The notes under the pieces were generated by a model. The model was not told where the DNA came from. It did not search any database and was given only the letters and a program-made list of their open reading frames with translations. Of a stretch of DNA of 64,000 nucleotides, positions 1-64,000 are shown piece after piece. The position numbers and the translations under genes were made by a program. Source of the stretch: Patescibacteria group bacterium (lineage in GTDB: Bacteria; Patescibacteriota; Patescibacteriia; UBA9934; GWF2-40-263); assembly GCA_004297215.1 (NCBI GenBank), contig SCUM01000001.1, positions 742,716 to 806,715 on the forward strand, written 5' to 3'. Every line of letters begins with the position of its first letter. Position 1 is the first letter of the stretch.

Positions 1-2623
1 CCCCCTCCTTACCACCAGGGACGGCCGGGTGGTGAATGCCGCGTACGGGTTCTCGATGATGCTCGAAAAGATCCTCGAGCAGTTCCGCCCCGATTATGCG
101 GCCGTGGCCTGGGACCTCCCCGGGGACACCTTCCGCCACGAGGCGTATGCGCCGTACAAGGCGCAGCGCAAAAAAAAGGAGCAGGAGCTCTACGACCAGA
201 TCCCGCTCATCCAGGAAATCCTCAGGGCGCACGGCATCCCTTCCCTCTCGGCCGAAGGGTTCGAGGCCGACGACGTGATCGGCACCCTTTCGAAGACGGC
301 GGCGGACGAAGGGATGCAGACGCTCATCGTGACCGGCGACATGGACAGCCTGCAGCTCGTGGATGATTCGACGAAGGTCGTGTCGTTCGTGAAAGGCATC
401 AGCGAGACCAAGACGTACGACGAGGCGGCGGTGAAGGAACGCTTCGGCCTCACGCCTTCGCAGCTCATCGACTACAAGGCCTTCCGTGGCGACCCGAGCG
501 ACAACCTGCCGGGCGTCTCGGGGATCGGAGAGAAGTCGGCCGTGGAGATGCTGCATCAGTTCAAGACGGTGGATGGGGTGTTTGCCGCGCTCAAGGAGGG
601 GAAGGTGCCGGAAAAGTACGCGAAGAAGCTCGAGGGGCACGAGCAGACGGCTTCGCTCATGCGCGAGCTGGTGACGATCCGCCGCGACGTGCCGCTCCCC
701 GGCTTCCGCTTCGAGGACGCCAAGGCCGGCCGGGAGGACCTCACGAAGGTCGTCGAGATGTACCGCGACCTGGAGTTCCGCACGCTTCTCAAGAAGCACA
801 TGTCCGCCGGGGTCGTGGAGGCGCCGCCCATCGGGGCGGTCGGTTCAGGGCGCGACCCCCTGCCTGCCCACCGAAGCTTCAGCGAAGGTGGGTCGTCCCC
901 CTTGAAAAGGGGGACACTCGTCCTCGTGCGGAGCGCGTCCGAGGCGGAGAAATCGATGGACGGGTTGGGTCCGGAGGTCGGCGTTCTCGCGGCCGTGCAG
1001 ATCCAGCAGGCGCTGTTCGGGCCTACGGTGGCGGTGTGCGCCATCTCGGACGGAACGAAGACGGTCGTGTTCCCACGCCCCGCGAAGGAAACGCTCGACG
1101 CGATCCTCGTCGCGCTCGAGAGCGCCAAGCGCGTGGTCACGCACGACCTGAAGGGGCTGATGCACGCCACCGGGTGGAAGCCCGATCAGCGCTGGAGCGA
1201 CCTCATGGTGGGTTCCTACGTGCTGAATCCGGGCAGCCGCGCGCACGACTTGCACAGCGCGCTCGCGCAGCTCGCCGGCGCGAAGCTCCCGGAGTTCACG
1301 GGGTTCAATGGCGACGACGAGCTGCGCGCGTTCGGCGAGGCGGCGTCGCATCTTTCCGCGGCCGCGAAGACGCTATTCGCGAGGCTCGAGGAGACGGGAA
1401 TGAAAAAGGTGTACCTCGACATCGAGCTGCCGCTCGTCCCCGTCTTGTTCGACATGGAAGCCGCCGGCATCGAGCTCGACGTGAAGGCGCTCGGGAAGCT
1501 CCGGAAGACGTTCGCCGCCGACCTCGGCCGCCTGCGCGCCGACATCATCAAGGAGGCAGGCGAGGAATTCAACGTGAACGCGCCCGCGCAGCTCGCCACC
1601 ATCTTGTTCGACAAGCTCCATCTTCCCACGAAGGGCATCAAGCGCACGCAAAGCGGGTTCTCCACGGCCGCCTCCGAGCTCGAGAAGCTCGAGGACGCGC
1701 ACGCAATCATCCCGCTCGTGTCGCAGTACCGCGAGCTCGCGAAGCTGCAGTCCACGTATGTCGAATCCCTTCCCTCGCTGGTGCGACCCGACGGCCGCGT
1801 GCACACCACGTTCAACCAGACGGTCGCCGCGACAGGCCGCTTGTCCTCATCGGACCCGAATCTTCAGAACATTCCGATCAAGACCGAGCTTGGTAACAAG
1901 ATCCGCGAGGCGTTCGTGGCCGGCCGCGGCAAGCGCCTTATCGCCGTGGATTACAGCCAGATCGAGCTGCGCCTGGCCGCCGTCATCGCCAAGGACGAAC
2001 CGTTCGTGAAGGCGTTCCGCGAAGGAGCCGACATTCATACGCGCACCGCGGCCGAGGTGTGGGACGTCCCTGAAGACAAGGTCACGCCCGAACAGCGTCG
2101 CTCCGCCAAGGCCATCAACTTCGGCATCCTCTACGGCATGGGGCCGCGCTCCCTCGCGCGCTCGACCGGCATGAGCATGGGCGAGGCGCAGCAGTTCATC
2201 GAAAAGTACTTCGCCATCCACCACAAGATCCGCGAATACATGGACGCCACCAAGCTCCAGGCGCACGAGAAAGGCTACGTGGAAACGCTGTTCGGCCGCC
2301 GCCGCTACCTGCCGGAGGTCACGTCCGGGGTCCCGATGCTCGTCGCCATGGCCGAGCGCATGGCCGTGAACATGCCCATCCAAGGCACCCAGGCCGACGT
2401 GGTGAAGCTCGCGATGATTTCCGTCGACCATTGGCTGAAGACCAGCGGCTGGCCCGCGCGACTCCTCTTGCAGGTGCATGACGAACTGGTCATCGAGTGC
2501 GACGCGGACGCGGTGAAGGCGGTTTCAAAGGGCGTGAAAGAGTTGATGGAGGGCGTGGCGAACTTCGAGGTGCCGCTTACCGTCGAGGTGGAGGTCGGGA
2601 CCAGCTGGGGGAAGATGAAATAG
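1..2623 (+). CDS. polA: DNA polymerase I, 5'-partial (frame continues upstream of window)
   Basis: ORF 29..2623 in frame to position 2. N-terminal 5'-3' exonuclease motifs (AAYGF, GIPSL...EADDVIGTL, VTGDMDSLQLV, GVSGIGEKSA). C-terminal Klenow polymerase motifs (DYSQIELRLAA, INFGILYG, QVHDELV). Stop TAG at 2621-2623. Confidence 0.95.
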   Translation, partial: PLLTTRDGRVVNAAYGFSMMLEKILEQFRPDYAAVAWDLPGDTFRHEAYAPYKAQRKKKEQELYDQIPLIQEILRAHGIPSLSAEGFEADDVIGTLSKTAADEGMQTLIVTGDMDSLQLVDDSTKVVSFVKGISETKTYDEAAVKERFGLTPSQLIDYKAFRGDPSDNLPGVSGIGEKSAVEMLHQFKTVDGVFAALKEGKVPEKYAKKLEGHEQTASLMRELVTIRRDVPLPGFRFEDAKAGREDLTKVVEMYRDLEFRTLLKKHMSAGVVEAPPIGAVGSGRDPLPAHRSFSEGGSSPLKRGTLVLVRSASEAEKSMDGLGPEVGVLAAVQIQQALFGPTVAVCAISDGTKTVVFPRPAKETLDAILVALESAKRVVTHDLKGLMHATGWKPDQRWSDLMVGSYVLNPGSRAHDLHSALAQLAGAKLPEFTGFNGDDELRAFGEAASHLSAAAKTLFARLEETGMKKVYLDIELPLVPVLFDMEAAGIELDVKALGKLRKTFAADLGRLRADIIKEAGEEFNVNAPAQLATILFDKLHLPTKGIKRTQSGFSTAASELEKLEDAHAIIPLVSQYRELAKLQSTYVESLPSLVRPDGRVHTTFNQTVAATGRLSSSDPNLQNIPIKTELGNKIREAFVAGRGKRLIAVDYSQIELRLAAVIAKDEPFVKAFREGADIHTRTAAEVWDVPEDKVTPEQRRSAKAINFGILYGMGPRSLARSTGMSMGEAQQFIEKYFAIHHKIREYMDATKLQAHEKGYVETLFGRRRYLPEVTSGVPMLVAMAERMAVNMPIQGTQADVVKLAMISVDHWLKTSGWPARLLLQVHDELVIECDADAVKAVSKGVKELMEGVANFEVPLTVEVEVGTSWGKMK
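856..915. repeat. Composite palindromic repeat (CCGAAGCTTCAGCGAAGG + CCCCCTTGAAAAGGGGG) inserted in frame in the polA linker
   Basis: The same motifs recur at 54596-54624, 55450-55508, 36258-36334, 20039-20092 and 11444-11475. Encodes ...PAHRSFSEGGSSPLKRG... between the exonuclease and polymerase domains. Confidence 0.75.
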
Positions 2624-2626
2624 GTA

Positions 2627-3582
2627 TGCTCATCATCGTCTACGGCGACGACTCGTTCCGGGTGCAGGAGAAGGTGCGCCAGCTCACGGACGCCTTCAAG
2701 AAGAAATTCGACCCGACCGGGATGAATCTGGCTTCCTTCGGCGAGAAGGCCGACGTGGGCGAAGTGATGCAGGCCGTCCGTTCCATGCCGTTCATGGGGG
2801 AAAAGCGGATGGTGGTGATCCGCGATCTCGTGTCGAAGTCGAAAAAGGGAGACGAGGACGCATGGGTTGGGCTCAAGGCGACGCCGGACTCCACGATCGT
2901 CGTCCTATGGGAGAGCGATGACGCGAAGGCGCTTGAGAAGAAGGCGCTGTTCAAGTCATTGAAGGATGCGGCGGAGCTGCACCTCTATCCATTCCCCGTC
3001 CTTGAAGGTCCGGCTCTCACGAAGTGGATCACGGAACGCATCACGTCGCAGGGCGGGAAGATCGCCCCTGCCGCGGCAACGGAAATCGCTTCGCGCGTGT
3101 CCGGCGACTTGTGGCAGGCGGACGGCGAGATTCGGAAACTGACCGCGTTTGCCTCTGGTCGCGAAATCACGGCGGACGACGTGCGAGAGCTCGTCCGCCC
3201 GTCGTTCGAGGGGGAAATCTTCGCGTTCATCGACGCGGTGAGCCAGCGCAACGGGAAGGAAGCGTTCCGGCTCCTCGCGCAGGAACGGTCAGCTGGCAGC
3301 GAAGACCATTACCTGCTCGCCATGCTCGCACGCCAGGTAAGGATTTTGCTCGGCGTGCGCGCGATGATGGATGAGGACGTGCGCGTCGCCAAAGACGCGA
3401 TTGCGACGGAACTCGCGCTGCACCCGTTCGTGGCGCAAAAGGCCATGGCGGCCGCGCGCCGCTTCACGCTGTCCGAGCTCATGGCCGCGCACGACGCTTT
3501 GTTCGAACGCGAAGTCGGGGTGAAGTCCGGGATGGATCCCGAGACAGCGGTGGACCTGATGACTGTTCAGATGACGGGATAA
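2627..3582 (+). CDS. holA: DNA polymerase III delta subunit
   Basis: ATG at 2627, 3 nt after the polA stop. Begins MLIIVYGDDSFRVQEK.., typical HolA N-terminus, followed by a helical C-terminal domain. The annotated ORF start at 2497 (GTG) overlaps polA and is unlikely. Confidence 0.8.
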
Positions 3583-3712
3583 GGACCAAGGTCGGAAGGT
3601 TTTGAAAGGACCAAAGGACACGTGAAAGGATTGAAGGACGAAAAGACGAAGGTTTTAAAGCCTTCGTCTTTCAATCCCTTTGACCTTTCACGTGTCCTTT
3701 GGTCCTTGGTCC
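3583..3712. repeat. 130-bp imperfect palindromic element, probable bidirectional terminator (copy 1)
   Basis: Long inverted repeat GGACCAAGG..GAAAGGACCAAAGGACACGTGAAAGG..GACGAAGGTTTTAAAGCCTTCGTC..CCTTTCACGTGTCCTTTGGTCCTTGGTCC between convergent holA and rpsT. Second copy at 61791-61920. Confidence 0.8.
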
Positions 3713-3721
3713 GTTCAACCT

Positions 3722-3991
3722 TTAATCCTTCGAAGCCACATTTACGCGCTTCATGAGGCGGCTCTTTGTGCGGCTCACGGTGTTCAGCTTGAGGATTCCG
3801 CGGGAGACGGCCTTGTCGAGCTTCTTTCCGATCAAGGTCATGAGCTCGGTGGCCTCCTTGGCCTTCTTTGCCTCGAGGAGCTTGCGCAGTTTGACCTGCA
3901 TGGACTCGATCTCGGCCTTGGCGATCTTGTTGCGCAGGGTCCGTTTGACCGTTTGGCGCATCGCTTTTGCGGCACTGGCTTTATTGGGCAT
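3722..3991 (-). CDS. rpsT: 30S ribosomal protein S20
   Basis: 89 aa, MPNKASAAKAMRQTVKRTLRNK.., basic and helical, matches the S20 family. Confidence 0.9.
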   Translation of the reverse strand: MPNKASAAKAMRQTVKRTLRNKIAKAEIESMQVKLRKLLEAKKAKEATELMTLIGKKLDKAVSRGILKLNTVSRTKSRLMKRVNVASKD

Positions 3992-4003
3992 AGTGGGGCG
4001 ATA

Positions 4004-5116
4004 TTAGGATATCTCCGTTTCCCTGTCAATCTCGGGGGATGCAAGCGCCTTCCCCGTCTTCCCTGCGGCAATCTTGAAAATGTCCTTGTCGATTTTCTTC
4101 AGCTCGTTGCTCGACTCTGCATACGCGCGGGCGGTCGTCTCCAGATGCTTCCCGACCTTGCCGTGATACTCCTCGTACGCCTTGAGATGGCGATTGAGAT
4201 GTTCCGCCTGCACCTGGATCTCCTTCACCGAATCCTCGATCTGCAGCGCACGCAAGCCAAGCAGCACCGTCTGCAGGTAGGCGAAGAAGGAGGTGGGCGA
4301 CACGATCATCACCCCCTTCTCGAACGCGTACTCGATGAGATTGCGCGTGTTCACGTTCACGGCGCCGACGCTCGAGGTGATGAGATTGTGATAGACCCCT
4401 TCGGCCGGGACGAACATGAACGAAAAGTTCGTAGTTCCGCGCTCCGGACGGATGTATTTAGATGTCTCATCAATGCGCTTCTTGACGTCACTCTTGAATT
4501 CGCGCTCCAAGGCCTCTCGTCGGAGCGCATCTGTCTCAAGAGAAATTTTGTTGTAGTTCTCTAACGAAAATTTTGCGTCAATTGGTATCAACATTTCCTT
4601 CACGAAGATAACGGCATCTGGAATCAGTTTTGCATTCGTATCTTCGTCTACTCCCAGATCGTATTGCATTTGGTACTGGGTGGGTTGTAATACCTGTCCA
4701 AGAAGCGTTTCAAGCCAATATTCCCCAAGAATTCCTCGCTGCTTTGGATTCTTAAGAATATTTTCCAAGCTCTGTAGCTGTTTGGAGAAGTCCAGTACTT
4801 GCTTATTCGTTTCATCTAGCTTCGTGAGCTTTTCCGTTACATCCCGGACGATGCCAGAGGTATGAGCGGAATGCTTCTGGATCATCTGCATCGAATCATT
4901 CAGGCCTCGTGACATCCGGTCATCGATGCGATCCAGACGCCCCTGGAGTTCGGTTCTTCCCTTGGTTGATACCTCATCCATGTCCCGGCGGATGTCATTA
5001 AGCAGCTGGATCACTGACGAATCCAATGGGGCAGCTCCGACAGACCGCCTGGAATAGAAAAGAAAGGCGATAAGGCCGACAATCACGACAACCATGGCGA
5101 TTTCAATCGAATTCAT
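4004..5116 (-). CDS. rmuC: DNA recombination protein RmuC
   Basis: 370 aa. N-terminal TM helix plus coiled coil. C-terminal RmuC nuclease-like domain (FSFMFVPAEGVYHNLI...MIVSPTSFFAYLQTV). Confidence 0.85.
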   Translation of the reverse strand: MNSIEIAMVVVIVGLIAFLFYSRRSVGAAPLDSSVIQLLNDIRRDMDEVSTKGRTELQGRLDRIDDRMSRGLNDSMQMIQKHSAHTSGIVRDVTEKLTKLDETNKQVLDFSKQLQSLENILKNPKQRGILGEYWLETLLGQVLQPTQYQMQYDLGVDEDTNAKLIPDAVIFVKEMLIPIDAKFSLENYNKISLETDALRREALEREFKSDVKKRIDETSKYIRPERGTTNFSFMFVPAEGVYHNLITSSVGAVNVNTRNLIEYAFEKGVMIVSPTSFFAYLQTVLLGLRALQIEDSVKEIQVQAEHLNRHLKAYEEYHGKVGKHLETTARAYAESSNELKKIDKDIFKIAAGKTGKALASPEIDRETEIS

Positions 5117-5120
5117 ACGT

Positions 5121-5149
5121 TTGACGACTTGCTCGTATCCCCGTAAAAT
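5121..5149 (+). promoter_or_regulatory. Sigma70-like promoter reading toward the tRNA cluster
   Basis: TTGACG, 17-nt spacer, TAAAAT (about 5121-5149), located 110 nt upstream of tRNA-Arg. Confidence 0.45.
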
Positions 5150-5261
5150 GCGCCCACTGGAAGCTTAGTATAGCACGGACATTCACAACCCACCCATCCA
5201 GCACATGTACGTTTTACGACACATAAATGTTTCATGTGAAACAAAATGGGAGTTCGTTAAT

Positions 5262-5336
5262 GCCCTCATAGCTCAACGGATAGAGCAGATCCGTCCTAAG
5301 GATAAGATGGGGGTTCAATTCCCTCTGGGGGCACCA
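5262..5336 (+). tRNA. tRNA-Arg (anticodon CCU)
   Basis: Cloverleaf folds: acceptor GCCCTCA/TGGGGGC, T-loop GGTTCAATTCC, anticodon loop GTCCTAA, encoded 3' ACCA. Confidence 0.8.
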
Positions 5337-5437
5337 GCCTTCGCTCTTGATCGAGCCTAGGCAGACGCGCCAGCCACAGCTCGCTAGTGCGACATGTGGT
5401 AGCAGAGAATGTTTCACGTGGAACAAAATGGAAGTAT

Positions 5438-5513
5438 GGGCCGATAGCTCAGCTGGTAGAGCGCTGCATTCGCATTGCAGAGGTCTGGGGTTCGATTCCC
5501 CATCGGTCCACCA
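5438..5513 (+). tRNA. tRNA-Ala (anticodon CGC)
   Basis: 76 nt. Acceptor GGGCCGA/TCGGTCC with G3:U70, D-arm TAGCTCAGCTGGTAGAGC, anticodon loop TTCGCAT, T-loop GGTTCGATTCC, CCA encoded. Confidence 0.9.
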
Positions 5514-5545
5514 GAGATCACTACGGAAGTAGTGATTTTTGTTTT

Positions 5546-5726
5546 GCTCAGCCCCGACGCTACGCCATCGAGTCTCAAGGCGTAGGTCGGGGGTCCGACC
5601 GAAGCGTCGGACCTGGTAGAGCGCTGCATTCGCATTGCAGCCCAGACGCTTTCTGATGAAAGGTCGGGGTCCCGGACCCATCAGGCGTCGGGAAGGTCTG
5701 GGGTTCGATTCCCCACAGGTCCACCA
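5546..5726 (+). pseudogene. tRNA-Ala-like gene copy disrupted by two palindromic insertions (pseudo-tRNA or unusual tRNA)
   Basis: The 3' two-thirds matches tRNA-Ala(CGC) exactly (CTGCATTCGCATTGCAG ... GGTCTGGGGTTCGATTCCCCACAGGTCCACCA). A 52-nt hairpin (CCCAGACGC..GCGTCGGG) sits in the variable-loop position. The D-arm region GCTCAG / CTGGTAGAGC is split by a second CCCGACGCT..AGCGTCGG palindrome. No intact 5' acceptor strand. Confidence 0.5.
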
Positions 5727-5757
5727 AAAGTCGCCTTGAAAGTGGCGACTTTTGTAT
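5727..5757 (+). terminator. Rho-independent terminator after the tRNA cluster
   Basis: AAGTCGCC-TTGAAAGT-GGCGACTTTTGTATTT hairpin followed by a T-run. Confidence 0.75.
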
Positions 5758-6029
5758 TTCTAAGTCGTAACACTATTTGATTTCAAATATATGGATCCTT
5801 ATCATCTTCCTAGCGGGGGACACTGCGCCTTTGTTGTTGATTAATCGTGCGGATTGATGTCCACGAGATCATGGAAATATATTACTACTTGTCTACAACA
5901 TTGTACACAAACGTGTAATTCATTTTTTGAGCTGTGGATAACATGAGATTTCGAAGAGGATACGCGAGATTCATTTGAAAAACGTACAGTAGTAACAATT
6001 TTCTTTGCTGACGTTAGCAATAAAATGCT

Positions 6030-6058
6030 TTGACCAAAACATGTATTCAAGGTATAAT
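6030..6058 (+). promoter_or_regulatory. Consensus sigma70 promoter of surface locus 1
   Basis: TTGACC, 17-nt spacer, TATAAT. Preceded by AAAATGCTTTGAC, shared with the promoter at 32728. Lies in a 270-bp AT-rich island. Confidence 0.7.
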
Positions 6059-6077
6059 ATGGTCTGTAGCTTAGACT

Positions 6078-6983
6078 ATGCGTTACGCATCGGTCGCCGC
6101 GACAATTGTGGGGATGTTTATCTATGTGCCTTTTGCATTCGCGGAAATGTCCTCCGCGAATTTTGAGATCCGTTGGGATACGTTGAGTTCTGGTGGAGAC
6201 GATACGAGCTCGTCCGCATCGTATCTGCTTCGCGATACAGCGGGAGACGCGGGGATCGGAGATTCGACGAGCGCCAGTTACGAGCTTGCCGCCGGCTATC
6301 GCCAGGGCGTGAACGACCAGGTGATTACGTTCGAGGTGTTCGCCCAGGACAACGGCACGGAGCAGGCAGCCACGGCGCTCGTCTCGACGACCATCACCAC
6401 GAGCACGGCCGGATTGTCCATCGATGACTTCATCCTGCTCGTGCAGGACAAGGGCGCCTCGCAGGTTTCCGCCGTGGGCAGGATCGTTTCGATCGGCGCG
6501 GGAACCATCACGCTCGACGAACTCAAGGACGGCGGGACCGCGCCGACGATCGACGGGACGAACGACTTCGTCTACGCGCTCACGTCTTCGACCGCCGCAC
6601 TCGGTACGCTCGACGTCGCCGCGGTCAACACGTCGGTCGTCGCGTTCGACGTCACGGCCGAGGCGGATGCCGGATACACGGTGCAGATGATGGATGACGG
6701 CAACCTCCGCAACGGCGGCAACGACATCAACGACGTCGCGGACGGCACCGTGACCGCCGGCAGCGAGGAGTATGGCGGCCGTTCGTCCGATACGACGCTT
6801 GCGGGCTCCACGTTCGACACGGCTGACACGGCCGTAACGACGGGCTTCCAGGACGTTGCGGACCGCTCCGTCGCGTCGTTCTCTTCGCGCGATTTCGTGA
6901 CGCTCAAGGCATCGATGACCGGCGCGACCGAAAACCTCGCGTACGCGAACGTCACGAGCTTCGTGATTTCCGGGAACTACTGA
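6078..6983 (+). CDS. Secreted subunit-like protein (signal peptide, three SxNY-type repeats, C-terminal ...FVISGNY)
   Basis: 301 aa. Signal peptide MRYASVAATIVGMFIYVPFAFA. Paralog of 32767..33426 (shared DV(A/S)DG(T/A)VTAGSEEYG and terminal (I/V)(A/S)(T/S)GNY). Ser/Thr/Asp-rich. Confidence 0.75.
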   Translation: MRYASVAATIVGMFIYVPFAFAEMSSANFEIRWDTLSSGGDDTSSSASYLLRDTAGDAGIGDSTSASYELAAGYRQGVNDQVITFEVFAQDNGTEQAATALVSTTITTSTAGLSIDDFILLVQDKGASQVSAVGRIVSIGAGTITLDELKDGGTAPTIDGTNDFVYALTSSTAALGTLDVAAVNTSVVAFDVTAEADAGYTVQMMDDGNLRNGGNDINDVADGTVTAGSEEYGGRSSDTTLAGSTFDTADTAVTTGFQDVADRSVASFSSRDFVTLKASMTGATENLAYANVTSFVISGNY

Positions 6984-6984
6984 T

Positions 6985-7863
6985 ATGAAGCGTCTCGCCT
7001 CCGTCATCGCCATGCTCACGATGCTCACGCCGGTTGCCGCACGCGCTTTTTCCGTTTCTCCGGCGATCATCGACCTCTCCGCCACGCGCGGGACGGTCGC
7101 GTCGACGTCGATCACCATCACCAATGCCGACGCACGGGAGAAGACGTATTACCTGCAGGCGATCGCCTTCGAGCCGCGCGAGGACGCGGACGCGCCGCGT
7201 TTCCTCCCGCGCGAAGAGGGGACGGCGGGATTGTCGGAGTGGATTTCGATCGAGGACCGCGTGCGCGTGCCGGCGGGCGGGAAGCTCACGGTACCGGTAA
7301 AGGCGGCGGTGCCCATGGATGCGCTTCCCGGGACGCACTATGCCGCGATCACCGTGTCGGACGCGCCGTATGACGTGGTGGCTTCCCAAGGCGCCCCGAT
7401 CCAGGCGCGGGTGGCGGTCTTGCTGTTCCTGACGGTAGAAGGAGGGACGGCGAAGGCCGCGCTCCTGGATTTCCTGCCGGATCCCGCCGGAGCCATCCGG
7501 GAGAACACCTCGCACAGGTACGCCCTTCGCATCCAAAATCAGGGAGACGTGGTCGTGATCCCCGTCGGTACGGTAGAGACGAGGGACCTGTTCGGGCGAG
7601 TCGTCGCGTCGGCGCAGGTGAACGGGGAAGGGAAGCGCGTGGTCCCCGGATCGACGCGGACGTTCGAGGTGATCGTGCCGGAGAAGGGACTCGCCCTCGG
7701 CCCGGTGACGGCCACGCTCAAGCTGACCTACGCATCGGACCAGCCCGCCCTGTCTTCGTCCGACTCCTTCTGGGTATTCCCATGGCCGGTCGTCATCCTG
7801 TCGGCCTTCGTCGGCCTGATGGGTCTCATGATCCTGGTCGGCATCGTCCGACGACGCGCCTGA
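6985..7863 (+). CDS. Membrane-anchored PapD-like/DUF916-like beta-sandwich protein (candidate assembly chaperone)
   Basis: 292 aa. Signal peptide. N-terminus FSVSPAIIDLSATRGTVASTSITITNADAREKTYYLQAIAFEP resembles the pilus-chaperone N-domain motif. C-terminal FWVFPW followed by TM helix and RRRA tail. Paralog at 35280..36236. Confidence 0.75.
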   Translation: MKRLASVIAMLTMLTPVAARAFSVSPAIIDLSATRGTVASTSITITNADAREKTYYLQAIAFEPREDADAPRFLPREEGTAGLSEWISIEDRVRVPAGGKLTVPVKAAVPMDALPGTHYAAITVSDAPYDVVASQGAPIQARVAVLLFLTVEGGTAKAALLDFLPDPAGAIRENTSHRYALRIQNQGDVVVIPVGTVETRDLFGRVVASAQVNGEGKRVVPGSTRTFEVIVPEKGLALGPVTATLKLTYASDQPALSSSDSFWVFPWPVVILSAFVGLMGLMILVGIVRRRA

Positions 7864-7864
7864 T

Positions 7865-10800
7865 ATGCCCCATATAAGGAGGAACGTCCATCGTCTCATC
7901 GCCGCCGCGACCATCCTCGCGAGCGTCTTGCCGTTCCTCCCCGCGCGCGCGGCCACGGTCACCTCCGCGAGCGACGTCATGACCACCCTGGAGACGTCGG
8001 CCGCCGCGAACCACGTCATCGCCTTCGTCACCCCATCGGGCGTTTCGGAAGGGGACACGGTCACCATCGAGTTCGACGCGGATTTCGACACGTCGGGCCT
8101 TACCGAAGATGACGTGGACGTGGAGGACGACGGCGTCGACCTTACGACCGCCGCGGATTGCAGCGGCGCGGAACAGGCGTCGGTCATCCTTGCTGCCGAC
8201 ACGTTCACCATCACCATCTGTGCCGGAGACGGGGGCGCGATCGCCGCCACGAGCGAGGTGACGGTGGAAATCGGCACCAATGCCACCGCTTCGGGCACGG
8301 GCACCTCCCAAATCGACAACCCGTCCGCGGCGGGCACCTATTACGTGTCCGTGTCCGGCACGTTCGGCGACGCCGGCTCCATCGCCCTTCCCATCGGAGG
8401 GGATGACACGATCGGCGTGACGGCGACGGTCACCACCGGCGGCGCTGGAGGAGGTGGGCCGCCGGCCCCGCCCGCGGGCGACACCACGCCGCCCGTCATC
8501 AGCAACATCACCGTGAGTTCGATCACGGCCACCTCGGCAATCGTCACCTGGGACACGGATGAGGCCGCGGACAGTCGCGTGGATTTCGGGCCCACCGTCG
8601 CCTACGAGAACGGGAGCGTCACGAGCGGGACCCTCGTCACCAGCCACGCGCTTACCCTCACCGGGCTCACGGGAAGCACCGAATACCACTTCCGCGTGCG
8701 CTCGAAGGACGCGGCGCTGAACGAGCGGATCAGTTCCGACAACACCTTCATGACCACGGACGGCGTCGCGCCGCTCATCTCGGCGATCGTCGTGACGGAC
8801 ATCACGACGACCAGCGCGCGCGTGACCTGGACGACGGATGAGGCCGCCGACAGCGCGGTCGATTTCGGACCCACCGTCGCCTATGGGACGATCGTCACGG
8901 ACGGGAGCCTGGTCGTGAGCCATTCCGTGGTGCTGACCGGACTCACGGAGAACGCCCTCCATCACTTCCGCGTGCGCTCGAAGGACGCGGCGCTGAACGA
9001 AGCCGTGAGCGGCGACGGGACGTTTACGACGCTCGACGATCCCAACCCGGGCAACGTCACCGGACTGTCGGTGACGGCGGGGGACGCGCAAAACCAGCTT
9101 TCATGGACGAATCCCCCGGACGGCGACCTTTCGTCGATCCGCGTCATCGCGTGCACGAACGAAGCGCCGAGCAGCCCGACCGATCCGGATTGCACGGTCG
9201 TGTCCAGTTCGCTCGCTTCCTCTTTCACCCACACCGGCCTTTCCAACGGCACCACCTACTTCTACGGCGTCTTCGCCGTGGACGCCGTTGGGCAGTTCAG
9301 TTCTGGTACGCTCGGGCAGGGTACCCCGAGCGTGCCAGAAGAAGAGCTGCCGCCGGAGGAGCCTCCCCCGGAGCCTCCCCCGGAAGCGCCGCCGGAACCG
9401 CCCCCAGAGGCGGTTCCACCCCCAGCCCTCCCGTCCGGCCAGGCGGGAGGAGCGTGCGGGGACGGCATCTGTTCGGACCTGGAGTCCGGCGCATCTTGCG
9501 CCGTCGACTGCGGTCCGCTCCCGCCCGCGGCCGCGTGCGGGAACGCCGTGTGCGAAGCCGGCGAGGACAGCGCCTCGTGCGCACAGGACTGTCCTCCCGG
9601 CCTCGTGCCGGCCGATGTCCTGCGGCAAGACCTCACGTTCCTTGCGGGAGCCGCCGGGCTCGCGCTCCCCGTGTCCGACCGGGGATCGGTCGCGGTGCTT
9701 TCGCGCCGTGCGCTCGTCGCGCGGCTTTCCGCCATCCACCTTGATCGACCGGTGGATCGCGTCGAACTTGCCCTTGAGGGCGAGACCTACCTCATGGCCC
9801 CAACCTTCTCGGAAGAGGAGGGACAGGGGTTGCGCGCCGCCGCCGTGGGCGACGACGCGTACGAGACCACGATCACGACGCCGGAGACGTCGGGATCCCA
9901 TCCGTTAGCGGTGACCGTCCACTACGGGGACGGCACCGTGCAGGCCGTCGCCTTGCTCCTCGACGTAAAGGGCGACGGATATGCCTATGCGTCCGTCGAC
10001 GATGCCGAACAGCGCGTTTCAGGCGCCACCGCCACGCTTCACGAGGTCAACGGGGGAACGGCCGTATGGGACGGGTCACCCTACGGGCAATCCAATCCGT
10101 TGACGACGGGCGGCAACGGCGCGTTCGCCTGGTACGCGCCGAACGGGACGTACGCCGTGTCCGTTTCGGCCGCCGGGTATGCGCCCGCGCGGACCGCGAC
10201 GTTCTCGGTCACGGACCACATCATCAATCCTCGCGTGCGGCTCGCCCTCGAGGAGGAGCCGCCGCTGATCCCGCCCCCTTCGGCCCCCGTCGCGGCGATC
10301 CTGGACGCGGCCGCCGCCGTCAACGAGACGCTCGAGGCGGTACGCGACCTTCCCGCCGTGCAGACGGCCGCGGACATCTCGGTTCCCGCGCTTGCCGTGA
10401 CCGCCTCCCTCACGGGCGTCACGCTCGCGATCGGGTTCAATTTCGTTCCTTTGCTCCAATATCTCTTCACCGCGCCCGTCCTGCTCGTGGGACGGCGCAA
10501 GCGTCGCGCTTTCGGGATCGTCTACAATTCGATCTCGAAGCTGCCCGTGGACCTTGCCACCGTGCGATTGTTCCGCCTGCCGGATGAGCTTCCCGCCGAG
10601 GGGGTTCCGGAGACCGGGAGGCTGGTGCAATCCCGCGTGACGGACCGCGGCGGACGCTATTTCTTCCTTGCCAATCCCGGCCGCTACCGCCTGGCGGTGA
10701 CGAAGCAGGGATTCGATTTCCCGACGGGCTACCTCTCATCCTCGCGGGAAGACCATGACTTCCTCGACCTCTATCACGGCGAGCCCATCGTCGTCTCCGA

Positions 10801-11329
10801 GGCCGGGGCCGTCATCGCGGCCAACGTCCCGCTCGACCCGTCGCAGGCCGCCGCGTTCCACGCTCCGGCCGCCATCGTCCTCAAGGCGCGCCTGCGGACG
10901 ATCCAACACGTCGTTTCCATCTCCGGCATCATCGCCTCGGTCGCGTTCGCGGTGATCAGGCCGGGCGCCCTGACGGTCGGGATGGTGCTCGTGCAGGCGC
11001 TCGTCTACCTTGCCGTGCGCCGCCTCGCGCGCGCGGCCAAGCCCAAGAGCTGGGGGATCGTGTACGACCAGGGGACGGACAAGCCGCTTGGCCGCGTCAT
11101 CGCGCGCGTGTTCGAGCCGCGGTACAATAAGCTCCTTGAGACGGCCGTCACCGACGGCAACGGCCGCTACAACTTCGTGCTCGGGCCCAACGAGTATTAC
11201 GTGGTGTTCGAGCATGAAGGCTACGACAACGTCGAGATACGCCCGGTGGATTTCACCGGACGCAAAGAGGCATCGGACTGGGGCGTCCAGGTCCGCCTGC
11301 CGCCAAAGCTCCTTCCCGCATCCGCGTGA
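7865..11329 (+). CDS. Large multidomain surface protein (subunit-like N-domain, 3x FN3, Cys-rich modules, TM helices alternating with carboxypeptidase-regulatory-like domains)
   Basis: 1154 aa. N-terminal 190 aa homologous to the 34101 protein (ATxTSAxDxM, NHxIxFxTPxGV, ADCS, IGTNAT, SGTFGDxGxIAL). FN3-like repeats with TEYHFRVRSKDAALNE. Pro/Glu-rich linker. Two CG(D/N)GxC...C..DC modules. TM + GRRKRR + CarbopepD_reg-like (TDRGGRYFF..PGRYRL) + TM + second CarbopepD_reg-like (TDGNGRYNF). Confidence 0.8.
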   Translation: MPHIRRNVHRLIAAATILASVLPFLPARAATVTSASDVMTTLETSAAANHVIAFVTPSGVSEGDTVTIEFDADFDTSGLTEDDVDVEDDGVDLTTAADCSGAEQASVILAADTFTITICAGDGGAIAATSEVTVEIGTNATASGTGTSQIDNPSAAGTYYVSVSGTFGDAGSIALPIGGDDTIGVTATVTTGGAGGGGPPAPPAGDTTPPVISNITVSSITATSAIVTWDTDEAADSRVDFGPTVAYENGSVTSGTLVTSHALTLTGLTGSTEYHFRVRSKDAALNERISSDNTFMTTDGVAPLISAIVVTDITTTSARVTWTTDEAADSAVDFGPTVAYGTIVTDGSLVVSHSVVLTGLTENALHHFRVRSKDAALNEAVSGDGTFTTLDDPNPGNVTGLSVTAGDAQNQLSWTNPPDGDLSSIRVIACTNEAPSSPTDPDCTVVSSSLASSFTHTGLSNGTTYFYGVFAVDAVGQFSSGTLGQGTPSVPEEELPPEEPPPEPPPEAPPEPPPEAVPPPALPSGQAGGACGDGICSDLESGASCAVDCGPLPPAAACGNAVCEAGEDSASCAQDCPPGLVPADVLRQDLTFLAGAAGLALPVSDRGSVAVLSRRALVARLSAIHLDRPVDRVELALEGETYLMAPTFSEEEGQGLRAAAVGDDAYETTITTPETSGSHPLAVTVHYGDGTVQAVALLLDVKGDGYAYASVDDAEQRVSGATATLHEVNGGTAVWDGSPYGQSNPLTTGGNGAFAWYAPNGTYAVSVSAAGYAPARTATFSVTDHIINPRVRLALEEEPPLIPPPSAPVAAILDAAAAVNETLEAVRDLPAVQTAADISVPALAVTASLTGVTLAIGFNFVPLLQYLFTAPVLLVGRRKRRAFGIVYNSISKLPVDLATVRLFRLPDELPAEGVPETGRLVQSRVTDRGGRYFFLANPGRYRLAVTKQGFDFPTGYLSSSREDHDFLDLYHGEPIVVSEAGAVIAANVPLDPSQAAAFHAPAAIVLKARLRTIQHVVSISGIIASVAFAVIRPGALTVGMVLVQALVYLAVRRLARAAKPKSWGIVYDQGTDKPLGRVIARVFEPRYNKLLETAVTDGNGRYNFVLGPNEYYVVFEHEGYDNVEIRPVDFTGRKEASDWGVQVRLPPKLLPASA

Positions 11330-11443
11330 CGTCCCGGGTAACGTCGGGGATGTCACCCTCGGCACATCGTACGCGGCGATGTGCCCCGACCGTCGAGACT
11401 CATCAAGGATGGGTCGCGGCGGTCGGCCAACGGGCCGAATGTA

Positions 11444-11475
11444 CCCCCTCATGCTCCCCCTTTGATAAGGGGGAG
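11444..11475. repeat. Palindromic repeat CCCCCTCATG + CTCCCCCTTTGATAAGGGGGAG upstream of giant gene 1
   Basis: Same family as 20039-20092, 36258-36334 and 55450-55508. Sits 14 nt before the ATG at 11489. Confidence 0.75.
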
Positions 11476-11488
11476 ATAGCTCGTCCGC

Positions 11489-14400
11489 ATGCTCAAGCGG
11501 TTCAAGGACAACCCGGATCACTTTTTCAGGAGGCTGTTCGCCTTCACGGCCTTGGGTCTGGTGATGGCCGGAGCGGTGTCGTACATGCTTACGGACAGTT
11601 ACCTGTCCGTCTTCGCCGTCTCTCCTCCCAACATCATCCCGTACCAAGGCCGCCTGCTCAACGCCAACGGAGTGCCCGACGCTTCCGCTTCCCGCGACTT
11701 CCAGTTCCGTTTGTACGACTCCCTAGCCGCCGGCACGTGCCTGTGGAGCAACGACGACAGCTCCTGCGCCTCCGACGCCGATTTGGCCGTGACCCTCACC
11801 GACGGGTTGTTCTCCGAGAACCTCGGCGACACCGGGGCCGGATACGCCGCCATTCCGGATTCCGTGTTCGCGGATGATGCCTCCGTGTTCCTCGAGGTGG
11901 AGGTGGAAGGGGAGGTGCTTTCCCCGAGGAAGCAGATCGGAGCCGCGGCGTATGCGTTCAATGCCGACACGCTCGACGGGATGGATTCGGCGAGTTTCGC
12001 CCTCGTGGACGACGCGTTCGTGCAGGACGGCAACAGCTTCGGGGCAACGGCCGTCATCGGCACCAACGACACCGAGGATTTCGCGATCGAGACGGACGGG
12101 ACCACGCGCATGACGGTCCTTTCAAGCGGTGAGGTCGGAATCGGCACGGCCACCCCGCTCGACACCGTCAGCATCCTCGGGACGTCGGGTTCGACCGGCA
12201 TCGGCATCGATGACAGCACCGCGGGAGGGAACACCTATCTCATCCTCAACCACATCAGCGCGTCGGATTCGAGCGAGGAGATCCTCATGAACGGCGACGG
12301 AACGATCGGACTCAACATCACCAACCAGAACTCCGGCACGCTGGGCACCGACCTCACCGACATCCCTTCGAGCGCCAACTTCTACACCAACTCCGGGAAT
12401 GCCGGCGGGCTCATCCTCGCTTCCCAGCACGCCACGGCCCCGATGATCTTCGCCACCGGCGGCATCGCCACGGGCGACGAGCGCATGCGCATCGACTCCG
12501 CCGGAAACGTCGGGATCGGCACGACGACCCCCGGCGAGACGCTGGAAGTATCCGGCACCTCGTACGTCTCCGGCCACGCCGCGATCGGCGCGGACGCGGC
12601 CGTGGACGACGGGAGCCTCCTCTATCCCGGCTCGATCTTCTCCAACACGCTCAACGTGTCCGAGCGGAGCACGGACGCGAGCGTGGACTACGTCGAGGGC
12701 ACCACCAACTACCTCCTGTACGACCCGTCGGCGGACGCCTCGGGCATCTGGGCGATCGCCCTTGATTCCGAGGCGGCCACCGAGGCGACGAACGCCGAGG
12801 ATGTCGGCACCCTGTCCGCCGGGTATTTCAACGCGACCCACAACGGGACCGGCGACATCACGAGCTGGATGTCCGGCATCGAGGCGTACGCCTTCACCAC
12901 CGCGACCGGCGGAAGCTCGGTCGAGAGCATTGCCGGATACTTCTCGCTTAGCCTGTCGGATCCCCGTTCCTCAGGCACCGAGAACAACTACGGCGTGTGG
13001 TCGGCCGTGAGCCGCACCGGCGCCACCGGCGGCACCATCAACACCTACGGCGTGTACGTGGATGACACGGGCGTGGGCAACGCGGGAGCGGGCACTTCCA
13101 CCGCCTACGGCCTGTACCTCGAGGATTTTCCGACCGCCGACGCCCAATATTCCATCTACTCCGAGGGCGGCCAAAGCTACCACGCTGGCAACTTCGGGAT
13201 CGGGGCGACCACGCCCGACGCCGACCTCGACATCGAGGCCGCCGAGGACACGGAGCGCGTGAGGCTCACGGACACGAGCAACGCGGACTCGGTCGGTCTC
13301 TATGTCGGCGACGGCACGGCAGGGCTCGACGGGACCCTCTCGGCCCAGGCGGGGAGCCTGTTCCTCGACGAGGACGGGAAGCTGTGGGTGAACATGGACG
13401 GGGCGACCAACTGGGACCAGGTGGCGACCACGGCCGGAGGCGCCCTGGACCTCGACGGGGCGTACGACAACGATTCAGACAAGAAGATGGCCGTGGACAA
13501 CGCCTCGGGCCTCGAGTTCGAGAGCTCCACGGCCGGCAACGTGTTCGTGGACCTGCAAAGCACCGGCGACTTCGTGATCCAGTCGGTTGGCACCGCCTTC
13601 GCCACCTTCAACGACTCGGGGAACGTCCTTTTCGAGAACTCGCTCACGGTCGGTTCCAGCTCCGCCGACGTCGTCCTGTTCAACGCCGACGTGGACAGCC
13701 ACTTCATCCCCGACGACGACGACACCTACGACCTGGGCGCCGACGCCCAGCGCTGGAGGGACCTCTACCTTGGGGCCGCGACCCTCCACGTCGGTTCCCT
13801 TATCGGGGACGAGGGAACCATCTCCTATGACACCGGGGCGAACGCGCTCGTCGTGAACGAGGGTGGGGCCGACACCGACTTCCGCATCGAAGGCGACACG
13901 GAGGCGAACCTCCTCTTCCTCGACGCCGGCAACGGCCGCGTGGGGATTGGTACGGCTAGCCCGACCGCGCGCGTACACGCGACCCAATCGACGGACGGCG
14001 GCGGAGGATACGTCTTCGAGAATTCGAACGCGGGAGCGTCCGCCTTTTCCGAGGTTTCCGTCGTGTCCGATGGCGCGACGGGTTCGTGGAGGTCGTTCGG
14101 CACAGGAAATACGAACCTCGGCTTTGATTCCATTTCATTAGCCGATTCCGTGGCCATCGGCGCGAATACGGATGCGACCCGCATGTTCGTGGCCACCTTC
14201 GGCACCGCACCGCTCCTCATCGGCACCAATCTCAACACGAGCGGGACGCCACCGGGGATATTCATCGACACGTCCAACAACGTTGGGATCTTCGACGAGA
14301 CCCCGTCCGCCAAACTCGACGTAGGAGGGACCTTTGCCGTGCAAGGGAATTCGACCCTCGGCAACGCCTCGGGCGACACAGTCACCTCAAACGCCGCCGC

Positions 14401-17400
14401 CTGGACGTTCGCGAATGACACCACTGTCGCGCTTTCGGGCGGCGTGAACGGCCTCAACTTCGACTCGAACACCCTTTCCATCGACGCCGCCAACAACCGC
14501 ATCGGCATCGGCACCTCGACGCCATCGCACCTCGTGGACATCAGCGCCGGCACCTCCACCGGCTTCTGGCCGCTGCACATCGCCGCGACGGTCACGGACG
14601 GGTTCGCGGGGCTGCGCGCCGACATCACGAGTTCGGACACGATCGGGAACAACCAGCTGGCCGGCCAGTTCGTCCTCGCCGCCGGCGCCACCGGGGCAGG
14701 GTATTACACGGCCCTGGACGTGGAGAACCTGGCGGCCGGCACCGGGAGCGACCTCAAGCTCGATACGTCGTCGAACGCCTCCCTCGGCAACACCGGCCTC
14801 AGCAGCCTCGCCATCGCGACCACCACGGGCCTCAACGTCGGCTCTTACATGGAGGCCGCCAACGGCGCGACGAGCGTGGGCGGGGTGGGGAAGTCCATCA
14901 CGGCCAAGGCCTCGGGGACCAACATCGGCGTCCTGGGCGTGGGCCGCAACACGAGCGTGACGTCCCCCATCGAGATCGGCGGGTACTTCGGCCTGTTCAA
15001 CTCCACCCCCACCTTCGACGCCTCCTCCGGCCTCATCGCGAGCAACGGGTCGACCACCAACAACATCTTCCTCGCCCGCGACAACAACACGACGGTGTTT
15101 TCCATCGTGGACGGGGGGAGCGTGGGCATCGGCGACGCCACCCCCGACGCCCTGCTCGACGTGGCCGGCAGTTTCCAGTTCGACGGCGACGCGACCTTTG
15201 GCGACGCGGCCACGGACAACGTGGTGTTCACGGCCGACGTGAACAGCAACATCCTCCCCAACACCGATGACACGTACACGCTCGGCGACGCGGACCAGCG
15301 CTGGGCGGATATCTTCCTCGGCCCGGCCTCCATCCATATCGGCACCTCGGCCACGAACGAGGGCGTGATCAGCTACGCGGCCGGAACCTCGCTCGATTTC
15401 GGCACGGATTCGACCACGAACGCCGACATCGCCTTTTTCACCGACGACCTCTACCTCGACAAGTCCACGGGGCGCGTGGGTGTCGGCACCGCGGCGCCCG
15501 GTTACCTCCTCGACGTGAACGGCGCCATCCGCGCCGGCACGCCGGGCACGGATGGCCAGATGCGCGTCTACTCCGAGCAGGGAGCCACCGACTACGAGGT
15601 CGTGTTCGATCCCAACGCTGCGATGACCCAGAACGTGACGTATACCCTCCCAGCCAATGACGGCGACTCCGGCCAGTTCCTCACGAGCGACGGCGCAGGC
15701 GCGCTTTCCTGGACCACCTCGGCCGGCTCCGGCGACATCACGGCCGTCGGTTCAATGACGAGCGGCGACGCGTTCGCGGATTCCTCGGCCGATGACGACT
15801 GGCTCGGTCTCGGCGTGGCCGCCGGACGCATCGAGTTCGACGACCTCGCCACCGACGAGGTGAACGTCCTTGGGGCGCGCGTCGGCGTCGGCACCTCCGC
15901 GCCGGACGCGTTGGTTGACGTGGAAGGGAGCGTGAACGGCGAGGTCGCCACTTATGCCACGAATACGAACGCGGGCACGGCGGCCTTCGCCGCCGTCAGC
16001 CTCGTGAACGACCAAGGCAATTCGTTCCGATCCTCGGTGTACATGACCAGCAGCACGTACGTGGGTTCCGGTGAAGGCGCGAACGCGCTCGTGTTGCAAA
16101 ACGGCGTGACCACGGGGCCGATCCGCTTCATGCAAGGGACCACTTCCCGCATGCTCATCGACGGCTCCGGCGACCTCTCCTGGAGCGGGAACGCGACCTT
16201 CGGCGATACCTCGGGGGACGCGATTACCGTGAATGCCGCCACTTGGACGTTCGCGAACGACACCGCGGTGGCGCTCTCGGGCGGCGAGAACGGCCTCAAT
16301 TTCGACAGCAACACCCTTTCCATCGACGCGACGAACGACCGCGTGGGCATCGGGACCGCGTCCCCGGCCGCGATGTTCCATGCGACCCGGTCGGCTCCGG
16401 CCGCCGGCGCCGAGGCCTGGGCCGAAAACACGAGCGCGACCGGCTATGCCGCCATGCTCATCGTGAATGACGCCGGGTCCGGGAGCCGCAGCGGGTTGCA
16501 ATTCGCGGGTTCGGGCTATGCCGACACCATCGTCGGGAACAACGACCTCGCCCTCACGCAGGCCACGGCCAACGACCTCCATTTCGCCACCAGCAACACG
16601 CGGCGCGTGACGCTCGACGCGTCCGGGAACCTGGGGATCGGCGACGCCACCCCCGACTACCTCCTCGACGTGGCCGGCACTCTCGGCGTGGACGGCAGCG
16701 TCACCCTCGGCGACGCGGTCACCGACAACCTCACCGTGGGCGCGGCCATCCAAGGGACGAGCGCGCTCGTGTTCGACGGCTCCACGGATGACGCTAACGA
16801 GACCACCTTCTCCATCACCAACCCCACGGCTGACAATACGATTACCTTCCAAAACGGCACGGGCACCGTGGCGTTCCTTTCTGACATCCCGGCTTCCGGC
16901 GACATCACGGCCGTCGGCTCCATGACCTCGGGCGACGCCTTCGCCGACGCCACGGCCGACGACGACTGGCTGGGCCTCGGCGCCGCGGCCGGCCGCATCG
17001 AGTTCGATGACCAGGCGACCGACGAGGTGAACATCCTATCGTCCCTCGTCGGCATCGGGACCTCGACCCCGTCGGCCATGCTTTCCGTGGGCGCCAGCTC
17101 GCAATTCCAGGTGGATAGCTCTGGAAACATCACGACCTCCGGCACTTTGGCGGTGAACGGCGGGATCATCACGGCGACCGGTTCGCTCGATATCAACTCC
17201 CTTACGACGACCGCGCTTACGCTCGACTCGGGCACGACCGGCGACGTGAATCTCGGGACAGGCGCAAACGCGAAGGCGGTCTTCGTGGGCAACAGCACCG
17301 GTGCGACGAACCTTACGTTCAATGTCGGCACCGGCGGCATCAACTTCGGCGACAACGCGAATACGAAGACGATCGACATCGGCGGGGTCACCAGCAGCGG

Positions 17401-19933
17401 CACGGACACGATCAATCTCGCGACGAACGGGACCGCCGCGGACGTCATCGCGGTCGGCAACAGCAACGCCTCCACCACGCTTGCGCTTACGGGCGGCAAC
17501 GACTGGAGCATCAGCACGGCCGGCCTCATCACTACCGCGGGCGACGTGGCGGTGAACGGCGGGGACATCACCTCCACTGGCGCGATCACCATCACCCCGG
17601 CCTCGGGATCCAACGTTGACGTGGGACTTGCGAGCACCGGTGACTTTAACGTGAATGTCAGTGGAAGCCCGGTGTTCGTCGTCTCCGAAACGGGAGTCGT
17701 CGTCGCAGACTCGAACATTTTCGTCGGCAATGCGAGTTCGTCCAACGACGATTTCCTCTATTTCGACGGCGGGACGACCGAGTCCATCCGTTGGGATGAA
17801 ACAGGGAGCGAATTCGAGGTTTCCGACGACTGGAATATCTTGGGCAACTGCCTTGAGACGGGCGTGGCCTGCGACCTGGCGGAGACGTTCTTCGCGGATG
17901 CCGGGGAGGCGCTTGAGGCGTACGACGTGGTGGTGAGCGATGCCTCTGGAACGAAGAAGGTGAAGAAGTCGTCGATGGCGTATGATTCCGGGCTCATGGG
18001 CGCGGTGTCGCTGCAGCCGGCGATCCTCATGGAAGGCAGCTACGTGGTGGTGGGCAACGACGATGCCGTGGTGGATCCGGAGCGTCCGGCCGTGGTGCTC
18101 TCCGGCGTGGTGCGCGTGAAGGTGAGCGAGGAGAACGGGGTGCCGGCCATCGGCGACATGCTCGCCACCTCAACGGTCGCGGGGCACGCCATGAAGGCCT
18201 CGCAGCCGGGCATGGCGCTTGGCCGCATGGTGGGCGGGTATACCGCGGTCAGTCCCGGCATTGCCACGGCGCTCGTGGACGTGAAGGTGGGCTGGCACTC
18301 CGGCGGCGTGATCGCCACCGACGGCACCATGGCCACGATCAATGACGATGTCGCGTTCACGGCCACTGGCACCGCCGATGGCATTACCCAAGGTTTCGAC
18401 TCCTTCGGCCTCTCCCTTCGCGGCTCGGGCTGGGACGGCGCTGCCGCCCAGGAGCGCGCCATGAAGCTCGTGACCGACGTGACGGACGCCTCCACCTACA
18501 AGCTGTCCATCCGCAACCAGTCCGACGCCGAGGTCGCCTACATCACCGACGACGGGGTGATGAGCGTGGCTTCCGACCTGGTGGTGGGAGGAAAGCTGTA
18601 CCCCTCGGCCCTGGGAGTCGCCCAGACGGACAAGTACGTCTATTACGGAGGCTCCGGCGACGACTACATGCGCACCAACGCCTCGGGCTGGGGGACCGGT
18701 AGCTACGACTTTGCGGAAATGTTCCCCTCAAGCCTGCCTCTCGAACCTGGTGAGGTGGTGGCGTTCGATACGGTTTCCGAACAGGTGAAACGCGCCTCGG
18801 GCGAGGACCGCGCGCGCCTCGCGGGCATCGTGTCCACCAAGCCCGGGTTCGTGGCCGGCAACGTGAAGGCGGGCGACCACCCGATCGCGCTCGCGGGCCG
18901 GGTGCCCACCAAGGTGTCCCTCGAGAACGGCGACATCGCCGTGGGCGACGCGCTTACCGTATCCGAAACGCAGCCAGGCTACGCCATGAAAGCCACCGAG
19001 GCCGGCATGATCATCGGCTACGCGCTTGAACCGTTTGATGGCAGTGGGTCGGTTGATGGCAGTGGGCAGTTGGCAGTTGGCAGTGGGGAAGCGATCATCG
19101 TGTTCGTTCATCTTGGCTACTGGACCGACGGAAGTCAGCCCATGGCCGGCACGGACAACGCGGCGTCCGGCTCGGGCACCGGGAGCCTGTCGGCGCTCAA
19201 CATGACCGGCAACATCTACATGCAGGGGAACCAGATCCTGAACGTCGGCGCGATTGCCGGATTGGGCGGCATCTGGAGCGTGGACGGGGAAGGGACGTTC
19301 CGCACGGAGGCGACCTACAAGACGGTCATCACCAGCTACCAGAACGAGCAGGTGGAAACGATCGCCGTCACGAGTCCGGACGTGCAGATTACGCTTCTCG
19401 GGACCGCGGAACTCGTGAACGGGGAAGCGACCGTCTCGTTCGAGTCCGTCAATCCGTCGTTCAACGACGTCACGTCCACCACGGCCCCGGTGCGCGTGCT
19501 CGTGACACCCAACGGCCCGGTGTCGCTCTATATCGTGAGCAAGGACCACAACGGGTTCACGGTCCGTCAGGTCGGCCCTTCGACAAGCTCAGGGTCTTCG
19601 ACGGATTCGAACGTGACGTTCGACTGGATGGTGAGCGCGTTCAGGAAGGATTATGAAGTGGTTGAGTCGTTGAGTGGTGGAGTGGTTGAGGAAACGGCTC
19701 CAGCCGAGGAGACGGCTCCTTCGACGGAACCGACTGTCGAAAACCCGGCCTCGACGGACACGACGGCCACGGAACCAGCTCCGTCAGAACCCGTCCCAGA
19801 ATCGCTTCCCTCTGAACCTGTCCCAGAGTCCGCTCCCTCGGAAGAACTTCCCCCTGCCGATCCAGCTCCAGCTCCTGAAGAGCCGGCTCCTCCTGCGGAG
19901 GAACCCCCGGCTCCCACGGAACCGGCGCCTTGA
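11489..19933 (+). CDS. Giant surface protein 1 (N-terminal signal anchor, conserved head domain, GIGT-type repeats, two copies of a conserved C-terminal module, Pro/Glu-rich tail)
   Basis: 2814 aa. TM anchor FAFTALGLVMAGAVSYML. Head IIPYQGRLLNANGVPD..FRLYDS..CLWSN..LSPRKQIGAAAYA. Many xVGIGTxxP repeats. C-terminal modules with DxAExF..STKPGF..ALAGRVPTKVSLENGDIAVGD..PGYAMKA..GYALEP. PE-rich end. Confidence 0.85.
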   Translation: MLKRFKDNPDHFFRRLFAFTALGLVMAGAVSYMLTDSYLSVFAVSPPNIIPYQGRLLNANGVPDASASRDFQFRLYDSLAAGTCLWSNDDSSCASDADLAVTLTDGLFSENLGDTGAGYAAIPDSVFADDASVFLEVEVEGEVLSPRKQIGAAAYAFNADTLDGMDSASFALVDDAFVQDGNSFGATAVIGTNDTEDFAIETDGTTRMTVLSSGEVGIGTATPLDTVSILGTSGSTGIGIDDSTAGGNTYLILNHISASDSSEEILMNGDGTIGLNITNQNSGTLGTDLTDIPSSANFYTNSGNAGGLILASQHATAPMIFATGGIATGDERMRIDSAGNVGIGTTTPGETLEVSGTSYVSGHAAIGADAAVDDGSLLYPGSIFSNTLNVSERSTDASVDYVEGTTNYLLYDPSADASGIWAIALDSEAATEATNAEDVGTLSAGYFNATHNGTGDITSWMSGIEAYAFTTATGGSSVESIAGYFSLSLSDPRSSGTENNYGVWSAVSRTGATGGTINTYGVYVDDTGVGNAGAGTSTAYGLYLEDFPTADAQYSIYSEGGQSYHAGNFGIGATTPDADLDIEAAEDTERVRLTDTSNADSVGLYVGDGTAGLDGTLSAQAGSLFLDEDGKLWVNMDGATNWDQVATTAGGALDLDGAYDNDSDKKMAVDNASGLEFESSTAGNVFVDLQSTGDFVIQSVGTAFATFNDSGNVLFENSLTVGSSSADVVLFNADVDSHFIPDDDDTYDLGADAQRWRDLYLGAATLHVGSLIGDEGTISYDTGANALVVNEGGADTDFRIEGDTEANLLFLDAGNGRVGIGTASPTARVHATQSTDGGGGYVFENSNAGASAFSEVSVVSDGATGSWRSFGTGNTNLGFDSISLADSVAIGANTDATRMFVATFGTAPLLIGTNLNTSGTPPGIFIDTSNNVGIFDETPSAKLDVGGTFAVQGNSTLGNASGDTVTSNAAAWTFANDTTVALSGGVNGLNFDSNTLSIDAANNRIGIGTSTPSHLVDISAGTSTGFWPLHIAATVTDGFAGLRADITSSDTIGNNQLAGQFVLAAGATGAGYYTALDVENLAAGTGSDLKLDTSSNASLGNTGLSSLAIATTTGLNVGSYMEAANGATSVGGVGKSITAKASGTNIGVLGVGRNTSVTSPIEIGGYFGLFNSTPTFDASSGLIASNGSTTNNIFLARDNNTTVFSIVDGGSVGIGDATPDALLDVAGSFQFDGDATFGDAATDNVVFTADVNSNILPNTDDTYTLGDADQRWADIFLGPASIHIGTSATNEGVISYAAGTSLDFGTDSTTNADIAFFTDDLYLDKSTGRVGVGTAAPGYLLDVNGAIRAGTPGTDGQMRVYSEQGATDYEVVFDPNAAMTQNVTYTLPANDGDSGQFLTSDGAGALSWTTSAGSGDITAVGSMTSGDAFADSSADDDWLGLGVAAGRIEFDDLATDEVNVLGARVGVGTSAPDALVDVEGSVNGEVATYATNTNAGTAAFAAVSLVNDQGNSFRSSVYMTSSTYVGSGEGANALVLQNGVTTGPIRFMQGTTSRMLIDGSGDLSWSGNATFGDTSGDAITVNAATWTFANDTAVALSGGENGLNFDSNTLSIDATNDRVGIGTASPAAMFHATRSAPAAGAEAWAENTSATGYAAMLIVNDAGSGSRSGLQFAGSGYADTIVGNNDLALTQATANDLHFATSNTRRVTLDASGNLGIGDATPDYLLDVAGTLGVDGSVTLGDAVTDNLTVGAAIQGTSALVFDGSTDDANETTFSITNPTADNTITFQNGTGTVAFLSDIPASGDITAVGSMTSGDAFADATADDDWLGLGAAAGRIEFDDQATDEVNILSSLVGIGTSTPSAMLSVGASSQFQVDSSGNITTSGTLAVNGGIITATGSLDINSLTTTALTLDSGTTGDVNLGTGANAKAVFVGNSTGATNLTFNVGTGGINFGDNANTKTIDIGGVTSSGTDTINLATNGTAADVIAVGNSNASTTLALTGGNDWSISTAGLITTAGDVAVNGGDITSTGAITITPASGSNVDVGLASTGDFNVNVSGSPVFVVSETGVVVADSNIFVGNASSSNDDFLYFDGGTTESIRWDETGSEFEVSDDWNILGNCLETGVACDLAETFFADAGEALEAYDVVVSDASGTKKVKKSSMAYDSGLMGAVSLQPAILMEGSYVVVGNDDAVVDPERPAVVLSGVVRVKVSEENGVPAIGDMLATSTVAGHAMKASQPGMALGRMVGGYTAVSPGIATALVDVKVGWHSGGVIATDGTMATINDDVAFTATGTADGITQGFDSFGLSLRGSGWDGAAAQERAMKLVTDVTDASTYKLSIRNQSDAEVAYITDDGVMSVASDLVVGGKLYPSALGVAQTDKYVYYGGSGDDYMRTNASGWGTGSYDFAEMFPSSLPLEPGEVVAFDTVSEQVKRASGEDRARLAGIVSTKPGFVAGNVKAGDHPIALAGRVPTKVSLENGDIAVGDALTVSETQPGYAMKATEAGMIIGYALEPFDGSGSVDGSGQLAVGSGEAIIVFVHLGYWTDGSQPMAGTDNAASGSGTGSLSALNMTGNIYMQGNQILNVGAIAGLGGIWSVDGEGTFRTEATYKTVITSYQNEQVETIAVTSPDVQITLLGTAELVNGEATVSFESVNPSFNDVTSTTAPVRVLVTPNGPVSLYIVSKDHNGFTVRQVGPSTSSGSSTDSNVTFDWMVSAFRKDYEVVESLSGGVVEETAPAEETAPSTEPTVENPASTDTTATEPAPSEPVPESLPSEPVPESAPSEELPPADPAPAPEEPAPPAEEPPAPTEPAP

Positions 19934-20038
19934 TCGGACCGTTCTTTCTCCCAAGTCAGATCGCAGAGGGCGACCTCGGTCGCCCGCATGCCGTGTCCAT
20001 GAAGGAACCCCACACCTTCACGGCCACACGCATGCGCT

Positions 20039-20092
20039 ACCCCCTCATGCCTGCCTGCCGGCAGGCAGGCTCCCCCCTTTGATAAGGGGGAG
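20039..20092. repeat. Composite palindromic repeat (inverted orientation) upstream of giant gene 2
   Basis: CCCCCTCATG + CCTGCCTGCCGGCAGGCAGG + CTCCCCCCTTTGATAAGGGGGAG, the reverse-complement arrangement of the copy at 55450-55508. Confidence 0.8.
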
Positions 20093-20106
20093 GTAGCGCA
20101 GCCGTT

Positions 20107-23100
20107 ATGGATCTCCTCGAACGCAAGGACCACCCGCTTTGCCGCCTGATGCAGGGGGTGGTTGCGGTCGCGTTGGTGATCACCGGAGGGATCGCCTCGA
20201 CCTGGGTGATGTTCGAGGCTCTCTCCGTCTTTGCCGTCTCTCCCCCGAATATCATCTCGTACCAGGGGAGGCTCCTCAACGCCAACGGCGTGCCGGACGC
20301 TTCCGCTTCCCGCGACTTCCAGTTCCGCTTGTACGACTCGCTGGCCGCCGGCACCTGCCTGTGGAGCAATGACGACAGCTCCTGCGCCTCCGACGCCGAT
20401 TTGGCCGTGACGCTCACCGACGGATTATTCTCCGAGAACCTGGGCGACACCGGGGCCGGGTACGCCGCCATCCCGGATTCCGTGTTCGCCGATGACGCGA
20501 GCGTGTTCCTCGAGGTGGAGGTGGAAGGGGAGGTGCTTTCGCCGCGCAAGCAGATTGGCGCCGCGGCGTACGCCATGAACGCGGATACGCTGGATGGGAT
20601 CAATTCCACGAGTTTCTTCGTCCAAAATGGCAACTCCCTCGGCGCCGCGGCCGTGCTCGGGACCAATGACGGCTTCGGACTTGAGCTGGAGACGGGCGGG
20701 ACGACGCGACTGACGTTAGGGACAAGCGGCGCGATTACCGTTCCCCTTGCCGGCTCTTTCGTATTCGATGACGATGCGACCGACGGGTTGGATGACGACA
20801 TGACCCTCGAAGTCGCCGCGTCGCTGGCGTACCCCGGATTCGACGTCACCGTCATGCATCCGTCCTTCGGATTGCTTGAACTCGTGGATCCCGTGAATAG
20901 CGCCCCGGGAATCGCGTTGCACGGCGACCTCCCAGCATACGCCATCAACGTGGATAACCCTGGAGGGGCGGGGACGGCCTTCTTTCCCATGTCGTTCTTT
21001 CGCGAGGGCGCTTCAAGTTCTCCCTTCTTCTCGATGCAGACCTATCCGGATGACGACGGTTGGGCCATCTACGGACCGAGCGTCGCTGATCCCGGGGTCA
21101 TTCAGATCCTCGAAGCCGGCACGGTGAACGCCGGTGCCTATGCCGCTCGTAGCGACGCTTCGGCGATTCCGATCCTGTGCGCGTCCACGCGGGTCGAGGA
21201 GACCGCCGCGAACCTGGTCCAGGAATCATGCTTCATGGCCGACGGTTCTCTCGACCTCGGGCTCGCGCTCGCGGGCACGGACACGACCGTGGCCCAAGGC
21301 GGCATCGAGCGGTCCAGCGGATCGGACGAGACCTTCGCCTTCGCGAACCAGGGCGCGGGAGTCCTTTCTCTGACCGCGGATGGCACGGTGGACGTCTCCG
21401 GCCACGCCGCCATCGGCGCGGACGCGCTGATTGATGACGGAGGCCTCCTCTATCCCGGCTCCACCTTCTCCAACACGCTCAACGTGTCCGAGCGGAGCAC
21501 GGACGCGAGCGTGGACTACGTCGAGGGCACCACCAACTACCTCCTGTACGACCCGTCGGCGGACGCCTCAGGCATCTGGGCGATCGCCCTCGATTCCGAG
21601 GCGGCCACCGAGGCGACGAACGCCGAGGACGTCGGCACCCTGTCGGCCGGGTATTTCAACGCGACCCACAACGGGACAGGCGACATCACGAGCTGGATGT
21701 CCGGCATCGAGGCGTACGTCTACACCACTGCGACCGGCGGGAGTTCGATCTCGAACATCGGCGGGTATTTCTCGGTCACCGCCCAGGACCCGCGCGCCAC
21801 AGGCACCGAAGACAACTACGGCGTGTGGTCGGCCGTGCACCGCACCGGCGCCACGGGCGGCACCATCAACACGTATGGCATGTACGTGGACAACGACGGC
21901 GTGGACGCGGCCGGGGCCGGTACCTCCACCCTCTACGGACTGTTCCTCGAGAGCATGACCGGCGCGGACACCAACTATTCCATCTACTCCGCGGGCGGCC
22001 AGAGCTACCATGCCGGCAACTTCGGGATCGGGGCGACCACTCCGGACGCCGACCTCGACATCGAGGCCGCGGAGGACACGGAGCGCGTGAGGCTCACCGA
22101 CTCGAGCAACGCCGACTCCGTGGGATTGTACGTGGGCGACGGCACCGCCGGGCTCGACGGCACCCTTTCGGCCCAGGCCGGCTCCCTCTTCCTCGACGAG
22201 GACGGGAAGCTGTGGGTGAACATGGACGGGGCGACCAACTGGGACCAGGTGGCCACCACGGCCGGCGGGGGGACGGACCTCGACGGGGTGTACGACAACG
22301 ATTCGGACAAGAAGATGGCCGTGGACAACGCCTCGGGCCTCGAGTTCGAGAGCACCACCGCGGGCAACGTGTTCGTGGACCTGCAAAGCTCGGGCGACTT
22401 CGTGATCCAGTCGGTTGGCACCGCCTTCGCCACCTTCAACGACTCCGGCAACGTCAGTTTCGAGAACTCGCTCACGGTCGGTTCGAGCTCCGCCGACGTG
22501 GTGCTGTTCAACGCCGACGTGGACAGCCATTTTCTCCCCGACGACGACGACACCTACGACCTGGGCGCCGACGCCCAGCGCTGGAGGGACCTCTACCTCG
22601 GGGCCGCGACCTTGCACGTCGGTTCTCTTATCGGCGACGAAGGGACGCTCTCGTATGACAGCACGCCAAACGACTTCAATTTCGCAAATGGCGGCGCCAC
22701 GCGGATGACCATCCAAAGCGACGGCGACGTGGGAATCGGGGATTCGATGACCTCGCCCACCGCCCAGCTGCACATCAAGCAGACCGCCGCCGAGGACGCC
22801 CTGCGCGTGGACGACGAGGCGGCCGGCACCACCTATTTCGTGGTGGACGACGGCGGCAACGTGGGCATCGGGGTCACCTCCGGCCCGTCCTCCACGCTGC
22901 ACGTGGTGGGCGATACGCGCATCGGCGCCACGGATTACGTCACCATGGCGCAGGACGGCGGCGGGTTCTACGTGGAGCAGATCGGGAGTTCCGACGCGCT
23001 GCGCCCGATTCGCCTGCAGTCGCGCAACGCGGCGACCCAGTACAGCCAGTTCTTCGTGGACCCGGTGAACGGGTTCCAGTTCCTCATCAACGCCACCGGC

Positions 23101-26100
23101 GCCAACAACAACGTGGGCATCGCGGATTCCACGCCGGACAACCTGCTCGACATCCTCTCCGGTTCCGACGCCGCCCTCGCGCTTACCTCGACGGGCACGG
23201 ACACGGACCCGCTCATCAAGTTCGAGCTTGCCGACGGCACGCCTACCTTCACCTTGGGCGTGGACGATTCGGATTCGGACAAGTTCAAGATCTCCACCAC
23301 GGCGCTTGGCACGAGCGACCGCCTGGTCATCGACTCGTCCGGCTTCGTGGGCATTGGCACCTCGACGCCGGACGCGGCGTTCGACGTGGAAGCGGCCGTG
23401 GACGCCAACGGGGCGAATGTCCTGTTCGAAGCCAACGACTCGGGGGTGTCCGGCAGCTACTTCCGCATCGCCGACGGCACCGAGGCGGACACGCATTTCG
23501 TCCCCTACATCATGACGAAGGGGATCGGCACCGGGGCGGCGGACCGCGCCGGGCTGATCATCGACGCGCAGCCGGGCGAGGACGGGAGCGACGACGTCGC
23601 GGTGATCGTCGACGCGCATCTTTCCGGCGCGGCGCTCACGAGCGCGCACCTGTTCGAGGTGCGAAACGACGCGACGCCGCTGCTGCGCGTCGCAGCCAAC
23701 GGCAACCTCGTCTCGTTCGGTTCCGTCGGCATCGGGACGGGAACGCCCGGGGCCAGCCTCGACGTGGATCCCGCCAACGTCGTGGGCGGCGGCACCTCCG
23801 AGCAACCCTCGATCCTCGGATCGAACCAGGTGATTGCGCTTGCCGACGGGACGACCCGGGCGAATCAGCGCCAGTTCAAGTTCCTCGCGCCGACCCTGAA
23901 CGGGGTCGCGGGCGGAGGCACCGAAACGGTCACGGACGCGGCCACCTTCTACGTCTCCGACGCCCCGTCGGGTTCGGACATCACCTTCACCAACGGCCCG
24001 TACGCCCTGTGGGTGGATGCCGGGACGGCGCGGTTCGACGGGGACGCCATCGTGGGCGGCAGCACGTCGATCACGGAGACCCTCGCGAACGCCGGATTCT
24101 CGATTGGCGGCGACGACCTGTTCGTGGCCGGCACCGCGGGCGTGGAAGGGAACGTGTACACGGACGGGTCGTTCATCGCGGGCGCCACCCTCACGCTCGC
24201 GGATTCCGGCATCACCGAGAGCGGCGCGTTCACCTTCACCTCCCAGCTCGCCGCCGGCGGCACCACCTCTTCCGCCTACAACCTGGTCACGAGCAACGAC
24301 CTCGGTTCCGCCGACGAAGTGCTCCAGATCGGTGACTCGACAGGCACCTTCGCGACCGTCCTTGGGAACGGCAACGTCGGGATTGGAGAAGTCGACCCGG
24401 CCACGATCCTACACGTTTCCGGCACCCAGGCTCGCGTCACCATCGAGGACACGGGAAAGGGGACGGGGCCGGCCGTGCTTGGGCACGATTCCGGCATGTT
24501 GTTTCTCGAGAACAACGGCATACGCGTCATCTCCATCAACGACTCCGGCGGTTCCACGGGATTCGGCGACCAGAGCCCGAACGCCATCGTGGAAGTCGAC
24601 CAGGCCGGCGGCAGCGTCGACCCATTCCTCATCTCGAGCAACAACGGCGTGGACGGCGACCTGTTCAACGTGCAGGACGGAGGCGCCGTGGGCGTGGGCG
24701 ACGTTTCTCCGGACGCCAGGTTCGACATTGACGACGGCGCCGCGACCGGGACGATCGTGGGGGTGCTCTCGAACGCCGGGACGCAGGCCGGATCCTTGAT
24801 CGGCCTTTCGCTCGACTTCGACTCGTCGCTCGCCGGCGCCGCCAACCTGGACTTCACCGGCGTGAGGCTCCTCACCCCCAATCTCACGCAATCCACCGCG
24901 GATACCACCGACTACCTCGGGTACGACCTGGCGGCTGGCGCCATCACCCAGGACACGCTTGCCGGGACGATCAATTGGACCGGCGCGCGCATCGCCATGC
25001 CCGTGCAGGTGCAGACCACCGGCATCGTGAACACGAGCGGGCTCACGGTCACGGACAACGGGTCGAGCAACAGCGGGGTGAAGCGCGGATTGTTCGTGGA
25101 TTTCAGCGGCATCCAAAGCGGCGGGACCCTGGTGGGCCTTGACGTGGACAGCATCACAACCGGCGGCGGCAACGGGCTTGGCGTGCGCATCGGGTCCGGG
25201 TTCGACACGGATCTCCAGTTTGTGAACGCCGCCGCCGTCATCCGCGTTCCCAACGCGGGCACGCTCGACTTCCAGGACGCCTCGGAGAACTCCCTCATGC
25301 TGCTTACGGACGCGGGAAGCACGAGCACCCTCGACGTGAACGGCTCCATCCGCGCCGGGACGCCTGGCACGGACGGCCAGTTCCGCCTCTACTCCGAGCA
25401 GGGAGCCACGGACTACGAGGTCGCGTTCAACCCGCATGCGGCCATGACGCAGGCCACCGCCTACACCCTTCCGGCGGACGACGGCGGATCCGGCCAATTG
25501 CTCACCACCGACGGGTCCGGCGCGCTCTCTTGGTCAACCGCCGCTTCGGGCGACATCACGGCCGTGGGCTCCATGACCTCCGGCGACGCCTTCGCGGACT
25601 CCACGGCCGACGACGACTGGCTCGGCCTTGGCGCCAGCGCCGGCCGCATCGAGTTCGATGACCAGGCCACGGACGAGGTGAACATCCTCGGCGCGAACGT
25701 CGGCATTGGCACCTCGACGCCTGGTTCAACCATCGACGCCACGTCCCCGGCGACCCTCACCACGGCCTATCAGCTCCTGGCCGATTCGGTGACGGACGGG
25801 ACGGGATTGGAACTGTCCCTCGACAGCCTGAACGAGGGTTACGGCCTGCTCGTAACGAGCACGGCAGATGCGGATTACGGGTCTGACCTGGCCGGATTCC
25901 AGCAGTTCGCCGTGTCCACGGGTACCGCGACCATGGACGGGAACGTGGAGAGGATCGTTCAGAACCTGGACTCCAGTACCACGGGGACCCTCACGGTGAG
26001 CGGCAACGCGATGCGGATCCAGCGCGCGGTGAACGCCAACAGCGGCACGACCCTGGACGCGACGGGCGCGGTCATGCGTATCAGCGACCAGACCGGCGCC

Positions 26101-27555
26101 GGGACAGGGACCCTCAACTCGAGCTCGGACGTGCTTTCCCTCACCCAATTCATCACGACGAACAGCGGCGACGCGTTGGGCATCCTGCACCAGGGCACAG
26201 GCATCGGGGCCCACATCACCATGAGCACCGTGAGCGCCCCCGCATCCGGTTCCGTGGGCAACCAGGCCTTGGTGCTCGACACCAATGAGACGCAGAGCAA
26301 CGACGACATGTTCATCATCCGCTCCGACGCCGACGGCACTCCGGACACGGAGTTCATCTTCGAGGCCGACGGGGATGCCGTGGCCGACGGCAGCTTCACC
26401 GGCGGCGGGGCCGACTACGCCGAGTACTACCGTGTTTCCGACCAAGGGATTGAGGCCGGCGACGTCGTCTGCCTCGACCAGGAGAACCCTGGCGACGTCA
26501 CTCGCTGCTCCGCTTCCGCCCCTGTCCCCACCGGCGTCATCTCCACCAAGCCCGGGTTCCTCGCCAATGGCCAGGGCAGGGACGTGGCGGCCGACCCCTC
26601 GTTCAAGCCGGTCGGCCTGATGGGTCAGGTCCCGACGAAGGTCAGCCTTGAGAACGGCGACATCGCGGTCGGCGACCCCGTCGTCGCTTCCGTGACCGCT
26701 CCGGGACGCGCCATGAAGGCCGTCGAGGCCGGCCAGATCGTCGGCTACGCGCTCGAGCCCCATACCAGCCAGTCTCCTGACGCGGAGATCCTCGTATACG
26801 TGCGCCCTGGATACCACGCGGCACTCTCCTCCCAGACCGCCGCCGGCACCGACAACCGGGCTTCGGAGATCCCGTCCTCGGGCCTCACCGCGCTCAACAT
26901 GAGCGGCAACATCTACATGGCGGGCAACGGAATCCTCGACGTTGGCGCGATTGAGGGCATCGGCGCGCGCTGGTCGGTCGACGCCGATGGGAAATTCGCA
27001 ACCCAGGCTTCCTACGACGTGGTCATCAAGAGCTACCAGGACGAGGACGTGACCGTGCACGCGGTGCTCGGGCGCGAACACAAGGTGACGCTCGACGGCA
27101 CAGCGACCCTCGAGAACGGGGTCGCGACGGTCGCGTTCGAGACGGTCGACCCGCTCTTCAACGACATCACGTCGACGACGGCCGACATCCGCGTGTCCGT
27201 GACCCCCAACGGCCCCGCCTACCTCTATGTCGTCTCGAAGGACCACAACGGGTTCACGGTGCAGCAGTTGAACGGCAGCGACTCGGGCATCACCTTCGAC
27301 TGGTTCGTGAGCGCGTATCGGAAGGACTATGAGCCGGAGGTGATTGAGGTTGTTGAGGTGACGGAGGAGATGCCGGTCGAGGAATCGGTCCCGACCGAAG
27401 GACCCGTGCCGGAACCGGTCGTCGAAGAACCTGCACCTATCCAGGAGACGGCTCCCGTGACCGACCCGGCACCGACCGAGCCTGCTTCGACGGATTCGCC
27501 ACTGGTTGAAGAACCGGCGCCAGAACCGCCCCCGACAGATGAAACCCCGACATAG
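20107..27555 (+). CDS. Giant surface protein 2 (tandem paralog of giant 1)
   Basis: 2482 aa. The first ~135 aa after the TM and a ~1.3-kb internal block are near-identical to giant 1 at DNA level (20237-20610 vs 11617-11990; 21385-22650 vs 12560-13830). One C-terminal conserved module (26400-26780), conserved C-terminal domain, PE-rich tail. Confidence 0.85.
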   Translation: MDLLERKDHPLCRLMQGVVAVALVITGGIASTWVMFEALSVFAVSPPNIISYQGRLLNANGVPDASASRDFQFRLYDSLAAGTCLWSNDDSSCASDADLAVTLTDGLFSENLGDTGAGYAAIPDSVFADDASVFLEVEVEGEVLSPRKQIGAAAYAMNADTLDGINSTSFFVQNGNSLGAAAVLGTNDGFGLELETGGTTRLTLGTSGAITVPLAGSFVFDDDATDGLDDDMTLEVAASLAYPGFDVTVMHPSFGLLELVDPVNSAPGIALHGDLPAYAINVDNPGGAGTAFFPMSFFREGASSSPFFSMQTYPDDDGWAIYGPSVADPGVIQILEAGTVNAGAYAARSDASAIPILCASTRVEETAANLVQESCFMADGSLDLGLALAGTDTTVAQGGIERSSGSDETFAFANQGAGVLSLTADGTVDVSGHAAIGADALIDDGGLLYPGSTFSNTLNVSERSTDASVDYVEGTTNYLLYDPSADASGIWAIALDSEAATEATNAEDVGTLSAGYFNATHNGTGDITSWMSGIEAYVYTTATGGSSISNIGGYFSVTAQDPRATGTEDNYGVWSAVHRTGATGGTINTYGMYVDNDGVDAAGAGTSTLYGLFLESMTGADTNYSIYSAGGQSYHAGNFGIGATTPDADLDIEAAEDTERVRLTDSSNADSVGLYVGDGTAGLDGTLSAQAGSLFLDEDGKLWVNMDGATNWDQVATTAGGGTDLDGVYDNDSDKKMAVDNASGLEFESTTAGNVFVDLQSSGDFVIQSVGTAFATFNDSGNVSFENSLTVGSSSADVVLFNADVDSHFLPDDDDTYDLGADAQRWRDLYLGAATLHVGSLIGDEGTLSYDSTPNDFNFANGGATRMTIQSDGDVGIGDSMTSPTAQLHIKQTAAEDALRVDDEAAGTTYFVVDDGGNVGIGVTSGPSSTLHVVGDTRIGATDYVTMAQDGGGFYVEQIGSSDALRPIRLQSRNAATQYSQFFVDPVNGFQFLINATGANNNVGIADSTPDNLLDILSGSDAALALTSTGTDTDPLIKFELADGTPTFTLGVDDSDSDKFKISTTALGTSDRLVIDSSGFVGIGTSTPDAAFDVEAAVDANGANVLFEANDSGVSGSYFRIADGTEADTHFVPYIMTKGIGTGAADRAGLIIDAQPGEDGSDDVAVIVDAHLSGAALTSAHLFEVRNDATPLLRVAANGNLVSFGSVGIGTGTPGASLDVDPANVVGGGTSEQPSILGSNQVIALADGTTRANQRQFKFLAPTLNGVAGGGTETVTDAATFYVSDAPSGSDITFTNGPYALWVDAGTARFDGDAIVGGSTSITETLANAGFSIGGDDLFVAGTAGVEGNVYTDGSFIAGATLTLADSGITESGAFTFTSQLAAGGTTSSAYNLVTSNDLGSADEVLQIGDSTGTFATVLGNGNVGIGEVDPATILHVSGTQARVTIEDTGKGTGPAVLGHDSGMLFLENNGIRVISINDSGGSTGFGDQSPNAIVEVDQAGGSVDPFLISSNNGVDGDLFNVQDGGAVGVGDVSPDARFDIDDGAATGTIVGVLSNAGTQAGSLIGLSLDFDSSLAGAANLDFTGVRLLTPNLTQSTADTTDYLGYDLAAGAITQDTLAGTINWTGARIAMPVQVQTTGIVNTSGLTVTDNGSSNSGVKRGLFVDFSGIQSGGTLVGLDVDSITTGGGNGLGVRIGSGFDTDLQFVNAAAVIRVPNAGTLDFQDASENSLMLLTDAGSTSTLDVNGSIRAGTPGTDGQFRLYSEQGATDYEVAFNPHAAMTQATAYTLPADDGGSGQLLTTDGSGALSWSTAASGDITAVGSMTSGDAFADSTADDDWLGLGASAGRIEFDDQATDEVNILGANVGIGTSTPGSTIDATSPATLTTAYQLLADSVTDGTGLELSLDSLNEGYGLLVTSTADADYGSDLAGFQQFAVSTGTATMDGNVERIVQNLDSSTTGTLTVSGNAMRIQRAVNANSGTTLDATGAVMRISDQTGAGTGTLNSSSDVLSLTQFITTNSGDALGILHQGTGIGAHITMSTVSAPASGSVGNQALVLDTNETQSNDDMFIIRSDADGTPDTEFIFEADGDAVADGSFTGGGADYAEYYRVSDQGIEAGDVVCLDQENPGDVTRCSASAPVPTGVISTKPGFLANGQGRDVAADPSFKPVGLMGQVPTKVSLENGDIAVGDPVVASVTAPGRAMKAVEAGQIVGYALEPHTSQSPDAEILVYVRPGYHAALSSQTAAGTDNRASEIPSSGLTALNMSGNIYMAGNGILDVGAIEGIGARWSVDADGKFATQASYDVVIKSYQDEDVTVHAVLGREHKVTLDGTATLENGVATVAFETVDPLFNDITSTTADIRVSVTPNGPAYLYVVSKDHNGFTVQQLNGSDSGITFDWFVSAYRKDYEPEVIEVVEVTEEMPVEESVPTEGPVPEPVVEEPAPIQETAPVTDPAPTEPASTDSPLVEEPAPEPPPTDETPT

Positions 27556-27575
27556 CGTCGGGGTTTTGCTATACT

Positions 27576-29969
27576 GTGGGGACTATGACGCGCTCCTCCG
27601 ACCTGTACCTGCGCCTCGCGCGCGGGTTCCTGTATGTCCTGCTCGGGCTGTTGCCGCTGTTCTATCTCCCCGTGAGCCTGGAGCCCTTGGAGGTGAACAA
27701 GCAGACACTGCTCGTGCTGCTCACTTCCGCCTCGGCGCTCGCGTGGATCGGATCCATGGTGAGCGCGCGCGCCGTGTCCGTGCGCCGCGGGTGGGTGAAC
27801 CTGCTGCCCGTGCCGCTCGTCGCCTTCACGCTCCTTTCCGCGGCGTTTTCCTCGGGCCCGTACCTTTCCTGGGTGGGAACCGCGGGACAGGAATACATGA
27901 GCGCGCTCTCGGTGCTTGCGTACGCGCTGCTGTGGTTCTTGTGCGCCAACCTGCTCGCGCTTCCCGCGCATAGGCGCACGGCCTTTGCCGTGCTGCTTGG
28001 CTCCGGCGCGTTCGCCGGGATCCTGGGCATCCTCGGGATCCTGGGCGTGCGCGCGCTCCCCATCCCCGGCGGGATGCTGGGCAACACCGTGGGGAGCCCC
28101 AACGCCTTCGGGATGTACCTCGCCTCGGTCGCCGCGCTCGCCTGCGCCCTGTTCCTCGTGCACCGGGAGTCCGACGCGGTCATGTACCGGGGCCGCAAGG
28201 GCGCGTTCCAGCACGCCGCCATCTTCCTTGCCTGCGCCGTCGCATTTCTCGCGCTCATGCTGGTGGATTATGCGCCGGTGTGGGCCGCGCTTGAAGCGGG
28301 CGTGCTCGCGCTGTTCGCCCTTTCCATGGCGCGCGCCAAGGACATCGGCCCGGGGAACCGGTTCACGCTCCCGTTCCTCCTGCTGGTATCGAGCGTCCCG
28401 TTCCTGCTCGTGTTCGACCGGCCGCTGCCCGCGAAGATCCCCACCGAGGTCACGCCCGACGCCTCCTCCTCATGGGCGGTGGCGCGCGAGACGCTTTCCC
28501 ATGACGGCGCCTTGCTGGGTTCCGGCCCCGGCACCTTCGTGTACCAGTACGGCCGTTACCGTCCGGAGGAGGTGAACAAGACCGCCTTCTGGAACACGCG
28601 GTTCGACCGCGCGAGCAGCTTCGCGTTCACCGTGCTGCCCACCTTCGGCGTGCTCGGGACGCTCGGCTGGGCCGTCGCGCTCTTGGGCTCGCTCGCCTGC
28701 GGCATCGGCGCGTTCCTGCGCGCGCGCGAACGGGAACGCCTGGTCGCGCCCTTCGTGCTCGTCCCGCCGCTTGCCGCGCTCCTCATCGCCCTGTGCCTGT
28801 ACGGCGGCACCCTCACGCTGCTTACGCTGTGCTTCGCGCTCTCGGGGCTCGTCTGCGGCGCCGCGATGCGCGAGGGCCGCGCCGACCTCGACCGCGCCCC
28901 GCGCCTCTCGCTCGCGCTCTCGGCCCTGTTGGTGCTCGCGGCCACGGCCATCGCCACGGGGCTGTTCGGGAGCCTCATCCGGTACGCCTCGGAGGCCGCG
29001 TTCGCGCATGCCGTGCGCCTTGACCGCGCCGACGCCCCCATGAAGGAGATCGTGGCAAGCCTCGACCGCGCCGCGAGCCTCAACCGCTGGAACGACGTGT
29101 TCTACCGCAACCTCGCGCAGGCGTTCCTGCTCATGACCGGCGAGGAGATCAAGGCGCTTTCCGGCGCCGCGACCCCCATGACCGACGAGCAGCGCGCCTA
29201 CGTGCAGGCGCTCACGGGCGCGGCCGTGAACGCGGGGGTGCGCGCCACCGAGCTCGGGCCCGACAACGCGCTCAACTGGCTCGCGCGCGGGGCGCTCTAC
29301 CGCGAGTTCATCCCGCTCATCGGGAACGCCGGCGAGCACGCGGTGGAAGCCTACCAGCGGGCGATCGCGCTCGAACCCCTCGACCCGGAGAACCGCACCG
29401 AGCTCGGGAAGGCGTTCCTCACGCTCGCCGAGAACAACCGCGCGCTCACGGCCGCCGAGGACAAGGCCGTGGCCGACGAGGCGCTCGCCAAGGTGGCGGG
29501 GTACCTGAAGCAGGCCGAGGAGCAGTTTGACAAGGCGATCGCTCTCAAGGCCGATTACGCCCCGGCGCACTACCAGCTCGGCCTCATCTACGAACGCCAG
29601 GGGAAGATCGGCGAGGCCGTGGGAAAGATGGAATCCGTGTCGCAGTACAACCCGCTCGACGTGGGCGTGTTCTTCCAGCTCGGGATGCTCTACCTGCGCC
29701 GCGGCAGCGAGGGCGACCAGGACCGCGCGGAAAAGGCGTTCCTTTCGGCGATCGCGCTTTCCCCGAGCTATAGCAACGCGCGCTGGTTCCTGGCGAGCAT
29801 CTACGAGCAGAAGCGCGACCTGCCCAAGGCCATCGAGCAGGTGGGGAAGGTGCTCGAATACAACCCGGACAACCAGCTCGTGAAAGCGAAGCTCGACCGC
29901 CTCAAGGCCGGCAAGGTAAGTTCCACCACTCCGGTCCCGCTCACCGACCCCGCGCCCGCGACGCCATGA
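27576..29969 (+). CDS. Polytopic membrane protein with Wzy_C/O-antigen-ligase-like core and C-terminal TPR repeats
   Basis: 797 aa. About 10-12 predicted TM helices over the first 440 aa, including a GSGPGTFVYQY..loop motif reminiscent of the O-antigen ligase family. C-terminal 350 aa are TPR-like (AIALEPLDPEN.., AIALKADYAPAHYQLGLIYERQGK.., AIALSPSYSNARWFLASIYEQ..). Confidence 0.6.
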   Translation: MGTMTRSSDLYLRLARGFLYVLLGLLPLFYLPVSLEPLEVNKQTLLVLLTSASALAWIGSMVSARAVSVRRGWVNLLPVPLVAFTLLSAAFSSGPYLSWVGTAGQEYMSALSVLAYALLWFLCANLLALPAHRRTAFAVLLGSGAFAGILGILGILGVRALPIPGGMLGNTVGSPNAFGMYLASVAALACALFLVHRESDAVMYRGRKGAFQHAAIFLACAVAFLALMLVDYAPVWAALEAGVLALFALSMARAKDIGPGNRFTLPFLLLVSSVPFLLVFDRPLPAKIPTEVTPDASSSWAVARETLSHDGALLGSGPGTFVYQYGRYRPEEVNKTAFWNTRFDRASSFAFTVLPTFGVLGTLGWAVALLGSLACGIGAFLRARERERLVAPFVLVPPLAALLIALCLYGGTLTLLTLCFALSGLVCGAAMREGRADLDRAPRLSLALSALLVLAATAIATGLFGSLIRYASEAAFAHAVRLDRADAPMKEIVASLDRAASLNRWNDVFYRNLAQAFLLMTGEEIKALSGAATPMTDEQRAYVQALTGAAVNAGVRATELGPDNALNWLARGALYREFIPLIGNAGEHAVEAYQRAIALEPLDPENRTELGKAFLTLAENNRALTAAEDKAVADEALAKVAGYLKQAEEQFDKAIALKADYAPAHYQLGLIYERQGKIGEAVGKMESVSQYNPLDVGVFFQLGMLYLRRGSEGDQDRAEKAFLSAIALSPSYSNARWFLASIYEQKRDLPKAIEQVGKVLEYNPDNQLVKAKLDRLKAGKVSSTTPVPLTDPAPATP

Positions 29970-29974
29970 TCGAC

Positions 29975-30001
29975 AAAAAAGCCGCCCGGAGGCGGCTTTT
30001 T
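29975..30001. terminator. Bidirectional rho-independent terminator
   Basis: AAAAAAGCCGCCCGGAGGCGGCTTTTTT, a perfect GC hairpin flanked by an A-run and a T-run, between the + strand CDS and the minus-strand tRNA. Confidence 0.85.
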
Positions 30002-30077
30002 TGGTGGACCCTAACGGGATCGAACCGTTGACCTCTTCCATGCCATGGAAGCGCTCTACCAGCTGAGCTAAGGGCCC
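30002..30077 (-). tRNA. tRNA-Ala (anticodon GGC)
   Basis: Reverse complement GGGCCCTTAGCTCAGCTGGTAGAGCGCTTCCATGGCATGGAAGAGGTCAACGGTTCGATCCCGTTAGGGTCCACCA. G3:U70, anticodon loop ATGGCAT, CCA encoded. Confidence 0.9.
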
Positions 30078-30089
30078 GAACGTGCGGAA

Positions 30090-30118
30090 AGGATAGCGTC
30101 GAATTTGAACCCGGTCAA
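30090..30118 (-). promoter_or_regulatory. Promoter for tRNA-Ala(GGC), minus strand
   Basis: On the minus strand TTGACC, 17-nt spacer, TATCCT, ending about 10 nt before the tRNA 5' end. Adjacent triple GGTTGAACC/GGTTCGACC repeat and hairpin at 30124-30165. Confidence 0.5.
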
Positions 30119-30203
30119 GGGCTTGGGAGGTTCGACCTGGGAGGTTGAACCTCCCAGGTTGAACCTCGACACGCGACCGTTTCTCCGCTAGCATGCGCCC
30201 ATT

Positions 30204-31277
30204 ATGCTCAAAGTCGGCATCGTGGGGCTTCCGAACGTCGGCAAGTCCACCCTGTTCAAGACGCTCACCAAGAAGCAGGTTCCCTGCGAGAATTTCCCGT
30301 TCTGCACGATCGAGCCCAACGTGGGGATCGTGGAAGTTCCCGACGCGCGGCTCGCGGCGCTTGCCAAGGCGTCGAACACGGCGAAGATCATCTCGGCGGC
30401 GATCGAGTTCGTGGATATCGCGGGAATCGTGAAGGGGGCGAGCAAGGGGGAAGGGCTTGGCAACAAGTTCCTCACCAACATCCGCGAGACGGACATGATC
30501 TTGCACGTGGTGCGCGCGTTTGCGGACCCGAACGTCCACCACGTGGACGGGGCCGTGGACCCTAAGCGAGACGTGGAGACGATCGAGACCGAGCTCGCGC
30601 TCGCGGACATCGAGCTGGTCCAGAAGCGCCTCGACGGGGTGCGCGGCAAGATGAAGTCCGGGCGCACCAAGGAGCTTGAGAAAGAGGAGTCGGCGCTCGC
30701 CAAACTGTTTGCCGCGCTCGAGCAGGGGAGGATGGCCAACGCCGTCGAGCTCGACGAAGATGAGGAAAAAGCGGTGAAAGGGCTGCTATTGCTCACGCGC
30801 AAGCCCATCCTCTTTGTCTTGAACGTTGATGAGAAAGCGGCGGCGGATTCGTCCTGGACGAGCCCGCTCGGTCCGGAGCGCCTGTCCATTCCCATCAGCG
30901 TGAAGATCGAGAGCGAGATCATGGAGATGCCGGTCGAGGACCAAAAGGCCTTCCTGACCGAACTCGGATTGTCGATGAGCGGCCTCGACCGCGTGATCGC
31001 CAAGTGCTACTCGATGCTCGGGCTCATCACCTACTTCACGTCAGGGGAGAAAGAGACGCGCGCCTGGACGATCCCCGTGGGGACGAAGGCCCCGCAGGCG
31101 GCCGGCGTGATCCACACCGATTTCGAAAAGAATTTCATCCGAGCCGAGGTCACCGATTGGAAGGATTTCGTCGCGCTCGGCGAAAGCGGCGCGCGCGACG
31201 CGGGAAAACTCCGCATCGAAGGGAAGGACTACGTGATGCGCGACGGGGACACGTGTCATTTCCGGGTGGGGGGATAG
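30204..31277 (+). CDS. ychF: Ribosome-binding ATPase YchF
   Basis: 357 aa. [18 protein letters not shown].., G-motifs, TGS domain C-terminus ..[18 protein letters not shown]. Confidence 0.95.
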
Positions 31278-31294
31278 GCAGGTCGCATAGGCAG

Positions 31295-31370
31295 GAAGGC
31301 CTCAGGCCCCAGGCATGAAGGTTACACATGGCGCTCATGTTTTCCTTAGGCCTTTCCGCCTGAGGCCTTC
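31295..31370. terminator. Imperfect long hairpin between convergent ychF and the methyltransferase gene
   Basis: GAAGGCCTCAGGC ... GCCTGAGGCCTTC arms. The motif CATGAAGGCCTCAGGC recurs at 56050-56070. Confidence 0.5.
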
Positions 31371-32313
31371 ATGCCTTGCGCATCACCACGATCTCCCGCG
31401 CCACCTTTTGCCCCTTGCGTTCGTACAGGAACGTCCGTTCGATCGTGAATCCGATCGGAGCAAGGATGGTGTTCAAGGGGAGGCGCAGCTTCTGGGTGCC
31501 GCGCACGAAGGCCGGGAAGGCGATCGCGGCCCGCGCGCCCGGCTTCATCACGGCATGCACGCCGACGAGCATCTTTGCGTAGGACTGGCCCAAAACGGCC
31601 ATGTTTTTTTGGATCGTCTCAAGCGTTTCGCGGCCGGTCATCGGCGGGCCGAGATACGTTTCACCGGCCACGGCGTCGACGGGATCCTTGAGAATCGCCG
31701 CGAGGTCGGCCGCGTCACAAACGTACACCGACACGCGCGAGGCGCGAGCCTCCGGGAATTCCTTGCGCACCCATTCGAGGTTGCGTCCCGTGTCCGCAGT
31801 CGCCTTTTTCGAGATGTCCGAAGCGATGACCGCCTTGAACCCCATCAGCATCGCCTCCATCGGAACCGTCCCGCTCCCGCAGAACGGATCAAGGAGCACA
31901 AGGCTCGCTACCCCTCTCCTCTCGGAGGAGAGGGCATGGGTGAGGTCCGCGCCCGTGCCCGTGGCGAGGTTCACGAGCGTGCGCGCGAGCTTGGGCGGGA
32001 GCATCCCGCTTTTCGCGTCGCGGCTGGGGCGCCCGAAGTCACGTTTCGACCATGCCTCGAAATCCTGGACCGCCTCGGTGCGCCCGACGAGGATCCCGTC
32101 CTTGGTGGCAACGAGTACGATGTCGCCGGCCTTTGCCTGCGTGGTCACTGCCACGCTCGAGAGCGTGTCGCCCTTCATCGTGACGACACGCACCTTGCGT
32201 CCTTCGGCCTCGAGCGTGCGTTTCACGGTCATCCCGATCTTGCTTGCCTCGCCCTTGAGGTTGCCGAACAGGGGAGCGTTGCCGCCGTCATAGAGCGACA
32301 GGCCAAATGTCAT
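31361..32313 (-). CDS. Putative RNA (guanine-N2) methyltransferase, UPF0020/Trm11-RlmL-like
   Basis: Start MTFGLSLYDGG at 32313. Class I MTase motif I LLDPFCGSGT. The N-terminal region is consistent with a THUMP-associated family. The long ORF extension to 33168 runs through a repeat and is rejected. Confidence 0.7.
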
Positions 32314-32320
32314 TTTTTTC

Positions 32321-32410
32321 CCATCGTCATTGCGAGGAAGGAGCGAAGCGACTGACGAAGCAATCTCGTCGCTCGCGGGGGAACGGGATTGCTTCGCTTC
32401 GCTCGCAATG
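32321..32410. repeat. Palindromic element of the CATTGCGAG / GACGAAGCAATC family
   Basis: TCATTGCGAGGAAGGAGCGAAGCGACTGACGAAGCAATCTCGTCGC...GGGATTGCTTCGCTTCGCTCGCAATGA. Related copy at 49915-50040. Confidence 0.7.
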
Positions 32411-32727
32411 ACGGAACCGGCCTTGACGACTCCAGCCAACCTGTTTATTGCCTCTTTCGGACTCGGACCGGACTCGTCGCACACAAGAACCGTCTCCGAT
32501 GTCGCGACGGCCTTCGCGGACGGGTAAATGGCAAAAAATTCCGCCAATGACAGCGCAGGATTCGAGCCAAGGACGTAGAAGCGCATAAGCGTTTCAAAGT
32601 ATAGCAGATGTGGATAACCGGTGCTTGTGTCGTGGAATAGATGTGCATAGGACGACGGTTTGCTTCGGACAGTCCGAGTTACCCACATGGATTGGTATTT
32701 TTTCGCTAAAATGGCGACCAAAATGCT

Positions 32728-32756
32728 TTGACTGCCCATTCCAAAAAACGTAAAAT
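32728..32756 (+). promoter_or_regulatory. Consensus sigma70 promoter of surface locus 2 (near-leaderless)
   Basis: TTGACT, 17-nt spacer, TAAAAT. ATG at 32767 only about 4-6 nt after the predicted TSS. Shares AAAATGCTTTGAC with the promoter at 6030. Confidence 0.7.
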
Positions 32757-32766
32757 AGCTAAGAAT

Positions 32767-33426
32767 ATGGTCCGAGCCTTCATTTTTGCCGTAGGCGCTT
32801 GTGTTGGAACCCTGTTGCCCGGGATGGTTCTGGCCCAGTCCACCTCCACCAATTACATCCTGTGGGACACCGCGATCAATGCGGGAGGCGGAAGGACTAC
32901 GTCCACGAATTACATCAATTTCAACACGGTGGTGGACGTGGGGAGCGACCGTCTTTCCAGCACCAACTATCGCGCCTACCAGGGGTTCGAAGCGATCACC
33001 GAGGACCCGCGCATCACCATGAGCCTTACCCCCACAACCATCACCCTCTCGCCCAATCCGCTCACCACCGCGTCGGTGAGCACGGGCACCACCACGGCCA
33101 CCGTGAGCACGAACGCGGACTTCGGCTACACGCTCACGGCCACGGAGAACGACGCGTTCAAAAATCAAAGCGCCGATGAGCTCGCGGACGTCTCCGATGG
33201 CGCCGTCACTGCCGGGAGCGAGGAGTACGGCATCGCGGTGAGCGGTTCCGACGCCGCGTTCGGCGACGACCGCAGCGTTTCCGCGACCCCGCGCACGATC
33301 GCGAGCAAAAGCACCTGGGGAGCCGACCGCGCCACCGTCGTCACCGTGAAGGCCGCGATCGCGAGCGTCACGGACTCGGGGGAGTACTCGGGCACGCTCA
33401 CGTTCATCGCCACGGGGAATTATTGA
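32767..33426 (+). CDS. Secreted subunit-like protein (paralog of 6078), C-terminal ...TFIATGNY
   Basis: Start MVRAFIFAVGACVGTLLPGMVLAQS (signal peptide). The ORF-track start at 32728 lies upstream of the promoter. Three S-T-N-Y repeats, DVSDGAVTAGSEEYG, terminal TLTFIATGNY. Confidence 0.75.
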   Translation: MVRAFIFAVGACVGTLLPGMVLAQSTSTNYILWDTAINAGGGRTTSTNYINFNTVVDVGSDRLSSTNYRAYQGFEAITEDPRITMSLTPTTITLSPNPLTTASVSTGTTTATVSTNADFGYTLTATENDAFKNQSADELADVSDGAVTAGSEEYGIAVSGSDAAFGDDRSVSATPRTIASKSTWGADRATVVTVKAAIASVTDSGEYSGTLTFIATGNY

Positions 33427-33428
33427 AT

Positions 33429-33517
33429 AGTGCGTAGTGCGTAGTTGGTAGTACGTAGGAAAGAAAATCTACGCACTACGAACTACGTACTACGAACTAC
33501 GTACTACGCACTACGCA
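33429..33517. repeat. Hairpin built from ACTACGY heptamer arrays (left flank of the four-helix-bundle gene)
   Basis: AGTGCGTAGTGCGTAGTTGGTAGTACGTAGG..loop..CTACGCACTACGAACTACGTACTACGAACTACGTACTACGCACTACGCA. Confidence 0.8.
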
Positions 33518-33532
33518 AACATATGAACAACG

Positions 33533-33888
33533 AAAAAACGGGTTCGTACCAAGACTTGATCGTGTGGCAGAAGGCCATGGATCTTGTGGTCGGTGTTTAT
33601 GAGATTACAAAAGATTTTCCTACAGATGAGCGGTATGGGATCGTGAGTCAGATGAGACGTTCCGCCGTGTCTATCCCGTCGAACATTGCGGAGGGATATA
33701 GGCGAAAAAGCGAGGTGGATTTTCAAAGATTCCTCCGGATCGCCTATGGCTCAGCGTCTGAACTCGAAACACAGCTCCTCATTGCGCAACGGTTACGATA
33801 CGGGCCAGCAAGCTTTGCCCGAACGGATGCTCTCCTGGAAGAAATTCTGAAAATGTTAAACAAGATGACGGAAGGGAAGAGTTCGTAG
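33533..33888 (+). CDS. Four-helix-bundle protein (23S rRNA intervening-sequence protein family)
   Basis: MNNEKTGSYQDLIVWQKAMDLVVGVYEITKDFPTDERYGIVSQMRRSAVSIPSNIAEGYRRKS..FLRIAYGSASELETQLLIAQRL matches the TIGR02436-type family. The annotated upstream start lies inside the hairpin repeat. Confidence 0.8.
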
Positions 33889-33983
33889 TCCGTAGTCCGT
33901 AGTGCGTAGGAAAAACCTACGACTACGAACTACGGTCTAGGAAACCGGTCTACGTACTACGCACTACGTACTACGCACTCCGC
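33882..33983. repeat. Heptamer-array hairpin (right flank of the four-helix-bundle gene)
   Basis: TCGTAGTCCGTAGTCCGTAGTGCGTAGG..CTACGACTACGAACTACGG, followed by further CTACGTACTACGCACTACGTACTACGCAC units. Confidence 0.8.
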
Positions 33984-34100
33984 GCCCCCTAAACCACAAA
34001 GGTCGAGCACAACAGCGTATGGGTCGGGACGGGTGCCGAAGGGTTCGGCGCCGTCGACATCTATCAAGGCCCAGACGCCCATCTAATCCACGAACTTCAT

Positions 34101-35258
34101 ATGAACAAATTCCATTCATTCATCGCGAAAGTGACCATGCTCTCGCTGGTGGTCGCGCTGGTGGCGATCGTCTCCCCGGCGCAGGCGGCCACGATCACCT
34201 CCGCCAAGGACACGATGTCGCGCGTGCAGATCTCGACCCTCTCCAACCACGAGATCCTGTTCACGACCCCGACCGGCGTCGCGAGCGGCGCCACGATCAT
34301 CGTCACGTTCAACACCGACTTCTCGGTCGCGGCCGCGCTCGACTTCACGGATCTCGACCTCTCATCGGACTCGACACCGGATGCCGACTGTAGCGCGGAC
34401 GAAACGGAGGCGACCCTCGCGGCCGCCCCGTCGGGCGCCACGGTGGGCGCCGTGCGCACGTCCGGCACCGTCATCACCTTCACCAACGGCACGACCGTGA
34501 TCGCGGCCGGGTCGGAAGTGTGCATCCAGATCGGCACGAACGCCACGAACCAGACGACCGGCGTCCGACAGGTCACCAACGCCACGACGGACAGCTCGGC
34601 GAGCGCCAAGACCGTCGCTTTGAGCGGCACCTTCGGCGACTCCGGCACCATCGCGTTGGGCATCGTGGACGACGACACGGTAGCCATCTCGGCCACGGTC
34701 ACGTCCGCGCTCACCTTCGACCTCGATACGGTCACCACGGACACATGCAGCACCACCGAGACTGCGGCCGCCTACGCGGTCGCGCTCGGCACTATCACCA
34801 CCACCGACACCCGCGTGTCCGGCGGGACCGACTCGGTGGAATCCATCTGCGTAGACCTCAACACCAACGCCTCCGGGGGCGCCGTGATCACGGTCGTCTC
34901 GGCCAACGGGTCGAGCGGGCTCGTGAGCACCTCGGTGCCGGGCGACACCATCCCGAGCGCCGGAGCCACCATGGCCGACGGCACGGCCAACTACGGCATC
35001 TGCGTGGTGTCGGAAACGTCTTCCGCCGGCACGTTCGACGACGTGGCGCCGTTTGACAACGCCTCGTGCGCGGCCAACACCGAGACCAACGTGGTCGGCG
35101 GCCTCACCACCTCGGCGCAGACCATCCTCGACACCAACACCGACCCGATCGCCACCGGCCGCGCGCAGATCGCCGTGAACGCCGCCATCAGCGGAATCAC
35201 CCCGGCGCACAGCGACTACGCGGACACCCTCACGTTCATCGCGACGGGGACGTTCTAA
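34101..35258 (+). CDS. Secreted subunit-like protein 2 (homologous to the N-domain of the 7865 protein), C-terminal ...LTFIATGTF
   Basis: 385 aa. Signal peptide. ATITSAKDTM..NHEILFTTPTGV..ADCSADE..IGTNATNQ..SGTFGDSGTIALGI. Thr/Ser-rich. The terminal strand resembles those of 6078 and 32767. Confidence 0.75.
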   Translation: MNKFHSFIAKVTMLSLVVALVAIVSPAQAATITSAKDTMSRVQISTLSNHEILFTTPTGVASGATIIVTFNTDFSVAAALDFTDLDLSSDSTPDADCSADETEATLAAAPSGATVGAVRTSGTVITFTNGTTVIAAGSEVCIQIGTNATNQTTGVRQVTNATTDSSASAKTVALSGTFGDSGTIALGIVDDDTVAISATVTSALTFDLDTVTTDTCSTTETAAAYAVALGTITTTDTRVSGGTDSVESICVDLNTNASGGAVITVVSANGSSGLVSTSVPGDTIPSAGATMADGTANYGICVVSETSSAGTFDDVAPFDNASCAANTETNVVGGLTTSAQTILDTNTDPIATGRAQIAVNAAISGITPAHSDYADTLTFIATGTF

Positions 35259-35279
35259 CTCATCCGCAACGACATACAT

Positions 35280-36236
35280 ATGTGGAGGAAACTGTCATTT
35301 GCGGCCATGGTGGCGACCCTGCTCGCCCCGATCATGAACGTGCTTCCGGCCGCGGCGCTCACCGTGAGCCCGGTGGTGATCGAGCATGAGGCCGACCCCG
35401 GCGACGAGATCGTGGGGACCATCAAGCTGCACAACGAAGGGGCCCAGACGGAGACGTATTACCCGACCGTCCAGGACTTCGTGGGTTCCGACGAGTCCGG
35501 TACGCCCCAGTTCATCGGAACGAGCCCCGACCGCTCGCTCGTGGAGTGGGTGTCGTTCGGCCGCAGCTCCATCACCATCGATCCGGGCGACGGGGAGCTC
35601 GTGGTGTACACGCTCAAGGTGCCGAAGGATGCCGCCCCGGGCGGGTACTTCGGCGGCCTGCTGTTCTCGACCTCGCCGGCCAACGCCGCGTTCGGCGTGG
35701 GCACCGTGGGCGTCACGGGCCCGCTCCTGCTTGTGCGCGTGTCCGGCAACGTGGTCGAACGGGCGAGCGTCGCCTCGTTCGCGTCGAGCCAGGACTCGGG
35801 CACCTCGCTCCCGGTGGACTTCAAGCTGCGCGTGCAAAACGAAGGCACGGTGCACGTGAAGCCCACGGGCGTGATCCGCATCACCAACCTGTTCGGCGGC
35901 GTATCCGCCGTCATTCCGGTGAACGCGGGCGGCGGCAACGTGCTGCCTGGCGGTGCGCGCGTCTACTCCGAGAGCTGGGTCAAGTCCGAGCTTCCGGACA
36001 ACGCGAGCGAGCTCATGAAGGAATGGAAGAACTTCGGGTTCGGCCCGTACACCGCCACCCTTATCCTGAACTACGGGGAAGGGAAGCAGGTGATGAGCGC
36101 CTCCGACTCCTTCTGGGTGATGCCGTGGATGCTCATGGTGCTGTTCGTGATCCTCATCGCGGTCGCATTGCTCCTGCTCGCCCAGTACAACAAGTGGGTG
36201 ATCGCAAGGGCGATGATGAGCCAGAAGAAACGGTAG
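35280..36236 (+). CDS. Membrane-anchored PapD-like/DUF916-like beta-sandwich protein (paralog of 6985)
   Basis: 318 aa. Signal peptide, LTVSPVVIEHEADPGDEIVGTIKLHNEGAQTETYYPTVQDF, C-terminal SDSFWVMPW + TM helix + basic tail (QKKR). Confidence 0.75.
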   Translation: MWRKLSFAAMVATLLAPIMNVLPAAALTVSPVVIEHEADPGDEIVGTIKLHNEGAQTETYYPTVQDFVGSDESGTPQFIGTSPDRSLVEWVSFGRSSITIDPGDGELVVYTLKVPKDAAPGGYFGGLLFSTSPANAAFGVGTVGVTGPLLLVRVSGNVVERASVASFASSQDSGTSLPVDFKLRVQNEGTVHVKPTGVIRITNLFGGVSAVIPVNAGGGNVLPGGARVYSESWVKSELPDNASELMKEWKNFGFGPYTATLILNYGEGKQVMSASDSFWVMPWMLMVLFVILIAVALLLLAQYNKWVIARAMMSQKKR

Positions 36237-36257
36237 CTCCTCAGACCCCACCATGCC

Positions 36258-36334
36258 TCCCCTTTCCAAGGGGAGGGTAGCGGAAGCGAGCTATCTCCCC
36301 CTTGGAAAGGGGGAGCATGAGGGGGTCTGCGGCG
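36258..36334. repeat. Cluster of palindromic repeats upstream of giant gene 3
   Basis: CCTCCCCTTTCCAAGGGGAGGG, then CTCCCCCTTGGAAAGGGGGAG + CATGAGGGGGTCTGCGG (parts 1 and 3 of the composite element). Confidence 0.8.
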
Positions 36335-36341
36335 TGGGAGC

Positions 36342-39300
36342 GTGAGTTCCCACGTCCGCCCCGTGTCACGAGCGTCTCGTGGCATGAGGCGGGTGGATTC
36401 CACCCGAACTTTGCACGCCCCCATGCTTGTCGTGCAGCCAGACAAATCCCTCATCCGAAGAGTAAGCGCGAGCGAGCCGTTCGCGCTCGTTGTGGTTTTC
36501 CTCATGATGATTTCCGGGTTCAGCGTGTGGATGCTGCTGTCGCGCGCGCCCGGGGCGGTCGCGACGCTCGACACGCCGATGCTCATCACCTATCAGGGGA
36601 AGCTCACCAACGCGAGCCGCATCACGGTGCCGGACTCGGCGCTCAACATGAAGTTCGCGATCTACACCTCGAGCTCCGGCGCCTCCGGCTGCGTGTGGAG
36701 CGCGGGCGACGACCCGGGCGACGGCGCGGACACTACCTTCTCGCAATCAAGCGACTGTCCGAGCCATGTCCCGTCGACCGCGATTTCCGTGACGCCCAGC
36801 GAAGGGGTGGTCACGGTGATCCTCGGCGCCTCCCCGCAAAACGCCATCCCCGATGCGCTGTTCGACGACAACTCCGCCCTGTACCTCGGCGTCACCGTGG
36901 GGGCTGACAGCGAAATGACTCCGAGGATCCGCCTCACCGCCACGCCCTACGCCTTCCAGGCCGGCGACGCGGACCTGCTCGACGGCCTCGATTCCACGGC
37001 GTTCGCCACCACGAGCACCGCGTTCGTGAACAACGGCAATTCCTTCGCCGCCGCCGGGGTGATCGGCACCAACGACGCGAACTCGCTCTCGTTTGAGACG
37101 AACAACGTTACCTATCTCACCATCGCCTCCGGCGGCGGCTTCACGCTTCCCGTGGACACCGACTGGACGCTCACGGGCGGCACGAACGGGTTGAGCCTCG
37201 ACGGCACCACCTTCTCCGTGGACGCCGCCAACAACCGCATCGGCATCGGCACCGCGGCCCCGAGCCAGACCCTCACGGTGGTCGGCACCGGCGACGTGTC
37301 CGGCCACGTGGCCATCGGCGACGACGCCGCGATCAACGACGCGTCGCTCCTCTATGGCGCATCGACCATCACGAACGTCCTTACCGTCTCCGAGGAGATG
37401 ACGGACGGCGCCTCGGACTACGTGGACGGCATCACCAACCACATCCTGTACAACCCGTCCACCGACGCCTCAACCACGTGGGTCGACGGCATGGACACGG
37501 TCGTGGAGACGGCCGCGGCAAACGCGCAGGACATCGACGTGATCGATGCCGGATATTTCGGGACCACCCATAACGGCACGGGCGACATCGTGGGCTGGCT
37601 CAACGGCGTCTCGGGGGTCGTCAGCACGACGGCGACGAGCGGGAGTTCTATTTCGAACAACGCCGGGTATTTCGCGGTCACCGCGATCGACCCCCGCGCC
37701 ACCGGTACCGAGGACAACTACGGCTTGTGGTCGGCCGTGAGCCGCACCGGCGCCACGGGCGGCACCATCAACACCTACGGCGTGTACGTGCAAAGCAACG
37801 GCATGGACGCTGCCGGCGCCGGTACCTCCACCCTCTACGGCCTCTATATAGAGAGCATGACAGGGGCCGACACCAACTACGCCATCTACTCCGCCGGCGG
37901 CCAGAGCTACCACGCGGGGAACTTCGGGATCGGCGACGCCTCTCCCGCCTCCCTCCTCACCGTGGGCTCGGGCGACCTGTTCCAGGTGACCTCCGCGGGG
38001 AGGATCATCACGACCGTGACCCCCACGGCCGACTCGGGGACCACCAACAACGCGGCGTTCGTGATGCTCACCACCCCGGCGGACACCACCGGCACGAACG
38101 TGCACAACGCCCTGCGCGTGGACGGGAACGTGGGCAACGCCACCGGAGGCACCAACACCGTCAATCTCCTCGAGTTCGACGCTCTGACCGGCGACGCCCA
38201 AGTGACCCTGCGCGGCATCGACATCGGCGCGCTCACCGGCACCGCCGCCACGGAGGACGCCATCCTGGTCGGAAGCGGTTGGGACTGCACGTTCAAGGTG
38301 GGCTCCACCTGCGTGATCGATGGCTCCGGCACGCTCGGTTCCAGCGGCAACGCCTTCGTGAACGGGGGCAACTCCTTCGGCGCCAGCGCCATCCTCGGGA
38401 CGAACGACGCCAACTCCCTTTCGTTTGAGACCAACAACACCACCTACCTCACCATCGCCTCCGGCGGAGGATTCACCCTCCCCGTGGACACCGACTGGAC
38501 GCTCACGGGCGGGGAGAACGGGTTCTCCATCGACGGCACCACCTTCTCGGTGGATGGCTCGGCCAACCGCGTGGGCATCGGCGACGCCACCCCCGACGCG
38601 CTGCTCGACGTGGGCGGGGACGCGTTCATCGACAACGACCTCGTGGTGGGTGCCGCGACCTCGACCACCGAGACGCTCGCGAACGCCGGGTTCAGCTTGA
38701 GCAACGACGACCTATTCGTCTCTGACTCCATCGGCGCCGAGGGCAACGTCTACACCGACGGCTCCTTCATCGCGGGTGCCACCCTCACGCTCGCCGACTC
38801 CGGCATCACCGAGTCGGGTGCCTTCACCTTCACCTCGCAGCTCGCCGCGGGCGGCACTACTTCTTCCGCCTTCAACCTTGTCTCGAGCAACGACCTGGGC
38901 GCATCCGACGAGGTGCTCCAGATCGGCGACTCGGCCGCCACCTTCATGACCGTGCTCGGGAACGGCAGCGTGGGGATCGGGACGGTGAGTCCGTCAGTGA
39001 TTTTAGATATCGCGAAAGTGGGTTCGGGAAGTACCGCGGCCCAAGTGACCATTTCCGGGTATGCGAATGACGCTTCCAGCGGGGCATACATGAACTGGCA
39101 AAAATCACGCGGAACGTCCGTCGGTTCTTTGGTCACGACCGATAGCGGAGATTATCTCGGGGTGATGGGATGGGCGGGCGTTACTTCTTCCAACACGAGC
39201 AGTTATGGCGCGAGGATCCTCGTGCAGCAAGATGCCGCGGCATCAGCGACGCAAGTACCCGGCGCCTTCATCATCAGGACGAGCGATGCCAGCGCCGAGT

Positions 39301-42300
39301 CTGAAAGATTGCGCATCACGAGTTCCGGCAACGTCGGCATCGGCGATACCACCCCCGCCTCGCTGTTCACCGTGGGCGACGGAGATGATTTCCAGGTATC
39401 CTCGACCGGTAACCTCACCTCTCCGGCCGACACCACATGGACGATTGGTGGCGGCGTGAACGGCCTCAACTTCGATTCGGACACCCTTTCGATCGACGCT
39501 ACGAACAATTTCGTGGGAATCGGCACGAGCACCCCGGACTATCTCCTCCAGGCCGAGGCCAGCTCCGCGTCCGTTCAAGCCGCCGTGGTCACGAACACGA
39601 ACACGGCCGGCGCAGGGGTGGTCATGGCGCAGGCGGGAAACGTGACGGCGCGCTATGCGGCGTACGGGACGACGGCGGCGATTAACAACTTCGCGTCCGG
39701 CACGGCGGCCTTCTTCGGAAGCGGCGCCGTCACCTCCGTCCAGATGGTCACGCCGGACGTGGCCGCCCCGTTGGCGTTCGGATACAACGATTTCGTCTCC
39801 ACGAGCCGCGAATTCCTCCGCCTGACGGACGGGACGGCCGGCGCCGTGTTCAACGAGGACAGCCTCGACCGGGATTTCCGCGCCGAGACCGACGGGAACG
39901 TCAACGGCATCTTCCTCGACGCTTCCGCCGAGACCATCGACCTGGTGGGCGGCTCGGGCTCCACGGGCTGCTCCATCAGCTCGGCGGGCGCCCTGGTGTG
40001 CACCGCAGGGGTAGGAGGATGGACCGACGGGGGGACCGACGTCACCCTCACCACCTCCACCGACAACGTGGGCATCGGCGGTGCGTCGCTCGGCAAGCTC
40101 TCCGTGGACGGGGATACCGACGAGATCCAGCTCCTGGTGCAGGGAAACTCCAGCCAGACGGCCAACTACATGACGGTGGAGACGAGCGCCGGCACCGACC
40201 TGTTCCAGATTGACACTTCCGGGAACGTCATCCTCACCAACGACCTTGGCGTGGGCGCCGCCGCCTCCTCCGAGACGCTCGCGAACACGGGTTTCTCGCC
40301 GAATGGCGACGACCTGTTCGTGGCGGACTCGATCGGCGCGGAAGGCAACGTCTACACCGACGGCTCCTTCATCGCCGGCGCCACCCTCACGCTCGCGGAC
40401 TCCGGCATCACCGAATCCGGCGCCTTCATTTTCACCTCCCAGCTCGCTTCCGGCGGCACCACCTCCTCCGCCTTCAACCTCGTCTCGAGCAATGACCTGG
40501 GTGCCGCCGACGAGCTCCTGCAGATCGGGGACTCGGCCGGGACGTTCATGACGTTCCTTGGGAACGGCAACGTCGGGATCGGGACCGTAAACCCCTCGGC
40601 CCCGCTCACGGTGGTCGGGGGAGCGGACGTCAATCTCGCCGCGGACGACAACTTCGTCATCGACGGGAGCACCAACCAGCGCACCATCACGCTCGGAGCC
40701 ATGCGCTTCTTGCACACGCCGGCCATCCAGGGGACGCGCGCCATCAACCTGGTGGTGGACGCCAACAACCAGTCCGACACCTCCGGCATCGTGGTGGATT
40801 ACGCCGCCACCAACTTCGACAGCGACCAGAACGGCACGGCGCTCAAGCTCTCGGTGGATTCCACGAGCGCGACCGGCGGGGAAGTGCGGGCGATCGACGT
40901 CACGAAGACGGCCGGCGGCACCCTCGACGTGTACGCGGTGCAAGCCGGGGTGGGCGTGACCCCCCTGCGCCAGGTCTCGGGCACGTTCGGGAACGTGGAC
41001 ACGGCGCTCATCGAGGCCGGCGGATTCACGGCCGTCACGTCGAGCTTCAACTCCACCGGCACCGACGTGCAGATGTTCGTGGCCAACGGCGACCGCGTGT
41101 ACGTGGGCGCGGACACCACCTTCGGCGCCGTCTCCTTCGTGCTCGCCACCGTCGCCTCCGGCGCCGGAGTGAAGCCAACCTTCGAGTTTTCCACGGGCGC
41201 CGGATGGACGAGCTTCGGTCCCAACGACGGGACCAACGGGATGCGCACCAACGGGAGCATCAGTTGGGACGCCGCCGACCTCGCGACCTGGGCCACCCAG
41301 TCCGTGAACGCCACCACCAAGTACTGGATCCGCATCACGCGCACGCAGGCCGCGCTTACCACGCCGCCCACCGAGGACATCGTGCAATACGCGGCCGCGA
41401 CCAATTACACCTGGGACGTGAACGGCGACCTCGCGATCCGCGACCTCGCGGTCAACGGCGGCGACCTCACCACGAGCACTTCCACCTTCAACCTGGCCGC
41501 GTCGGTCACGACGCTCGCGATGGCCGGCGGCTCCGGCTCCACGGGCTGCACGATTGACTCCTCGGGGAACCTGGCGTGTTCCGGCACGGTGTCAGGGAGC
41601 GGAGCCGTCGGGTTCGTGAACGGGGGCAACTCCTTCGGCGCCAGCGCCATCCTCGGGACGAACGACGCGAACTCGCTCTCGTTTGAGACCAATAACACCA
41701 CCTACCTCACCATCGCCTCCGGCGGCGGGTTCACGCTTCCCGTGGACACCGACTGGACCCTCACGGGCGGCACGAACGGGTTGAGCTTCGACGGCACCAC
41801 CTTCTCCGTGGACGCCACCAACAACCGCATCGGCATCGGCACGGCGGCGCCGACGACGGAGCTTGATATTGTCGGTTCGGGGACCGGCTACAACTTCAAC
41901 GCGATCCGCAGCACGAACGGCAACATCGGCTATTTCTCCCAGAACGACACGGCCGGCACCGCCGCGACATCGCGCATGTGGTTGATTGCTGACGGGGTTT
42001 CGGGCAACAGCGTGCAAGGGAATCTCTGGGCGCTCTCCTCCTCCTATACGGATGCCTTCTGGGGAAGCTACGCGGCGGGCAAGGTCTTGCTTGCGGCTGC
42101 TGGTGAGGCGAGTCGGAAGGACCTGTTGATCGCGGCGGTCGGTTCCGGGACTGGCGGCAAGATCGCATTCCATGTCGGTGGATTGAACGAGGCGCCGTTA
42201 GCCGCCAACGAACGGGCGCAAATCGGCGCGACTGAGTTCGTCGTCAACGACAGCTCCAATAATTACGACTTCCGCGTGGAGGGCGACACCAACGCCAACC

Positions 42301-45300
42301 TCCTGTTCCTCGACGCATCCGCCGACCGCGTTGGCATCGGAGATGCCACCCCCGACCATTTCGTGGACATCGAGGCTGGTTCGCTCGCGAGCGCCGTGAA
42401 CGCGCTTTCCGTGACCGGCACGCTCTCTTCGACGGCCGCGGCCCAGACGGGCGTCTCGGTAGACATCACGGGAGCCGGTAGCGACTCGAATCTCCATGCC
42501 GGCTTGGCAGTCAATCTGGGAGCCGGATATACGGGGGCCGGAGCCTCGGCGGCGATGTATTACACGAACTATTCCGCGGGTACGGCAACCACGCCTGTCG
42601 GGAACGGGAACGGGAATTACGGCGTGTCAGGTTTCGCCTTGGGAACGACGACCGGGACGAACGTCAGCGTGCTCGGTTCCGCAGGCTACGGCGACGTCAA
42701 CTACGGCGTCATGGGGAAGGCCCAGGTCGCCAAGACGAGCGCGAAGAACGTCGCGGTCGCCGGCGTGGCGAATGCCGCCGGCGGTTCCGGCATGACGCTC
42801 CTCGGCGGGTATTTCGGCATCAATTCGACCGCCGGAGACCCGACGCTCGCAAGCGCCGCCCTCATCGCGGACAACGGCGACGTCTCCGCCCCCATCTTCC
42901 TCGCCCGCGACAACGGCACGGTCGTGCTCACGGTCGCCGATGGCGGCTCCGTCGGCATCGGCGACAGCACGCCTGCCTCATTGTTCACCGTGGGCGACGG
43001 GGACGACTTCCAGGTGGGCTCCGACGGCGATCTCGACAGCATCAAGAGCGTCGCGTATTCCTGGCCCTCGGCAAACGCCTCGGGCGTGCTCACCAACAAC
43101 GGCTCCGGCGTCCTTTCCTGGTCCTCGGCCGGCTCCGGCGACATCACGGCGGTCGGCTCCATGACCTCGGGCGACGCCTTTGCCGACGCCACGGCCGACG
43201 ACGACTGGCTGGGCCTCGGCGCCGCGGCCGGCCGCATCGAGTTCGATGACGTGACGAACGACGAGGTGAACGTGCTCGACGCGTACCTCGGCGTCGGCAC
43301 GTCCACTCCGGCCGGGATCTTCCACGTGTCGGCGGCCGACCCGCGCACGCGCGTCACGCACACCTCCACCACCGGGTACAGCGTGTTCGACCTCTACGAG
43401 AACGCCACGGCCCAAGGCTCCCTCACCACCTACGGCTCCGCGGTGGGCGGGGCGATGGCGAACGATTTCGTGATCTCGGGCCGCGGCACCTCGGACCTCG
43501 TGTTCGCGAGCGCCGACGATACCGAGCGCATGCGCATCGCCGCCGGCGGCAACGTGGGCGTGGGGGACGCCACTCCGGACGGGTTCTTCTCGGTGGGCAC
43601 CACTTCCCAGCTCCAGGTCACGAGCGCCGGCAACCTTTCCACTTCCGGCACCGTCACCTCCACGAGTTCCTCGGCCTCCGCGCTCGTGGTCGACACCACC
43701 ACGCTCGTGGTGGATGCGAGCGCCAACCGCGTGGGCGTGGGTACCGCCTCGCCCGCCGCCGACCTGCACGTGTCGGCGGCCGATACGCGCATGCGCGTCA
43801 CCCACACGTCGACCACCGGGTACGGACAGCTCGATTTCTACGAGAGCGGCACCGTCCAGGGCGACATCGTGGCGTATGGCTCCGGCGTGGGCGGGGCGCT
43901 TGAGAACGATTTCGTGATCTCGAGCCGCGGCACCTCGGACCTGGTCCTTGCGAGCAGCGCGGACACCGAGCGCCTGCGCATCACCGCCGCCGGCGCGTTC
44001 TCGCTCCCCGCGGACACCGACTGGACCCTCACGGGCGGGGTGAACGGCCTATCCTTCGACGGCACCACCTTCTCGGTGGACGCCACCAACAACCGCATCG
44101 GCATCGGCGACGCCAGCCCGTCCGCGCTGCTCACCGTGGGCGACGGCGACAAGTTCAAGGTCAACGCCGAGGGCGACATCACCTCCGCGTTCACGACCCT
44201 CGACGGTTCGACGACGGCGAACGGCGCGGGTTCCAACTCGACCACGCTCATCCTTACGAGCGCCACGAACTTCGATGTCGGGAATTACGTCCAGGTGGCC
44301 GCGACCGCCTGCGCCGCCAATCCTTGTTTTGCCAAGATCACGGCCATCGTGACCAATACGTTGACCGTCAGCCCTGCCATCTCCTGGAGCGACCTCGACG
44401 TCGTGACCGAGGTCCACGTCCCCGAGATCGGCGGCCTCGACCTCACCCAGGCGCTCGCCAACCGCTACGGCCGCGGCTACTTCATCGACGGCATCGTGGC
44501 CGGCAACGGCTCCACCTACATCACCGACGGCTCGATCGAGAGCGTCGGCGCGCTTCGCATCAACGCCTCCGGCAACCAGGCCGTGACCTTCGGCACCGGC
44601 ACGGTCACGGTCAACGGCCCGCTCGTGACCGCGGCCGGCAACGACCTCAACGTGGACTCCGGCACCCTGTTTGTCGACTCTACCAACAACCGCGTGGGCA
44701 TCGGCACGGCCACCCCCGGCTACCTGCTCGACGTTGCCGGCGCCATGCGCGTGGGCGTGGCCGGCACCGACGGCCAGATCCGCCTGTACTCCGAGCAGGG
44801 GGCCACGGATTACGAGGTGGTGATCAACCCCAACGCCGCCATGACCCAGAACGTCACCTACACCCTCCCGGCCGACGACGGCACTTCAAGCCAGGTGCTC
44901 ACCACCGACGGCTCCGGCGGCTTGAGCTGGGCCACCGCCGGCGGCTCGGGTGCCAACGTCACACTCTCGAACCTCACCACCGTTGCCCTCAACGCCGACC
45001 TGCTTCCGTCCGCGTCGCCGTCCACCTCCTCGAGCAGCAGGACGACCACGGTGGCGGAAACGACCACCTCCACGGGGACGTATTCGGACATGGCGGTTCC
45101 CGCGGATGGGTTGCCGGTCTTAAGTCATACGGACGCATCCGGTTACCTGCGGGTCAGCAAGTGCAGCGACGCCAACTGCTCTTCCGGTTCGATTACCAAC
45201 ACTATCGTGGATTCCAGTTCAACGTTCCAATACACTTCCGTCGCCATTTCCGCCGACGGGTATCCGGTGATCAGCTATTACGACAGCACGAACCTGGATC

Positions 45301-52486: not shown

Positions 52487-53437
52487 ATGCCCGAACAAGA
52501 ATGGGTCACCCAGGTCACGGCAGATGAGAGCGGGGAATGGTCCGCGCAGGTCGTTTCGGACGTGCCCTCGGGCATGCACACGATCACGGTCCTCGGCGAG
52601 GACGGCACCCGCTCCGACTCGCTCCTGTACGTGGACCGGGAAACGACCGAGGGCGAGGGCCGGCTCCTGTCCGGCGGGCTGTTCGTTTCCCGCACCGACG
52701 CGGTGGTGCCGCCCGCCTTCGCGCTGTCCATGTTCGTGTTCCTCACCGTCATCGTGCTGCTCGCGATCAACGGCGTGCGCCTCGGGCGCAAGACCGATAA
52801 GGCGGAGCGGCGTACGAGGGAAACGGCCCGACATCATCACGGTCGCAACGCCATGGTCGTATGCGTGATCGGCGTGGCCGCGTCGTTCTTCGTGGGCGTG
52901 CTCGTGAACCAGAGCGTGGGGGTGTTCGACCGGTTCTTTCCGGCGCCCGTCGCGCGAACGGTGCGCCTGTCGCTTTCCGGGGCAGTGATCGATCCCATCA
53001 CCTCGAGGCCGGTCGCGGGCGTGGACGTCGCCGCGGGGGACACGGCCGTGCGCACCGACGACGCCGGCCGCTTCGCCTTCTCTGACGTCGACGCCGAGCA
53101 GGGCATGCGCCTCACGCATCCCGCGCTCGCGCGCGCCCTGCGCGTGCGTTTTCCCAAGAGCATCGTCGAGGCCGACCGCTCGCGCGTGAGCGCCTTCCCG
53201 GTGTACGTCCCGTTCGACGCGGCCATGTACAACGCGCTCATCTACGCCGTGGACGCCGATGCCAGGGCGGGCCGCGGCATCTGGAGCCCGGGCGACCTGG
53301 GGGACCAGGAACTCGACCTCGTCGAGGTCACCGCGGACGCCGCCAAAGCAACGGTGGACGCGATCGTCGGCAACGACGGGAACAGCGCGACGTACCGATT
53401 GAGGAAGGAAGGGGACGGATGGAACGTCGTTCCCTAG
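52487..53437 (+). CDS. Continuation: Ig-like domain remainder + TM, basic loop, TM, carboxypeptidase-regulatory-like domain (membrane-anchor module)
   Basis: Same frame as the upstream ORF, separated by TAG + one codon. EWVTQVTADESGEWSAQVVSDVPSGMHTITVLGEDG completes an Ig-like fold. TM helices FALSMFVFLTVIVLLAINGV and AMVVCVIGVAASFFVGVLV. Then SGAVIDPITSRPVAGVDVAAGDTAVRTDDAGRFAF. Confidence 0.6.
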   Translation: MPEQEWVTQVTADESGEWSAQVVSDVPSGMHTITVLGEDGTRSDSLLYVDRETTEGEGRLLSGGLFVSRTDAVVPPAFALSMFVFLTVIVLLAINGVRLGRKTDKAERRTRETARHHHGRNAMVVCVIGVAASFFVGVLVNQSVGVFDRFFPAPVARTVRLSLSGAVIDPITSRPVAGVDVAAGDTAVRTDDAGRFAFSDVDAEQGMRLTHPALARALRVRFPKSIVEADRSRVSAFPVYVPFDAAMYNALIYAVDADARAGRGIWSPGDLGDQELDLVEVTADAAKATVDAIVGNDGNSATYRLRKEGDGWNVVP

Positions 53438-53446
53438 GCCGGGTCC

Positions 53447-53515
53447 CTTGACCCGGCCCTGCCTTGACCCTTGACCCGGCCCTGCCTTGACCCGGCAGAC
53501 GGGATTGATTAAGAT
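53447..53515 (+). promoter_or_regulatory. Tandem CTTGACCCGGCCCTGC repeats (4 TTGACC boxes) and the promoter of the rpsF-ssb-rpsR operon
   Basis: CTTGACCCGGCCCTGC x2 plus CTTGACC plus CTTGACCCGGCAG. The last TTGACC, a 17-nt spacer, then TAAGAT, about 70 nt upstream of rpsF. Confidence 0.55.
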
Positions 53516-53584
53516 GCCCGCGATCATTATTCATCTGTCCATGGCCGAAAAACGGCCGCTCGGTTCCCCCCGGGCCAGACCCAT

Positions 53585-54094
53585 ATGAAGTTTTACGAAT
53601 TCCTCTACATCCTCCCGAGCAAGTACGCCGAGAACGAGATCGACCCCGTCGTGAAGGCCGTGACCGAGATGACACAGAAGGCTGGCGCAGAGGTCGTGAA
53701 GACCACGGTGCTCGGCCGCCTCAAGCTGGCGTATGCGATCGAAGGGTCCCGGTACGGCACGTACGTGCTCACCTATTTCAACGCCGAGCCTGCCGCCTTG
53801 CAGGCGCTCGATCGCGCCTTGTCCCTTTCCGACGAAGTGCTGCGCCACACCATCCTTTCGGCCAAGGCCGGGGATGAGTCGAAGAAGGTCGAGCTCTCCG
53901 CCTACGTCGCGCCTCTCTCCGAGGAGGCCCGCGAGGAGCGCGCTCCCGACCGCCGCCCTGCGCCGCCGCGCGCCGCCGCCCCGGTCTCCGCCGTCGCAGC
54001 CGCGGTGAAGCCCGCCGAGCCCGCCATGTCCATCGAAGAACTCGACAAGAAGCTCGACGAGATCCTAGATTCGGATATTTCAAAAGGAGTTTAA
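53585..54094 (+). CDS. rpsF: 30S ribosomal protein S6 with Ala/Pro-rich C-terminal extension
   Basis: MKFYEFLYILPSKYAENEIDPVVKAV...YGTYVLTYFNAEP. The S6 fold occupies the first ~100 aa, followed by a low-complexity tail. Confidence 0.9.
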   Translation: MKFYEFLYILPSKYAENEIDPVVKAVTEMTQKAGAEVVKTTVLGRLKLAYAIEGSRYGTYVLTYFNAEPAALQALDRALSLSDEVLRHTILSAKAGDESKKVELSAYVAPLSEEAREERAPDRRPAPPRAAAPVSAVAAAVKPAEPAMSIEELDKKLDEILDSDISKGV

Positions 54095-54096
54095 CA

Positions 54097-54177
54097 TGCT
54101 ACGAACCAACGAACGGCTACGAAACTACTAAAATACCTTTTGTTCGTAGTTTCGTAGCCCGTTCGAAGGTTCGTAAC
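54097..54177. repeat. CTACGAA-heptamer hairpin between rpsF and ssb
   Basis: GCTACGAACCAACGAACGGCTACGAAACTAC..loop..GTTCGTAGTTTCGTAGCCCGTTCGAAGGTTCGTAAC. Confidence 0.75.
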
Positions 54178-54184
54178 ACCACCT

Positions 54185-54685
54185 ATGTACTCTCTCAACC
54201 GCGCCACCATCCTCGGCAACGTCACGCGCGACCCGGAGCTGCGTCAGACCGGCTCGGGCCAGAGCGTGTGTTCCTTCTCCGTGGCCACCAACCGCAACTG
54301 GACCGACGCCGCGGGCGCCAAGCAGGAGGCGGTCGAGTTCCATAACTGCGTGGCCTGGGCCAAGCTCGCCGAGATCTGCGGCTCCTACCTCGCCAAAGGC
54401 CGCAAGGTGTACGTCGACGGGCGCCTCCAGACCCGCGAGTGGGACGGCCAGGACGGCCAGAAGCGCCGCACCACCGAGATCGTCGTCGAGAACATGATCA
54501 TCCTCGATCGGGCCGGCACGGTCGCCGGGACCCCGGCAGCCGGCTCCGCCGCGCCTGCTGCGAACCGATTCTCCGCCCCGCCGTCTCCGCCTGTCCCCCG
54601 AAGCTTCAGCGAAGGGGGGAAGGCCAAGGACGACCCGGCCCCGAACCCGGACGACGAGATCAAGGTGGAGGATATTCCTTTTTAA
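54185..54685 (+). CDS. ssb: Single-stranded DNA-binding protein
   Basis: MYSLNRATILGNVTRDPELRQTGSG..VAWAKLAEICGSYLAKGRKVYVDGRLQTREW, OB fold. Acidic tail DDEIKVEDIPF. Contains an in-frame repeat insertion (PRSFSEGG). Confidence 0.92.
   Translation: MYSLNRATILGNVTRDPELRQTGSGQSVCSFSVATNRNWTDAAGAKQEAVEFHNCVAWAKLAEICGSYLAKGRKVYVDGRLQTREWDGQDGQKRRTTEIVVENMIILDRAGTVAGTPAAGSAAPAANRFSAPPSPPVPRSFSEGGKAKDDPAPNPDDEIKVEDIPF
54596..54624. repeat. CCGAAGCTTCAGCGAAGGGGGG repeat inserted in frame in the ssb C-terminal tail
   Basis: Same 18-mer as polA 871-888. Encodes PRSFSEGG in both proteins. Confidence 0.7.
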
Positions 54686-54686
54686 A

Positions 54687-54755
54687 GTGCGTAGGTGGTA
54701 GTACGTAGTGCGTAGGATTTATTTTCTACGCACTACTGACTACGCACTACGTACT
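54687..54755. repeat. ACTACGY-heptamer hairpin between ssb and rpsR
   Basis: AGTGCGTAGGTGGTAGTACGTAGTGCGTAGG..loop..TACGCACTACTGACTACGCACTACGTACT, nearly identical to the arm at 33429. Confidence 0.8.
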
Positions 54756-54768
54756 CCTTCATAAAACT

Positions 54769-55002
54769 ATGCGCAACACCTCCAACAACCCCATGCAGAA
54801 GCAGCGACATTGCCACTTCTGTGCCAACAAGATCGACGAAGTGGACTACAAGGATGTCACCCTCATCCGCCGCTTCCTGTCTTCCTTCGCGAAGATCGTG
54901 GCGCGCAAGCGTTCCGGCGTGTGCATGAAGCACCAGCGCCAGCTCGCGAACGCCGTGAAGCGCGCCCGCATCATGGCGCTCGTCCCGTTCGTGCAGCGTT
55001 GA
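54769..55002 (+). CDS. rpsR: 30S ribosomal protein S18
   Basis: 77 aa, ..CHFCANKIDEVDYKDVTLIRRFLSSFAKIVARKRSGVCMKHQRQLANAVKRAR. Confidence 0.95.
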   Translation: MRNTSNNPMQKQRHCHFCANKIDEVDYKDVTLIRRFLSSFAKIVARKRSGVCMKHQRQLANAVKRARIMALVPFVQR

Positions 55003-55009
55003 GAGAAGC

Positions 55010-56059
55010 ATGCGCCGCGTCCAGGACATCGCTTCTGAACGACAACGATTGAACGACCTCATCCGGTCGTTCTTTCGGTCTAGGGGCTATGCCGAAGTGG
55101 AAACGCCCACGCTGGTCGCGAGCCCAGACCTCGCGCCGAACTTTACCTATTTCGAGACGACGCTCGTCGCCCCGGGAGAGAAGCCGCGGCAGGGGGCGCT
55201 CATCACGAGCCCCGAGTTTTCCATGAAGAAGCTGCTCGGGCAGGGAATGGAAAAGATCTTCACGCTCGCTCGCGTCTTCCGCAACGACGAGGACCTGGGC
55301 GGCACCCCTTCGACAGGCTCAGGGCAGGTGCACAACCCGGAGTTCACCATGCTTGAGTGGTACAAGCAGGGCGCGGACTATCACGAGATGATGGATGAGA
55401 CGGAAGCGTTGGTGCGCGAGGCTTGCGCGGCGTTCTCAAAGCCAGCTACCTCCCCCTTGGAAAGGGGGGAGCCTGCCTGCCGGCAGGCAGGCATGAGGGG
55501 GTCTGCGGGCGCCTTCAGGCGCCTACGCGTCCGCGACCTGTTGCTCGACACCGCCGGCGTGGATCTCGACACGGCCTCCGCTGCCGACCTCGCCGAGGCC
55601 TGCGACCGGCTCGGCCTGCACCGCGACGCGGCAGACACCGAGAGCGACCTGTTCTACCGCCTGTTCCTCGCGAAAGCGGAACCGTCGATCGGCACGGTCC
55701 CCACGTTCGTCTACGACTATCCGCTCTGCCAGGCGGCGCTTGCGGCAAAGACGGCGGACGGGAAATACGCGCAGCGCGTCGAGCTCTATGTCGACGGGGT
55801 CGAACTCGCGAACGGCTTCACGGAACTCACGGACGCGACCGAACAACGCGCCCGATTCGAGGCGGAACGCGCCGAGCGCGTCGCGTCCGGGAAGAGCGCG
55901 TTCCCCGTTGACGAGGAACTGCTCGCGCTGCTACCATCCGTCCGTTCTCCGACGTACGGCAACGCGCTCGGCATCGACCGGCTGCACATGCTGTGCATCG
56001 GCACCAAGGAAATCGGGGATGTCCTGCTGTTCCCGGCAAGTAAATTATTTAAGGCATGA
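55010..56059 (+). CDS. epmA: EF-P lysine-34 beta-lysyl ligase EpmA (PoxA/GenX, class II LysRS paralog)
   Basis: HNPEFTMLEWY, VELANGFTELTDATEQRARFE, GNALGIDRLHMLC match PoxA. About 350 aa with no anticodon-binding domain. Immediately upstream of efp. Confidence 0.85.
   Translation: MRRVQDIASERQRLNDLIRSFFRSRGYAEVETPTLVASPDLAPNFTYFETTLVAPGEKPRQGALITSPEFSMKKLLGQGMEKIFTLARVFRNDEDLGGTPSTGSGQVHNPEFTMLEWYKQGADYHEMMDETEALVREACAAFSKPATSPLERGEPACRQAGMRGSAGAFRRLRVRDLLLDTAGVDLDTASAADLAEACDRLGLHRDAADTESDLFYRLFLAKAEPSIGTVPTFVYDYPLCQAALAAKTADGKYAQRVELYVDGVELANGFTELTDATEQRARFEAERAERVASGKSAFPVDEELLALLPSVRSPTYGNALGIDRLHMLCIGTKEIGDVLLFPASKLFKA
55450..55508. repeat. Full composite palindromic repeat inserted in frame inside epmA
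   Basis: CTCCCCCTTGGAAAGGGGGGAG + CCTGCCTGCCGGCAGGCAGG + CATGAGGGGGTCTGCGG, encoding ..TSPLERGEPACRQAGMRGSAG... Confidence 0.85.
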
Positions 56060-56128
56060 AGGCCTCAGGCGTTAAGGCTTCAGGATTTCCTGCGGCCTTG
56101 TCCGCCTAAGGCCTTGTCCGCCTCCCCT

Positions 56129-56692
56129 ATGTCCCCCAACGACATCAAGAAAGGCACCGTCATCCGTTTCAACGGCGACTTGTGGATCGTGATGGACTTC
56201 CAGCGCGTCTCCCCCGGCAAAGGGAGCTCGTTCGTGCGCACGAAGATGAAGAACCTCAAGACCGGCAAGGCGGTCGAGAACAACTTCAAGTCCGCCGAGA
56301 ACCTGGAGTTCGAGGACGTGCAGTACAAGAAGATGCAGTACCTGTTCACCGATGGGAACCTGTACACCTTCATGGACAACCAGACCTACGAGCAGGTCAC
56401 CCTGTCCGCCTCCGACATCGGGGATGACGTGAAGTACCTCAAGGAAGGGATCGAGGTCACCATCCTCACCTACAACGACCTTCCGCTCACCATCCAGCTC
56501 CCCAAGAAGATCGAGTTCACCGTGAAGGACACCGAACCGGCCGTGAAGGGCGACACCGCCTCCGGCAACGTCACCAAGGAAGCGTTCATGGACAACGGCC
56601 TCATGGTGAAGGTGCCCATCTTCGTCAGCGAAGGCGACGTGATCATCGTGAACACCGAGGACGGCAGCTACGCCGAGCGCGTCGCCAAGTGA
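56129..56692 (+). CDS. efp: Elongation factor P
   Basis: MSPNDIKKGTVIRFNGDLWIVMDFQRVSPGKGSSFVRTKMKNLKTGK.., three OB-like domains. The ATG at 56129 is preferred over the TTG at 56114. Confidence 0.95.
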   Translation: MSPNDIKKGTVIRFNGDLWIVMDFQRVSPGKGSSFVRTKMKNLKTGKAVENNFKSAENLEFEDVQYKKMQYLFTDGNLYTFMDNQTYEQVTLSASDIGDDVKYLKEGIEVTILTYNDLPLTIQLPKKIEFTVKDTEPAVKGDTASGNVTKEAFMDNGLMVKVPIFVSEGDVIIVNTEDGSYAERVAK

Positions 56693-56749
56693 TTCGGCTC
56701 TAGGCCGAATCATCCTGAAGCCCATCAGGGCTGAAGGATCTCGTGAAAG

Positions 56750-56777
56750 AAAAAACCGGCCCGTGAGGGTCGGTTTC
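56750..56777 (-). terminator. Hairpin terminator downstream of the aminotransferase gene
   Basis: AACCGGCC-CGTGAG-GGTCGGTT with a T-run on the minus strand. Same hairpin sequence family as 58153-58180. Confidence 0.6.
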
Positions 56778-56780
56778 GCG

Positions 56781-57710
56781 TCAGAGGGCATCGTCGATGA
56801 CCGCGAGCAGGCGGCGGATCGAGGCCGGCGATACGTCGAGCGGGATGCGGATGAAGTTGCCGGGACAGGAGAGATGCGGGGCTCCATTGATGATGACACC
56901 GTCGTGTCCCAAAAGGGCCATCTCCAGGTTTTCCCGTTCTCCCGTGTGGAGCACGCCGAAGTTGGTTCGGGACGAGCGCCAATCGAGATCCTTCTTGCCA
57001 ACGGCCCACGCCGCGATCGCGCGGTCGTTCGACTGGATCCGTTCGAGGAGTCTGGCGGGAGTCTTCTTGTCTTCGAGCAGGTGTTGGATCTTCCGAAGCG
57101 AACTGATGCCAGGCGTATGCGTGAACAGATGCAGGTCGAGCGGAAAGCATGGCATGACGACATATCCTACACGGTCCACGACTGCCCCGTGCGTCTTCGA
57201 GAACGACCGTACGACGGCCACGGTCTTGCCCGCTCCGGCCTGTCCGAGCCACCTCACCCCCAAGCGCTTCTCGGCGATGAGCGTCTGGTCAATGATGCAA
57301 AGCTGGTCCGCGTCGAGGGAAGCGAATAATCGTTTCAGGTCTCGGGATGGATAGATCGTCCCGAGCGGGTTGTTCGGCAGCGACAGGTAAAGCGCCTGCG
57401 GTTTACATTCCCCAACGAACCGCAGGAAGTCATCAAGCGAGTTCGCGGCGGACTGCGGAGGTCGGATGGTCCTGTGGCCGTGCAGAGCCGCTATCACGTG
57501 GATGTCGTAGTATTCGTACGGCATCGCGGCGATCATGGAGCCTTTCGGCAGTGCTCCGAACAGGAGGTCGATCGCACCGGTGGCCCCGCAGGTCACGGTA
57601 ATCTGGTCGGCCCGGCACCCTTCGTGCCGCGCAATGGCCCTCCGACTTGCCTTCAGGCGTTCCATATACGGGCCGTACCCGTCGCCAAAACGGAGATCGA
57701 CAGTCTTCAT
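56781..57710 (-). CDS. PLP-dependent aminotransferase, class I/II (HisC/CobD-like)
   Basis: 309 aa. PLP-lysine motif SFSKTHG, NNPLGT, fold-type I pattern. Good SD (GGGAGGA) 6 nt upstream of the ATG at 57710. Confidence 0.7.
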   Translation of the reverse strand: MKTVDLRFGDGYGPYMERLKASRRAIARHEGCRADQITVTCGATGAIDLLFGALPKGSMIAAMPYEYYDIHVIAALHGHRTIRPPQSAANSLDDFLRFVGECKPQALYLSLPNNPLGTIYPSRDLKRLFASLDADQLCIIDQTLIAEKRLGVRWLGQAGAGKTVAVVRSFSKTHGAVVDRVGYVVMPCFPLDLHLFTHTPGISSLRKIQHLLEDKKTPARLLERIQSNDRAIAAWAVGKKDLDWRSSRTNFGVLHTGERENLEMALLGHDGVIINGAPHLSCPGNFIRIPLDVSPASIRRLLAVIDDAL

Positions 57711-57836
57711 GCGTCCTCCCGTTACTTGGATTGCATTGGATTGTGAAAGAAGGACGCACCGTAACGGAAAAAGCGCATTCTGTCAATCTCCTATGGGTGG
57801 CACAGAAACGAACAAAGATTCATCCACTTCCGTTCA

Positions 57837-57865
57837 TTGACAGAAGGACGAAATCATGATTGAAT
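57837..57865 (+). promoter_or_regulatory. Candidate promoter with extended -10 in a gene-free interval
   Basis: TTGACA, 17-nt spacer, TGATTGAAT. It would start a plus-strand transcript that meets a terminator 45-90 nt downstream. Confidence 0.35.
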
Positions 57866-57906
57866 GGCAACAGCTGGATGAGGCAACGTGCTCAATCTCC
57901 CGGTGT

Positions 57907-57958
57907 CACGAATAAGACCCACGACCTTCAAAAAGTCGACGGGTCTTATTCGTTTTTT
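57907..57958 (+). terminator. Rho-independent terminator (plus strand)
   Basis: ACGAATAAGACCC...GGGTCTTATTCGTTTTTT. Confidence 0.7.
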
Positions 57959-57959
57959 G

Positions 57960-58150
57960 GCCCCGGGCCGTGTGAGTGAGGAGGGCCTATGGAGGCGACA
58001 CCTCAGTGTCGTCCTGAGGAGTCTCAACGACCAAGGATCTCGAGGTCCTTCGCTCTGCTCAGGATGACACTGACGTGTCGGTTCGACTCCCGCGAGGTCC
58101 ACCAACCTTCGCTCTGCGGAGTTTCGGTTGGCGTAGCCGCGGCCCGGGAC
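57960..58150 (+). ncRNA. Candidate structured small RNA with tRNA-like 3' end (GGTTCGACTCC...GAGGTCCACCA); identity unresolved
   Basis: 190-nt interval between two terminators with no plausible ORF. The ends pair (GCCCCGGGCCG / CGGCCCGGGAC). A 15-bp internal stem (CAGTGTCGTCCTGAG / CTCAGGATGACACTG). T-loop-like GGTTCGACTCC followed by GGTCCACCA. Confidence 0.3.
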
Positions 58151-58152
58151 CA

Positions 58153-58180
58153 AGAAAACCGACCTCTGAGGGTCGGTTTT
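58153..58180. terminator. Bidirectional hairpin terminator
   Basis: AAAACCGACC-TCTGAG-GGTCGGTTTTCG, with an A-run 5' and a T-run 3'. Confidence 0.7.
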
Positions 58181-58208
58181 CGCTTCTGGCCAACACCGGG
58201 CGTTGGAG

Positions 58209-59663
58209 TTAGAACGCATCGTTGAAGACGCGCGCAAGCGCCTCGATCTCCTGCCGCGTTTCGGTGCCGGCACTGATGCGCAAGAACGGCGGAGTCCCTT
58301 CCACGGCGTGGAGAGCGGTGAGATAGACGCGCGTCACGTCGAAGCCGAAGCTGGTGCCGGCCGTGAGGTCGAGTCCTTCTTGCTTGGCTCCGGCGATGGC
58401 GCGGGAGAGGAACCGGCGGGCGAGCTTCACGGTCGATCCCAGGTCGCGGAACGTGACCGTAAGGTTTCCGCCGCAAAATGGCAGGCCGTTCGTCCAAGCG
58501 CGTCCTGGGTAGGAGGGGAGTCCTGGGTAGACGACGGTCCGCGCGGAAGATGGCGCGTCCTCGAGCGCTCGGGCGAGGATGAGCGCGTTTCGTTCGATGC
58601 GGGCGAGCCGCTTGAGGAGTCGCGGTCGGTCAGGTCGGGGGAGCGCATGGACAGACGCGTCGGGGAGCACGGTGCCGCCGTGCATGCGGGCCGACCACAA
58701 TCTCCTCGTGCTGCCGATCGGTCCCCACACGATGCCGCCCGTGACCCGGTCGAACCCGTGCTCGTGGTACTTGTTCAGGCTCTCTAGGACGAGCAGTTTC
58801 GCGTGCCCGAGCACGGGAAACACCCTGAGCGGTTGGCATGCGGGGCCCAGCGCGCTGTTGTCGAGCACGAGACAGGCGTCTTTGGGCAGGGCGCGGCAGA
58901 GCCCGGGTACGAGCGTTTTGAGGTCTGGGAGCGGCAGGTCTGGCGCGTTGCACAGCGTGTCGAGAAACACGGCATGCGGCTGGATCGCCTTGGCGCGCGC
59001 GACGACTCCGACGGCATCCATCTCGTCCGCTTCCACGATGCGGCCAGGGAACAGCCCCTTAAGCAGCGTGCGGTTCTCGAAATAGGATCGCCGCCCAACG
59101 AGGATCGGGCCGCACGCGAGCGTGCCGCGCATCATGAGCGCCATCACCACGGTGGAAAGCGCCGCCATCCCGCTTACGGTGGCATACGCGGTTACGGGGA
59201 CGAGCGCCGAGCCGTCCACGTAGGCCTTCACGAACGCGCGCTCGTACGCGGCGGCGTCCATGTGGTGGTCGCGCTTGTAATCGTTGACCGTGCCGCGGAT
59301 GCGTCCCTCCTGCAGTCCTGCCTGTGAGCGCCGCGCGTGCATGAACGACGGCGACTGCCAGTCGGGCGCGGCTCGCGCGCCGGCGAACCGGCCATAGAGC
59401 GAGCGAAGGCGGTCGTGCGCGGTCGCCTTGAGTTCGCGCAGGCGCGGGATGTCGTCTTGCGTCCACCGCGGACGGCCCGCAAGCGCCGGCTCGAGTTCGC
59501 TCGACAGGAGTCCGCATGCCTGGGCAAGCGCCGCGCCCTCCATGCGCCCATCGAACTCCTTGAGACGGTCCCTCAGGTCCGACATGAGCGAGAAACGCTC
59601 CTCGAGGTCGGCCTGGAGGTCATTGAGCGTCTCGTCCGCCTGTGCTTCCCCGCGCGTGGTCAT
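58209..59663 (-). CDS. PLP-dependent enzyme of the Cys/Met-metabolism (cystathionine gamma-synthase/beta-lyase-like) family with N-terminal extension
   Basis: YATVSGMAALSTVVMALMMRG..LVGRRSYFENRTLL, DNSALGPACQ, LESLNKYHEHGFDRVTGG (PLP-lysine context). About 140 aa of extra N-terminal sequence. Confidence 0.6.
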   Translation of the reverse strand: MTTRGEAQADETLNDLQADLEERFSLMSDLRDRLKEFDGRMEGAALAQACGLLSSELEPALAGRPRWTQDDIPRLRELKATAHDRLRSLYGRFAGARAAPDWQSPSFMHARRSQAGLQEGRIRGTVNDYKRDHHMDAAAYERAFVKAYVDGSALVPVTAYATVSGMAALSTVVMALMMRGTLACGPILVGRRSYFENRTLLKGLFPGRIVEADEMDAVGVVARAKAIQPHAVFLDTLCNAPDLPLPDLKTLVPGLCRALPKDACLVLDNSALGPACQPLRVFPVLGHAKLLVLESLNKYHEHGFDRVTGGIVWGPIGSTRRLWSARMHGGTVLPDASVHALPRPDRPRLLKRLARIERNALILARALEDAPSSARTVVYPGLPSYPGRAWTNGLPFCGGNLTVTFRDLGSTVKLARRFLSRAIAGAKQEGLDLTAGTSFGFDVTRVYLTALHAVEGTPPFLRISAGTETRQEIEALARVFNDAF

Positions 59664-59685
59664 GCCATGTTAGGATGGGCTCGTT

Positions 59686-60597
59686 ATGGGTTCGCCGTTC
59701 CGTCTTGTCCGCGTCGACCTCGGGGCCGCCAAGGCGCGCATTCCCGTTTCCGAGTTCGGTTCGGGCACGGGAAAACGTTTCCTGGTGACCGCCGGCATGG
59801 ACGGGGACGAATACGCCGGCATCGAAGCCGCCTATGCCCTGGCCCAACGCCTGGACACGGAGGAAATCCAAGGTCGCGTCACGGTGATCCCTATCGTAAA
59901 CGTTCCTGGGTTCGAAAGCGAGACGAGCGCGAATCCCCTGGACGGACGGCTCCCGAAAGCGTTTTTTCCAGGAAAGGCGACAGGGACGCCGACGGAGCGA
60001 CTCGTTGACTGGTTGGCCCGGACCTATGCGCTTCAGGCCGACGCGTGGCTGGATCTGCACGACGGGGCGTTCGCCGAACGGCTGCGTCCGTTCGTGTGGA
60101 CCTGGGAGACGGGAGCGGCCGCGGCCGACGCGTTCACGGCCGCATGCCTTGCCAAGCTCCCTTGCGAACGGTTTGTCCGCGAGAAGGCCGCGCGCGGCTC
60201 CAAGCCGTCCCGCCTTGCCGAGGTCGGGTGCGCGTATGTCCTGTCCGAATCCGGGGAGCGGGGGAGGCGCGATCCCGAGGCGATCGCACGGCACCTCTGC
60301 GTCGCGGAGGGGATCATGGCGATCCTGGGCCTGTCGCGCACCCCGACCCCCGATCCCCGACCCCTGACGCCAAGGACCTTCAGGCGCCTGTCCTATCTTT
60401 CGGCTCCCGCGGACGGCCTCTGGCGTCCGGTCCCCCTGTCAGGGACCCTGAGAAAGGGAGACCTGCTTGGCCATGCCGTCTCCGTCGACGGAAAGGCCCG
60501 CCCGCTGCGCTCTCCGGCGACCGGCGTCCCGCTGTGGTGGAAGGAAACGATGCGCATGCGTAAGGGAGAGGTGTTGTGCGCGATCGGCGTTGAGTAG
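59686..60597 (+). CDS. Succinylglutamate desuccinylase/aspartoacylase-like (M14-related) protein, possibly non-catalytic
   Basis: FLVTAGMDGDEYAGIEAAYALAQ and VIPIVNVPGFE match the AstE/AspA family arrangement. The usual His of HGxE appears replaced (MDGDE). Confidence 0.5.
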   Translation: MGSPFRLVRVDLGAAKARIPVSEFGSGTGKRFLVTAGMDGDEYAGIEAAYALAQRLDTEEIQGRVTVIPIVNVPGFESETSANPLDGRLPKAFFPGKATGTPTERLVDWLARTYALQADAWLDLHDGAFAERLRPFVWTWETGAAAADAFTAACLAKLPCERFVREKAARGSKPSRLAEVGCAYVLSESGERGRRDPEAIARHLCVAEGIMAILGLSRTPTPDPRPLTPRTFRRLSYLSAPADGLWRPVPLSGTLRKGDLLGHAVSVDGKARPLRSPATGVPLWWKETMRMRKGEVLCAIGVE

Positions 60598-60634
60598 CAA
60601 AGCCGGCCCCTGCGGGCCGGCTTTGGTCCGTGTC

Positions 60635-61702
<1,068 letters not shown>

Positions 61703-61790
61703 AAGGGGGAGGGGGTAGGGGGTAGGTGGTAGTGGGTAGGGAACGGCTAGTAGCCTAGCAGACGGGTAGGGGCGCGCAAGCGGAAAAAAG

Positions 61791-61920
61791 GACCAAGGCC
61801 GAAAGGCTTTGAAAGGACCAAAGACGACGTGAAAGGATTAAAGGATGTAAAAATAAAGGCTTTTAAAGCCTTCGTCTTTTTCCTTTTAATCTTTCACGTC
61901 TCCGTTGGTCCTTGGCCCTT
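61791..61920. repeat. 130-bp palindromic element (copy 2), terminator downstream of the rodZ-like gene
   Basis: GGACCAAGGCCGAAAGGCTTTGAAAGGACCAAAGACGACGTGAAAGGATT...GCTTTTAAAGCCTTCGTCTTT...CTTTCACGTCTCCGTTGGTCCTTGGCCC. About 80% identical to 3583-3712. Confidence 0.8.
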
Positions 61921-62629
61921 AGATCCTCGGTTCTTCTCGTACGGCATCTGCCGTCTTTTCGCCTTCTTGGTCCAGGATCACGCGGCGGTAGAGCGAAGCG
62001 GTCTTGGAATACCGCTTGGCCCCCTCTACGGTTATGACGTTCAGCCCGCGCTCGAGCATCACGTCGGTCGCGAACGTCCCGTCGTCTTGCAGGAGCATGT
62101 GCACCCCGTTCACCAGCACCTTGGCGTCCGGATCGGCCTCGCCCGAAACGCGCACGCTCGCCTCATCGGTGGTGAATCCGTCCGAGGGCGAGGAGAGGGC
62201 GATGTCCGGGGCCGACACGATCCGGCGGACTTCGAGGCCGAGGTAGCCGCATAAGGCGAGCGCCACCGCCGCGAACCCTGCCGCCTTGAGGAGACGGCTT
62301 CCCACGAAGAGCTGCCTCGCGCTGGTGCGGCCGATGGGAAGCCGGGTGGCGCCGAGGAAATCGCAGGTGCCGCGTTCGGCATCGAAGCGGTGCAGGAAGT
62401 ATTCCGGGTCGCCGCCGAGCGCTTTGGCGTACACCTTGAGGTATTGGCGGGCGTAGAGCGGGGCAGGGAGCTTGTCGTGGGCGTCTTTCTCGATCGCGTC
62501 AAGGACCGTCTTCGGGATCTTGGTCTTCGCGGCGAGTTCGGACAGCGTCCAGCCAACCGCCTTGCGCATCGCGTGCAAGGTGGCCCCAACGGTCCCGTTC
62601 TCATTGAGTTTTCGGATGACGAAACTCAT
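61919..62629 (-). CDS. RodZ-like membrane protein with N-terminal XRE-type HTH
   Basis: 236 aa. HTH ..AVGWTLSELAAKTKIPKTVLDAIEKD.., single TM (AAGFAAVALALCGYLGL), extracytoplasmic C-domain. Immediately downstream of ftsK. Confidence 0.55.
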   Translation of the reverse strand: MSFVIRKLNENGTVGATLHAMRKAVGWTLSELAAKTKIPKTVLDAIEKDAHDKLPAPLYARQYLKVYAKALGGDPEYFLHRFDAERGTCDFLGATRLPIGRTSARQLFVGSRLLKAAGFAAVALALCGYLGLEVRRIVSAPDIALSSPSDGFTTDEASVRVSGEADPDAKVLVNGVHMLLQDDGTFATDVMLERGLNVITVEGAKRYSKTASLYRRVILDQEGEKTADAVREEPRI

Positions 62630-62640
62630 GCCCCGATCGG

Positions 62641-64000
62641 CTACTCCTTCTTATTCTGCTCCTCTTCCCCCTCTTCTACAACCGTTGTGCCGTCCCCGTC
62701 TTCCTCCCCTCCGTCTTCATCGCTTTCCTCTTCGGAAGGTTCCTCCGCGTCCGCCTTCTCAAGCTCCGTCTCGACCTCCCCGCCCGGGGGCCATTCGTCG
62801 ATCAGGATTTCCCGCGGCTTGGCCCCTTCGCCCGCGCCGATCACCCCGCGTTCTTCCATGAGGTCCATGATGCGGGCCGCCCGGCCGTAGCCCACCTTGA
62901 GCCGGCGTTGCAGCAGGGAGGTGGACGCCTTTCCGGATTGCAGGACCACCGCGACCGCGTCGTCGAGCAGCGGGTCGTCGTCGCCCTCGCCGTCGAAGGC
63001 GCTTCCTCCGCCCGGGGCGGGCTTCGTGATCGCCATGTTGTAATCCGGGACCCCCTGTTTCTTGAGGAACGCCACCACCCTGGCGCACTCGTCTTCGGAC
63101 ACGTACGCCCCCTGCAGGCGCCTGGGCTTGGACAGTTCGGCGCAGGTGAACAGCATGTCGCCGCGCCCGAGCAGCTTCTCGGCCCCGGAGGCGTCGAGGA
63201 TGGTGCGCGAGTCCATCTGGGAGGCCACGGCGAAGGCCACGCGCGCCGGGACGTTGGCCTTGATGAGCCCGGTGATCACGTCCACGCTCGGCCGCTGGGT
63301 GGCGAGCAGGAGGTGGATGCCCACGGCGCGCGCCATCTGGGCGATGCGCACCACGAGCGCTTCCACCTCGCGGCCGCTGGTCTGCATGAGGTCGGCCAGC
63401 TCGTCGATGATCACCACGACCTTGGGCATCTTCTCCTCCGTCCTGGCGTTGAAGGAAGCGATGTCGCGCGCGCCGAACTTCGCGAGCACGTCGAGGCGGC
63501 GGTCCATCTCGCGCACGGTCCACTTGAGCGCGTTCACGGTGTCCTCGCCCTTGGTGATGGGCGGGACCAGCAGGTGCGGGATCCCTTCGTAGATCCCCAT
63601 CTCGACGCGCTTGGGGTCCACGAGGATGAGCTTGAGGTCGTCCGGCCCGTTCTCGTACAAGAGCGAGATGATGAAGGTGTTGAGCGCGACCGACTTGCCC
63701 GAGCCCGTGGCGCCGGCCACCAGCATGTGCGGCATCTTGTCGAGCGCGACCACCGAGACGTTGCCGGACACGTCCTTCCCGAGCGGGAGCGCGAGGTTGG
63801 AGGCGCGGGCCTGGAACGGGCGGCTTTCCAGGAGTTCCCGCAGCGAGACCGTGGCCACGGTCTGGTTGGGCACCTCGATGCCCACCAGCGCCTTGCCCGG
63901 GATGGGCGCTTCGATGCGGATCGGGTGGGCGGCGAGCGCGAGCGCCAGGTCGTTCGTGAGCCCGACGATGCGCGCGAGCTTCACCCCCTGGGCCGGCCGG
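62641..64000 (-). CDS. ftsK: DNA translocase FtsK/SpoIIIE, C-terminal motor + gamma domain (N-terminus beyond window)
   Basis: Walker A VAGATGSGKSVALNT, ..LLLATQRPSVDVITGLIKANVPARVAF.., winged-helix gamma domain SGKASTSLLQRRLKVGYGRAARIMD. The ORF is open at the window end. Confidence 0.92.
   Translation of the reverse strand, partial: RPAQGVKLARIVGLTNDLALALAAHPIRIEAPIPGKALVGIEVPNQTVATVSLRELLESRPFQARASNLALPLGKDVSGNVSVVALDKMPHMLVAGATGSGKSVALNTFIISLLYENGPDDLKLILVDPKRVEMGIYEGIPHLLVPPITKGEDTVNALKWTVREMDRRLDVLAKFGARDIASFNARTEEKMPKVVVIIDELADLMQTSGREVEALVVRIAQMARAVGIHLLLATQRPSVDVITGLIKANVPARVAFAVASQMDSRTILDASGAEKLLGRGDMLFTCAELSKPRRLQGAYVSEDECARVVAFLKKQGVPDYNMAITKPAPGGGSAFDGEGDDDPLLDDAVAVVLQSGKASTSLLQRRLKVGYGRAARIMDLMEERGVIGAGEGAKPREILIDEWPPGGEVETELEKADAEEPSEEESDEDGGEEDGDGTTVVEEGEEEQNKKE

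Follow-up and report, generated by a model that had tools for sequence, protein, structure and literature searches.

A giant gene of Candidatus Uhrbacteria built from duplicated modules, probably encoding a secreted fibre of the phage-tail-fibre or MAT type

The giant gene 3 (G3) analysed here, together with its paralogues G1 and G2, most plausibly encodes a secreted, N-terminally anchored modular fibre of the phage-tail-fibre or Bdellovibrio mosaic adhesive trimer (MAT) type in Candidatus Uhrbacteria, a reading to which we assign a probability of roughly 0.65. Judging from its sequence the G3 fibre is probably trimeric, and we infer a putative display on the cell surface and a function in adhesion. 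The internal repeats of G3 are real duplicated building blocks, which is an ordinary property for this gene class, and blocks have been copied and reshuffled among the three neighbouring giants, as is typical of modular adhesins and not of a new type of system.

The window, by which we mean the whole 64,000-nt stretch of DNA analysed, comes from a chromosome of ~65% GC of Candidatus Uhrbacteria (CPR/Patescibacteria). The best matches of the G3 C-terminal domain are in Candidatus Uhrbacteria and Parcubacteria, and the closest genome, Candidatus Uhrbacteria RIFCSPHIGHO2_01_FULL_63_20 (hereafter the sister genome), has conserved synteny. The three giant genes are:

11489..19933, + strand: giant gene 1 (G1), 2,814 aa, a paralogue with modules common to G2 and G3
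20107..27555, + strand: giant gene 2 (G2), 2,482 aa, a further paralogue with the same sequence as database protein P0249
36342..49241, + strand: giant gene 3 (G3), an ORF of 4,299 codons, open throughout

G3 lies amid housekeeping genes, and the flanks of the giant genes encode PolA, holA, YchF, S6, SSB, aaRS, FtsK and tRNAs (an Rfam scan returned three tRNAs and nothing else). The likely true start of G3 is the ATG at 36423 (aa 28), just downstream of terminator-like inverted repeats (36245-36320). Within it, and between it and G2, self-comparison and G2-G3 comparison delimit the following repeats:

37017..37271, + strand: repeat A copy 1, aa 226-310, FVNNGNSF...IGTNDANSLSFETNN...DTDWTLTGG...NNRIGIGTAAP, with the capping-loop motif at its end
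38349..38603, + strand: repeat A copy 2, aa 670-754 (self-comparison)
41607..41861, + strand: repeat A copy 3, aa 1756-1840 (self-comparison)
43962..44129, + strand: repeat A partial copy 4, C-terminal half only, 66% aa identity to copy 2
38652..39017, + strand: repeat B copy 1, aa 771-892, ETLANAGFS..DDLFV..GAEGNVYTDGSFIAGATLTLADSGITESGAF...GNGSVGIGT
40254..40619, + strand: repeat B copy 2, aa 1305-1426 (self-comparison)
24058..24423, + strand: repeat B copy in G2, G2 aa 1318-1439 (G2 vs G3 comparison)
43290..43994, + strand: further internal duplication, 43290-43550 vs 43734-43994, 78% nt identity (aa 2312-2408 vs 2460-2556)

The initial annotation had placed three repeat A segments in G3 and a 300-bp block (repeat B) twice in G3 and once in G2 at ~24080-24390; its coordinates and peptide motifs were right, and the similarity lies far beyond chance in self-BLASTN and the repeat search. 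For repeat A, these align 37019-37263 with 41609-41853 (89.0% over 245 nt, E 1e-87), and self-BLASTN aligns 38355-38598 with 41613-41855 (87.7%, E 4e-82) and 37015-37261 with 38347-38593 (80.6%, E 2e-60); the partial fourth copy retains 85-88% identity over 130 nt (43979-44108). Over the full 85-codon unit the three complete copies have 78-86% nt and 77-84% aa identity, with a 41-residue core identical between copies 2 and 3. The two repeat B copies of G3 are 81.2% identical (38615-38986 vs 40220-40588, self-BLASTN), and BLASTN aligns the G2 copy with them at 81.5% (24064-24386 vs 38658-38980) and 82.6% (24076-24386 vs 40272-40582). The earlier description of the segments as near-identical was too strong for copies with 76-86% base and 77-84% residue identity, and it did not extend to the fourth copy of A, the duplication at 43290-43994, the blocks shared with G1 or the 14-unit array described below.

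With dS of 0.25-0.48 for repeat A and 0.68-0.81 for repeat B, 11-24% divergence and dN/dS of 0.17-0.5, the copies are old and under purifying selection. Such diverged copies would be poor substrates for frequent (RecA-type) homologous recombination. Nor does the label collapse-prone fit them well: the longest exact nucleotide match between G3-internal copies is only 56 nt, which makes assembly collapse unlikely. By the same evidence it is very improbable that the repeats and module order are an assembly artefact, in which a chimeric path through the repeat graph joined pieces of G2 and G3 or of different strains. Such genes are indeed fragile in assembly, as seen in the sister genome, where a contig end truncates the counterpart of G3 and the contig of the G1 orthologue stops 1 kb past the gene; however, a single 12.9-kb reading frame spans all copies, their differences show a synonymous excess, the longest exact repeat falls below the usual length of reads and final k-mers, and the identical G2 sequence is found independently in the protein database.

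Module sharing extends to G1, which has 88% nt identity with G3 in one block (16889-17071 vs 43129-43310) and 74% in another (18398-19506 vs 47736-48826). The sister-genome locus syntenic with G3 (L001) has the modules of G3 (82-88% aa identity), but both their order and their copy numbers differ; this comparison covers one sister genome and a locus cut by the contig end. The switch points between L001 and G3 fall exactly inside motifs present twice in G3, for example SGNVGIGDTTPASLFTVGDGDDFQV (G3 aa 993-1019 and 2199-2225), and include the following linker:

39326..39397, + strand: linker motif ERLRITSSGNVGIGDTTPASLFTVGDGDDFQV, first copy, one of the switch points against L001
42944..43015, + strand: linker motif, second copy, 84.7% identical to the first in nt

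In the G1 orthologue (L002), a duplicated 228-aa module stands where G1 has another module. The position of the switch points exactly in shared linker motifs thus supports in-frame module shuffling on an evolutionary timescale. Perfect-match runs also exceed the codon-shuffled expectation in three pairs, namely repeat A copies 2 and 3 (56 nt, p=0.0045), G1 and G3 (69 nt, p=0.0004) and G1 and G2 (105 nt, p=0.001), and these runs are compatible with short gene-conversion tracts. The proposal that the repeats allow in-frame deletion or duplication is therefore sustained insofar as they are in frame and modules are reordered or duplicated relative to L001 and L002, but frequent recombination is not expected of copies that are 11-24% diverged; inter-gene exchange, likewise, agrees with repeats common to the paralogous giants and with the long perfect tracts, but the copies are old and would recombine poorly.

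The same observations bear on whether the giants form a programmed variation system, with paralogues serving as module donors for frequent conversion or unequal crossing-over in the manner of pilS/pilE or vls cassettes. Mosaic sharing among G1, G2 and G3, the significantly long perfect tracts, and a module order that differs between the sister species, with its junctions inside shared motifs, could all be expected of such a system. We nevertheless consider it quite unlikely: all three genes are full-length, with their own signal peptide and C-terminus, and are not silent cassettes; the dS between copies (0.25-0.8) dates them to about the species split or before it (dS 0.38-0.46 between orthologues); and neither a recombinase, an invertible promoter, a DGR reverse transcriptase nor a simple-sequence switch was found. 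Strain variants, sought by exact-protein look-up of YchF and G2 and by a metagenome scan, were not recovered: the look-ups led to no encoding contig, and the scan yielded nothing beyond the sister contig and distant relatives. A diversity-generating retroelement was separately rejected, as there is no RT domain among the scanned ORFs and no TR-like repeat outside the giants; the only DGR candidate, at 33523-33888, is of the 23S_rRNA_IVP type and scores weakly as bAvd-like.

The preferred reading of G3 as a modular fibre draws first on its N-terminus and shaft, which begin with two features:

36483..36542, + strand: sole strongly hydrophobic segment of G3, aa 48-67 (Kyte-Doolittle), interpreted as a signal peptide (Sec) or signal anchor and followed by ...APGAVA / TLDTP
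36567..37016, + strand: N-terminal beta-rich domain (ITYQGKL...PRIRLTATPYA) with a weak match to NCBIfam Bdello_MAT_N

Each giant has a single hydrophobic segment, N-terminal only (also G1 aa 16-35 and G2 aa 18-37). This arrangement recalls Bd3182, the MAT fibre of Bdellovibrio bacteriovorus (PDB 8OJN/8ONB/8ONC; Caulton et al., 2024; PMC10769870), whose family has a conserved ~130-aa beta-rich N-domain directly after the signal peptide (NCBIfam NF053851) and for whose beta-helical fibre the capping-loop motif V-G-G/N-pi-x-x-P-x-x-x-L was defined (PMC10769870). In G1-G3 a beta-rich N-domain that may be related follows the signal peptide. The G3 domain matches Bdello_MAT_N (NF053851) with E 1.2e-5 and 25 bits against a curated cut-off of 60, only profile positions 121-159 being aligned, and G1, G2 and L003g reach 29-33 bits, also below the cut-off (the four proteins span E 1e-5 to 4e-8). 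The G3 shaft of ~2,600 aa contains 16 "VGIGTxxPxxxL" capping-loop motifs, compared to ~0.1 expected, that recur in the form V-G-x-G/N-x-x-x-P-x-x-x-L, and aa 277-386 align to the trimeric beta-helix of Bd3182 (PDB 8OJN) over both capping loops with E 2.9e-6. Further points of likeness are mosaic distal domains that can be swapped, S74 chaperones in relatives, and a multigene family in one genome.

There are also differences. The giants measure 2.5-4.3 kaa whereas MAT proteins have ~1 kaa, their N-domains score 25-33 bits against the 60-bit cut-off, and their host is a CPR bacterium and not a Gram-negative predator. The tip of G3 is probably a double 7-bladed propeller, and its C-terminus is a doubled Peptidase_G2-like region with a Pro/Glu tail, where MAT proteins have an S74 chaperone (SDxxxK), a non-S74 tip domain or a bare tip. 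The shaft is matched by 4,360 library proteins, including some of 2.6-5.2 kaa with the same architecture and many copies of the B module. A PDB sequence search with the B-module profile and the N-domain gave nothing meaningful, and an A+B module query gave only 8 weak matches in a word-indexed database whose listed matches are <= ~1,000 aa.

The distal part of G3 comprises three features:

45072..47168, + strand: 14 units of ~51 aa in tandem, with a period of 153 nt and a C-x4-C that is invariant in all of them
47271..48941, + strand: conserved C-terminal region common to G1 and G2, two tandem DxAE...GVVS..PG...ALAGRVP.KV..NG.I.VGD.LT.S..PG.AMKA modules
48972..49238, + strand: Pro/Glu-rich tail with 15-nt periodicity, pentapeptide EEPPA/V

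An AF2 model of seven units, built with a 51-sequence alignment, is a 7-bladed beta-propeller of 28 strands (pLDDT 95.3, pTM 0.93), whereas single-sequence AF2 of the whole 685-aa array gave a pLDDT of 33. Since seven of the 14 units model as one propeller, there are probably two lectin-like propellers. The best PDB matches of the model in Foldseek, over its full length, are the Photorhabdus PLL/PHL lectins (PDB 5C9L, 5MXF, 6RGG, 8Q83; E 2e-14, TM 0.75), which also have blades of ~50 aa. At 12-15% sequence identity and without the Trp, sugar binding is only an analogy; the G3 blades have the invariant C-x4-C, and fourteen of them lie inside a giant fibre. All 38 Cys of G3 occur in pairs. No Pfam lectin match was found in G3, and homologues of the C-terminal domain have Kelch or LVIVD propellers in the position of the G3 propellers. 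The blade-repeat family itself is very widespread (>4,300 matches), with no confident Pfam or source annotation among the matches listed.

The two C-terminal modules start with FDLAESY (47271, aa 3644) and GYAELFP (48045, aa 3902). Phage tail fibres and tailspikes with C-terminal chaperones offer a second comparison, namely the phi29 pre-neck appendage gp12 (Peptidase_G2, PF11962) and K1F endosialidase and T5 pb1 (Peptidase_S74). The G3 C-terminal module opens with D-x-A-E, as does the released gp12 fragment 3GQH (DFAEYFE), to which the family profile aligns weakly (E 0.0035) in the DxAE and GVVS..PGF segments. Among 31 homologues of the C-terminal domain, PF11962 is present in eight (best E 1.6e-11), Phage_cement_2 in five and Peptidase_S74 in two; there is also a PHROG match to phrog_19602 'tail fiber' (E 5e-8), and mosaic exchange at conserved linkers is a shared trait. 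However, G3 is cellular and chromosomal, encodes a signal peptide and has the chaperone-like module twice in tandem, cleavage at DxAE is putative, and G3 itself is below every Pfam threshold: PF11962 has no match on its C-terminal 584 aa even at E<=1, and Peptidase_S74 has no match in G3, occurring only in more distant family members. Searches of Pfam, NCBIfam and PHROGs with the whole giants and with pieces gave nothing above curated cut-offs, and matches to Pox_A11, EBNA2_N and Extensin were rejected as chance.

This tail-fibre-like chemistry (phrog_19602, phrog_5906, and Peptidase_G2, S74 and Phage_cement_2 in homologues) could suggest that the giants are viral cargo, namely tail fibres encoded by a prophage or phage, and not a cellular surface structure. 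We regard this as hardly credible, given that no capsid, terminase, portal, tail-tube or integrase genes were found, that the neighbours (PolA, holA, YchF, S6, SSB, aaRS, FtsK) have no PHROG matches, that GC is uniform with the flanks and sister-genome synteny is conserved, and that a Sec-type signal segment, for which a virion protein has no use, is present in each giant.

Length changes by recombination are familiar from trimeric autotransporters such as Bartonella BadA and from Gram-positive LPXTG repeat adhesins. G3 resembles these repeat adhesins in its in-frame repeated shaft modules and paralogue mosaicism, and differs from them in having no beta-barrel anchor, LPXTG or near-identical tandem repeats, its A and B copies being dispersed and 11-24% diverged. 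Two related readings were rejected, that of an autotransporter as G3 has no beta-barrel anchor, and that of an LPXTG adhesin as neither a sorting motif (LP.T[GAN]) nor a C-terminal hydrophobic segment was found in G1-G3. Closer in lineage is Vampirococcus lugosii, a CPR epibiont with giant membrane or surface proteins of 1,392-4,163 aa that are proposed to serve in recognising and attaching to the host (PMC8080830). Compared by description, these are of similar size range and predicted surface location, but they have WD40, TPR, PKD, integrin and fibronectin domains, and no tail-fibre or MAT-like architecture was reported for them (PMC8080830).

Fibrous surfaces of giant proteins have been reported on CPR cells (PMC8080830), and the giants might accordingly be structural components of the envelope or coat, an S-layer-like fibrous layer or spacer in which repeats set length and there is no specific host binding. 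Their very large size and T/S/G/A-rich composition would suit this role, as would the position of three similar genes beside further large proteins that look secreted and have fn3 and CarboxypepD_reg domains. We consider it unlikely, because the lectin-like tip, whose propellers vary among homologues, and the similarity to Bd3182, an adhesive fibre, favour recognition, although scaffold and recognition roles can coexist.

Under the preferred reading of a secreted modular fibre, the shaft would consist of successive beta-helix-type modules, 60-230 aa long and each closed by a 'VGIGTxxPxxxL' capping loop. Repeat A would be a 'FVxGGNSFG...LGTND' fibre-start module with its capping loop and repeat B the widespread 'ETLxNxGFSLGGDDLFVAGxxGVEGNVYTDGSFIAG' module, both duplicated in frame within G3 and present in the paralogues. 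At the distal end, the two 7-bladed, disulfide-stapled lectin-like propellers may bind glycans or the host surface, and the doubled Peptidase_G2-like domain, ahead of the terminal Pro/Glu tail, is a candidate intramolecular chaperone for folding and trimerisation, possibly self-cleaved at DLAE. The repeats may have arisen as modules were duplicated in frame and recombined or converted at short conserved linker motifs, a process that has reordered modules since the split from the sister species. More speculatively, and with low confidence, G1-G3 might be the host-recognition fibres of episymbiotic Uhrbacteria, a MAT counterpart scaled up 3-4 fold with twin propeller tips, in which the linker motifs serve as built-in recombination joints that re-assort shaft length and tip specificity as hosts change.

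Overall, the module map illustrates the evolution of such genes through in-frame exchange at capping-loop linkers, and accounts for the assembly breaks that they cause in related genomes. To our knowledge, the means by which CPR/Patescibacteria recognise and hold their hosts are largely unknown beyond the type IV pili of Saccharibacteria. For proteins that have no family match above a curated Pfam or NCBIfam cut-off, and no functional names among the relatives listed, a MAT-like or tail-fibre-like family with lectin-type tips provides concrete candidates for host recognition and attachment in uncultured Uhrbacteria.

G3, the third of three paralogous giant genes in the window (G1 to G3), carries internal direct repeats, and a repeat search together with self-BLASTN located these almost exactly where the initial annotation had placed them, with the peptide motifs it named present in the translated copies. 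We distinguish an 85-codon unit (repeat A, with copies A1 to A3 and a partial A4) from a 122-codon unit (repeat B, with copies B1 and B2); a further copy of B lies in G2, which bears out the block described as common to the two genes.

11489-19933, + strand: G1, very long ORF of 2,814 aa
20107-27555, + strand: G2, very long ORF of 2,482 aa
36342-49241, + strand: G3, very long ORF of 4,299 aa
37019-37263 vs 41609-41853: repeat A pair, 89.0% identical
38355-38598 vs 41613-41855: repeat A pair, 87.7% identical
37015-37261 vs 38347-38593: repeat A pair, 80.6% identical
43979-44108: fourth, partial copy of repeat A, 85-88% identical across 130 nt
38615-38986 vs 40220-40588: repeat B pair in G3, 81.2% identical
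24064-24386: repeat B copy in G2, 81-83% identical to both G3 copies

The E-values of these matches (1e-35 to 1e-98) exclude chance for both repeats. Compared as in-frame units, the A copies share 78-86% of nucleotides and 77-84% of amino acids (dS 0.25-0.48, dN/dS 0.38-0.52), and the B copies 76-78% and 77-80%, respectively (dS 0.68-0.81, dN/dS 0.17-0.26). Set against a dS of 0.38-0.46 for conserved orthologues in this genome and its closest relative, these values suggest that the A copies are about as old as the split from that relative and that the B copies predate it, with the wide error of such short sequences. A single reading frame spans all G3 copies and the differences between them are skewed to synonymous sites, which fits copies evolving independently rather than duplication in the assembly. 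The longest exact match among copies within G3 is 56 nt (across genes, 69 nt for G1-G3 and 105 nt for G1-G2). Given this divergence (76-86% nucleotide identity and dS 0.25-0.81 over the in-frame units), the description of the repeats as near-identical and collapse-prone was overstated.

Both repeats recur well beyond G3. Repeat A opens with FVxGGNSFGA..LGTND.NSL.FETNN, a segment that directly adjoins the N-domain in G1, G2, and other family members and recurs all along one 4,669-aa library protein. Repeat B, a widespread element, opens with ETLxNxGFSLGGDDLFVAGxxGVEGNVYTDGSFIAG; a 5,238-aa protein with the same architecture has seven copies. Every A repeat is closed by a capping loop (the ‘VGIGTxxPxxxL’-type motif that closes shaft modules), and the B repeats end at or just before one. 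A library-wide HMMER query with G3 aa 221-1420 matched 4,360 proteins at E<=1e-3, a number that falls to 25 at E<=1e-30. Many of the matched proteins run to 2-5 kaa and align with the query in as many as 29 stretches. Based on this recurrence in other giants and on the size of the family, A and B are, by sequence, standard shaft modules of a large protein family; no paper describing it was found in the literature searched. G3 is roughly colinear with G2 (N-domain, A, 228-aa module, B, WLGLG module, C-terminus), beyond which it has the extra copies A2, A3, A4, and B2, a 97-aa duplication, and a propeller array. Internal repeats common to a paralogue are an ordinary trait of such genes.

The order of modules was compared with that in the closest genome found, Candidatus Uhrbacteria bacterium RIFCSPHIGHO2_01_FULL_63_20, by splitting proteins at capping-loop motifs and clustering the pieces (the letters name clusters and have nothing to do with repeats A and B; a dot marks a piece outside any cluster).

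G3:. B. C I A J K C.. L A. M. M. tail
Sister-genome counterpart of G3 (locus L001):. K C A I A. A J L A.. tail
G1: E F B D. G H A ...
Sister-genome orthologue of G1 (locus L002): E F B D B A G H ...

In a diagonal comparison, successive blocks of L001 match G3 1213-1427, 865-1034, 2192-2326, 1023-1202, and 1960-2056 at 82-88% amino acid identity. Residue-level alignments place two of the switches within motifs that occur at both G3 positions, namely SGNVGIGDTTPASLFTVGDGDDFQV (aa 993-1019 and 2199-2225) and DFRxExDxNxNxxFLDASA (aa ~1178-1196 and ~1976-1994). The differing module strings and the switches in shared motifs thus support the view that modules were duplicated in frame and reordered at linkers they have in common, with the caveat that the L001 gene runs off the end of its contig and its assembly may be imperfect. 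This support applies to an evolutionary timescale and does not extend to frequent or programmed variation; protein look-ups and a metagenome scan retrieved no strain-level variants of the giants. Perfect-match runs exceed codon-shuffled expectation for A2-A3, G1-G3, and G1-G2 (p 0.0004-0.0045; nine tests), and are compatible with short conversion tracts and also with locally extreme constraint. Two G1/G2 blocks (12564-13832 vs 21392-22660, 1,270 nt, 89%; 11603-12115 vs 20221-20715, 514 nt, 82%), which include a 105-nt perfect run, are much closer than the remainder of both genes, which suggests that conversion or duplication has recently taken place between these neighbouring paralogues.

The sole hydrophobic segment of G3 (aa 48-67) is an N-terminal signal segment of Sec type, and no LPXTG motif, C-terminal anchor, or other anchor motif was found in the protein. 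All 38 cysteines fall in close pairs, which fits an exported protein. The pairs lie at aa 117/139, 649/657, 1210/1220, 1736/1746, and 2657/2662 and in 14 C-x4-C pairs; two are immediately upstream of A copies 2 and 3, inside GSGSTGC...C.G motifs. The N-domain (aa ~76-225) weakly matches the NCBIfam model Bdello_MAT_N, as do G1, G2, and a protein of a more distant relative (locus L003), at 25-33 bits, below the cut-off of 60. The shaft (aa 226-~2900) contains 16 capping-loop motifs ([IVLF]G[IVL][GN]x..P...[LIVFM]) vs ~0.1 expected, with 13 in G1 and 7 in G2; the consensus for the mosaic adhesive trimer (MAT) fibre proteins of Bdellovibrio is V-G-G/N-pi-x-x-P-x-x-x-L (PMC10769870). From the end of A1 on, aa 277-386 match PDB 8OJN (E 2.9e-6) with both its capping loops aligned, this structure being Bd3182(632-922), an intertwined trimeric beta-helix (PMC10769870). 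The shaft is modular, and its sequence is related to that of a trimeric beta-helix of solved structure.

Two further regions follow the shaft.

45072-47168, + strand: propeller array, G3 aa 2911-3609, fourteen units of ~51 aa in tandem, with a C-x4-C invariant in every unit
G3 aa 3644-4200: C-terminal region, two tandem DxAE...GVVS..PG...ALAGRVP.KV..NG.I.VGD.LT.S..PG.AMKA modules

The 51-aa repeat has >4,300 homologues in many phyla, with no confident Pfam or source annotation among the matches listed. Seven units, modelled with a 51-sequence alignment, gave a predicted 7-bladed propeller (pLDDT 95.3, pTM 0.93), the nearest solved structures being the Photorhabdus PLL/PHL fucose-binding lectins (E 2e-14, TM 0.75, identity 12-15%). 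Since seven units are predicted to fold as one propeller, the fourteen probably form two, giving G3 a tip of predicted propeller fold. The sister genome’s counterpart is wholly without this array. A family profile of the C-terminal region has two weak phi29 matches, the head fibre and the C-terminal auto-chaperone fragment released from gp12 (3GQH, E 0.0035); G3 itself matches a tail-fibre PHROG (E 5e-8) and no Pfam model. Domain matches among 31 C-terminal homologues are to PF11962 Peptidase_G2 (8/31), Phage_cement_2 (5/31), and Peptidase_S74 (2/31), and Kelch or LVIVD propellers lie directly upstream of the domain in several. These matches point to a conserved, tail-fibre-type region. G3 ends in a Pro/Glu tail with pentapeptide periodicity. 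Such tails, with 15-nt (EEPPA/V) periodicity, end G1, G2, G3 (48972-49238), and the sister-genome counterparts, and are potentially another length-variable region of the giants.

A prophage was ruled out by the housekeeping neighbours (PolA, holA, two tRNAs, YchF, ribosomal protein S6, SSB, a class II aaRS, and FtsK), the uniform GC content (~65%), the lack of phage-family matches among unannotated neighbours, and synteny with the sister genome. There, the genes after the G3 counterpart (821 aa and 311 aa) are the same ones as in the window, and the G1 orthologue is preceded by the same fn3/CarboxypepD_reg protein. The best homologues of the G3 C-terminal domain are from Candidatus Uhrbacteria and other Parcubacteria, and the giants are part of the cellular chromosome of a CPR bacterium. 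The representative protein library contains an identical copy of the G2 sequence. Large secreted-looking proteins flank the giants, a 1,154-aa fn3 + CarboxypepD_reg protein upstream of G1 (7865-11329; syntenic in the sister genome and L003) and 857-aa and 316-aa proteins downstream of G3 (49243-53437; syntenic in the sister genome), and are possible partners of the fibres. In the sister genome a contig end cuts the G3 counterpart (L001 1-6843, MGDT01000002.1) and the contig of the G1 orthologue (L002 4244-12887, MGDT01000004.1) ends 1 kb past the gene; giant genes evidently break short-read assemblies there.

Elsewhere in the window, a ~130-nt intergenic element without an Rfam match occurs twice (3581-3712 and 61788-61918, 83-88% identical) and forms a long near-perfect hairpin (AAGGACCAAGG...GAAGG-TTTTAAA-GCCTTC...CCTTGGTCC). 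A lower-GC island (33426-34000, ~56%) encodes a four-helix-bundle protein of 121 aa, 23S_rRNA_IVP (33523-33888; Pfam E 1e-39, weak bAvd-like score). Opposed CTACG(T/C)A heptamer arrays flank it on either side, and it resembles a small inserted element, near which no reverse transcriptase was seen.

The closest characterised system to G3 is the Bdellovibrio MAT family, with which it shares a signal peptide, a capping-loop beta-helix, and mosaic tips. However, G3 belongs to another lineage, is three to four times longer, lacks an S74 domain, and has a doubled, Peptidase_G2-like C-terminus and a twin-propeller tip. Because of these differences and an N-domain below the curated cut-off, G3 is not a MAT member by NCBI’s model, although its architecture is very probably of the same kind. 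We infer that the chains would be exported and build a trimeric fibre anchored by its N-terminal end, in which the doubled Peptidase_G2-like region may aid folding or trimerisation, and may self-cleave at DLAE. The propellers could bind glycans of a host or substrate surface, and the duplicated A and B modules would chiefly change fibre length and register. A host-attachment role has been proposed for CPR giant surface proteins (Vampirococcus, PMC8080830). G3 belongs to a paralogous trio, and its modules are shuffled between species; this provides candidate fibres for host recognition in Uhrbacteria and a clear case of module shuffling mediated by linkers.

Follow-up and report, generated by a model that had tools for sequence, protein, structure and literature searches.

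The intervening sequences (IVSs) of 23S rRNA in Leptospira, Coxiella and Salmonella are inserts with terminal inverted repeats, which form a closing stem of about 28 bp. The stem is comparable in length to the 29–33 pairs of the two hairpins that flank ssb in the operon described here. Some of these inserts carry a gene of the S23p/IVP family (PF05635), a stem-plus-ORF layout that recurs at the 23S_rRNA_IVP (IVP) gene of the present stretch and at nine others, and an insert is tolerated since its stem restores the local geometry. The stems of IVSs are proven RNase III substrates (PMC4990558). The elements reported here differ in that they lie between protein genes rather than in 23S helices 9, 25 or 45, and there is no rRNA in the window, by which we mean the whole 64,000-nucleotide stretch of Patescibacteria DNA that was analysed. 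They also differ in that their stems consist of tandem heptamer-like units, and the hairpins at ssb have no ORF. REP elements of enterobacteria and pseudomonads and their BIME or REPIN arrangements, which have cognate RAYTs (REP-associated tyrosine transposases, of the Y1 type), are likewise short extragenic palindromes, often located between genes of one operon, and carry the conserved tetranucleotide GTAG; REP elements shield upstream mRNA from 3′ exonucleases and bring about differential expression within operons. The dynamics of REPINs have been described (PMC3116915). In contrast to REP elements, the stems here are longer (29–33 bp), are composed of tandem units with several possible pairing registers, and contain GTAG every 7 nt instead of once at the foot. 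The window proteins that were scanned include no RAYT.

Correia elements (CREE) and ERIC sequences are miniature inverted-repeat elements that resemble the present hairpins in being dispersed, in being co-transcribed with genes and in forming hairpins. Correia elements within mRNAs are cut by RNase III, ERIC-bearing transcripts are acted on by RNase E, and mRNA levels change (PMC10969869). Unlike these, the entire element here is a palindrome of tandem units, with no clear arrangement of terminal repeats around a core, no convincing target-site duplication and no parent insertion sequence. In the 5′-UTR of Haemophilus influenzae hmw1, a transcribed run of 7-nt repeats supplies one side of a long hairpin, which RNase III processes; expression is tuned by the number of repeats, and both the hairpin and RNase III affect how the repeat tract grows or shrinks (PMC12721329). 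That system differs in having the repeat in one arm only and in being a single phase-variation locus rather than a dispersed intercistronic family. Cyanobacterial STRR heptamers are intergenic tandem 7-nt repeats, abundant in their lineages, for which a post-transcriptional role is suspected. The same holds for the TAACTGA heptamer direct repeats of Beggiatoaceae, which are intergenic and lineage-abundant and have a suspected post-transcriptional role (PMC4679880). Both are mostly direct arrays, whereas inverted pairs of arrays form near-perfect hairpins here.

The gene order rpsF-ssb-rpsR is common to 34 syntenic relatives and to the four closest relatives of this genome. In the window, a candidate promoter precedes an rpsF leader with two covarying hairpins (Table 1). 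The leader is kept in the window and in relatives L238, L239, L240 and L242, with compensatory changes in 4 of 12 pairs, and has no match in Rfam at E ≤ 5. The ssb product retains its native C-terminus (...DIPF) and the gene ends with its own stop codon. Consistent with the original prediction, a hairpin of about −42 kcal/mol is found on each side of ssb within the operon. The left hairpin extends from 2 nt past the rpsF stop codon to 6 nt short of the ssb ATG, while the right hairpin begins immediately past the ssb stop codon and ends 13 nt short of the rpsR ATG, such that both spacers are nearly filled. None of 200 shuffled sequences folds as well as the left hairpin, and no shuffle matched the folding energy of the right one. 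The loops span 6 and about 17 nt and neither hairpin encloses an ORF; an 11-codon mini-ORF (54096–54131), preceded by AAAGGAG, a ribosome-binding motif that is rare among genes here, runs across the 5′ arm of the left hairpin. In Rfam 15, neither ssb hairpin reaches a gathering score (only three tRNAs of the window do), and at permissive thresholds the hairpins give only generic microRNA-precursor matches far below threshold. A third hairpin internal to the same gene run belongs to a different repeat family (AAGGCCTCAGGC), which occurs a second time at 31289–31376; this hairpin is absent in relative L242.

Table 1 Features of the rpsF-ssb-rpsR operon and of the IVP cassette in the window
Feature	Position	Strand	Evidence or energy
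Left heptamer hairpin of IVP cassette	33428..33520	+	dG −54.5 kcal/mol, z −10.7
Four-helix-bundle gene, 23S_rRNA_IVP family	33523..33888	+	Pfam PF05635, E 9.7e-40
Right heptamer arrays of IVP cassette	33881..33982	+	dG −50.2 kcal/mol
Candidate operon promoter	53487–53515	+	TTGACC-17-TAAGAT
Candidate promoter plus rpsF 5′ leader containing two covarying hairpins	53487..53584	+	Cross-relative conservation
rpsF (ribosomal protein S6)	53585..54094	+	Pfam Ribosomal_S6, E 2.4e-20
Left hairpin, rpsF/ssb spacer	54097..54178	+	33 pairs, dG −42.4 kcal/mol, z −9.4
ssb (single-strand DNA-binding protein)	54185..54685	+	Pfam SSB, E 1.6e-38
Right hairpin, ssb/rpsR spacer	54686..54755	+	29 pairs, dG −42.0 kcal/mol, z −8.7
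rpsR (ribosomal protein S18)	54769..55002	+	Pfam Ribosomal_S18, E 4.6e-22
Third internal hairpin, epmA-like/efp spacer	56055..56115	+	dG about −38 kcal/mol

The two ssb hairpins belong to different sub-families and are not copies of one element. The right hairpin runs from a GTNCGTA heptamer array through a 6-nt loop into a TACGNAC array, and its 5′ arm (54686–54708) is identical to 33436–33458, next to the IVP gene, at 22 of 23 bases. The left hairpin is made of irregularly spaced ACGAAY units of opposite polarity (TACGAAC... then ...GTTCGTA), and it aligns with hairpins of relatives L238 and L028, not with the right hairpin. With up to one mismatch, the heptamer dimer TACGNACTACGNAC has 20 matches in the window against 0.2 expected, all of them within 33430–33518, 33881–33978 and 54701–54754, and none in the left hairpin. 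The description of the pair as the same heptamer hairpins is not confirmed, as the left hairpin has other units, the reverse polarity and no heptamer dimers. In the right hairpin the tetranucleotide GTAG reappears along the arm at 7-nt intervals; in the left hairpin it lies on the 3′ arm. Nor do the hairpins pair with each other so as to enclose ssb in the manner of the IVP cassette, as long-range pairing yields −4.3 and −12.3 kcal/mol compared with −44.4 and −40.2 kcal/mol for local folding. Possible direct repeats, TAACA at the left hairpin and CCTTTTTAAA / CCTTCATAAAA at the right, were seen by eye and are too weak to count. Three other identities were rejected: an integron cassette (attC), given that the window has no integrase, the ssb gene order is conserved in the 34 relatives and the arms are tandem heptamers instead of attC boxes; a CRISPR-like array, the arrays being palindromic; and an assembly artefact, like architecture being present in many independent assemblies.

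A comparison with relatives separates the two junctions. In the four closest relatives the rpsF/ssb spacer measures 4, 4, 1 and 40 nt and is devoid of a hairpin, and the left hairpin is missing from most of the 34 syntenic relatives, whose two spacers have medians of 19.5 and 31.5 nt. In none of these 34 are both spacers strongly structured. The rpsF/ssb hairpin thus appears, from these sequences, to be a recent lineage-specific gain, and the bracketing of ssb would accordingly be incidental. At ssb/rpsR, a hairpin of −33 to −45 kcal/mol, made of unrelated units, is found in all four closest relatives, so that the structure is present in five of five clade members despite complete turnover of its sequence. 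Its persistence suggests either selection on structure at this junction or a long-lived safe slot for elements, and the conservation could be that of an insertion hotspot rather than of a selected structure. Compensatory changes preserve the pairing of a hairpin upstream of ssb in three contigs of Peribacteria. Among 80 relatives, 4 of 18 heptamer arrays lie near ssb; three of these four come from one Peribacteria lineage, and the enrichment is therefore not significant when events are counted. Relative L238 has two ACGAAT hairpins that bracket rpsR rather than ssb. Hairpins of the ACGAA or TACGNA type recur in this operon, namely in the window, in L238, in L028 and between rpsR and rplI in L153 and L166. 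This recurrence hints at some preference for the operon, which an incidental bracketing does not explain.

The ssb hairpins are members of a wider class of intergenic palindromes, the arms of which consist of short tandem units, typically of 7 nt and often with GTAG/CTAC. Compact operons harbour members of this class in their short spacers, both in the present Patescibacteria genome and in related genomes and other phyla. Every window spacer of at least 50 nt contains strong hairpins, which fall into at least four families, and the four repeat sites in the 64 kb are all extragenic. Among tandem arrays in Patescibacteria loci, 26 have a period of 7, compared with 0, 2, 4 and 11 for periods of 5, 6, 8 and 9. 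A pattern scan placed GTNCGTA palindromes in over 120 metagenome contigs, and about 35 of these carry long, nearly perfect GTNCGTA...TACGNAC hairpins; the single contig checked for taxonomy is Blastocatellia-like (Acidobacteriota). The genes that flank the hairpins are co-directional in 21 cases, convergent in 4 and divergent in 4. Neighbours include S18/L9, urease gamma/beta and two Proton_antipo_M genes, which places the hairpins within operons. A G-U wobble bias, looked for as a sign of RNA-level selection, was not seen: the sense strand folds better in 13 of 21 hairpins and the antisense strand in 8, and the two strands differ on average by −0.5 kcal/mol. Such equal folding of both strands does not demonstrate selection on RNA over a DNA palindrome. 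Literature searches with the repeat sequences returned only unrelated primer-like matches, and the window proteins scanned (giant ORFs excepted) include no transposase, RAYT or integrase.

The IVP cassette of the same window joins these arrays to a gene. Its left hairpin has four GTNCGTA units, a loop and seven TACGNAC units, and ends 2 nt before the IVP ATG. The gene is lower in GC than its neighbours and its stop codon lies within the next heptamer array; the product is 100% identical to the NCBI entry 'four helix bundle protein [Patescibacteria group bacterium]'. Two arrangements are open to the right arrays, namely local folding and a pairing with the left arrays that encloses the ORF; the energies are −49.9 (outer) and −46.1 (inner) kcal/mol for left-right pairing versus −54.1 and −39.6 kcal/mol for local folding. 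Inverted arrays surround all 10 independent IVP genes examined, that of the window (33523–33888) included. The flanks were compared by an ungapped inverted-repeat score, duplex energy not being discriminating in GC-rich DNA (control median −40), and on this score the IVP genes have a median of 15, the 42 control genes a median of 7 (p = 1.8e-5). Some IVP genes are themselves placed in operon spacers, as between pyrH and frr. When the heptamer contigs were searched for such genes, tblastn with the window IVP gave few matches and a two-sequence profile gave more; along the stretches fetched, most of the hairpin or array contigs lack an IVP gene. Our literature search found no description of IVP genes between heptamer arrays.

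We favour, with moderate confidence, the view that the ssb hairpins are independent members of this dispersed palindrome class which act as intercistronic RNA stem-loops and not as terminators. Terminators lacking a U-tract have been proposed for some high-GC bacteria, and very stable stems placed immediately after stop codons could be taken for U-tract-independent terminators or attenuators that decrease transcription stepwise along the operon. This is highly improbable, however, as the tails after the two stems (ACACCACCT and CCTTCATAAAAC) are not U-tracts and hold no T-run, and neither hairpin is reported by a terminator scan of the window, while canonical terminators with a GC stem and a T-run mark the ends of transcription units in the same genome (near 27545, 29980, 56750 and 60600). 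Because ssb and rpsR start 6 and 13 nt past the stems, a promoter would not fit in between, and the polymerase has to transcribe through the hairpins. Moreover, the hairpin class is not enriched at convergent ends, is present in divergent spacers and is found inside operons for multi-subunit complexes. The ssb hairpins are not canonical terminators, and the original prediction was right to call terminators unexpected at these positions, given the missing U-tracts, the empty scan and the need for read-through. The same prediction viewed the hairpins as a dedicated pair that brackets ssb and frees the stability or translation of its mRNA from the S6 and S18 genes. The proteins S6 and S18 function as a pair and SSB is needed in other amounts; the hairpins adjoin ssb exactly on both sides, and the one at ssb/rpsR is conserved by position. 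We nevertheless consider a device of this kind quite improbable. Its left half is absent from all four closest relatives, strong structure in both spacers is found in none of the 34, and in L238 it is rpsR that is bracketed. The two hairpins come from different sub-families with no mutual pairing, the class is dispersed over genomes, phyla and gene orientations, and two adjacent spacers would be hit by chance with a probability that we estimate at about 0.06 (about 30 spacers, the IVP pair excluded). A role specific to ssb is not supported.

Two further readings concern the class as a whole. The elements may be selfish or neutral DNA palindromes that have no role as RNA, in which slippage expands the units and only insertions into spacers survive; the complementarity of the arms could then be maintained, without function, by template switching between them during replication. 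This would account for the equal folding of both strands, the occurrence of every gene orientation (divergent spacers included), the unequal arms of some elements (4 versus 7 units at 33428–33520) and the fast turnover of sequence among close relatives, together with the recent gain of the left hairpin. TAG is also found in all three frames of the arrays, so that an array entering the 3′ end of a gene terminates it cleanly. We judge this account unlikely, though it merits attention, because the ssb/rpsR hairpin is retained in five of five clade members through full sequence turnover and the Peribacteria contigs carry pairing-preserving changes upstream of ssb. In addition, small streamlined genomes still keep inserts of about 100 nt in many spacers, and a transcribed 30-bp stem is hardly invisible to double-strand RNases. 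Alternatively, the units could be protein-binding sites, for the pentameric IVP four-helix-bundle protein or for a RAYT, and the hairpins its recognition or mobility sites. The consistent enclosure of IVP genes by arrays, the GTAG at every 7 nt, as in the REP tetranucleotide, and the spread of the class across phyla in the manner of a mobile element agree with such a scheme. There is little chance that it is correct, however, given that the window shows no transposase or RAYT, most array contigs lack an IVP gene on the fetched stretch, and the sequences of the units vary widely among elements, which argues against one specific binder.

As intercistronic stem-loops, both hairpins would be transcribed within the rpsF-ssb-rpsR(-epmA-efp) mRNA, each folding alone into a stem of about 30 bp. 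Once the stem is folded, the stop codon of the gene before it and the start codon of the gene after it would lie only 8–13 nt apart at its foot. This spacing is close to that of relatives that have no hairpin, which would explain why inserts are tolerated in an essential operon. The folded stems might be substrates for a double-strand-specific RNase such as RNase III, in the way of 23S rRNA intervening sequences, or they might be barriers to 3′ exonucleases that divide the polycistronic mRNA into segments of unequal stability. By analogy with the systems above, and from the observed structures, family relations, distribution and conservation pattern, we infer that a role in mRNA processing or stability is most likely, with any effect on expression following the same reasoning. 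Cleavage of the ssb hairpins by RNase III, as put forward in the original prediction, is plausible and has indirect support in the stem length of 29–33 bp, in the enclosure of IVP genes by the same type of array, which resembles that of 23S rRNA IVSs, and in the RNase III-processed heptamer hairpin of H. influenzae; the 64-kb window itself contains no RNase III gene.

It is also conceivable, if on balance unlikely, that heptamer palindromes with or without an IVP gene form one mobile family of intervening sequences that extends beyond rRNA and enters protein-operon spacers across Patescibacteria and perhaps other phyla, made harmless through RNase III excision of the stem-closed insert. The ssb hairpins would then be members without an ORF, and the one at ssb/rpsR would have been adopted by the host to punctuate the operon mRNA.

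These results turn a story about ssb into a general one, in which the operon spacers of this group of tiny genomes are populated by long hairpins of tandem 7-nt units. Gene callers will mis-extend the genes next to such arrays, since an array contains stops in all frames and is readily taken for part of an ORF. The ssb/rpsR hairpin, with its sequence fully replaced among close relatives, is a clear-cut natural case in which selection on mRNA structure alone can be tested. The origin and mobility of 23S IVSs and the role of their ORFs have been a puzzle since the early 1990s, and the presence of the stem-plus-ORF layout in protein-gene spacers provides more insertion sites for comparison, while RNase III cleavage of operon transcripts would give a simple experimental handle on intervening sequences.

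The rpsF-ssb-rpsR operon, assigned by Pfam and followed by an EpmA-like class II tRNA-synthetase paralogue and then efp, lies in a window of 64.7% G+C, and its SSB has its nearest relatives in the genome collection among Candidatus Uhrbacteria and other Patescibacteria MAGs. Stem-loops occupy nearly the whole of both the rpsF|ssb spacer (left hairpin) and the ssb|rpsR spacer (right hairpin), and none of 200 shuffles of either sequence folds as well. The original prediction that hairpins flank ssb is largely borne out. Reading them as canonical terminators is wrong: no T-run follows either stem, neither is reported by a terminator scan of the window, and ssb and rpsR start 6 and 13 nt past the stems. 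This leaves no promoter room, so that both genes must be transcribed through the hairpins and, as judged from the sequence, the elements must be transcribed within an essential operon. A canonical GC-stem and T-run terminator sits 3′ of efp near 56750, with similar ones near 27545, 29980 and 60600; this genome thus has ordinary terminators, placed at transcription-unit ends.

A promoter-like site and a conserved leader lie upstream of rpsF. The leader, which consists of a −10-like TAAGAT, the block ATTATTCATCTGTCCA and two hairpins with compensatory changes in 4 of 12 pairs, has no Rfam match and may represent a divergent type of S6:S18 autoregulatory leader. At the rpsF end is AAAGGAG, a strong ribosome-binding-like motif of a sort rare among the window genes; an 11-codon ORF (MLRTNERLRNY) starts 7 nt past it, extends along the left hairpin's 5′ arm and ends within the loop.

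The two hairpins had been taken for the same heptamer element, which holds for the right one and not for the left. The TACGNACTACGNAC dimer (at most one mismatch) has 20 matches in the window, where 0.2 would be expected, all of them within 33430-33518, 33881-33978 and 54701-54754, the last of which makes the right hairpin a true member of the heptamer family. Tandem GTNCGTA units form the 5′ arm of this hairpin and tandem TACGNAC units its 3′ arm, and 54686-54708 is identical to 33436-33458 at 22 of 23 positions, a shared aberrant unit included. The left hairpin has no dimer match in the same scan, its polarity is reversed (TACGAAC-type units, then GTTCGTA-type), its spacing is irregular, and three invariant ACGAA blocks align it with hairpins of two relatives, L238 and L028. 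Mutual pairing of the two is ruled out by cross-pairing energies of −4.3 and −12.3 kcal/mol, far weaker than the local folds (−44.4 and −40.2 kcal/mol). The elements are autonomous stem-loops.

Features of the window and of related loci (window positions unless a locus is named)
Feature	Position	Description
rpsF 5′ leader	53487-53584; L238 118-202; L239 905-995; L240 205-295; L242 862-953	promoter-like site at 53487-53515
rpsF	53585-54094	Pfam
AAAGGAG motif and 11-codon ORF	54080-54131	
Left hairpin, rpsF|ssb	54097-54178	33 pairs, dG −42.4 kcal/mol, z −9.4; 2 nt past upstream stop, 6 nt before next ATG; ACGAAY type, related to heptamer family
ssb	54185-54685	Pfam
Right hairpin, ssb|rpsR	54686-54755	29 pairs, dG −42.0 kcal/mol, z −8.7; 0 nt past upstream stop, 13 nt before next ATG; heptamer family
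rpsR	54769-55002	Pfam
Other heptamer (TACGNAC/GTNCGTA) sites	33428-33520, 33881-33982	flank 23S_rRNA_IVP gene
23S_rRNA_IVP family gene	33523-33888	low GC; Pfam E 9.7e-40
AAGGACC type	3606-3707, 61813-61913	3′ of rpsT and of gene upstream of recA
CCCCCTTTGATAAGGGGGAG type	11450-11480, 20065-20095, 36239-36332	directly 5′ of three giant genes (2814, 2482, 4299 aa)
AAGGCCTCAGGC type	31289-31376, 56055-56115	
Further long intergenic hairpin family	30127-30167	
GGGGGTA/GGTGGTA tandem heptamers	61705-61740	immediately upstream of recA
Structured stretches	5511-6077, 57711-58208	~570 and ~500 nt
Close relative	L238	rpsF|ssb 4 nt, no hairpin; ssb|rpsR −39 kcal/mol, ACGAAT units
Close relative	L239	rpsF|ssb 4 nt, no hairpin; ssb|rpsR −33 kcal/mol, GAGCGAG-like units
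Close relative	L240/241	rpsF|ssb 1 nt, no hairpin; ssb|rpsR −37 kcal/mol, GGGTGTA units (palindrome fills spacer, L240 1290-1360)
Close relative	L242/243	rpsF|ssb 40 nt, unstructured; ssb|rpsR −45 kcal/mol, CTGATNTA units
GTGNNTA-unit palindrome, Peribacteria	L071 8234-8314; L062 4760-4836; L072 9920-10001	fills spacer directly 5′ of ssb
TACGAAT-unit operon hairpins	L028 1236-1282; L238 1199-1275, 1524-1598	
TACGAAT-unit arrays	L228 150-950	around PDDEXK_3 gene and 131-aa gene
Tandem CTACTCA units	L011 4970-5006	ssb-rpsR spacer
IVP arrays, upstream / downstream	L193	GTCCGTA / TACGGAC
IVP arrays, upstream / downstream	L217	GTGCGTA / TACGCAC
IVP arrays, upstream / downstream	L222	GTAGCTA / TAGCTAC
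IVP arrays, upstream / downstream	L237	GTGAGTA / TACTCAC

In the 34 relatives that share the rpsF-ssb-rpsR order, the rpsF|ssb and ssb|rpsR spacers have medians of 19.5 and 31.5 nt; two spacers of each kind are strongly structured (at or below −30 kcal/mol), and no relative has such structure in both at once. The four closest relatives (SSB identity 72–78%; gene order the same through efp in L242, the other contigs ending sooner) have ssb|rpsR spacers of 83–99 nt. In L238 a second ACGAAT hairpin (−50 kcal/mol) lies 3′ of rpsR, so that the bracketed gene there is rpsR. Minus their hairpins, the window spacers (8 and 13 nt) resemble those of hairpin-free relatives such as L001 (11 and 5 nt). This pattern identifies the left hairpin as a recent gain and the right position as one that always bears a hairpin in the clade, its sequence fully replaced; the ssb|rpsR position is conserved in structure only.

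Other relatives carry different structures near these genes. A small conserved hairpin, CAYCCCGCRCG...CGYGC, with apparent compensatory changes lies about 40–60 nt upstream of rpsR in the ssb-rpsR spacers of several Uhrbacteria-like relatives (L006, L008, L010, L014, L015, L017 and L018); the window lacks it. Three Peribacteria contigs have a palindrome ahead of ssb, the gene upstream of it being rpoB in the one checked (L071); between L071 and L072, GTGG/CCAC becomes GCGG/CCGC in both arms with pairing kept.

All window spacers of at least 50 nt hold at least one strong hairpin, spacers that lack one are tiny, and at least four repeat families are represented. With the 30127-30167 hairpin included, the long intergenic hairpins beyond the heptamer type amount to at least four families. 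Across 1.17 Mb of Patescibacteria loci and the window, 26 tandem arrays have period 7, with 0, 2, 4 and 11 at periods 5, 6, 8 and 9. A metagenome scan for three consecutive TACGNAC units matched at least 120 contigs, and about 35 contigs among the matches listed carry long near-perfect hairpins, nearly always ordered GTNCGTA-array, loop, TACGNAC-array (reversed in two), in which the third base of the unit varies by element and its complement is always found in the opposite arm. They usually begin ~0–20 nt past a stop and end ~1–30 nt before the next start, in 21 co-directional, 4 convergent and 4 divergent contexts; flanking genes such as S18|L9 (rpsR|rplI), urease gamma|beta and two Proton_antipo_M genes place them within operons. 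In the one contig checked, MreB has Blastocatellia as its named relatives, which extends the class beyond Patescibacteria. The elements thus belong to a dispersed, fast-changing class, and the ssb hairpins resemble known kinds of element, namely REP-, MITE- and IVS-like palindromes. ACGAA/TACGNA-type hairpins recur in this operon (the window, L238, L028, and rpsR|rplI of the unrelated lineage L153/L166), the L028 hairpin being the only one of its type in the 1.17 Mb of relatives; this may stem from high expression, from a genuine preference or from sampling.

Several further observations were made. GTCCGTA/TACGGAC palindromes lie within multi-subunit operons in metagenome contigs among L081-L200 (e.g., L143, L126, L153/L166 and L109) whose gene content is not Patescibacteria-like, L109 resembling Blastocatellia, and ORF callers translate these arrays as "...TTDYGLRTTDYGL...". 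In the window, tandem heptamers stand upstream of recA, and two stretches with strong predicted structure contain no confident ORF and have no Rfam match.

At the mRNA level, the stems would bring stop and start codons together at the foot of the stem, so that such an insert would be tolerated. Stems of 29–33 bp would be a natural substrate of RNase III, an enzyme that cleaves mRNA-borne Correia elements (PMC10969869) as well as an H. influenzae tandem-heptamer hairpin (PMC12721329). The proposed RNase III processing is plausible, yet nothing about it is peculiar to ssb, and cleavage by this enzyme in particular is a tentative reading, slightly less likely than not. Alternatively or additionally, the stems would stop 3′ exonucleases in the manner of the REP elements of enteric operons. 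With either cleavage or an exonuclease block, the lifetimes of the rpsF, ssb and rpsR segments would differ. Against this account, the stems fold with equal strength on either strand, and replication template switching alone could keep the arms complementary. On balance, we lean towards hairpins of a dispersed class that probably act as intercistronic stem-loops on the mRNA.

The other two heptamer sites of the window flank a gene of the four-helix-bundle 23S_rRNA_IVP (IVP) family, and their two folds are near-equal in energy (local, −54.1 and −39.6 kcal/mol; nested long-range, −49.9 and −46.1 kcal/mol), the nested stems being those that would enclose the ORF. In every other IVP context fetched (L193, L189, L117, L217, L218, L222, L228, L229-236 and L237), the gene lies between inverted tandem-unit arrays, of further unit types in the loci not tabulated, and the cassettes occupy spacers within operons, pyrH|frr and prgI|traC among them. 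Scored for ungapped inverted repeats between them, the flanks of 10 IVP genes reach a median of 15, those of 42 control genes 7 (Mann-Whitney p = 1.8e-5). In the close relative L217 (YchF 86% identical) an IVP cassette lies 3′ of ychF, where the window has a different hairpin; the elements are thus gained and lost among close relatives. In L237 the IVP ORF reads through the downstream array, and the unit family of its arrays recurs in the relative L011, where four CTACTCA units stand in tandem and no inverted partner is obvious. TACGAAT units, which build operon hairpins in L028 and L238, also form the L228 arrays around a PDDEXK_3 gene and a 131-aa gene.

The intervening sequences (IVS) of 23S rRNA have terminal repeats that form a ~28-bp stem cut by RNase III (PMC4990558). 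IVS and IVP cassettes share the stem-plus-ORF layout, whereas the former lie in 23S rRNA and the latter in spacers of protein-coding operons, and no description of such a layout for IVP genes outside rRNA was found in the literature searched. This link to IVP cassettes is the lead of most interest.

Follow-up and report, generated by a model that had tools for sequence, protein, structure and literature searches.

Dispersed repeats, probably of the BoxC triplex-motif type, in spacers and, in frame, within genes of a Patescibacteria genome

A central question raised by this locus concerns the nature of its short palindromic repeats; namely, whether they are regulatory hairpins of the giant genes that they precede, ordinary coding sequence of the proteins in which they occur, or copies of a dispersed DNA repeat that is found in both settings. 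We analysed a 64-kb window (the whole stretch of DNA considered here) of an 842-kb contig. The initial annotation had described three modules, M1, M2 and M3, and all of them were recovered where it had placed them; none is expected by chance, with expected counts for the three patterns of 0.00, 0.00 and 0.02 in 100 dinucleotide-preserving shuffles. M1-like hairpins lie at 895–915, 11454–11475, 20071–20092, 36256–36276 (a variant), 36295–36315 and 55450–55471. M2, a perfect 20-nt palindrome, occurs within the 64-kb window only at 20050–20069 and 55472–55491, and M3 lies at 36316 and 55492 on the plus strand and in reverse-complement form at 11443 and 20039. The hairpins are 21–23 nt long, with one additional G in the 3′ arm of the copies in epmA and upstream of the second giant gene, and every copy except that in polA has GCTAY on its 5′ flank.

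Comparison of the copies changes how these parts are to be read. M1 and M3, initially taken as separate modules, belong to a single potential intrastrand-triplex unit in which M3 mirrors the G-arm of the hairpin and covaries with it; M2, initially an equal building block, is a hairpin nested in loop 2 of that unit. Together, M1 and M3 form the core repeat, probably a 32–36-nt, G/C-rich potential intrastrand-triplex motif of the BoxC/PIT/TM_ECO kind, with a class II purine motif. In it, a pyrimidine arm (CTCCCCCTT) is followed by loop 1, of 3–5 nt of free sequence, and by a purine arm (AAGGGGGAG); loop 2, CAT in most cases, then leads to the third strand (GAGGGGGT), which is G-rich and a mirror copy of the purine arm. 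This class II order on one strand, defined with 3–6 nt for loop 1, about 1–6 nt for loop 2 and a reverse-Hoogsteen G-rich strand in last place, is present in all 7 units of the window and in 10 units of related loci. M2 and a further hairpin, M4, are separate small hairpins rather than building blocks of equal rank; nested in loop 2, they enlarge it in three window units (M2 does so in epmA and upstream of giant gene 2, M4 in polA), and they also occur alone, in ssb and in IMG/VR contigs. Whole units are 32–64 nt in length.

The third strand follows the purine arm wherever the arm changes: AAGGGGGAG is accompanied by GAGGGGGT, AAGGGGAGG by GGTGGGGT, GAGGAGAGGG by GGGTGAGGT, AAGGAGGGGG by GGGGGTGGT and AAGGGGGGA by AGGGGGGT. 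We scored how far the third strand can form triads with the purine arm in 18 copies (from the window, seven related CPR loci and one E. coli copy), and 17 of them have, with no more than one mismatch, at least 8 triads of the types G*G.C, A*A.T and T*A.T, ranging from 8/8 to 9/10 compatible triads. With shuffled flanks, a mean of 0.59 of positions are compatible, and 0.88 is reached by 1.5% of shuffles. The stem itself carries double compensatory changes at five of its nine pairs, and the loops vary freely (10 different loops among 14 copies). Units are also arranged as inverted pairs, at 36239–36332 in the window and in two related loci (L184 and L185).

An ITxF-like scan of the window returned four perfect units and three with a bulge or a long loop, the polA unit among the latter; the same scan returned no unit in any of 30 Markov shuffles. 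Two of the seven units, one inside a methyltransferase gene and a full one on the minus strand of polA, are additions to the initial annotation. The resulting density is about 1 unit per 9 kb, counted in 64 kb of the 842-kb contig, so that any copy number for the genome is an extrapolation. An assembly artefact was considered and rejected: synteny and reading frames are intact, and the triplex unit recurs in independent assemblies. At the gathering threshold, Rfam reported only tRNAs, and its permissive mode added only generic hairpin matches to miRNA precursors far below threshold; the repeats are not among the known RNA families.

In single-stranded DNA, the two arms may pair as a 9-bp hairpin, and the third strand could subsequently be bound along its purine arm by triads of the G*G.C, A*A.T and T*A.T types; the fold energies given below cover Watson–Crick folding only. 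The E. coli triplex formed in isolated single strands, but tests in double-stranded DNA and in vivo did not detect it. Judged from sequence, a triplex or hairpin might form in vivo in the present bacterium, and the mirror repeat beside the hairpin could alternatively be a feature recognized by a protein.

Three of the six window loci lie in frame inside genes, in both orientations relative to coding DNA. Pfam confirms the gene products named in the initial annotation as PolA (TAK04244.1), SSB and the class II tRNA-synthetase-like EpmA/GenX (TAK04266.1). The epmA unit (55445–55508, plus strand) consists of GCTAC, the C-arm, loop and G-arm (55450–55471), M2 (55472–55491) in loop 2, CAT and GAGGGGGTC, with 8/9 triads, and reads in frame as ...ATSPLERGEPACRQAGMRGSAG.... 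The closest EpmA orthologs (77% and 74% identical) lack the segment and read ...AAFGRELPAFRR... at this point, a net difference of 60 nt between filled and empty orthologous sites. An AlphaFold2 model of EpmA of moderate quality (pLDDT 67.8, pTM 0.70) places both insertions in coil with pLDDT <50, between conserved elements. The methyltransferase unit (31907–31947, plus strand; GCTAC followed by CCCTCTCCTC-TCG-GAGGAGAGGG-CAT-GGGTGAGGTC) has a second type of stem and 9/10 triads. It is in frame in a minus-strand gene of the UPF0020 type (31369–32586; Pfam), in which it reads ...GADLTHALSSERRGVAS... directly before the LLDPFCGSGT motif, and an orthologous methyltransferase in a related locus (L004) is missing 11 amino acids at the site.

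The polA unit (854–915) lies on the minus strand of a plus-strand gene and is composed of TCCCCCTT-TTC-AAGGGGGA, a 34-nt loop 2 that contains M4, and the third strand CAGGGGGTC; its stem is 8 bp, with one triad mismatch on the minus strand. The hairpin read on the plus strand is without a third strand (3/9 triads). Translated in frame as ...PLPAHRSFSEGGSSPLKRG..., the unit occupies a variable linker between the 5′-nuclease and the exo-like domain, where the window protein is about 20 amino acids longer than most homologues. Nested in its loop 2, the M4 hairpin (867–892, plus strand) has CCCACC/GGTGGG as the outer stem that encloses the core GAAGCTTCAGCGAAG (873–887). The same core recurs in ssb (54600–54614), where M4 stands alone (54596–54620, plus strand; CCCCC, GAAGCTTCAGCGAAG and GGGGG(G)) in a disordered linker and reads PRSFSEGG. 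The outer stem thus differs between the two genes yet is complementary in both. Two ssb orthologs are without the RSFSEGG stretch, the linker is variable and the M4 fold is weak (z −1.05); the sites in ssb and polA are both variable regions without close orthologs. The initial proposal of in-frame insertions in polA, ssb and epmA can be graded by gene: a probable insertion is well supported in epmA by the closest orthologs, which lack the 60 nt, and is no more than plausible in ssb and polA. To these we add a likely insertion in the methyltransferase gene, which is supported.

The copies in related genomes extend this pattern. Near-identical units occur in pth, tgt, a GT4 glycosyltransferase gene and a spacer, each in a different related locus, and most copies in relatives are in frame inside genes. 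Such units are also present at the EpmA loop of four loci (L004, L183, L184 and L185; in L184, as an inverted pair), where they lie 0–14 nt beyond a conserved Phe codon and are not always read in the same frame. A scan of genome contigs with the pattern GGGGGAGN{0,20}CATGAGGGGGT, which mostly matches by chance, gave three true copies among the matches listed, all three from Uhrbacteria. The Uhrbacteria genomes that carry units range from 43 to 65% G+C and hold them at non-orthologous sites, which indicates that copies were made repeatedly. A metagenome scan for the exact subfamily returned four matches, making it rare in public data, and the unit had no match in viral contigs or in GenBank phages. 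Copies of the small modules are also seen in the loops of other hairpins and, in IMG/VR contigs, at variable-loop and D-loop positions of tRNA genes. A copy from E. coli, in the mtlA–mtlD spacer, shares 84% identity with the methyltransferase copy.

The coding segments might instead be ancestral protein sequence, or a selected peptide motif such as SPLxKGE..GV, and not DNA insertions. Many CPR orthologs of EpmA do have similar peptides, PLPEGE..GV and SPLxKGG..GG, in this loop. Against this stand the empty sites of the closest orthologs, the variable insertion offsets and the use of different reading frames inside genes (SPLERGE, LPLPEGELEGV, ADPLMLPLGKGEL and DLTHALSSERRGV). The same DNA unit is also carried by spacers, both orientations occur, and the segments are predicted low-confidence coil. 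The frame and orientation data largely refute a protein-level origin, which we regard as extremely improbable. For the EpmA loop, an ancient insertion followed by repeated precise loss may be an alternative history. The repeats are a real dispersed family, with copies both in spacers and, in frame, within genes, at loops or linkers.

The spacer copies bear on a different possibility, raised in the initial annotation, that the repeats double as regulatory hairpins upstream of every giant gene. A unit (11443–11483, minus strand; AGCTAT followed by CTCCCCCTT-ATCA-AAGGGGGAG-CAT-GAGGGGGTA; 9/9 triads) precedes giant gene 1, which starts at 11489. Giant gene 2 (start 20107) is preceded by a unit at 20035–20098 (minus strand; 9/9 triads) with M2 (20050–20069) in loop 2; its ends, CGCTACC and GGTAGCG, can pair, and its DNA fold has an energy of −23.1 kcal/mol (z −4.8). 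Upstream of giant gene 3 (start 36342 or later) is a unit at 36290–36332 (plus strand; GCTAT followed by CTCCCCCTT-GGA-AAGGGGGAG-CAT-GAGGGGGTCTGCGG). Inverted with respect to it is a diverged, complete copy at 36239–36281 (minus strand; GCTAC followed by CCTCCCCTT-GGA-AAGGGGAGG-CAT-GGTGGGGTC), with two compensatory stem changes that are both matched in the third strand; the inverted pair, 36239–36332, folds at −34.8 kcal/mol (z −6.3).

On a regulatory account, the spacer copies would be cis-acting hairpins of giant surface-protein genes, either 5′-UTR structures that hide a GGAG-rich ribosome-binding region or stabilizers of the mRNA, and the coding copies would be incidental. All three giant genes of the window have a copy 13–90 nt upstream, the G-arm contains GGAGG, and the copies of genes 1 and 2 are near-identical, loop included, in spacers that have otherwise diverged. 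The giant genes are, however, three paralogs with stretches of 67–93% identity, and their shared ancestry accounts for the shared position of the repeat. In three related genomes, the homologous large genes, located in the same conserved operon, are not preceded by an element of this kind, and the gene 3 copy is oriented opposite to those of genes 1 and 2. Scans of the three giant-gene spacers found no promoter or terminator consensus, PIT elements in E. coli showed neither promoter nor terminator activity, and the distance from GGAGG to ATG is about 13 nt. On the strength of the paralogy, the three genomes without the element and the spacer scans, the regulatory suggestion is not supported, and we consider it very unlikely.

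A further competitor shares with our reading the idea of a dispersed repeat and differs in what moves it. The repeats would be plain REP- or RPE-like palindromic elements whose functional unit is the hairpin between two conserved flanks, GYTAC and, opposite it, CATGAGGGGGT; an HUH/Y1 transposase (RAYT, of the IS200/IS605 type) would recognize and move the folded single-stranded DNA, and the mirror repeat would be its recognition or cleavage sequence. REPs, BIME mosaics and RAYTs are known from the literature, and several observations accord with such movement: the stem is conserved with compensatory changes around a free loop, as for REP hairpins recognized by a protein; a CTAC/GTAG tetranucleotide adjoins the foot of the hairpin in most copies; and no target-site duplication is seen, as in IS200/IS605-type movement. 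The sequence identity kept across genomes of such different G+C content suggests constraint by a common trans-acting factor. Nevertheless, across five arm types, a change in the purine arm is accompanied by a change in the M3 flank, as expected of a triplex or mirror repeat and not of a fixed cleavage site. REPs have GTAG 5′ of the hairpin; here, CTAC, CTAT or TTAC precedes the C-arm in most copies, which puts GTAG 3′ of the hairpin when the other strand is read, apparently the opposite polarity. No transposase gene was seen among the open reading frames scanned in the 64-kb window. We judge this explanation unlikely. MITEs, which have terminal inverted repeats and a target-site duplication and are usually 50–500 bp in length, were also rejected: the filled epmA site shows no duplication relative to the empty sites, and the units are shorter than typical MITEs.

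Taken as a whole, the locus is probably best read as one of BoxC-type triplex-motif repeats that have been dispersed and have landed in frame inside genes. Copying may be linked to polymerase stalling, template switching, gap repair or some trans-acting enzyme. The genome is about 93% coding, and the copies that survive would be those in spacers and those that are in frame, free of stop codons and situated in surface loops or disordered linkers, as in EpmA, the methyltransferase, PolA and SSB and, in relatives, Pth, Tgt and the glycosyltransferase. Such copies would add peptide loops rich in Pro, Gly, Glu and Arg, presumably as neutral passengers. A bolder version seems unlikely to us: that the triplex unit, the M2 palindrome and the M4 hairpin are three tiny structure-forming modules of a nested selfish-DNA system, new copies of which land preferentially in single-stranded loops of folded DNA. 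Cases in point are the copies seen in loop 2 of triplex units, in the loops of other hairpins and at loop positions of tRNA genes; after selection, the survivors would be those in protein loops. Were it correct, new surface loops would be supplied continually, and throughout the lineage, to the proteins of gene-dense CPR genomes, and one permissive EpmA loop would have been struck independently many times by several repeat families.

We found no account in the literature of palindromic or in-frame repeats in CPR bacteria. Here, triplex-motif repeats lie inside essential genes (those for EpmA, Pth, Tgt, PolA and a methyltransferase) of ultra-small CPR bacteria (Uhrbacteria), and one EpmA loop appears to have been struck again and again, in independent events, throughout the radiation. 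If this holds generally, such insertion would account for many of the odd Pro/Gly-rich insertions in CPR proteins and would counsel annotators and structure predictors to treat repeat-derived loops with caution. Since sites occur both filled and empty, hairpins are nested and units are paired in inverted orientation, it would also offer a natural system for studying how repeats are copied and whether non-B DNA affects protein evolution.

Comparison with known systems places the family closest to BoxC/PIT/TM_ECO in architecture. Both have an 8–10-nt C-rich arm, a 3–6-nt loop, a G-rich arm, a loop of about 3 nt and a G-rich mirror strand; both are G/C-rich, multi-copy and far above shuffled expectation, with frequent inverted pairs, loops less conserved than stems and no tie to gene function, promoters or terminators. 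The TM_ECO pattern is CCCTCNCCC N3–6 GGGNGAGGG N3 GGGNGAGGG, and for it, too, stems are better conserved than loops and inverted pairs are common (Holder et al. 2015, with earlier work of Bachellier, Hoyne and Maher as cited there; PMC4666352). Its 23 copies in the 4.6 Mb of MG1655 are reportedly always intergenic (PMC4666352), whereas the present repeats occur at about 1 per 9 kb in the 64-kb window and in frame inside essential genes. They also differ in host, a CPR bacterium as against the Proteobacteria from which TM_ECO is reported, in the hairpins M2 and M4 nested in loop 2, and in a main stem (CTCCCCCTT/AAGGGGGAG/GAGGGGGT, with CAT as loop 2) that lies outside the TM_ECO consensus, to which only the methyltransferase copy (CCCTCTCCTC...) comes close. 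The consensus is not matched and the order of parts is, which makes the family the same kind of element as TM_ECO with a different sequence. With the REPs and BIMEs of Enterobacteria and Pseudomonas, whose G/C-rich imperfect palindromes are 20–40 bp in length, it shares short G/C-rich hairpins, a conserved tetranucleotide at the foot, mosaics, alternating orientation and absence of target-site duplications. REPs, by contrast, are extragenic, present in hundreds of copies, linked to RAYTs (TnpA_REP), without a mirror third strand and apparently of the other GTAG polarity. RPEs, which are A/T-rich, are dispersed structured repeats in the spacers and, in frame, in the genes of small, gene-dense genomes, and the RPE likeness proposed in the initial annotation holds for this behaviour (in-frame copies and orthologs without the insertion, at sites that may be permissive). 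It does not extend to family membership: RPEs are about 105–146 bp in length and restricted to Rickettsia (Ogata et al. 2000, as summarized in PMC3184786), and the present repeats are 32–64 nt long, G/C-rich, with a triplex motif and from another phylum, so that no relationship in sequence would be expected. The family resembles BoxC in architecture and RPEs in behaviour; BoxC/PIT repeats have so far been known as strictly intergenic curiosities of Proteobacteria and Cyanobacteria, RPEs are known for in-frame insertion, and this locus joins the two.

Each repeat module named in the initial annotation was found where it had been placed, against a shuffle expectation of approximately zero, and the feature is real and non-random. 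M1-like hairpins start at 895, 11454, 20071, 36256 (a variant), 36295 and 55450; M2, a perfect palindrome of 20 nt, occurs twice (20050 and 55472); M3 is found on the plus strand at 36316 and 55492 and in reverse complement at 11443 and 20039; and the two copies of the GAAGCTTCAGCGAAG core are at 873 and 54600. Aligned in one orientation, all copies share a constant unit: GYTAY, a C-rich arm, a 3–5-nt loop, a G-rich arm, CAT and GAGGGGGT(CTGYGG). The stem is the conserved part, with double compensatory changes in 5 of 9 stem pairs among 14 copies, which carry 10 different loops. M3, proposed as an independent module, is instead a mirror image of the G-rich arm and changes along with it (AAGGGGGAG with GAGGGGGT, AAGGGGAGG with GGTGGGGT, GAGGAGAGGG with GGGTGAGGT, AAGGAGGGGG with GGGGGTGGT and AAGGGGGGA with AGGGGGGT). 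Purine-motif triads (G*G.C, A*A.T, T*A.T) account for 8/8 to 9/10 of positions in 17 of 18 copies, compared with a mean of 0.59 for shuffled flanks. The alignments thus show the unit to be a conserved hairpin with a covarying mirror strand.

Judged from its sequence, the unit has the architecture of a class II intrastrand triplex motif, a kind already known from BoxC, PIT elements and TM_ECO of Escherichia coli (PMC4666352). A triplex scan of the window modelled on the published definition found units at 11443 (−), 31912 (+), 36245 (−) and 36295 (+), and none in 30 shuffles. The polA unit (854–914, minus strand) was also found once a long second loop was allowed; the epmA and giant-gene-2 units were missed by the strict scan solely because one G is bulged. 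In these last two copies M2 sits exactly in loop 2, between the G-rich arm and CAT, as a nested element; in the polA unit, read on the minus strand, the small hairpin M4 occupies loop 2, and the ‘half M2’ previously read there (CCTGCC...) is in fact the complement of the third-strand region. Positions 36239–36332 hold two units of different subtypes in inverted orientation, and the pair folds at −34.8 kcal/mol (z −6.3). Inverted pairs also occur in two relatives, L184 (615–695, inside the EpmA loop) and L185 (6562–6645, in a spacer). A seventh unit, absent from the initial annotation, lies at 31907–31947 (stem CCCTCTCCTC/GAGGAGAGGG) and shares 84% identity with a copy in the E. coli mtlA–mtlD spacer. 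That E. coli copy adjoins REP sequences and was found in 4024 of 5426 genomes of the species.

The DNA examined is 64 kb of one 842,311-bp MAG contig that carries both EpmA (identical to NCBI TAK04266.1) and PolA (identical to TAK04244.1); the closest relatives of the host are Candidatus Uhrbacteria. G+C content of the window is 64.7%, and ~93% of it is coding on a GC3-based gene map. Pfam identifies PolA (29–2623, truncated by the window edge), SSB (54185–54685) and the class II synthetase-like EpmA/GenX (55010–56059), and the order rpsF-ssb-rpsR-epmA-efp is also kept in relatives. No Rfam family matched the repeat units; the sole Rfam matches at the gathering threshold are three tRNA genes (5262–5333, 5438–5510 and 30005–30077).

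For epmA, the ortholog comparison bears out an insertion: at 77% and 74% identity, its two nearest orthologs have ...AAFGRELPAFRR... in place of the window's ...AAFSKPATSPLERGEPACRQAGMRGSAGAFRR..., and are without the 60 nt that the window has gained, net. The closest orthologs also lack a second, unrelated in-frame insertion of 24 nt in the GG^HNPEF loop (55305–55330; CCCTTCGACAGGCTCAGGGCAGGTG, read as PSTGSGQV), which occurs once in the window and is not a hairpin. Similar peptides (STSLGSS, STGSGSS, PSTSLGMT) are seen at either EpmA loop in other CPR orthologs. Both insertions (residues 92–108 and 147–166) form low-confidence coil between conserved secondary-structure elements in an AlphaFold2 model (pLDDT 67.8, pTM 0.70), and the Salmonella GenX structure 3g1z aligns without the first inserted segment. 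The seventh unit lies in a UPF0020-type methyltransferase gene (31369–32586, minus strand), is read antisense as ...GADLTHALSSERRGVAS... directly before the LLDPFCGSGT motif, and corresponds to 11 fewer residues in the L004 ortholog. The ssb M4 hairpin encodes PRSFSEGG in a disordered linker; that segment is missing in two relatives (L001, L003), in line with the insertion proposed earlier, a reading tempered by the variable linker and the weak fold. In polA, the unit falls in a variable linker with 5′-nuclease and exo-like domains on either side, where the window protein is ~20 residues longer; an insertion is plausible, and short of proof because the nearest homolog is just 62% identical. 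The same linker carries differing repeat-like peptides (VILSAAKDL..., GSRRLQPA...RLKPAAT..., LDANHPHPLLKKEG) in Uhrbacteria PolA homologs (P0132, P0150, P0159, P0165, P0168, and likewise P0179, P0181, P0182, P0184), which suggests that the linker after the 5′-nuclease domain is another recurrent landing site. The coding copies in epmA, the methyltransferase gene, ssb and polA all preserve the reading frame; given that a triplex unit read from its sequence is without stop codons in 5 of 6 frames, this is what survivorship would leave.

Among the matches listed, true copies from public data come exclusively from CPR genomes. One lies antisense and in frame in a GT4 glycosyltransferase gene of Uhrbacteria RIFCSPHIGHO2_01_FULL_63_20 (L029/L130); others lie in frame within pth (L111), antisense and in frame within tgt (L128, 42.7% G+C), within a 343-aa ORF (L129) and, as two copies, in a spacer (L090). 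Genomes of 43 to 65% G+C carry near-identical versions of the stem, loop 2 and third strand and differ in loop 1; these comparisons show that copies of the unit have reached non-orthologous positions in several lineages. Of 120 CPR EpmA orthologs, ~35 have insertions at the same loop as the window unit and ~12 at the other loop, with peptides that resemble several repeat families. The DNA of four such insertions (L004, L183, L184, an inverted pair, and L185) consists of triplex units of different subtypes, which begin 0 to 14 nt past a conserved Phe codon in differing frames. An ancient gain followed by precise losses might also explain this pattern; however, the differences in subtype, start offset and frame make recurrent independent insertion, with selection acting as a filter, likelier than a single ancestral event.

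The proposal that units upstream of the giant genes act as regulatory hairpins is unsupported. Giant genes 1 (11489–19933, 2814 aa), 2 (20107–27555, 2482 aa) and 3 (36342–49241, 4299 aa) are paralogs (repeat families D7, D8, D17) in an operon conserved among relatives; these genes contain internal repeat families and encode a conserved N-terminal anchor domain. In relatives, this operon position is occupied by a single gene of ~1000 aa or more, flanked by fn3/CarboxypepD_reg and TPR proteins; one gene there compared with three in the window points to duplication and expansion of the family in this lineage. No triplex unit lies upstream of the single homologous large gene in three relatives (L180, L181, L182), no sigma-70-like promoter or intrinsic terminator was detected in the three giant-gene spacers, and the intact unit upstream of gene 3 is oriented otherwise than those of genes 1 and 2. 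The latter two are nearly identical and the spacer around them has diverged, which could reflect conversion, constraint or later insertion.

Stand-alone occurrence of M2 in 35 IMG/VR viral-contig loci (L131–L165) and of the M4 core in 14 (L166–L179) indicates that both are independent, widespread small hairpin modules. The exact M2 20-mer, expected less than once by chance at our estimate of the collection size, reaches six copies per contig on contigs of 38–68% G+C, often bounded by short direct repeats (TCTCGTCTCTCGCT on each side in L139, for instance) and sometimes in loops of other hairpins. In L155 (2239–2330) it makes up an extended variable arm in a tRNA-Met gene, which ARAGORN nonetheless calls, at 92 nt; ARAGORN calls no tRNA in a similar tRNA-Met-like context in L132 (~8616) or in L162 (~515), whose M2 copy is set within a D-arm-like sequence (TAGCTCAGTTGGTA^GAGCG). 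M4 lies at the hairpin apex, with outer stems that vary yet remain complementary. Elsewhere in the window, a ~90-nt palindrome in the minus-strand methyltransferase coding sequence (32323–32412; CGTCATTGCGAGCGAAGCGAAGCAATC ... GATTGCTTCG ... CTCGCAATGACG, read as VIASEAKQSRSPASDEIASSVASLLPRNDD; DNA fold −32.9 kcal/mol, z −4.8) seems to represent a third type of structured repeat within a gene. Further spacer palindromes (3606–3707, 33420–33518, 33879–33979, 54686–54764 and 31343–31377/56051–56085) are made of short oligomer repeats (GTAGTGCGTAGT..., AAGGACCAAAGGAC..., AAGGCATGAAGGCC...) common to several spacers, with G+C below that of the genome.

Copies of the unit are retained both in spacers and, with the frame kept, in loops or linkers, and loop 2 houses additional hairpins. 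In single-stranded DNA, a purine-motif triplex may form from the G-rich strand. For the E. coli elements, the triplex was shown in vitro, not in vivo, and they have been linked to polymerase arrest and local instability (PMC4666352). Polymerase stalling that leads to template switching or gap repair could both create and remove copies; alternatively, a putative structure-specific enzyme might do so. Any triplex role would be at the DNA level, because RNA does not form purine-motif triplexes (PMC4666352); the hairpin by itself could function in mRNA. In the main rival reading, an HUH transposase would recognize a REP-like element, and the mirror strand would be its recognition site. The units resemble REP/BIME in having G/C-rich hairpins in mosaics and a conserved tetranucleotide at the foot, but REPs are extragenic, are without a mirror strand and depend on RAYTs. 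The triplex and HUH readings are compatible, not mutually exclusive.

From these comparisons, the family is most aptly placed with the BoxC/PIT triplex-motif repeats, as a new CPR variant that invades genes, and is a candidate triplex-former. It shares with BoxC/PIT/TM elements the architecture, over-representation, pattern of stem versus loop conservation and inverted pairs, an arrangement adopted by 5 of 23 E. coli copies (‘palindromic TM’; PMC4666352). The stem of the main subfamily differs from theirs (the published TM_ECO pattern is CCCTCNCCC N3-6 GGGNGAGGG N3 GGGNGAGGG; PMC4666352), as do the host phylum, the hairpins nested in loop 2 and the density, ~1 per 9 kb in the 64-kb window compared with 23 per 4.6 Mb in E. 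coli. The chief difference is that copies sit in coding DNA, whereas TM_ECO is “always located intergenically” (PMC4666352). The likeness to Rickettsia palindromic elements noted initially holds for behaviour (in-frame copies, probably permissive protein regions, a small genome) and not for family membership, as those elements are 105–146 bp and Rickettsia-restricted; for proteins, the consequences of the CPR repeats are similar to those of the Rickettsia elements.

Follow-up and report, generated by a model that had tools for sequence, protein, structure and literature searches.

A degenerate alanine-type tRNA/tmRNA-like element, tentatively a relic, between two terminators in a patescibacterial genome

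We identified a 122-nt tRNA/tmRNA-like unit (E2) in a gene-free spacer of the window, the whole 64-kb stretch of patescibacterial DNA analysed, and tentatively interpret it as a degenerate alanine-type tRNA/tmRNA-derived element that is fused to an inverted repeat and would now be a relic, transcribed at most by read-through. This reading is preferred because statistically only the 3'-terminal 25 nt of E2 are tRNA-like, with a 5' acceptor strand of the kind expected by chance, because family models (RF00023, RF00005, a compact-tmRNA model termed R1, and ARAGORN at default settings) reject the unit, and because its T-stem holds four of five pairs and T-arm formation costs +12.8 kcal/mol. It is further based on the absence of relatives with the E2 architecture in the collections searched, on the position of E2 directly behind a terminator and without the upstream box of tRNA genes, on a break of synteny at the spacer, and on a second element of the same genome (E1) that provides a precedent for rearrangement of tRNA-Ala(CGC). 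On this evidence, a functional tRNA-like RNA has less in its favour than the initial annotation of this interval suggests.

Transcription signals and gene context of the spacer

The spacer separates an aminotransferase gene from a PLP gene and contains the following features (positions within the window).

57710 (start), minus strand: aminotransferase gene, reached by a minus-strand promoter-like site
57778-57787 and 57836-57845, unstranded: perfect 10-nt inverted repeat ATTGACAGAA with a TTGACA -35 box each way
57837-57865, plus strand: promoter-like site, TTGACA (57837-57842), 17-nt spacer, TTGAAT (57860-57865)
57856-57915, plus strand: 19-codon ORF MIEWQQLDEATCSISRCHE, AAGGA upstream, stop codon within the terminator stem
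57872-57958, plus strand: putative short transcript of about 85-90 nt, predicted from promoter and terminator positions
57908-57958, plus strand: terminator 1, 13-bp perfect arms (57908-57920 / 57941-57953), 4-bp inner stem, then T6
57953-57970, plus strand: left arm TTTTTTGGCCCCGGGCCG of the closing inverted repeat, pairing with 58140-58157 when the whole unit is folded
57983-58104, plus strand: E2, tRNA/tmRNA-like unit of 122 nt (GGGCCUA...GAGGUCC-ACCA, GGAGGCGAC segment, long arm, T-loop motif)
57996-58080, plus strand: long hairpin of 22 bp with one C.C mismatch (57996-58018 / 58058-58080) and internal loops
58033-58050, plus strand: apical hairpin of 7 bp with a UCGA loop, part of the long hairpin
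58047-58058 and 58106-58117, plus strand: 12-nt direct repeat CCTTCGCTCTGC, one copy in the hairpin and one starting 2 nt after CCA
58080-58104, plus strand: tRNA/tmRNA-type 3' end of 25 nt, GGTTCGACTCC (T-loop), CGC, GAGGTCC, ACCA
58102-58131, plus strand: trailer hairpin CCAACC...GGTTGG with inner CUC-UGCG-GAG, from the fold of 57955-58190, overlapping CCA
58140-58157, plus strand: right arm CGGCCCGGGACCAAGAAA of the closing inverted repeat, pairing with 57953-57970
58154-58185, unstranded: terminator 2, 11-bp perfect arms (58154-58164 / 58171-58181), 6-nt loop, A-rich and T-rich flanks
58209 (end), minus strand: PLP gene

The spacer comprises 498 nt without genes and is the fifth-largest gap within the window. 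ORFs that overlap the interval have a flat codon-position GC profile (GC3 0.42-0.61 vs 0.76-0.94 in real genes), and protein-coding readings were dropped for lack of a coding signature; the gene-free interval initially annotated with 340 nt is part of a longer one. A TG at 57857-57858 gives the promoter-like site an extended -10 element (TG-n-TTGAAT). The site is not called by a strict sigma-70 scan, its -10 box having no A at position 2, and is supported by the mirrored -35 box and by TTGACC-17-TATCCT, which precedes tRNA-Ala(GGC) and thereby indicates that sigma-70-type promoters are in use here. The inverted repeat at 57778-57845 would form a putative divergent promoter region, with the minus-strand promoter-like site TTGACA(57786-57781)-17-TACGGT(57763-57758) upstream of the aminotransferase start. 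The 19-codon ORF is probably not translated, since its ATG sits inside the promoter spacer, and it has no coding GC signature. The segment of the short transcript has a fold z of -4.1, mostly owed to the terminator hairpin, and no Rfam match; on its own, the stretch from promoter to terminator 1 may yield an RNA of about 85 nt.

Terminators 1 and 2 both consist of a G+C-rich hairpin and a U-run, as expected of intrinsic terminators, and are missed by a simple terminator scan solely through its loop and tail rules. Terminator 2 has TTTTC tails on both strands and, judged from its sequence, looks bidirectional and able to serve the end of the PLP gene as well. In part, the closing inverted repeat (18 nt, 89% complementary) reflects the T-run and A-run that belong to the terminators. 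Of the signals named in the initial annotation, the extended -10 promoter, the strong first terminator, the second terminator and the paired termini of a unit of about 190 nt were all recovered. No promoter was found between terminator 1 and E2 by sequence inspection and the strict sigma-70 scan, and E2 has no counterpart of the box found upstream of the tRNA-Arg and tRNA-Ala(CGC) genes.

A synteny-based search for homologous spacers, starting from the aminotransferase gene and, in six relatives, from the PLP gene, showed that the spacer is not conserved. The nearest PLP-gene homologs are at most 52% identical and the nearest aminotransferase homologs at most 35%, the best homolog of the aminotransferase adjoining the spacer being 35% identical. 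At the PLP loci of relatives, a same-strand gene follows within a few bases or overlaps in five of the six examined, the exception being one locus (P0003) with an opposite-strand gene about 20 bases after the PLP gene; three loci (P0006, P0010, P0002) have the complete series of methyltransferase-like, NTP-transferase and solute-binding genes. Unlike these relatives, the source DNA continues from the PLP gene into the 498-nt spacer and the aminotransferase gene, which constitutes a synteny break. The only other assembly of the organism is identical across 4,338 bases. The surroundings are ordinary metabolic and housekeeping genes. A neighbour resembling an aminoacyl-tRNA synthetase was considered as an RNA partner and rejected, as it is EpmA (TIGR00462, 297.6 bits vs a cutoff of 286.9) and adjoins efp.

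Anatomy and fold of E2 and comparison with tRNA-Ala

The acceptor-like stem of E2 has six of seven pairs, including G3.U70, with A7.G66 opposed, and is followed by A73 and an encoded CCA. Its 5' strand (GGGCCUA) is at chance level: an equally good site occurs in 93% of shuffled upstream sequences, and the real upstream sequence holds seven such sites. The only statistically secure tRNA-like part of E2 is the 25-nt 3' end. The combined motif GGTTCGACTCC-N8-CCACCA is expected ~9e-5 times per window, and the other two window matches of T-loop, N8 and CCACCA are tRNA-Ala(CGC) and its derivative E1. The T-loop-like and acceptor-like 3' end with U70 that had been pointed out initially is hence present and non-random. 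The final 9-mer GGTCCACCA (58096-58104) is common to both tRNA-Ala genes and E1, and no tRNA in the window shares the complete 25-nt end.

The interior is dominated by the long hairpin, which the initial annotation had given as a 15-bp stem and which is longer, at 22 bp with one mismatch; the hairpin arms of E2 are 37 nt long. Fold stability reaches z = -5.3 over 130 nt (57984-58113), almost the extent of E2, and the best of the weak Rfam matches to E2 are with miRNA precursors, which points to no more than a generic long hairpin. Four of the five T-stem pairs can form, the central position being a C.C mismatch, and the 5' strand of this stem belongs to the 22-bp helix. Constraining the fold to an acceptor stem plus T-arm costs +12.8 kcal/mol in E2, compared with 0-3.1 kcal/mol for eleven compact tmRNA-like RNAs and E1, all with 7/7 and 5/5 pairs; E2 is thus predicted to be unable to form a T-arm readily. 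At the position analogous to the D-loop, E2 carries GGAGGCGAC, in which CGAC is Watson-Crick-paired with GUCG, and the GGA(C/A) segment before the T-stem is absent from E2. The only stop codons are three UGA codons, and the single frame that terminates inside E2 reads ...SLNDQGSRGPSLCSG*, unlike any tag; since there are tmRNAs without a tag, this by itself does not rule out membership of the tmRNA family.

An Rfam scan of 561 nt, a check proposed in the initial annotation, assigned no known family and gave no tRNA or tmRNA match, neither at gathering score nor at E<=10. Applied to E2 alone, the tmRNA model RF00023 scored 5.9 bits (E = 0.82) vs a gathering score of 47 bits, despite which it aligned end to end at exactly 57983-58104; the tRNA model RF00005 gave no match and ARAGORN at default settings reported nothing. 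At 80% thresholds with introns allowed, ARAGORN called a 'tRNA-Leu(CAG) with a 46-nt intron' at the coordinates of E2; in this call the T-stem contains a mismatch and the D-loop lacks GG. R1, a family model built from five Rfam-confirmed compact tmRNAs of Patescibacteria, gave 9.1 bits (E about 1.3), below the window tRNAs (17-23 bits) and E1 (22.9 bits). Rfam, ARAGORN and the frame check together bear out the initial statement that neither a tag-peptide frame nor a full tRNA fold is present. The initial proposal of a roughly 190-nt unit ending in a tRNA-like element holds for its anatomy, and the topology is like that of a tmRNA tRNA-like domain; a T-arm does not form readily in the predicted fold, and no promoter of its own was found. 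Exact-pattern scans of 185,579 species genomes, JGI metagenomes and IMG/VR found no relatives of E2, most matches being chance matches beside tRNA-Ala or tRNA-Tyr genes or within canonical tmRNAs; as these scans needed exact pattern matches and the lineage is isolated and poorly sampled, the absence of homologs is weak evidence. The architecture pattern is expected 0.00 times in window shuffles, although it was itself derived from E2.

The tRNA-Ala genes of the window and E1 are among the closest known counterparts of E2.

5438-5513 and 30002-30077: tRNA-Ala genes, sharing acceptor ends with E2
5609-5726: E1, 118 nt, partial rearranged copy of tRNA-Ala(CGC), adjoining it

E2 is identical to the tRNA-Ala genes in the first five bases (GGGCC) and the last nine (GGUCCACCA), shares the G3.U70/A73 alanine identity set, and has a T-loop one base away from that of tRNA-Ala(CGC), but unlike them has neither a D-arm nor an anticodon arm and is not matched as a tRNA (RF00005, ARAGORN default). 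E1 resembles E2 in size, in an extra hairpin and in its setting between two terminators; it is a better-preserved tRNA-Ala derivative. In E1, 48 nt remain identical to tRNA-Ala, and acceptor stem and T-arm form at +0.6 kcal/mol, neither of which applies to E2. Compensatory changes in the E1 acceptor stem suggest that tRNA-derived elements can be under selection in the source genome. Homology between the interiors of E1 and E2 was not significant (p = 0.36; the common 9-mer GAGTCTCAA alone, p ~0.03), nor was a derivation of the E2 interior from a decayed tRNA 5' end (GGTCCTTCGCTCTGCT vs GGCCCTTAGCTCAGCT, 13/16, p = 0.018 as one of 18 comparisons). A permuted two-piece tmRNA was rejected, with only about 50 nt between CCA and terminator 2 and no match to RF04321, as was an identity as Y-RNA, retron, CRISPR, T-box, 6S or SRP element (no Rfam match, no partner genes, wrong position or shape).

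Relic or functional RNA

Under the preferred reading, the last 25 nt of E2 (T-loop, 3' half of the T-stem and acceptor 3' strand with U70, A73 and CCA) would derive from a tRNA-Ala or tmRNA gene through partial duplication or rearrangement, and the remaining body would be the 22-bp inverted-repeat hairpin. Because the base of this hairpin consumes the T-stem strand, E2 is predicted to prefer a rod-like fold and to be neither a working tRNA nor a working tmRNA. Any E2 RNA would arise by read-through of terminator 1 from the TTGACA-17-TTGAAT promoter, and the 18-nt pairing of leader and trailer together with the acceptor-like stem and CCA could let processing of the RNase III/P type free a rod-like RNA of 122 nt.

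Several features count against a relic and also favour a new kind of functional small RNA, a tRNA-scaffolded rod cut from a read-through precursor: a spacer of this length is retained in a compact genome, a near-perfect 22-bp hairpin of such stability is unusual for freely decaying sequence, the G3.U70/A73/CCA set is intact, the 18-nt inverted repeat brackets the unit between flanking terminators as in stable-RNA precursors, and with E1 the genome has a tRNA-derived element whose acceptor stem has been re-paired. The G3.U70/A73/CCA set is sufficient for recognition of minihelices by AlaRS. RNase P might generate the 5' end of such an RNA and trimming down to CCA its 3' end, with RNase III cutting either the 22-bp helix or the stem of leader and trailer. 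Its role might lie outside the ribosome, with a decoy, a sponge for proteins and a dedicated acceptor of alanine as examples. A functional analogy is offered by mascRNA (RF01684), in which an acceptor-like stem and a T-loop-like motif end a longer transcript, so that E2 could likewise recruit RNase P or CCA-related enzymes; the likeness would be one of function only; the mascRNA family is eukaryotic, and E2 has no Rfam match. We nevertheless regard a functional small RNA as unlikely, given the lack of conservation in the collections searched, the lack of a promoter between terminator 1 and E2, a 5' acceptor strand at chance level and the absence of a partner gene nearby. Distinctly improbable is a wider version in which E2, and perhaps E1, would belong to a class of alanine-type tRNA-like RNAs not described so far, bracketed by terminators and found in a deeply branching lineage of Patescibacteria; E2 would be either a tag-less, further-reduced descendant of tmRNA or a dedicated alanyl-acceptor rod, freed by RNase P/III from a read-through precursor and switching between rod and tRNA-like forms.

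Compact tmRNAs, mobile elements and coincidence

Compact, apparently tag-less tmRNAs exist in the phylum, which also counts against a relic. Other Patescibacteria, metagenomes and phage contigs yielded compact tmRNA-like RNAs of 107-139 nt, and five of them from Patescibacteria (136-139 nt; L011, L022, L040, L044, L048) were confirmed by Rfam at 58-75 bits; no conserved neighbour gene, including smpB, adjoins these five. Several of the 107-139-nt lineages seem to be without a tag frame, some of them on phage contigs, and several of the RNAs have no stop codon in their interior. tmRNAs without a CDS are documented, with three instances in Patescibacteria, and make up a class, 'Standard NoCDS', in the 2025 tmRNA database (PMC11915505).

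E2 might accordingly be read as the tmRNA (ssrA) of this lineage, highly diverged, compact, tag-less, charged with alanine and rescuing ribosomes with SmpB but without tagging. It has the topology of the compact forms, with tRNA-like ends around a single arm in about 105-140 nt: a 5' acceptor strand, a GG-containing loop, one long arm, T-loop, acceptor 3' strand and ACCA in one piece, with G3.U70, A73 and no credible tag frame. The end-to-end alignment by RF00023 and a T-loop plus 3' T-stem sequence (GGUUCGACUCCCGC) typical of tmRNAs agree with this. The scores of 5.9 and 9.1 bits are, however, far under threshold and far from the 58-75 bits of the compact tmRNAs, and the mismatched T-stem competes with the long helix so that the T-arm is disfavoured by 12.8 kcal/mol, whereas it comes at little or no cost in every compact tmRNA-like RNA tested. 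At the D-loop analogue E2 carries GGAGGCGAC where compact tmRNAs have GGGUUCGAC (GGnUUCGAC running into P2a), GGA(A/C) is missing before the T-stem, and none of the internal motifs that the five confirmed compact tmRNAs have in common (e.g. GGAAAAUGCCUAMAACAAARACC) is found in E2. Its acceptor, GGGCC/GGUCC, is that of the tRNA-Ala of the genome, unlike GGGGG/CCUCC in compact tmRNAs and GGGG/CUCC in all tmRNAs collected. Short tmRNA-like RNAs without an mRNA-like domain and outside the canonical ssrA locus are represented by two IMG/VR contigs (L107, L111) and by mycobacteriophage DS6A, whose TLD-only tmRNA mimic is cited in PMC11915505; E2 differs from them in its core chromosomal context without phage genes and in the lack of a well-formed T-arm. 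Standard tools find a tmRNA in about 78% of Patescibacteria assemblies (PMC11915505), so that this genome, of at least 842 kb, probably has a detectable ssrA at another locus; no smpB was found within the 64-kb window. We therefore consider it very improbable that E2 is the ssrA gene.

Held to be just as improbable is an origin by integration, either with the 3' end of E2 as a remnant of an integrase attachment site in a tRNA or tmRNA gene or with the 205-nt unit bounded by the 18-nt inverted repeats as a MITE-like insertion. A securely tRNA-like part confined to a 3'-terminal fragment is the typical footprint of tRNA/tmRNA integrases, tmRNA genes are frequent integration sites according to PMC11915505, and the synteny break falls at a unit bracketed by inverted repeats. 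CACCA-N-CCTTCGCTCT moreover recurs at the 3' end of the tRNA-Arg at 5338, 52.8 kb upstream, where the first 10 nt of CCTTCGCTCTGC likewise come after CCA; the 52 kb in between include rpsF, ssb, epmA, efp and ychF. Against this origin, no integrase, transposase or phage gene occurs within the 64-kb window, the unit has no second copy there, no match in the phage collection and no target-site duplication, no window tRNA has the same 3' end, and the inverted repeat partly equals the T-run and A-run of the terminators. A gene elsewhere in the genome ending in GGTTCGACTCCCGCGAGGTCCACCA, if present, would favour it. That the spacer holds no RNA gene at all, only terminators and palindromes insulating neighbouring transcription units (terminator 2 closing the PLP gene, terminator 1 a short plus-strand transcript) with a coincidental tRNA likeness, would suit the generic hairpin seen by Rfam but is highly improbable, being already disfavoured by the expectation of the 3' motif, by its other matches, tRNA-Ala(CGC) and E1, and by the 9-mer common to both tRNA-Ala genes.

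If E2 were expressed and charged, the tmRNA reduction series, from canonical to compact and tag-less forms and on to a degenerate tRNA-like domain, would reach past the detection of current models, with a bearing on the rescue of stalled ribosomes in bacteria of the candidate phyla radiation. The main present value of E2 is one of caution, in that a relic can look convincing when it ends in a T-loop and CCA and has a closing stem; controls for chance and for folding energy cleanly set it apart from working compact tmRNAs. The apparently tag-less tmRNAs of 107-139 nt and the re-paired E1, observed alongside, may be of more use than E2 itself.

Genomic setting and promoter-like sequences of the spacer

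The window derives from a metagenome-assembled genome of the Patescibacteria (candidate phyla radiation) and is core chromosome, with the following genes:

polA, holA, rmuC, tRNA-Arg and tRNA-Ala, and ychF, rpsF, ssb, epmA and efp: core-chromosome group
11489-19933, 20107-27555 and 36342-49241: three giant ORFs of 2814, 2482 and 4299 aa
56781-57710, minus: class I/II aminotransferase, bordering the gene-free 498-nt spacer
58209-59663, minus: PLP enzyme, beyond the spacer, then an AstE/AspA-like hydrolase, recA, a rodZ-like gene and ftsK

With GC3 of 0.86-0.88 the giant ORFs look strongly coding, but none has a significant Pfam domain. A 349-aa class II aaRS-like protein, considered as a partner of a tRNA-like RNA, is EpmA, adjoins efp and is unrelated. 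The ORF at 33445-33888 (plus) scores 135 bits against the '23S rRNA-intervening sequence protein' family and is weakly bAvd-like. Diversity-generating retroelements are accompanied by Avd proteins; no reverse transcriptase was identified near this ORF.

An NCBI protein labelled 'Patescibacteria group bacterium' matches the PLP enzyme at 100% identity; the next-best homologs of the enzyme (47-52% identity) are mostly from Candidatus Uhrbacteria. In five of six relatives' loci compared, the next gene after the PLP gene is on the same strand and lies within a few bases of it or overlaps it; the exception, P0003, has an opposite-strand gene about 20 bases after it. The full run of methyltransferase-like gene, NTP-transferase and solute-binding protein is present in three loci (P0006, P0010 and P0002). 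In this genome the PLP gene is instead followed directly by the spacer of 498 nt and by an orphan aminotransferase (best homolog at 35% identity), and the element in the spacer therefore marks a synteny break. Four loci from three Uhrbacteria relatives (L004, L005, L113 and L114; L004 and L005 hold the same protein from two samples) carry an AstE-like and PLP gene pair, then a conserved run of methyltransferase/spermine-synthase-like, NTP-transferase and solute-binding protein genes.

All features that the initial annotation listed for the spacer are present in the sequence. Its promoter-like site consists of TTGACA (57837-57842), 17 nt and TTGAAT (57860-57865), with TG one base upstream; a strict consensus promoter scan did not report this site. 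ATTGACAGAA forms a perfect inverted repeat with copies 48 nt apart, the mirrored copy giving TTGACA-17-TACGGT oriented toward the aminotransferase gene, and TTGACC-17-TATCCT lies upstream of tRNA-Ala(GGC); together these suggest that the promoter type is plausibly used in this genome. Terminator 1 consists of perfect 13-bp arms (57908-57920 / 57941-57953) followed by T6, and terminator 2 of perfect 11-bp arms (58154-58164 / 58171-58181); the latter looks bidirectional, also closing the PLP gene. A putative transcript of about 85 nt from promoter to terminator 1 is plausible from the sequence. ORFs crossing the interval lack a coding signature. A 19-codon ORF (57856-57915, plus) has an AAGGA ribosome-binding-like site and a stop codon within the 5' arm of terminator 1, a leader-peptide-like layout that might link translation to read-through. 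It is probably not translated, however, as its ATG falls within the spacer of the putative promoter.

Anatomy of the tRNA/tmRNA-like unit E2

The paired termini proposed for the second unit are an 18-nt inverted repeat (57953-57970 / 58140-58157) bracketing it, and the internal stem, proposed at 15 bp, is a longer hairpin with 37-nt arms (22 bp, one C.C mismatch). Within this unit lies E2:

57983-58104, plus: E2, 122 nt, consisting of GGGCCUA; U-GGAGGCGAC; a long arm; GUCGG-UUCGACU-CCCGC (T-arm-like); and GAGGUCC-ACCA

E2 resembles the tRNA-like domain of tmRNA in order and spacing, and has G3.U70, A73 and an encoded CCA. The predicted tRNA-like 3' element holds up as a T-loop + N8 + CCACCA motif, of which about 9e-5 are expected per window; the two other matches in the window are tRNA-Ala(CGC) and its derivative E1. 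The secure conclusion is that an alanine-type tRNA or tmRNA gene gave rise to the last 25 nt of E2. The acceptor strand on the 5' side is uninformative: with G.U pairs allowed, 93% of shuffled upstream sequences offer 6 or more of 7 pairs at some site, and the real upstream sequence does so at seven. The remainder of E2 has the right topology but does not behave like a tRNA-like domain. Its ancestry is ambiguous: GGGCC...GGUCCACCA matches tRNA-Ala genes of the same genome, whereas GGUUCGACUCCCGC is the T-loop and stem sequence typical of tmRNA.

Compact tmRNAs and the interpretation of E2

The architecture of E2 was written as a pattern and scanned against 185,579 species-representative genomes. 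Of the 41 matches, most arose by chance, either where a tRNA-Ala or tRNA-Tyr gene happened to have a fitting upstream sequence or within the 3' portion of a canonical tmRNA of ~350 nt. Five, all from Patescibacteria, are compact RNAs (136-139 nt) that share the layout of E2:

L011, 403-541
L048, 7142-7279
L040, 6918-7054
L044, 1986-2121
L022, 1335-1472

The Rfam tmRNA model RF00023 accepts all five checked (58-75 bits; gathering score 47), aligning them end-to-end with ~260-280 central positions deleted, and they share a covarying consensus structure. The pattern recovered further lineages of 107-136 nt from JGI metagenomes (L056/L071/L089/L095, L057/L062, L058/L103, L077 and L094) and from two large IMG/VR contigs of putative phage (L107 and L111). 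Overall, compact tmRNA-like RNAs form several distinct lineages of 107-139 nt in Patescibacteria genomes, metagenomes and large putative phage contigs. Several, including L040, L095 and L107, lack an interior stop codon, so that no terminated tag can be encoded. The tmRNA database of 2025 lists 5,252 standard tmRNAs across 6,765 Patescibacteria genomes and only three 'Standard NoCDS' instances there, with no more than nine unique 'standard, no CDS' sequences in all; other CDS-less cases are from mitochondria, two plastid genes, phage DS6A and Nasuia (PMC11915505). The layout of E2 thus has a genuine, known counterpart in the phylum.

E2 itself is not a member of the tRNA or tmRNA family. The Rfam scan that the initial annotation called for, run on 561 nt, gave no tRNA or tmRNA match at gathering score or E<=10. 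Scanned alone, E2 is aligned by the tmRNA model at exactly 57983-58104 with 5.9 bits; the strongest of its weak Rfam matches are to miRNA precursors and so indicate a generic hairpin. When the five confirmed compact tmRNAs were turned into a covariance model, E2 scored 9.1 bits (E about 1.3), below the ordinary tRNAs of the window. ARAGORN reports nothing at default thresholds and, at 80% thresholds with introns allowed, a 'tRNA-Leu(CAG) with a 46-nt intron' with a mismatched T-stem and an atypical D-arm. Fold cost was calculated as the energy with acceptor stem and T-arm forced, relative to the minimum without constraint. It is 0-3.1 kcal/mol in E1 and eleven compact tmRNA-like RNAs, all with 7/7 acceptor and 5/5 T-stem pairs; E2 has 6/7 and 4/5 at 12.8 kcal/mol, because the 5' strand of its T-stem (GUCGG) sits in the base of the 22-bp helix (CGACAC/GUGUCG).

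The most likely reading, which we hold tentatively, is that E2 is a relic: a degenerate element derived from an alanine-type tRNA or tmRNA and joined to an inverted repeat. It is unlikely that E2 is a working tRNA-scaffolded RNA of a new kind. The stable fold speaks for this reading, the 130-nt stretch 57984-58113, nearly coincident with E2, folding at z = -5.3. Against it, E2 starts 25 nt past the U-run of a strong terminator, no promoter was found between terminator 1 and E2, and no relatives were found in any collection searched. The organism's only other assembly is identical over 4,338 bases. We consider it quite improbable that E2 is a highly diverged tag-less tmRNA, with compact counterparts in the phylum on one side and its scores and fold cost on the other. 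Just as improbable is an origin specifically as an attachment site or MITE; the bracketing inverted repeat is present, and no integrase or other mobile-element gene lies within the 64-kb window. That the tRNA resemblance is coincidence is barely credible for so rare a 3' motif.

E1 and tRNA-associated repeats

The compact-tmRNA model search of the window unexpectedly ranked another element first:

5609-5726, upstream pieces from about 5545, plus: E1, 118 nt, unannotated, adjoining tRNA-Ala(CGC)

ARAGORN and Rfam make no call at E1. It shares with tRNA-Ala(CGC) identical blocks of 26 nt (D-stem 3' strand and anticodon arm) and 22 nt (T-arm), 48 nt in total, and its variable region carries an inserted hairpin of 52 nt. 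An 11-nt deletion from the tRNA accounts for the 5' end of E1, GGGC[CGAUAGCUCAG]CUGGUAGAGC, with loss of the 5' half of the D-arm. The acceptor stem is again a perfect 7 bp through two compensatory 3'-strand substitutions (UCG to CAG), and with A in place of G at position 3 the alanine identity pair G3.U70 is replaced by A3-U70. Acceptor stem and T-arm together fold at +0.6 kcal/mol. Similarity between E1 and E2 beyond their ends is not significant. Like E2, E1 is flanked by two terminators. Rearranged elements of the tRNA-Ala type are thus produced in this genome and may be maintained.

The window contains exactly three copies of the 10-mer CCTTCGCTCT (about 0.1 expected): 1 nt past the tRNA-Arg CCA (5338-5347), within the E2 hairpin (58047-58056) and 2 nt past the E2 CCA (58106-58115). 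Its interpretation as a decayed tRNA 5' end was not significant. The conserved 22-nt box TGTTTCAYGTGRAACAAAATGG (5228-5249 and 5410-5431) ends 6-12 nt ahead of the 5' ends of tRNA-Arg and tRNA-Ala(CGC), is absent before tRNA-Ala(GGC), E1 and E2, and may be a tRNA promoter or processing element. Upstream of the tRNA-Ala(GGC) promoter, 30118-30165 (minus-strand reading) contains tandem T-loop-like repeats, GGTTCAACC / GGTCGAACC, one of which forms a perfect 9-bp hairpin, CCTGGGAGG-TTCAA-CCTCCCAGG.
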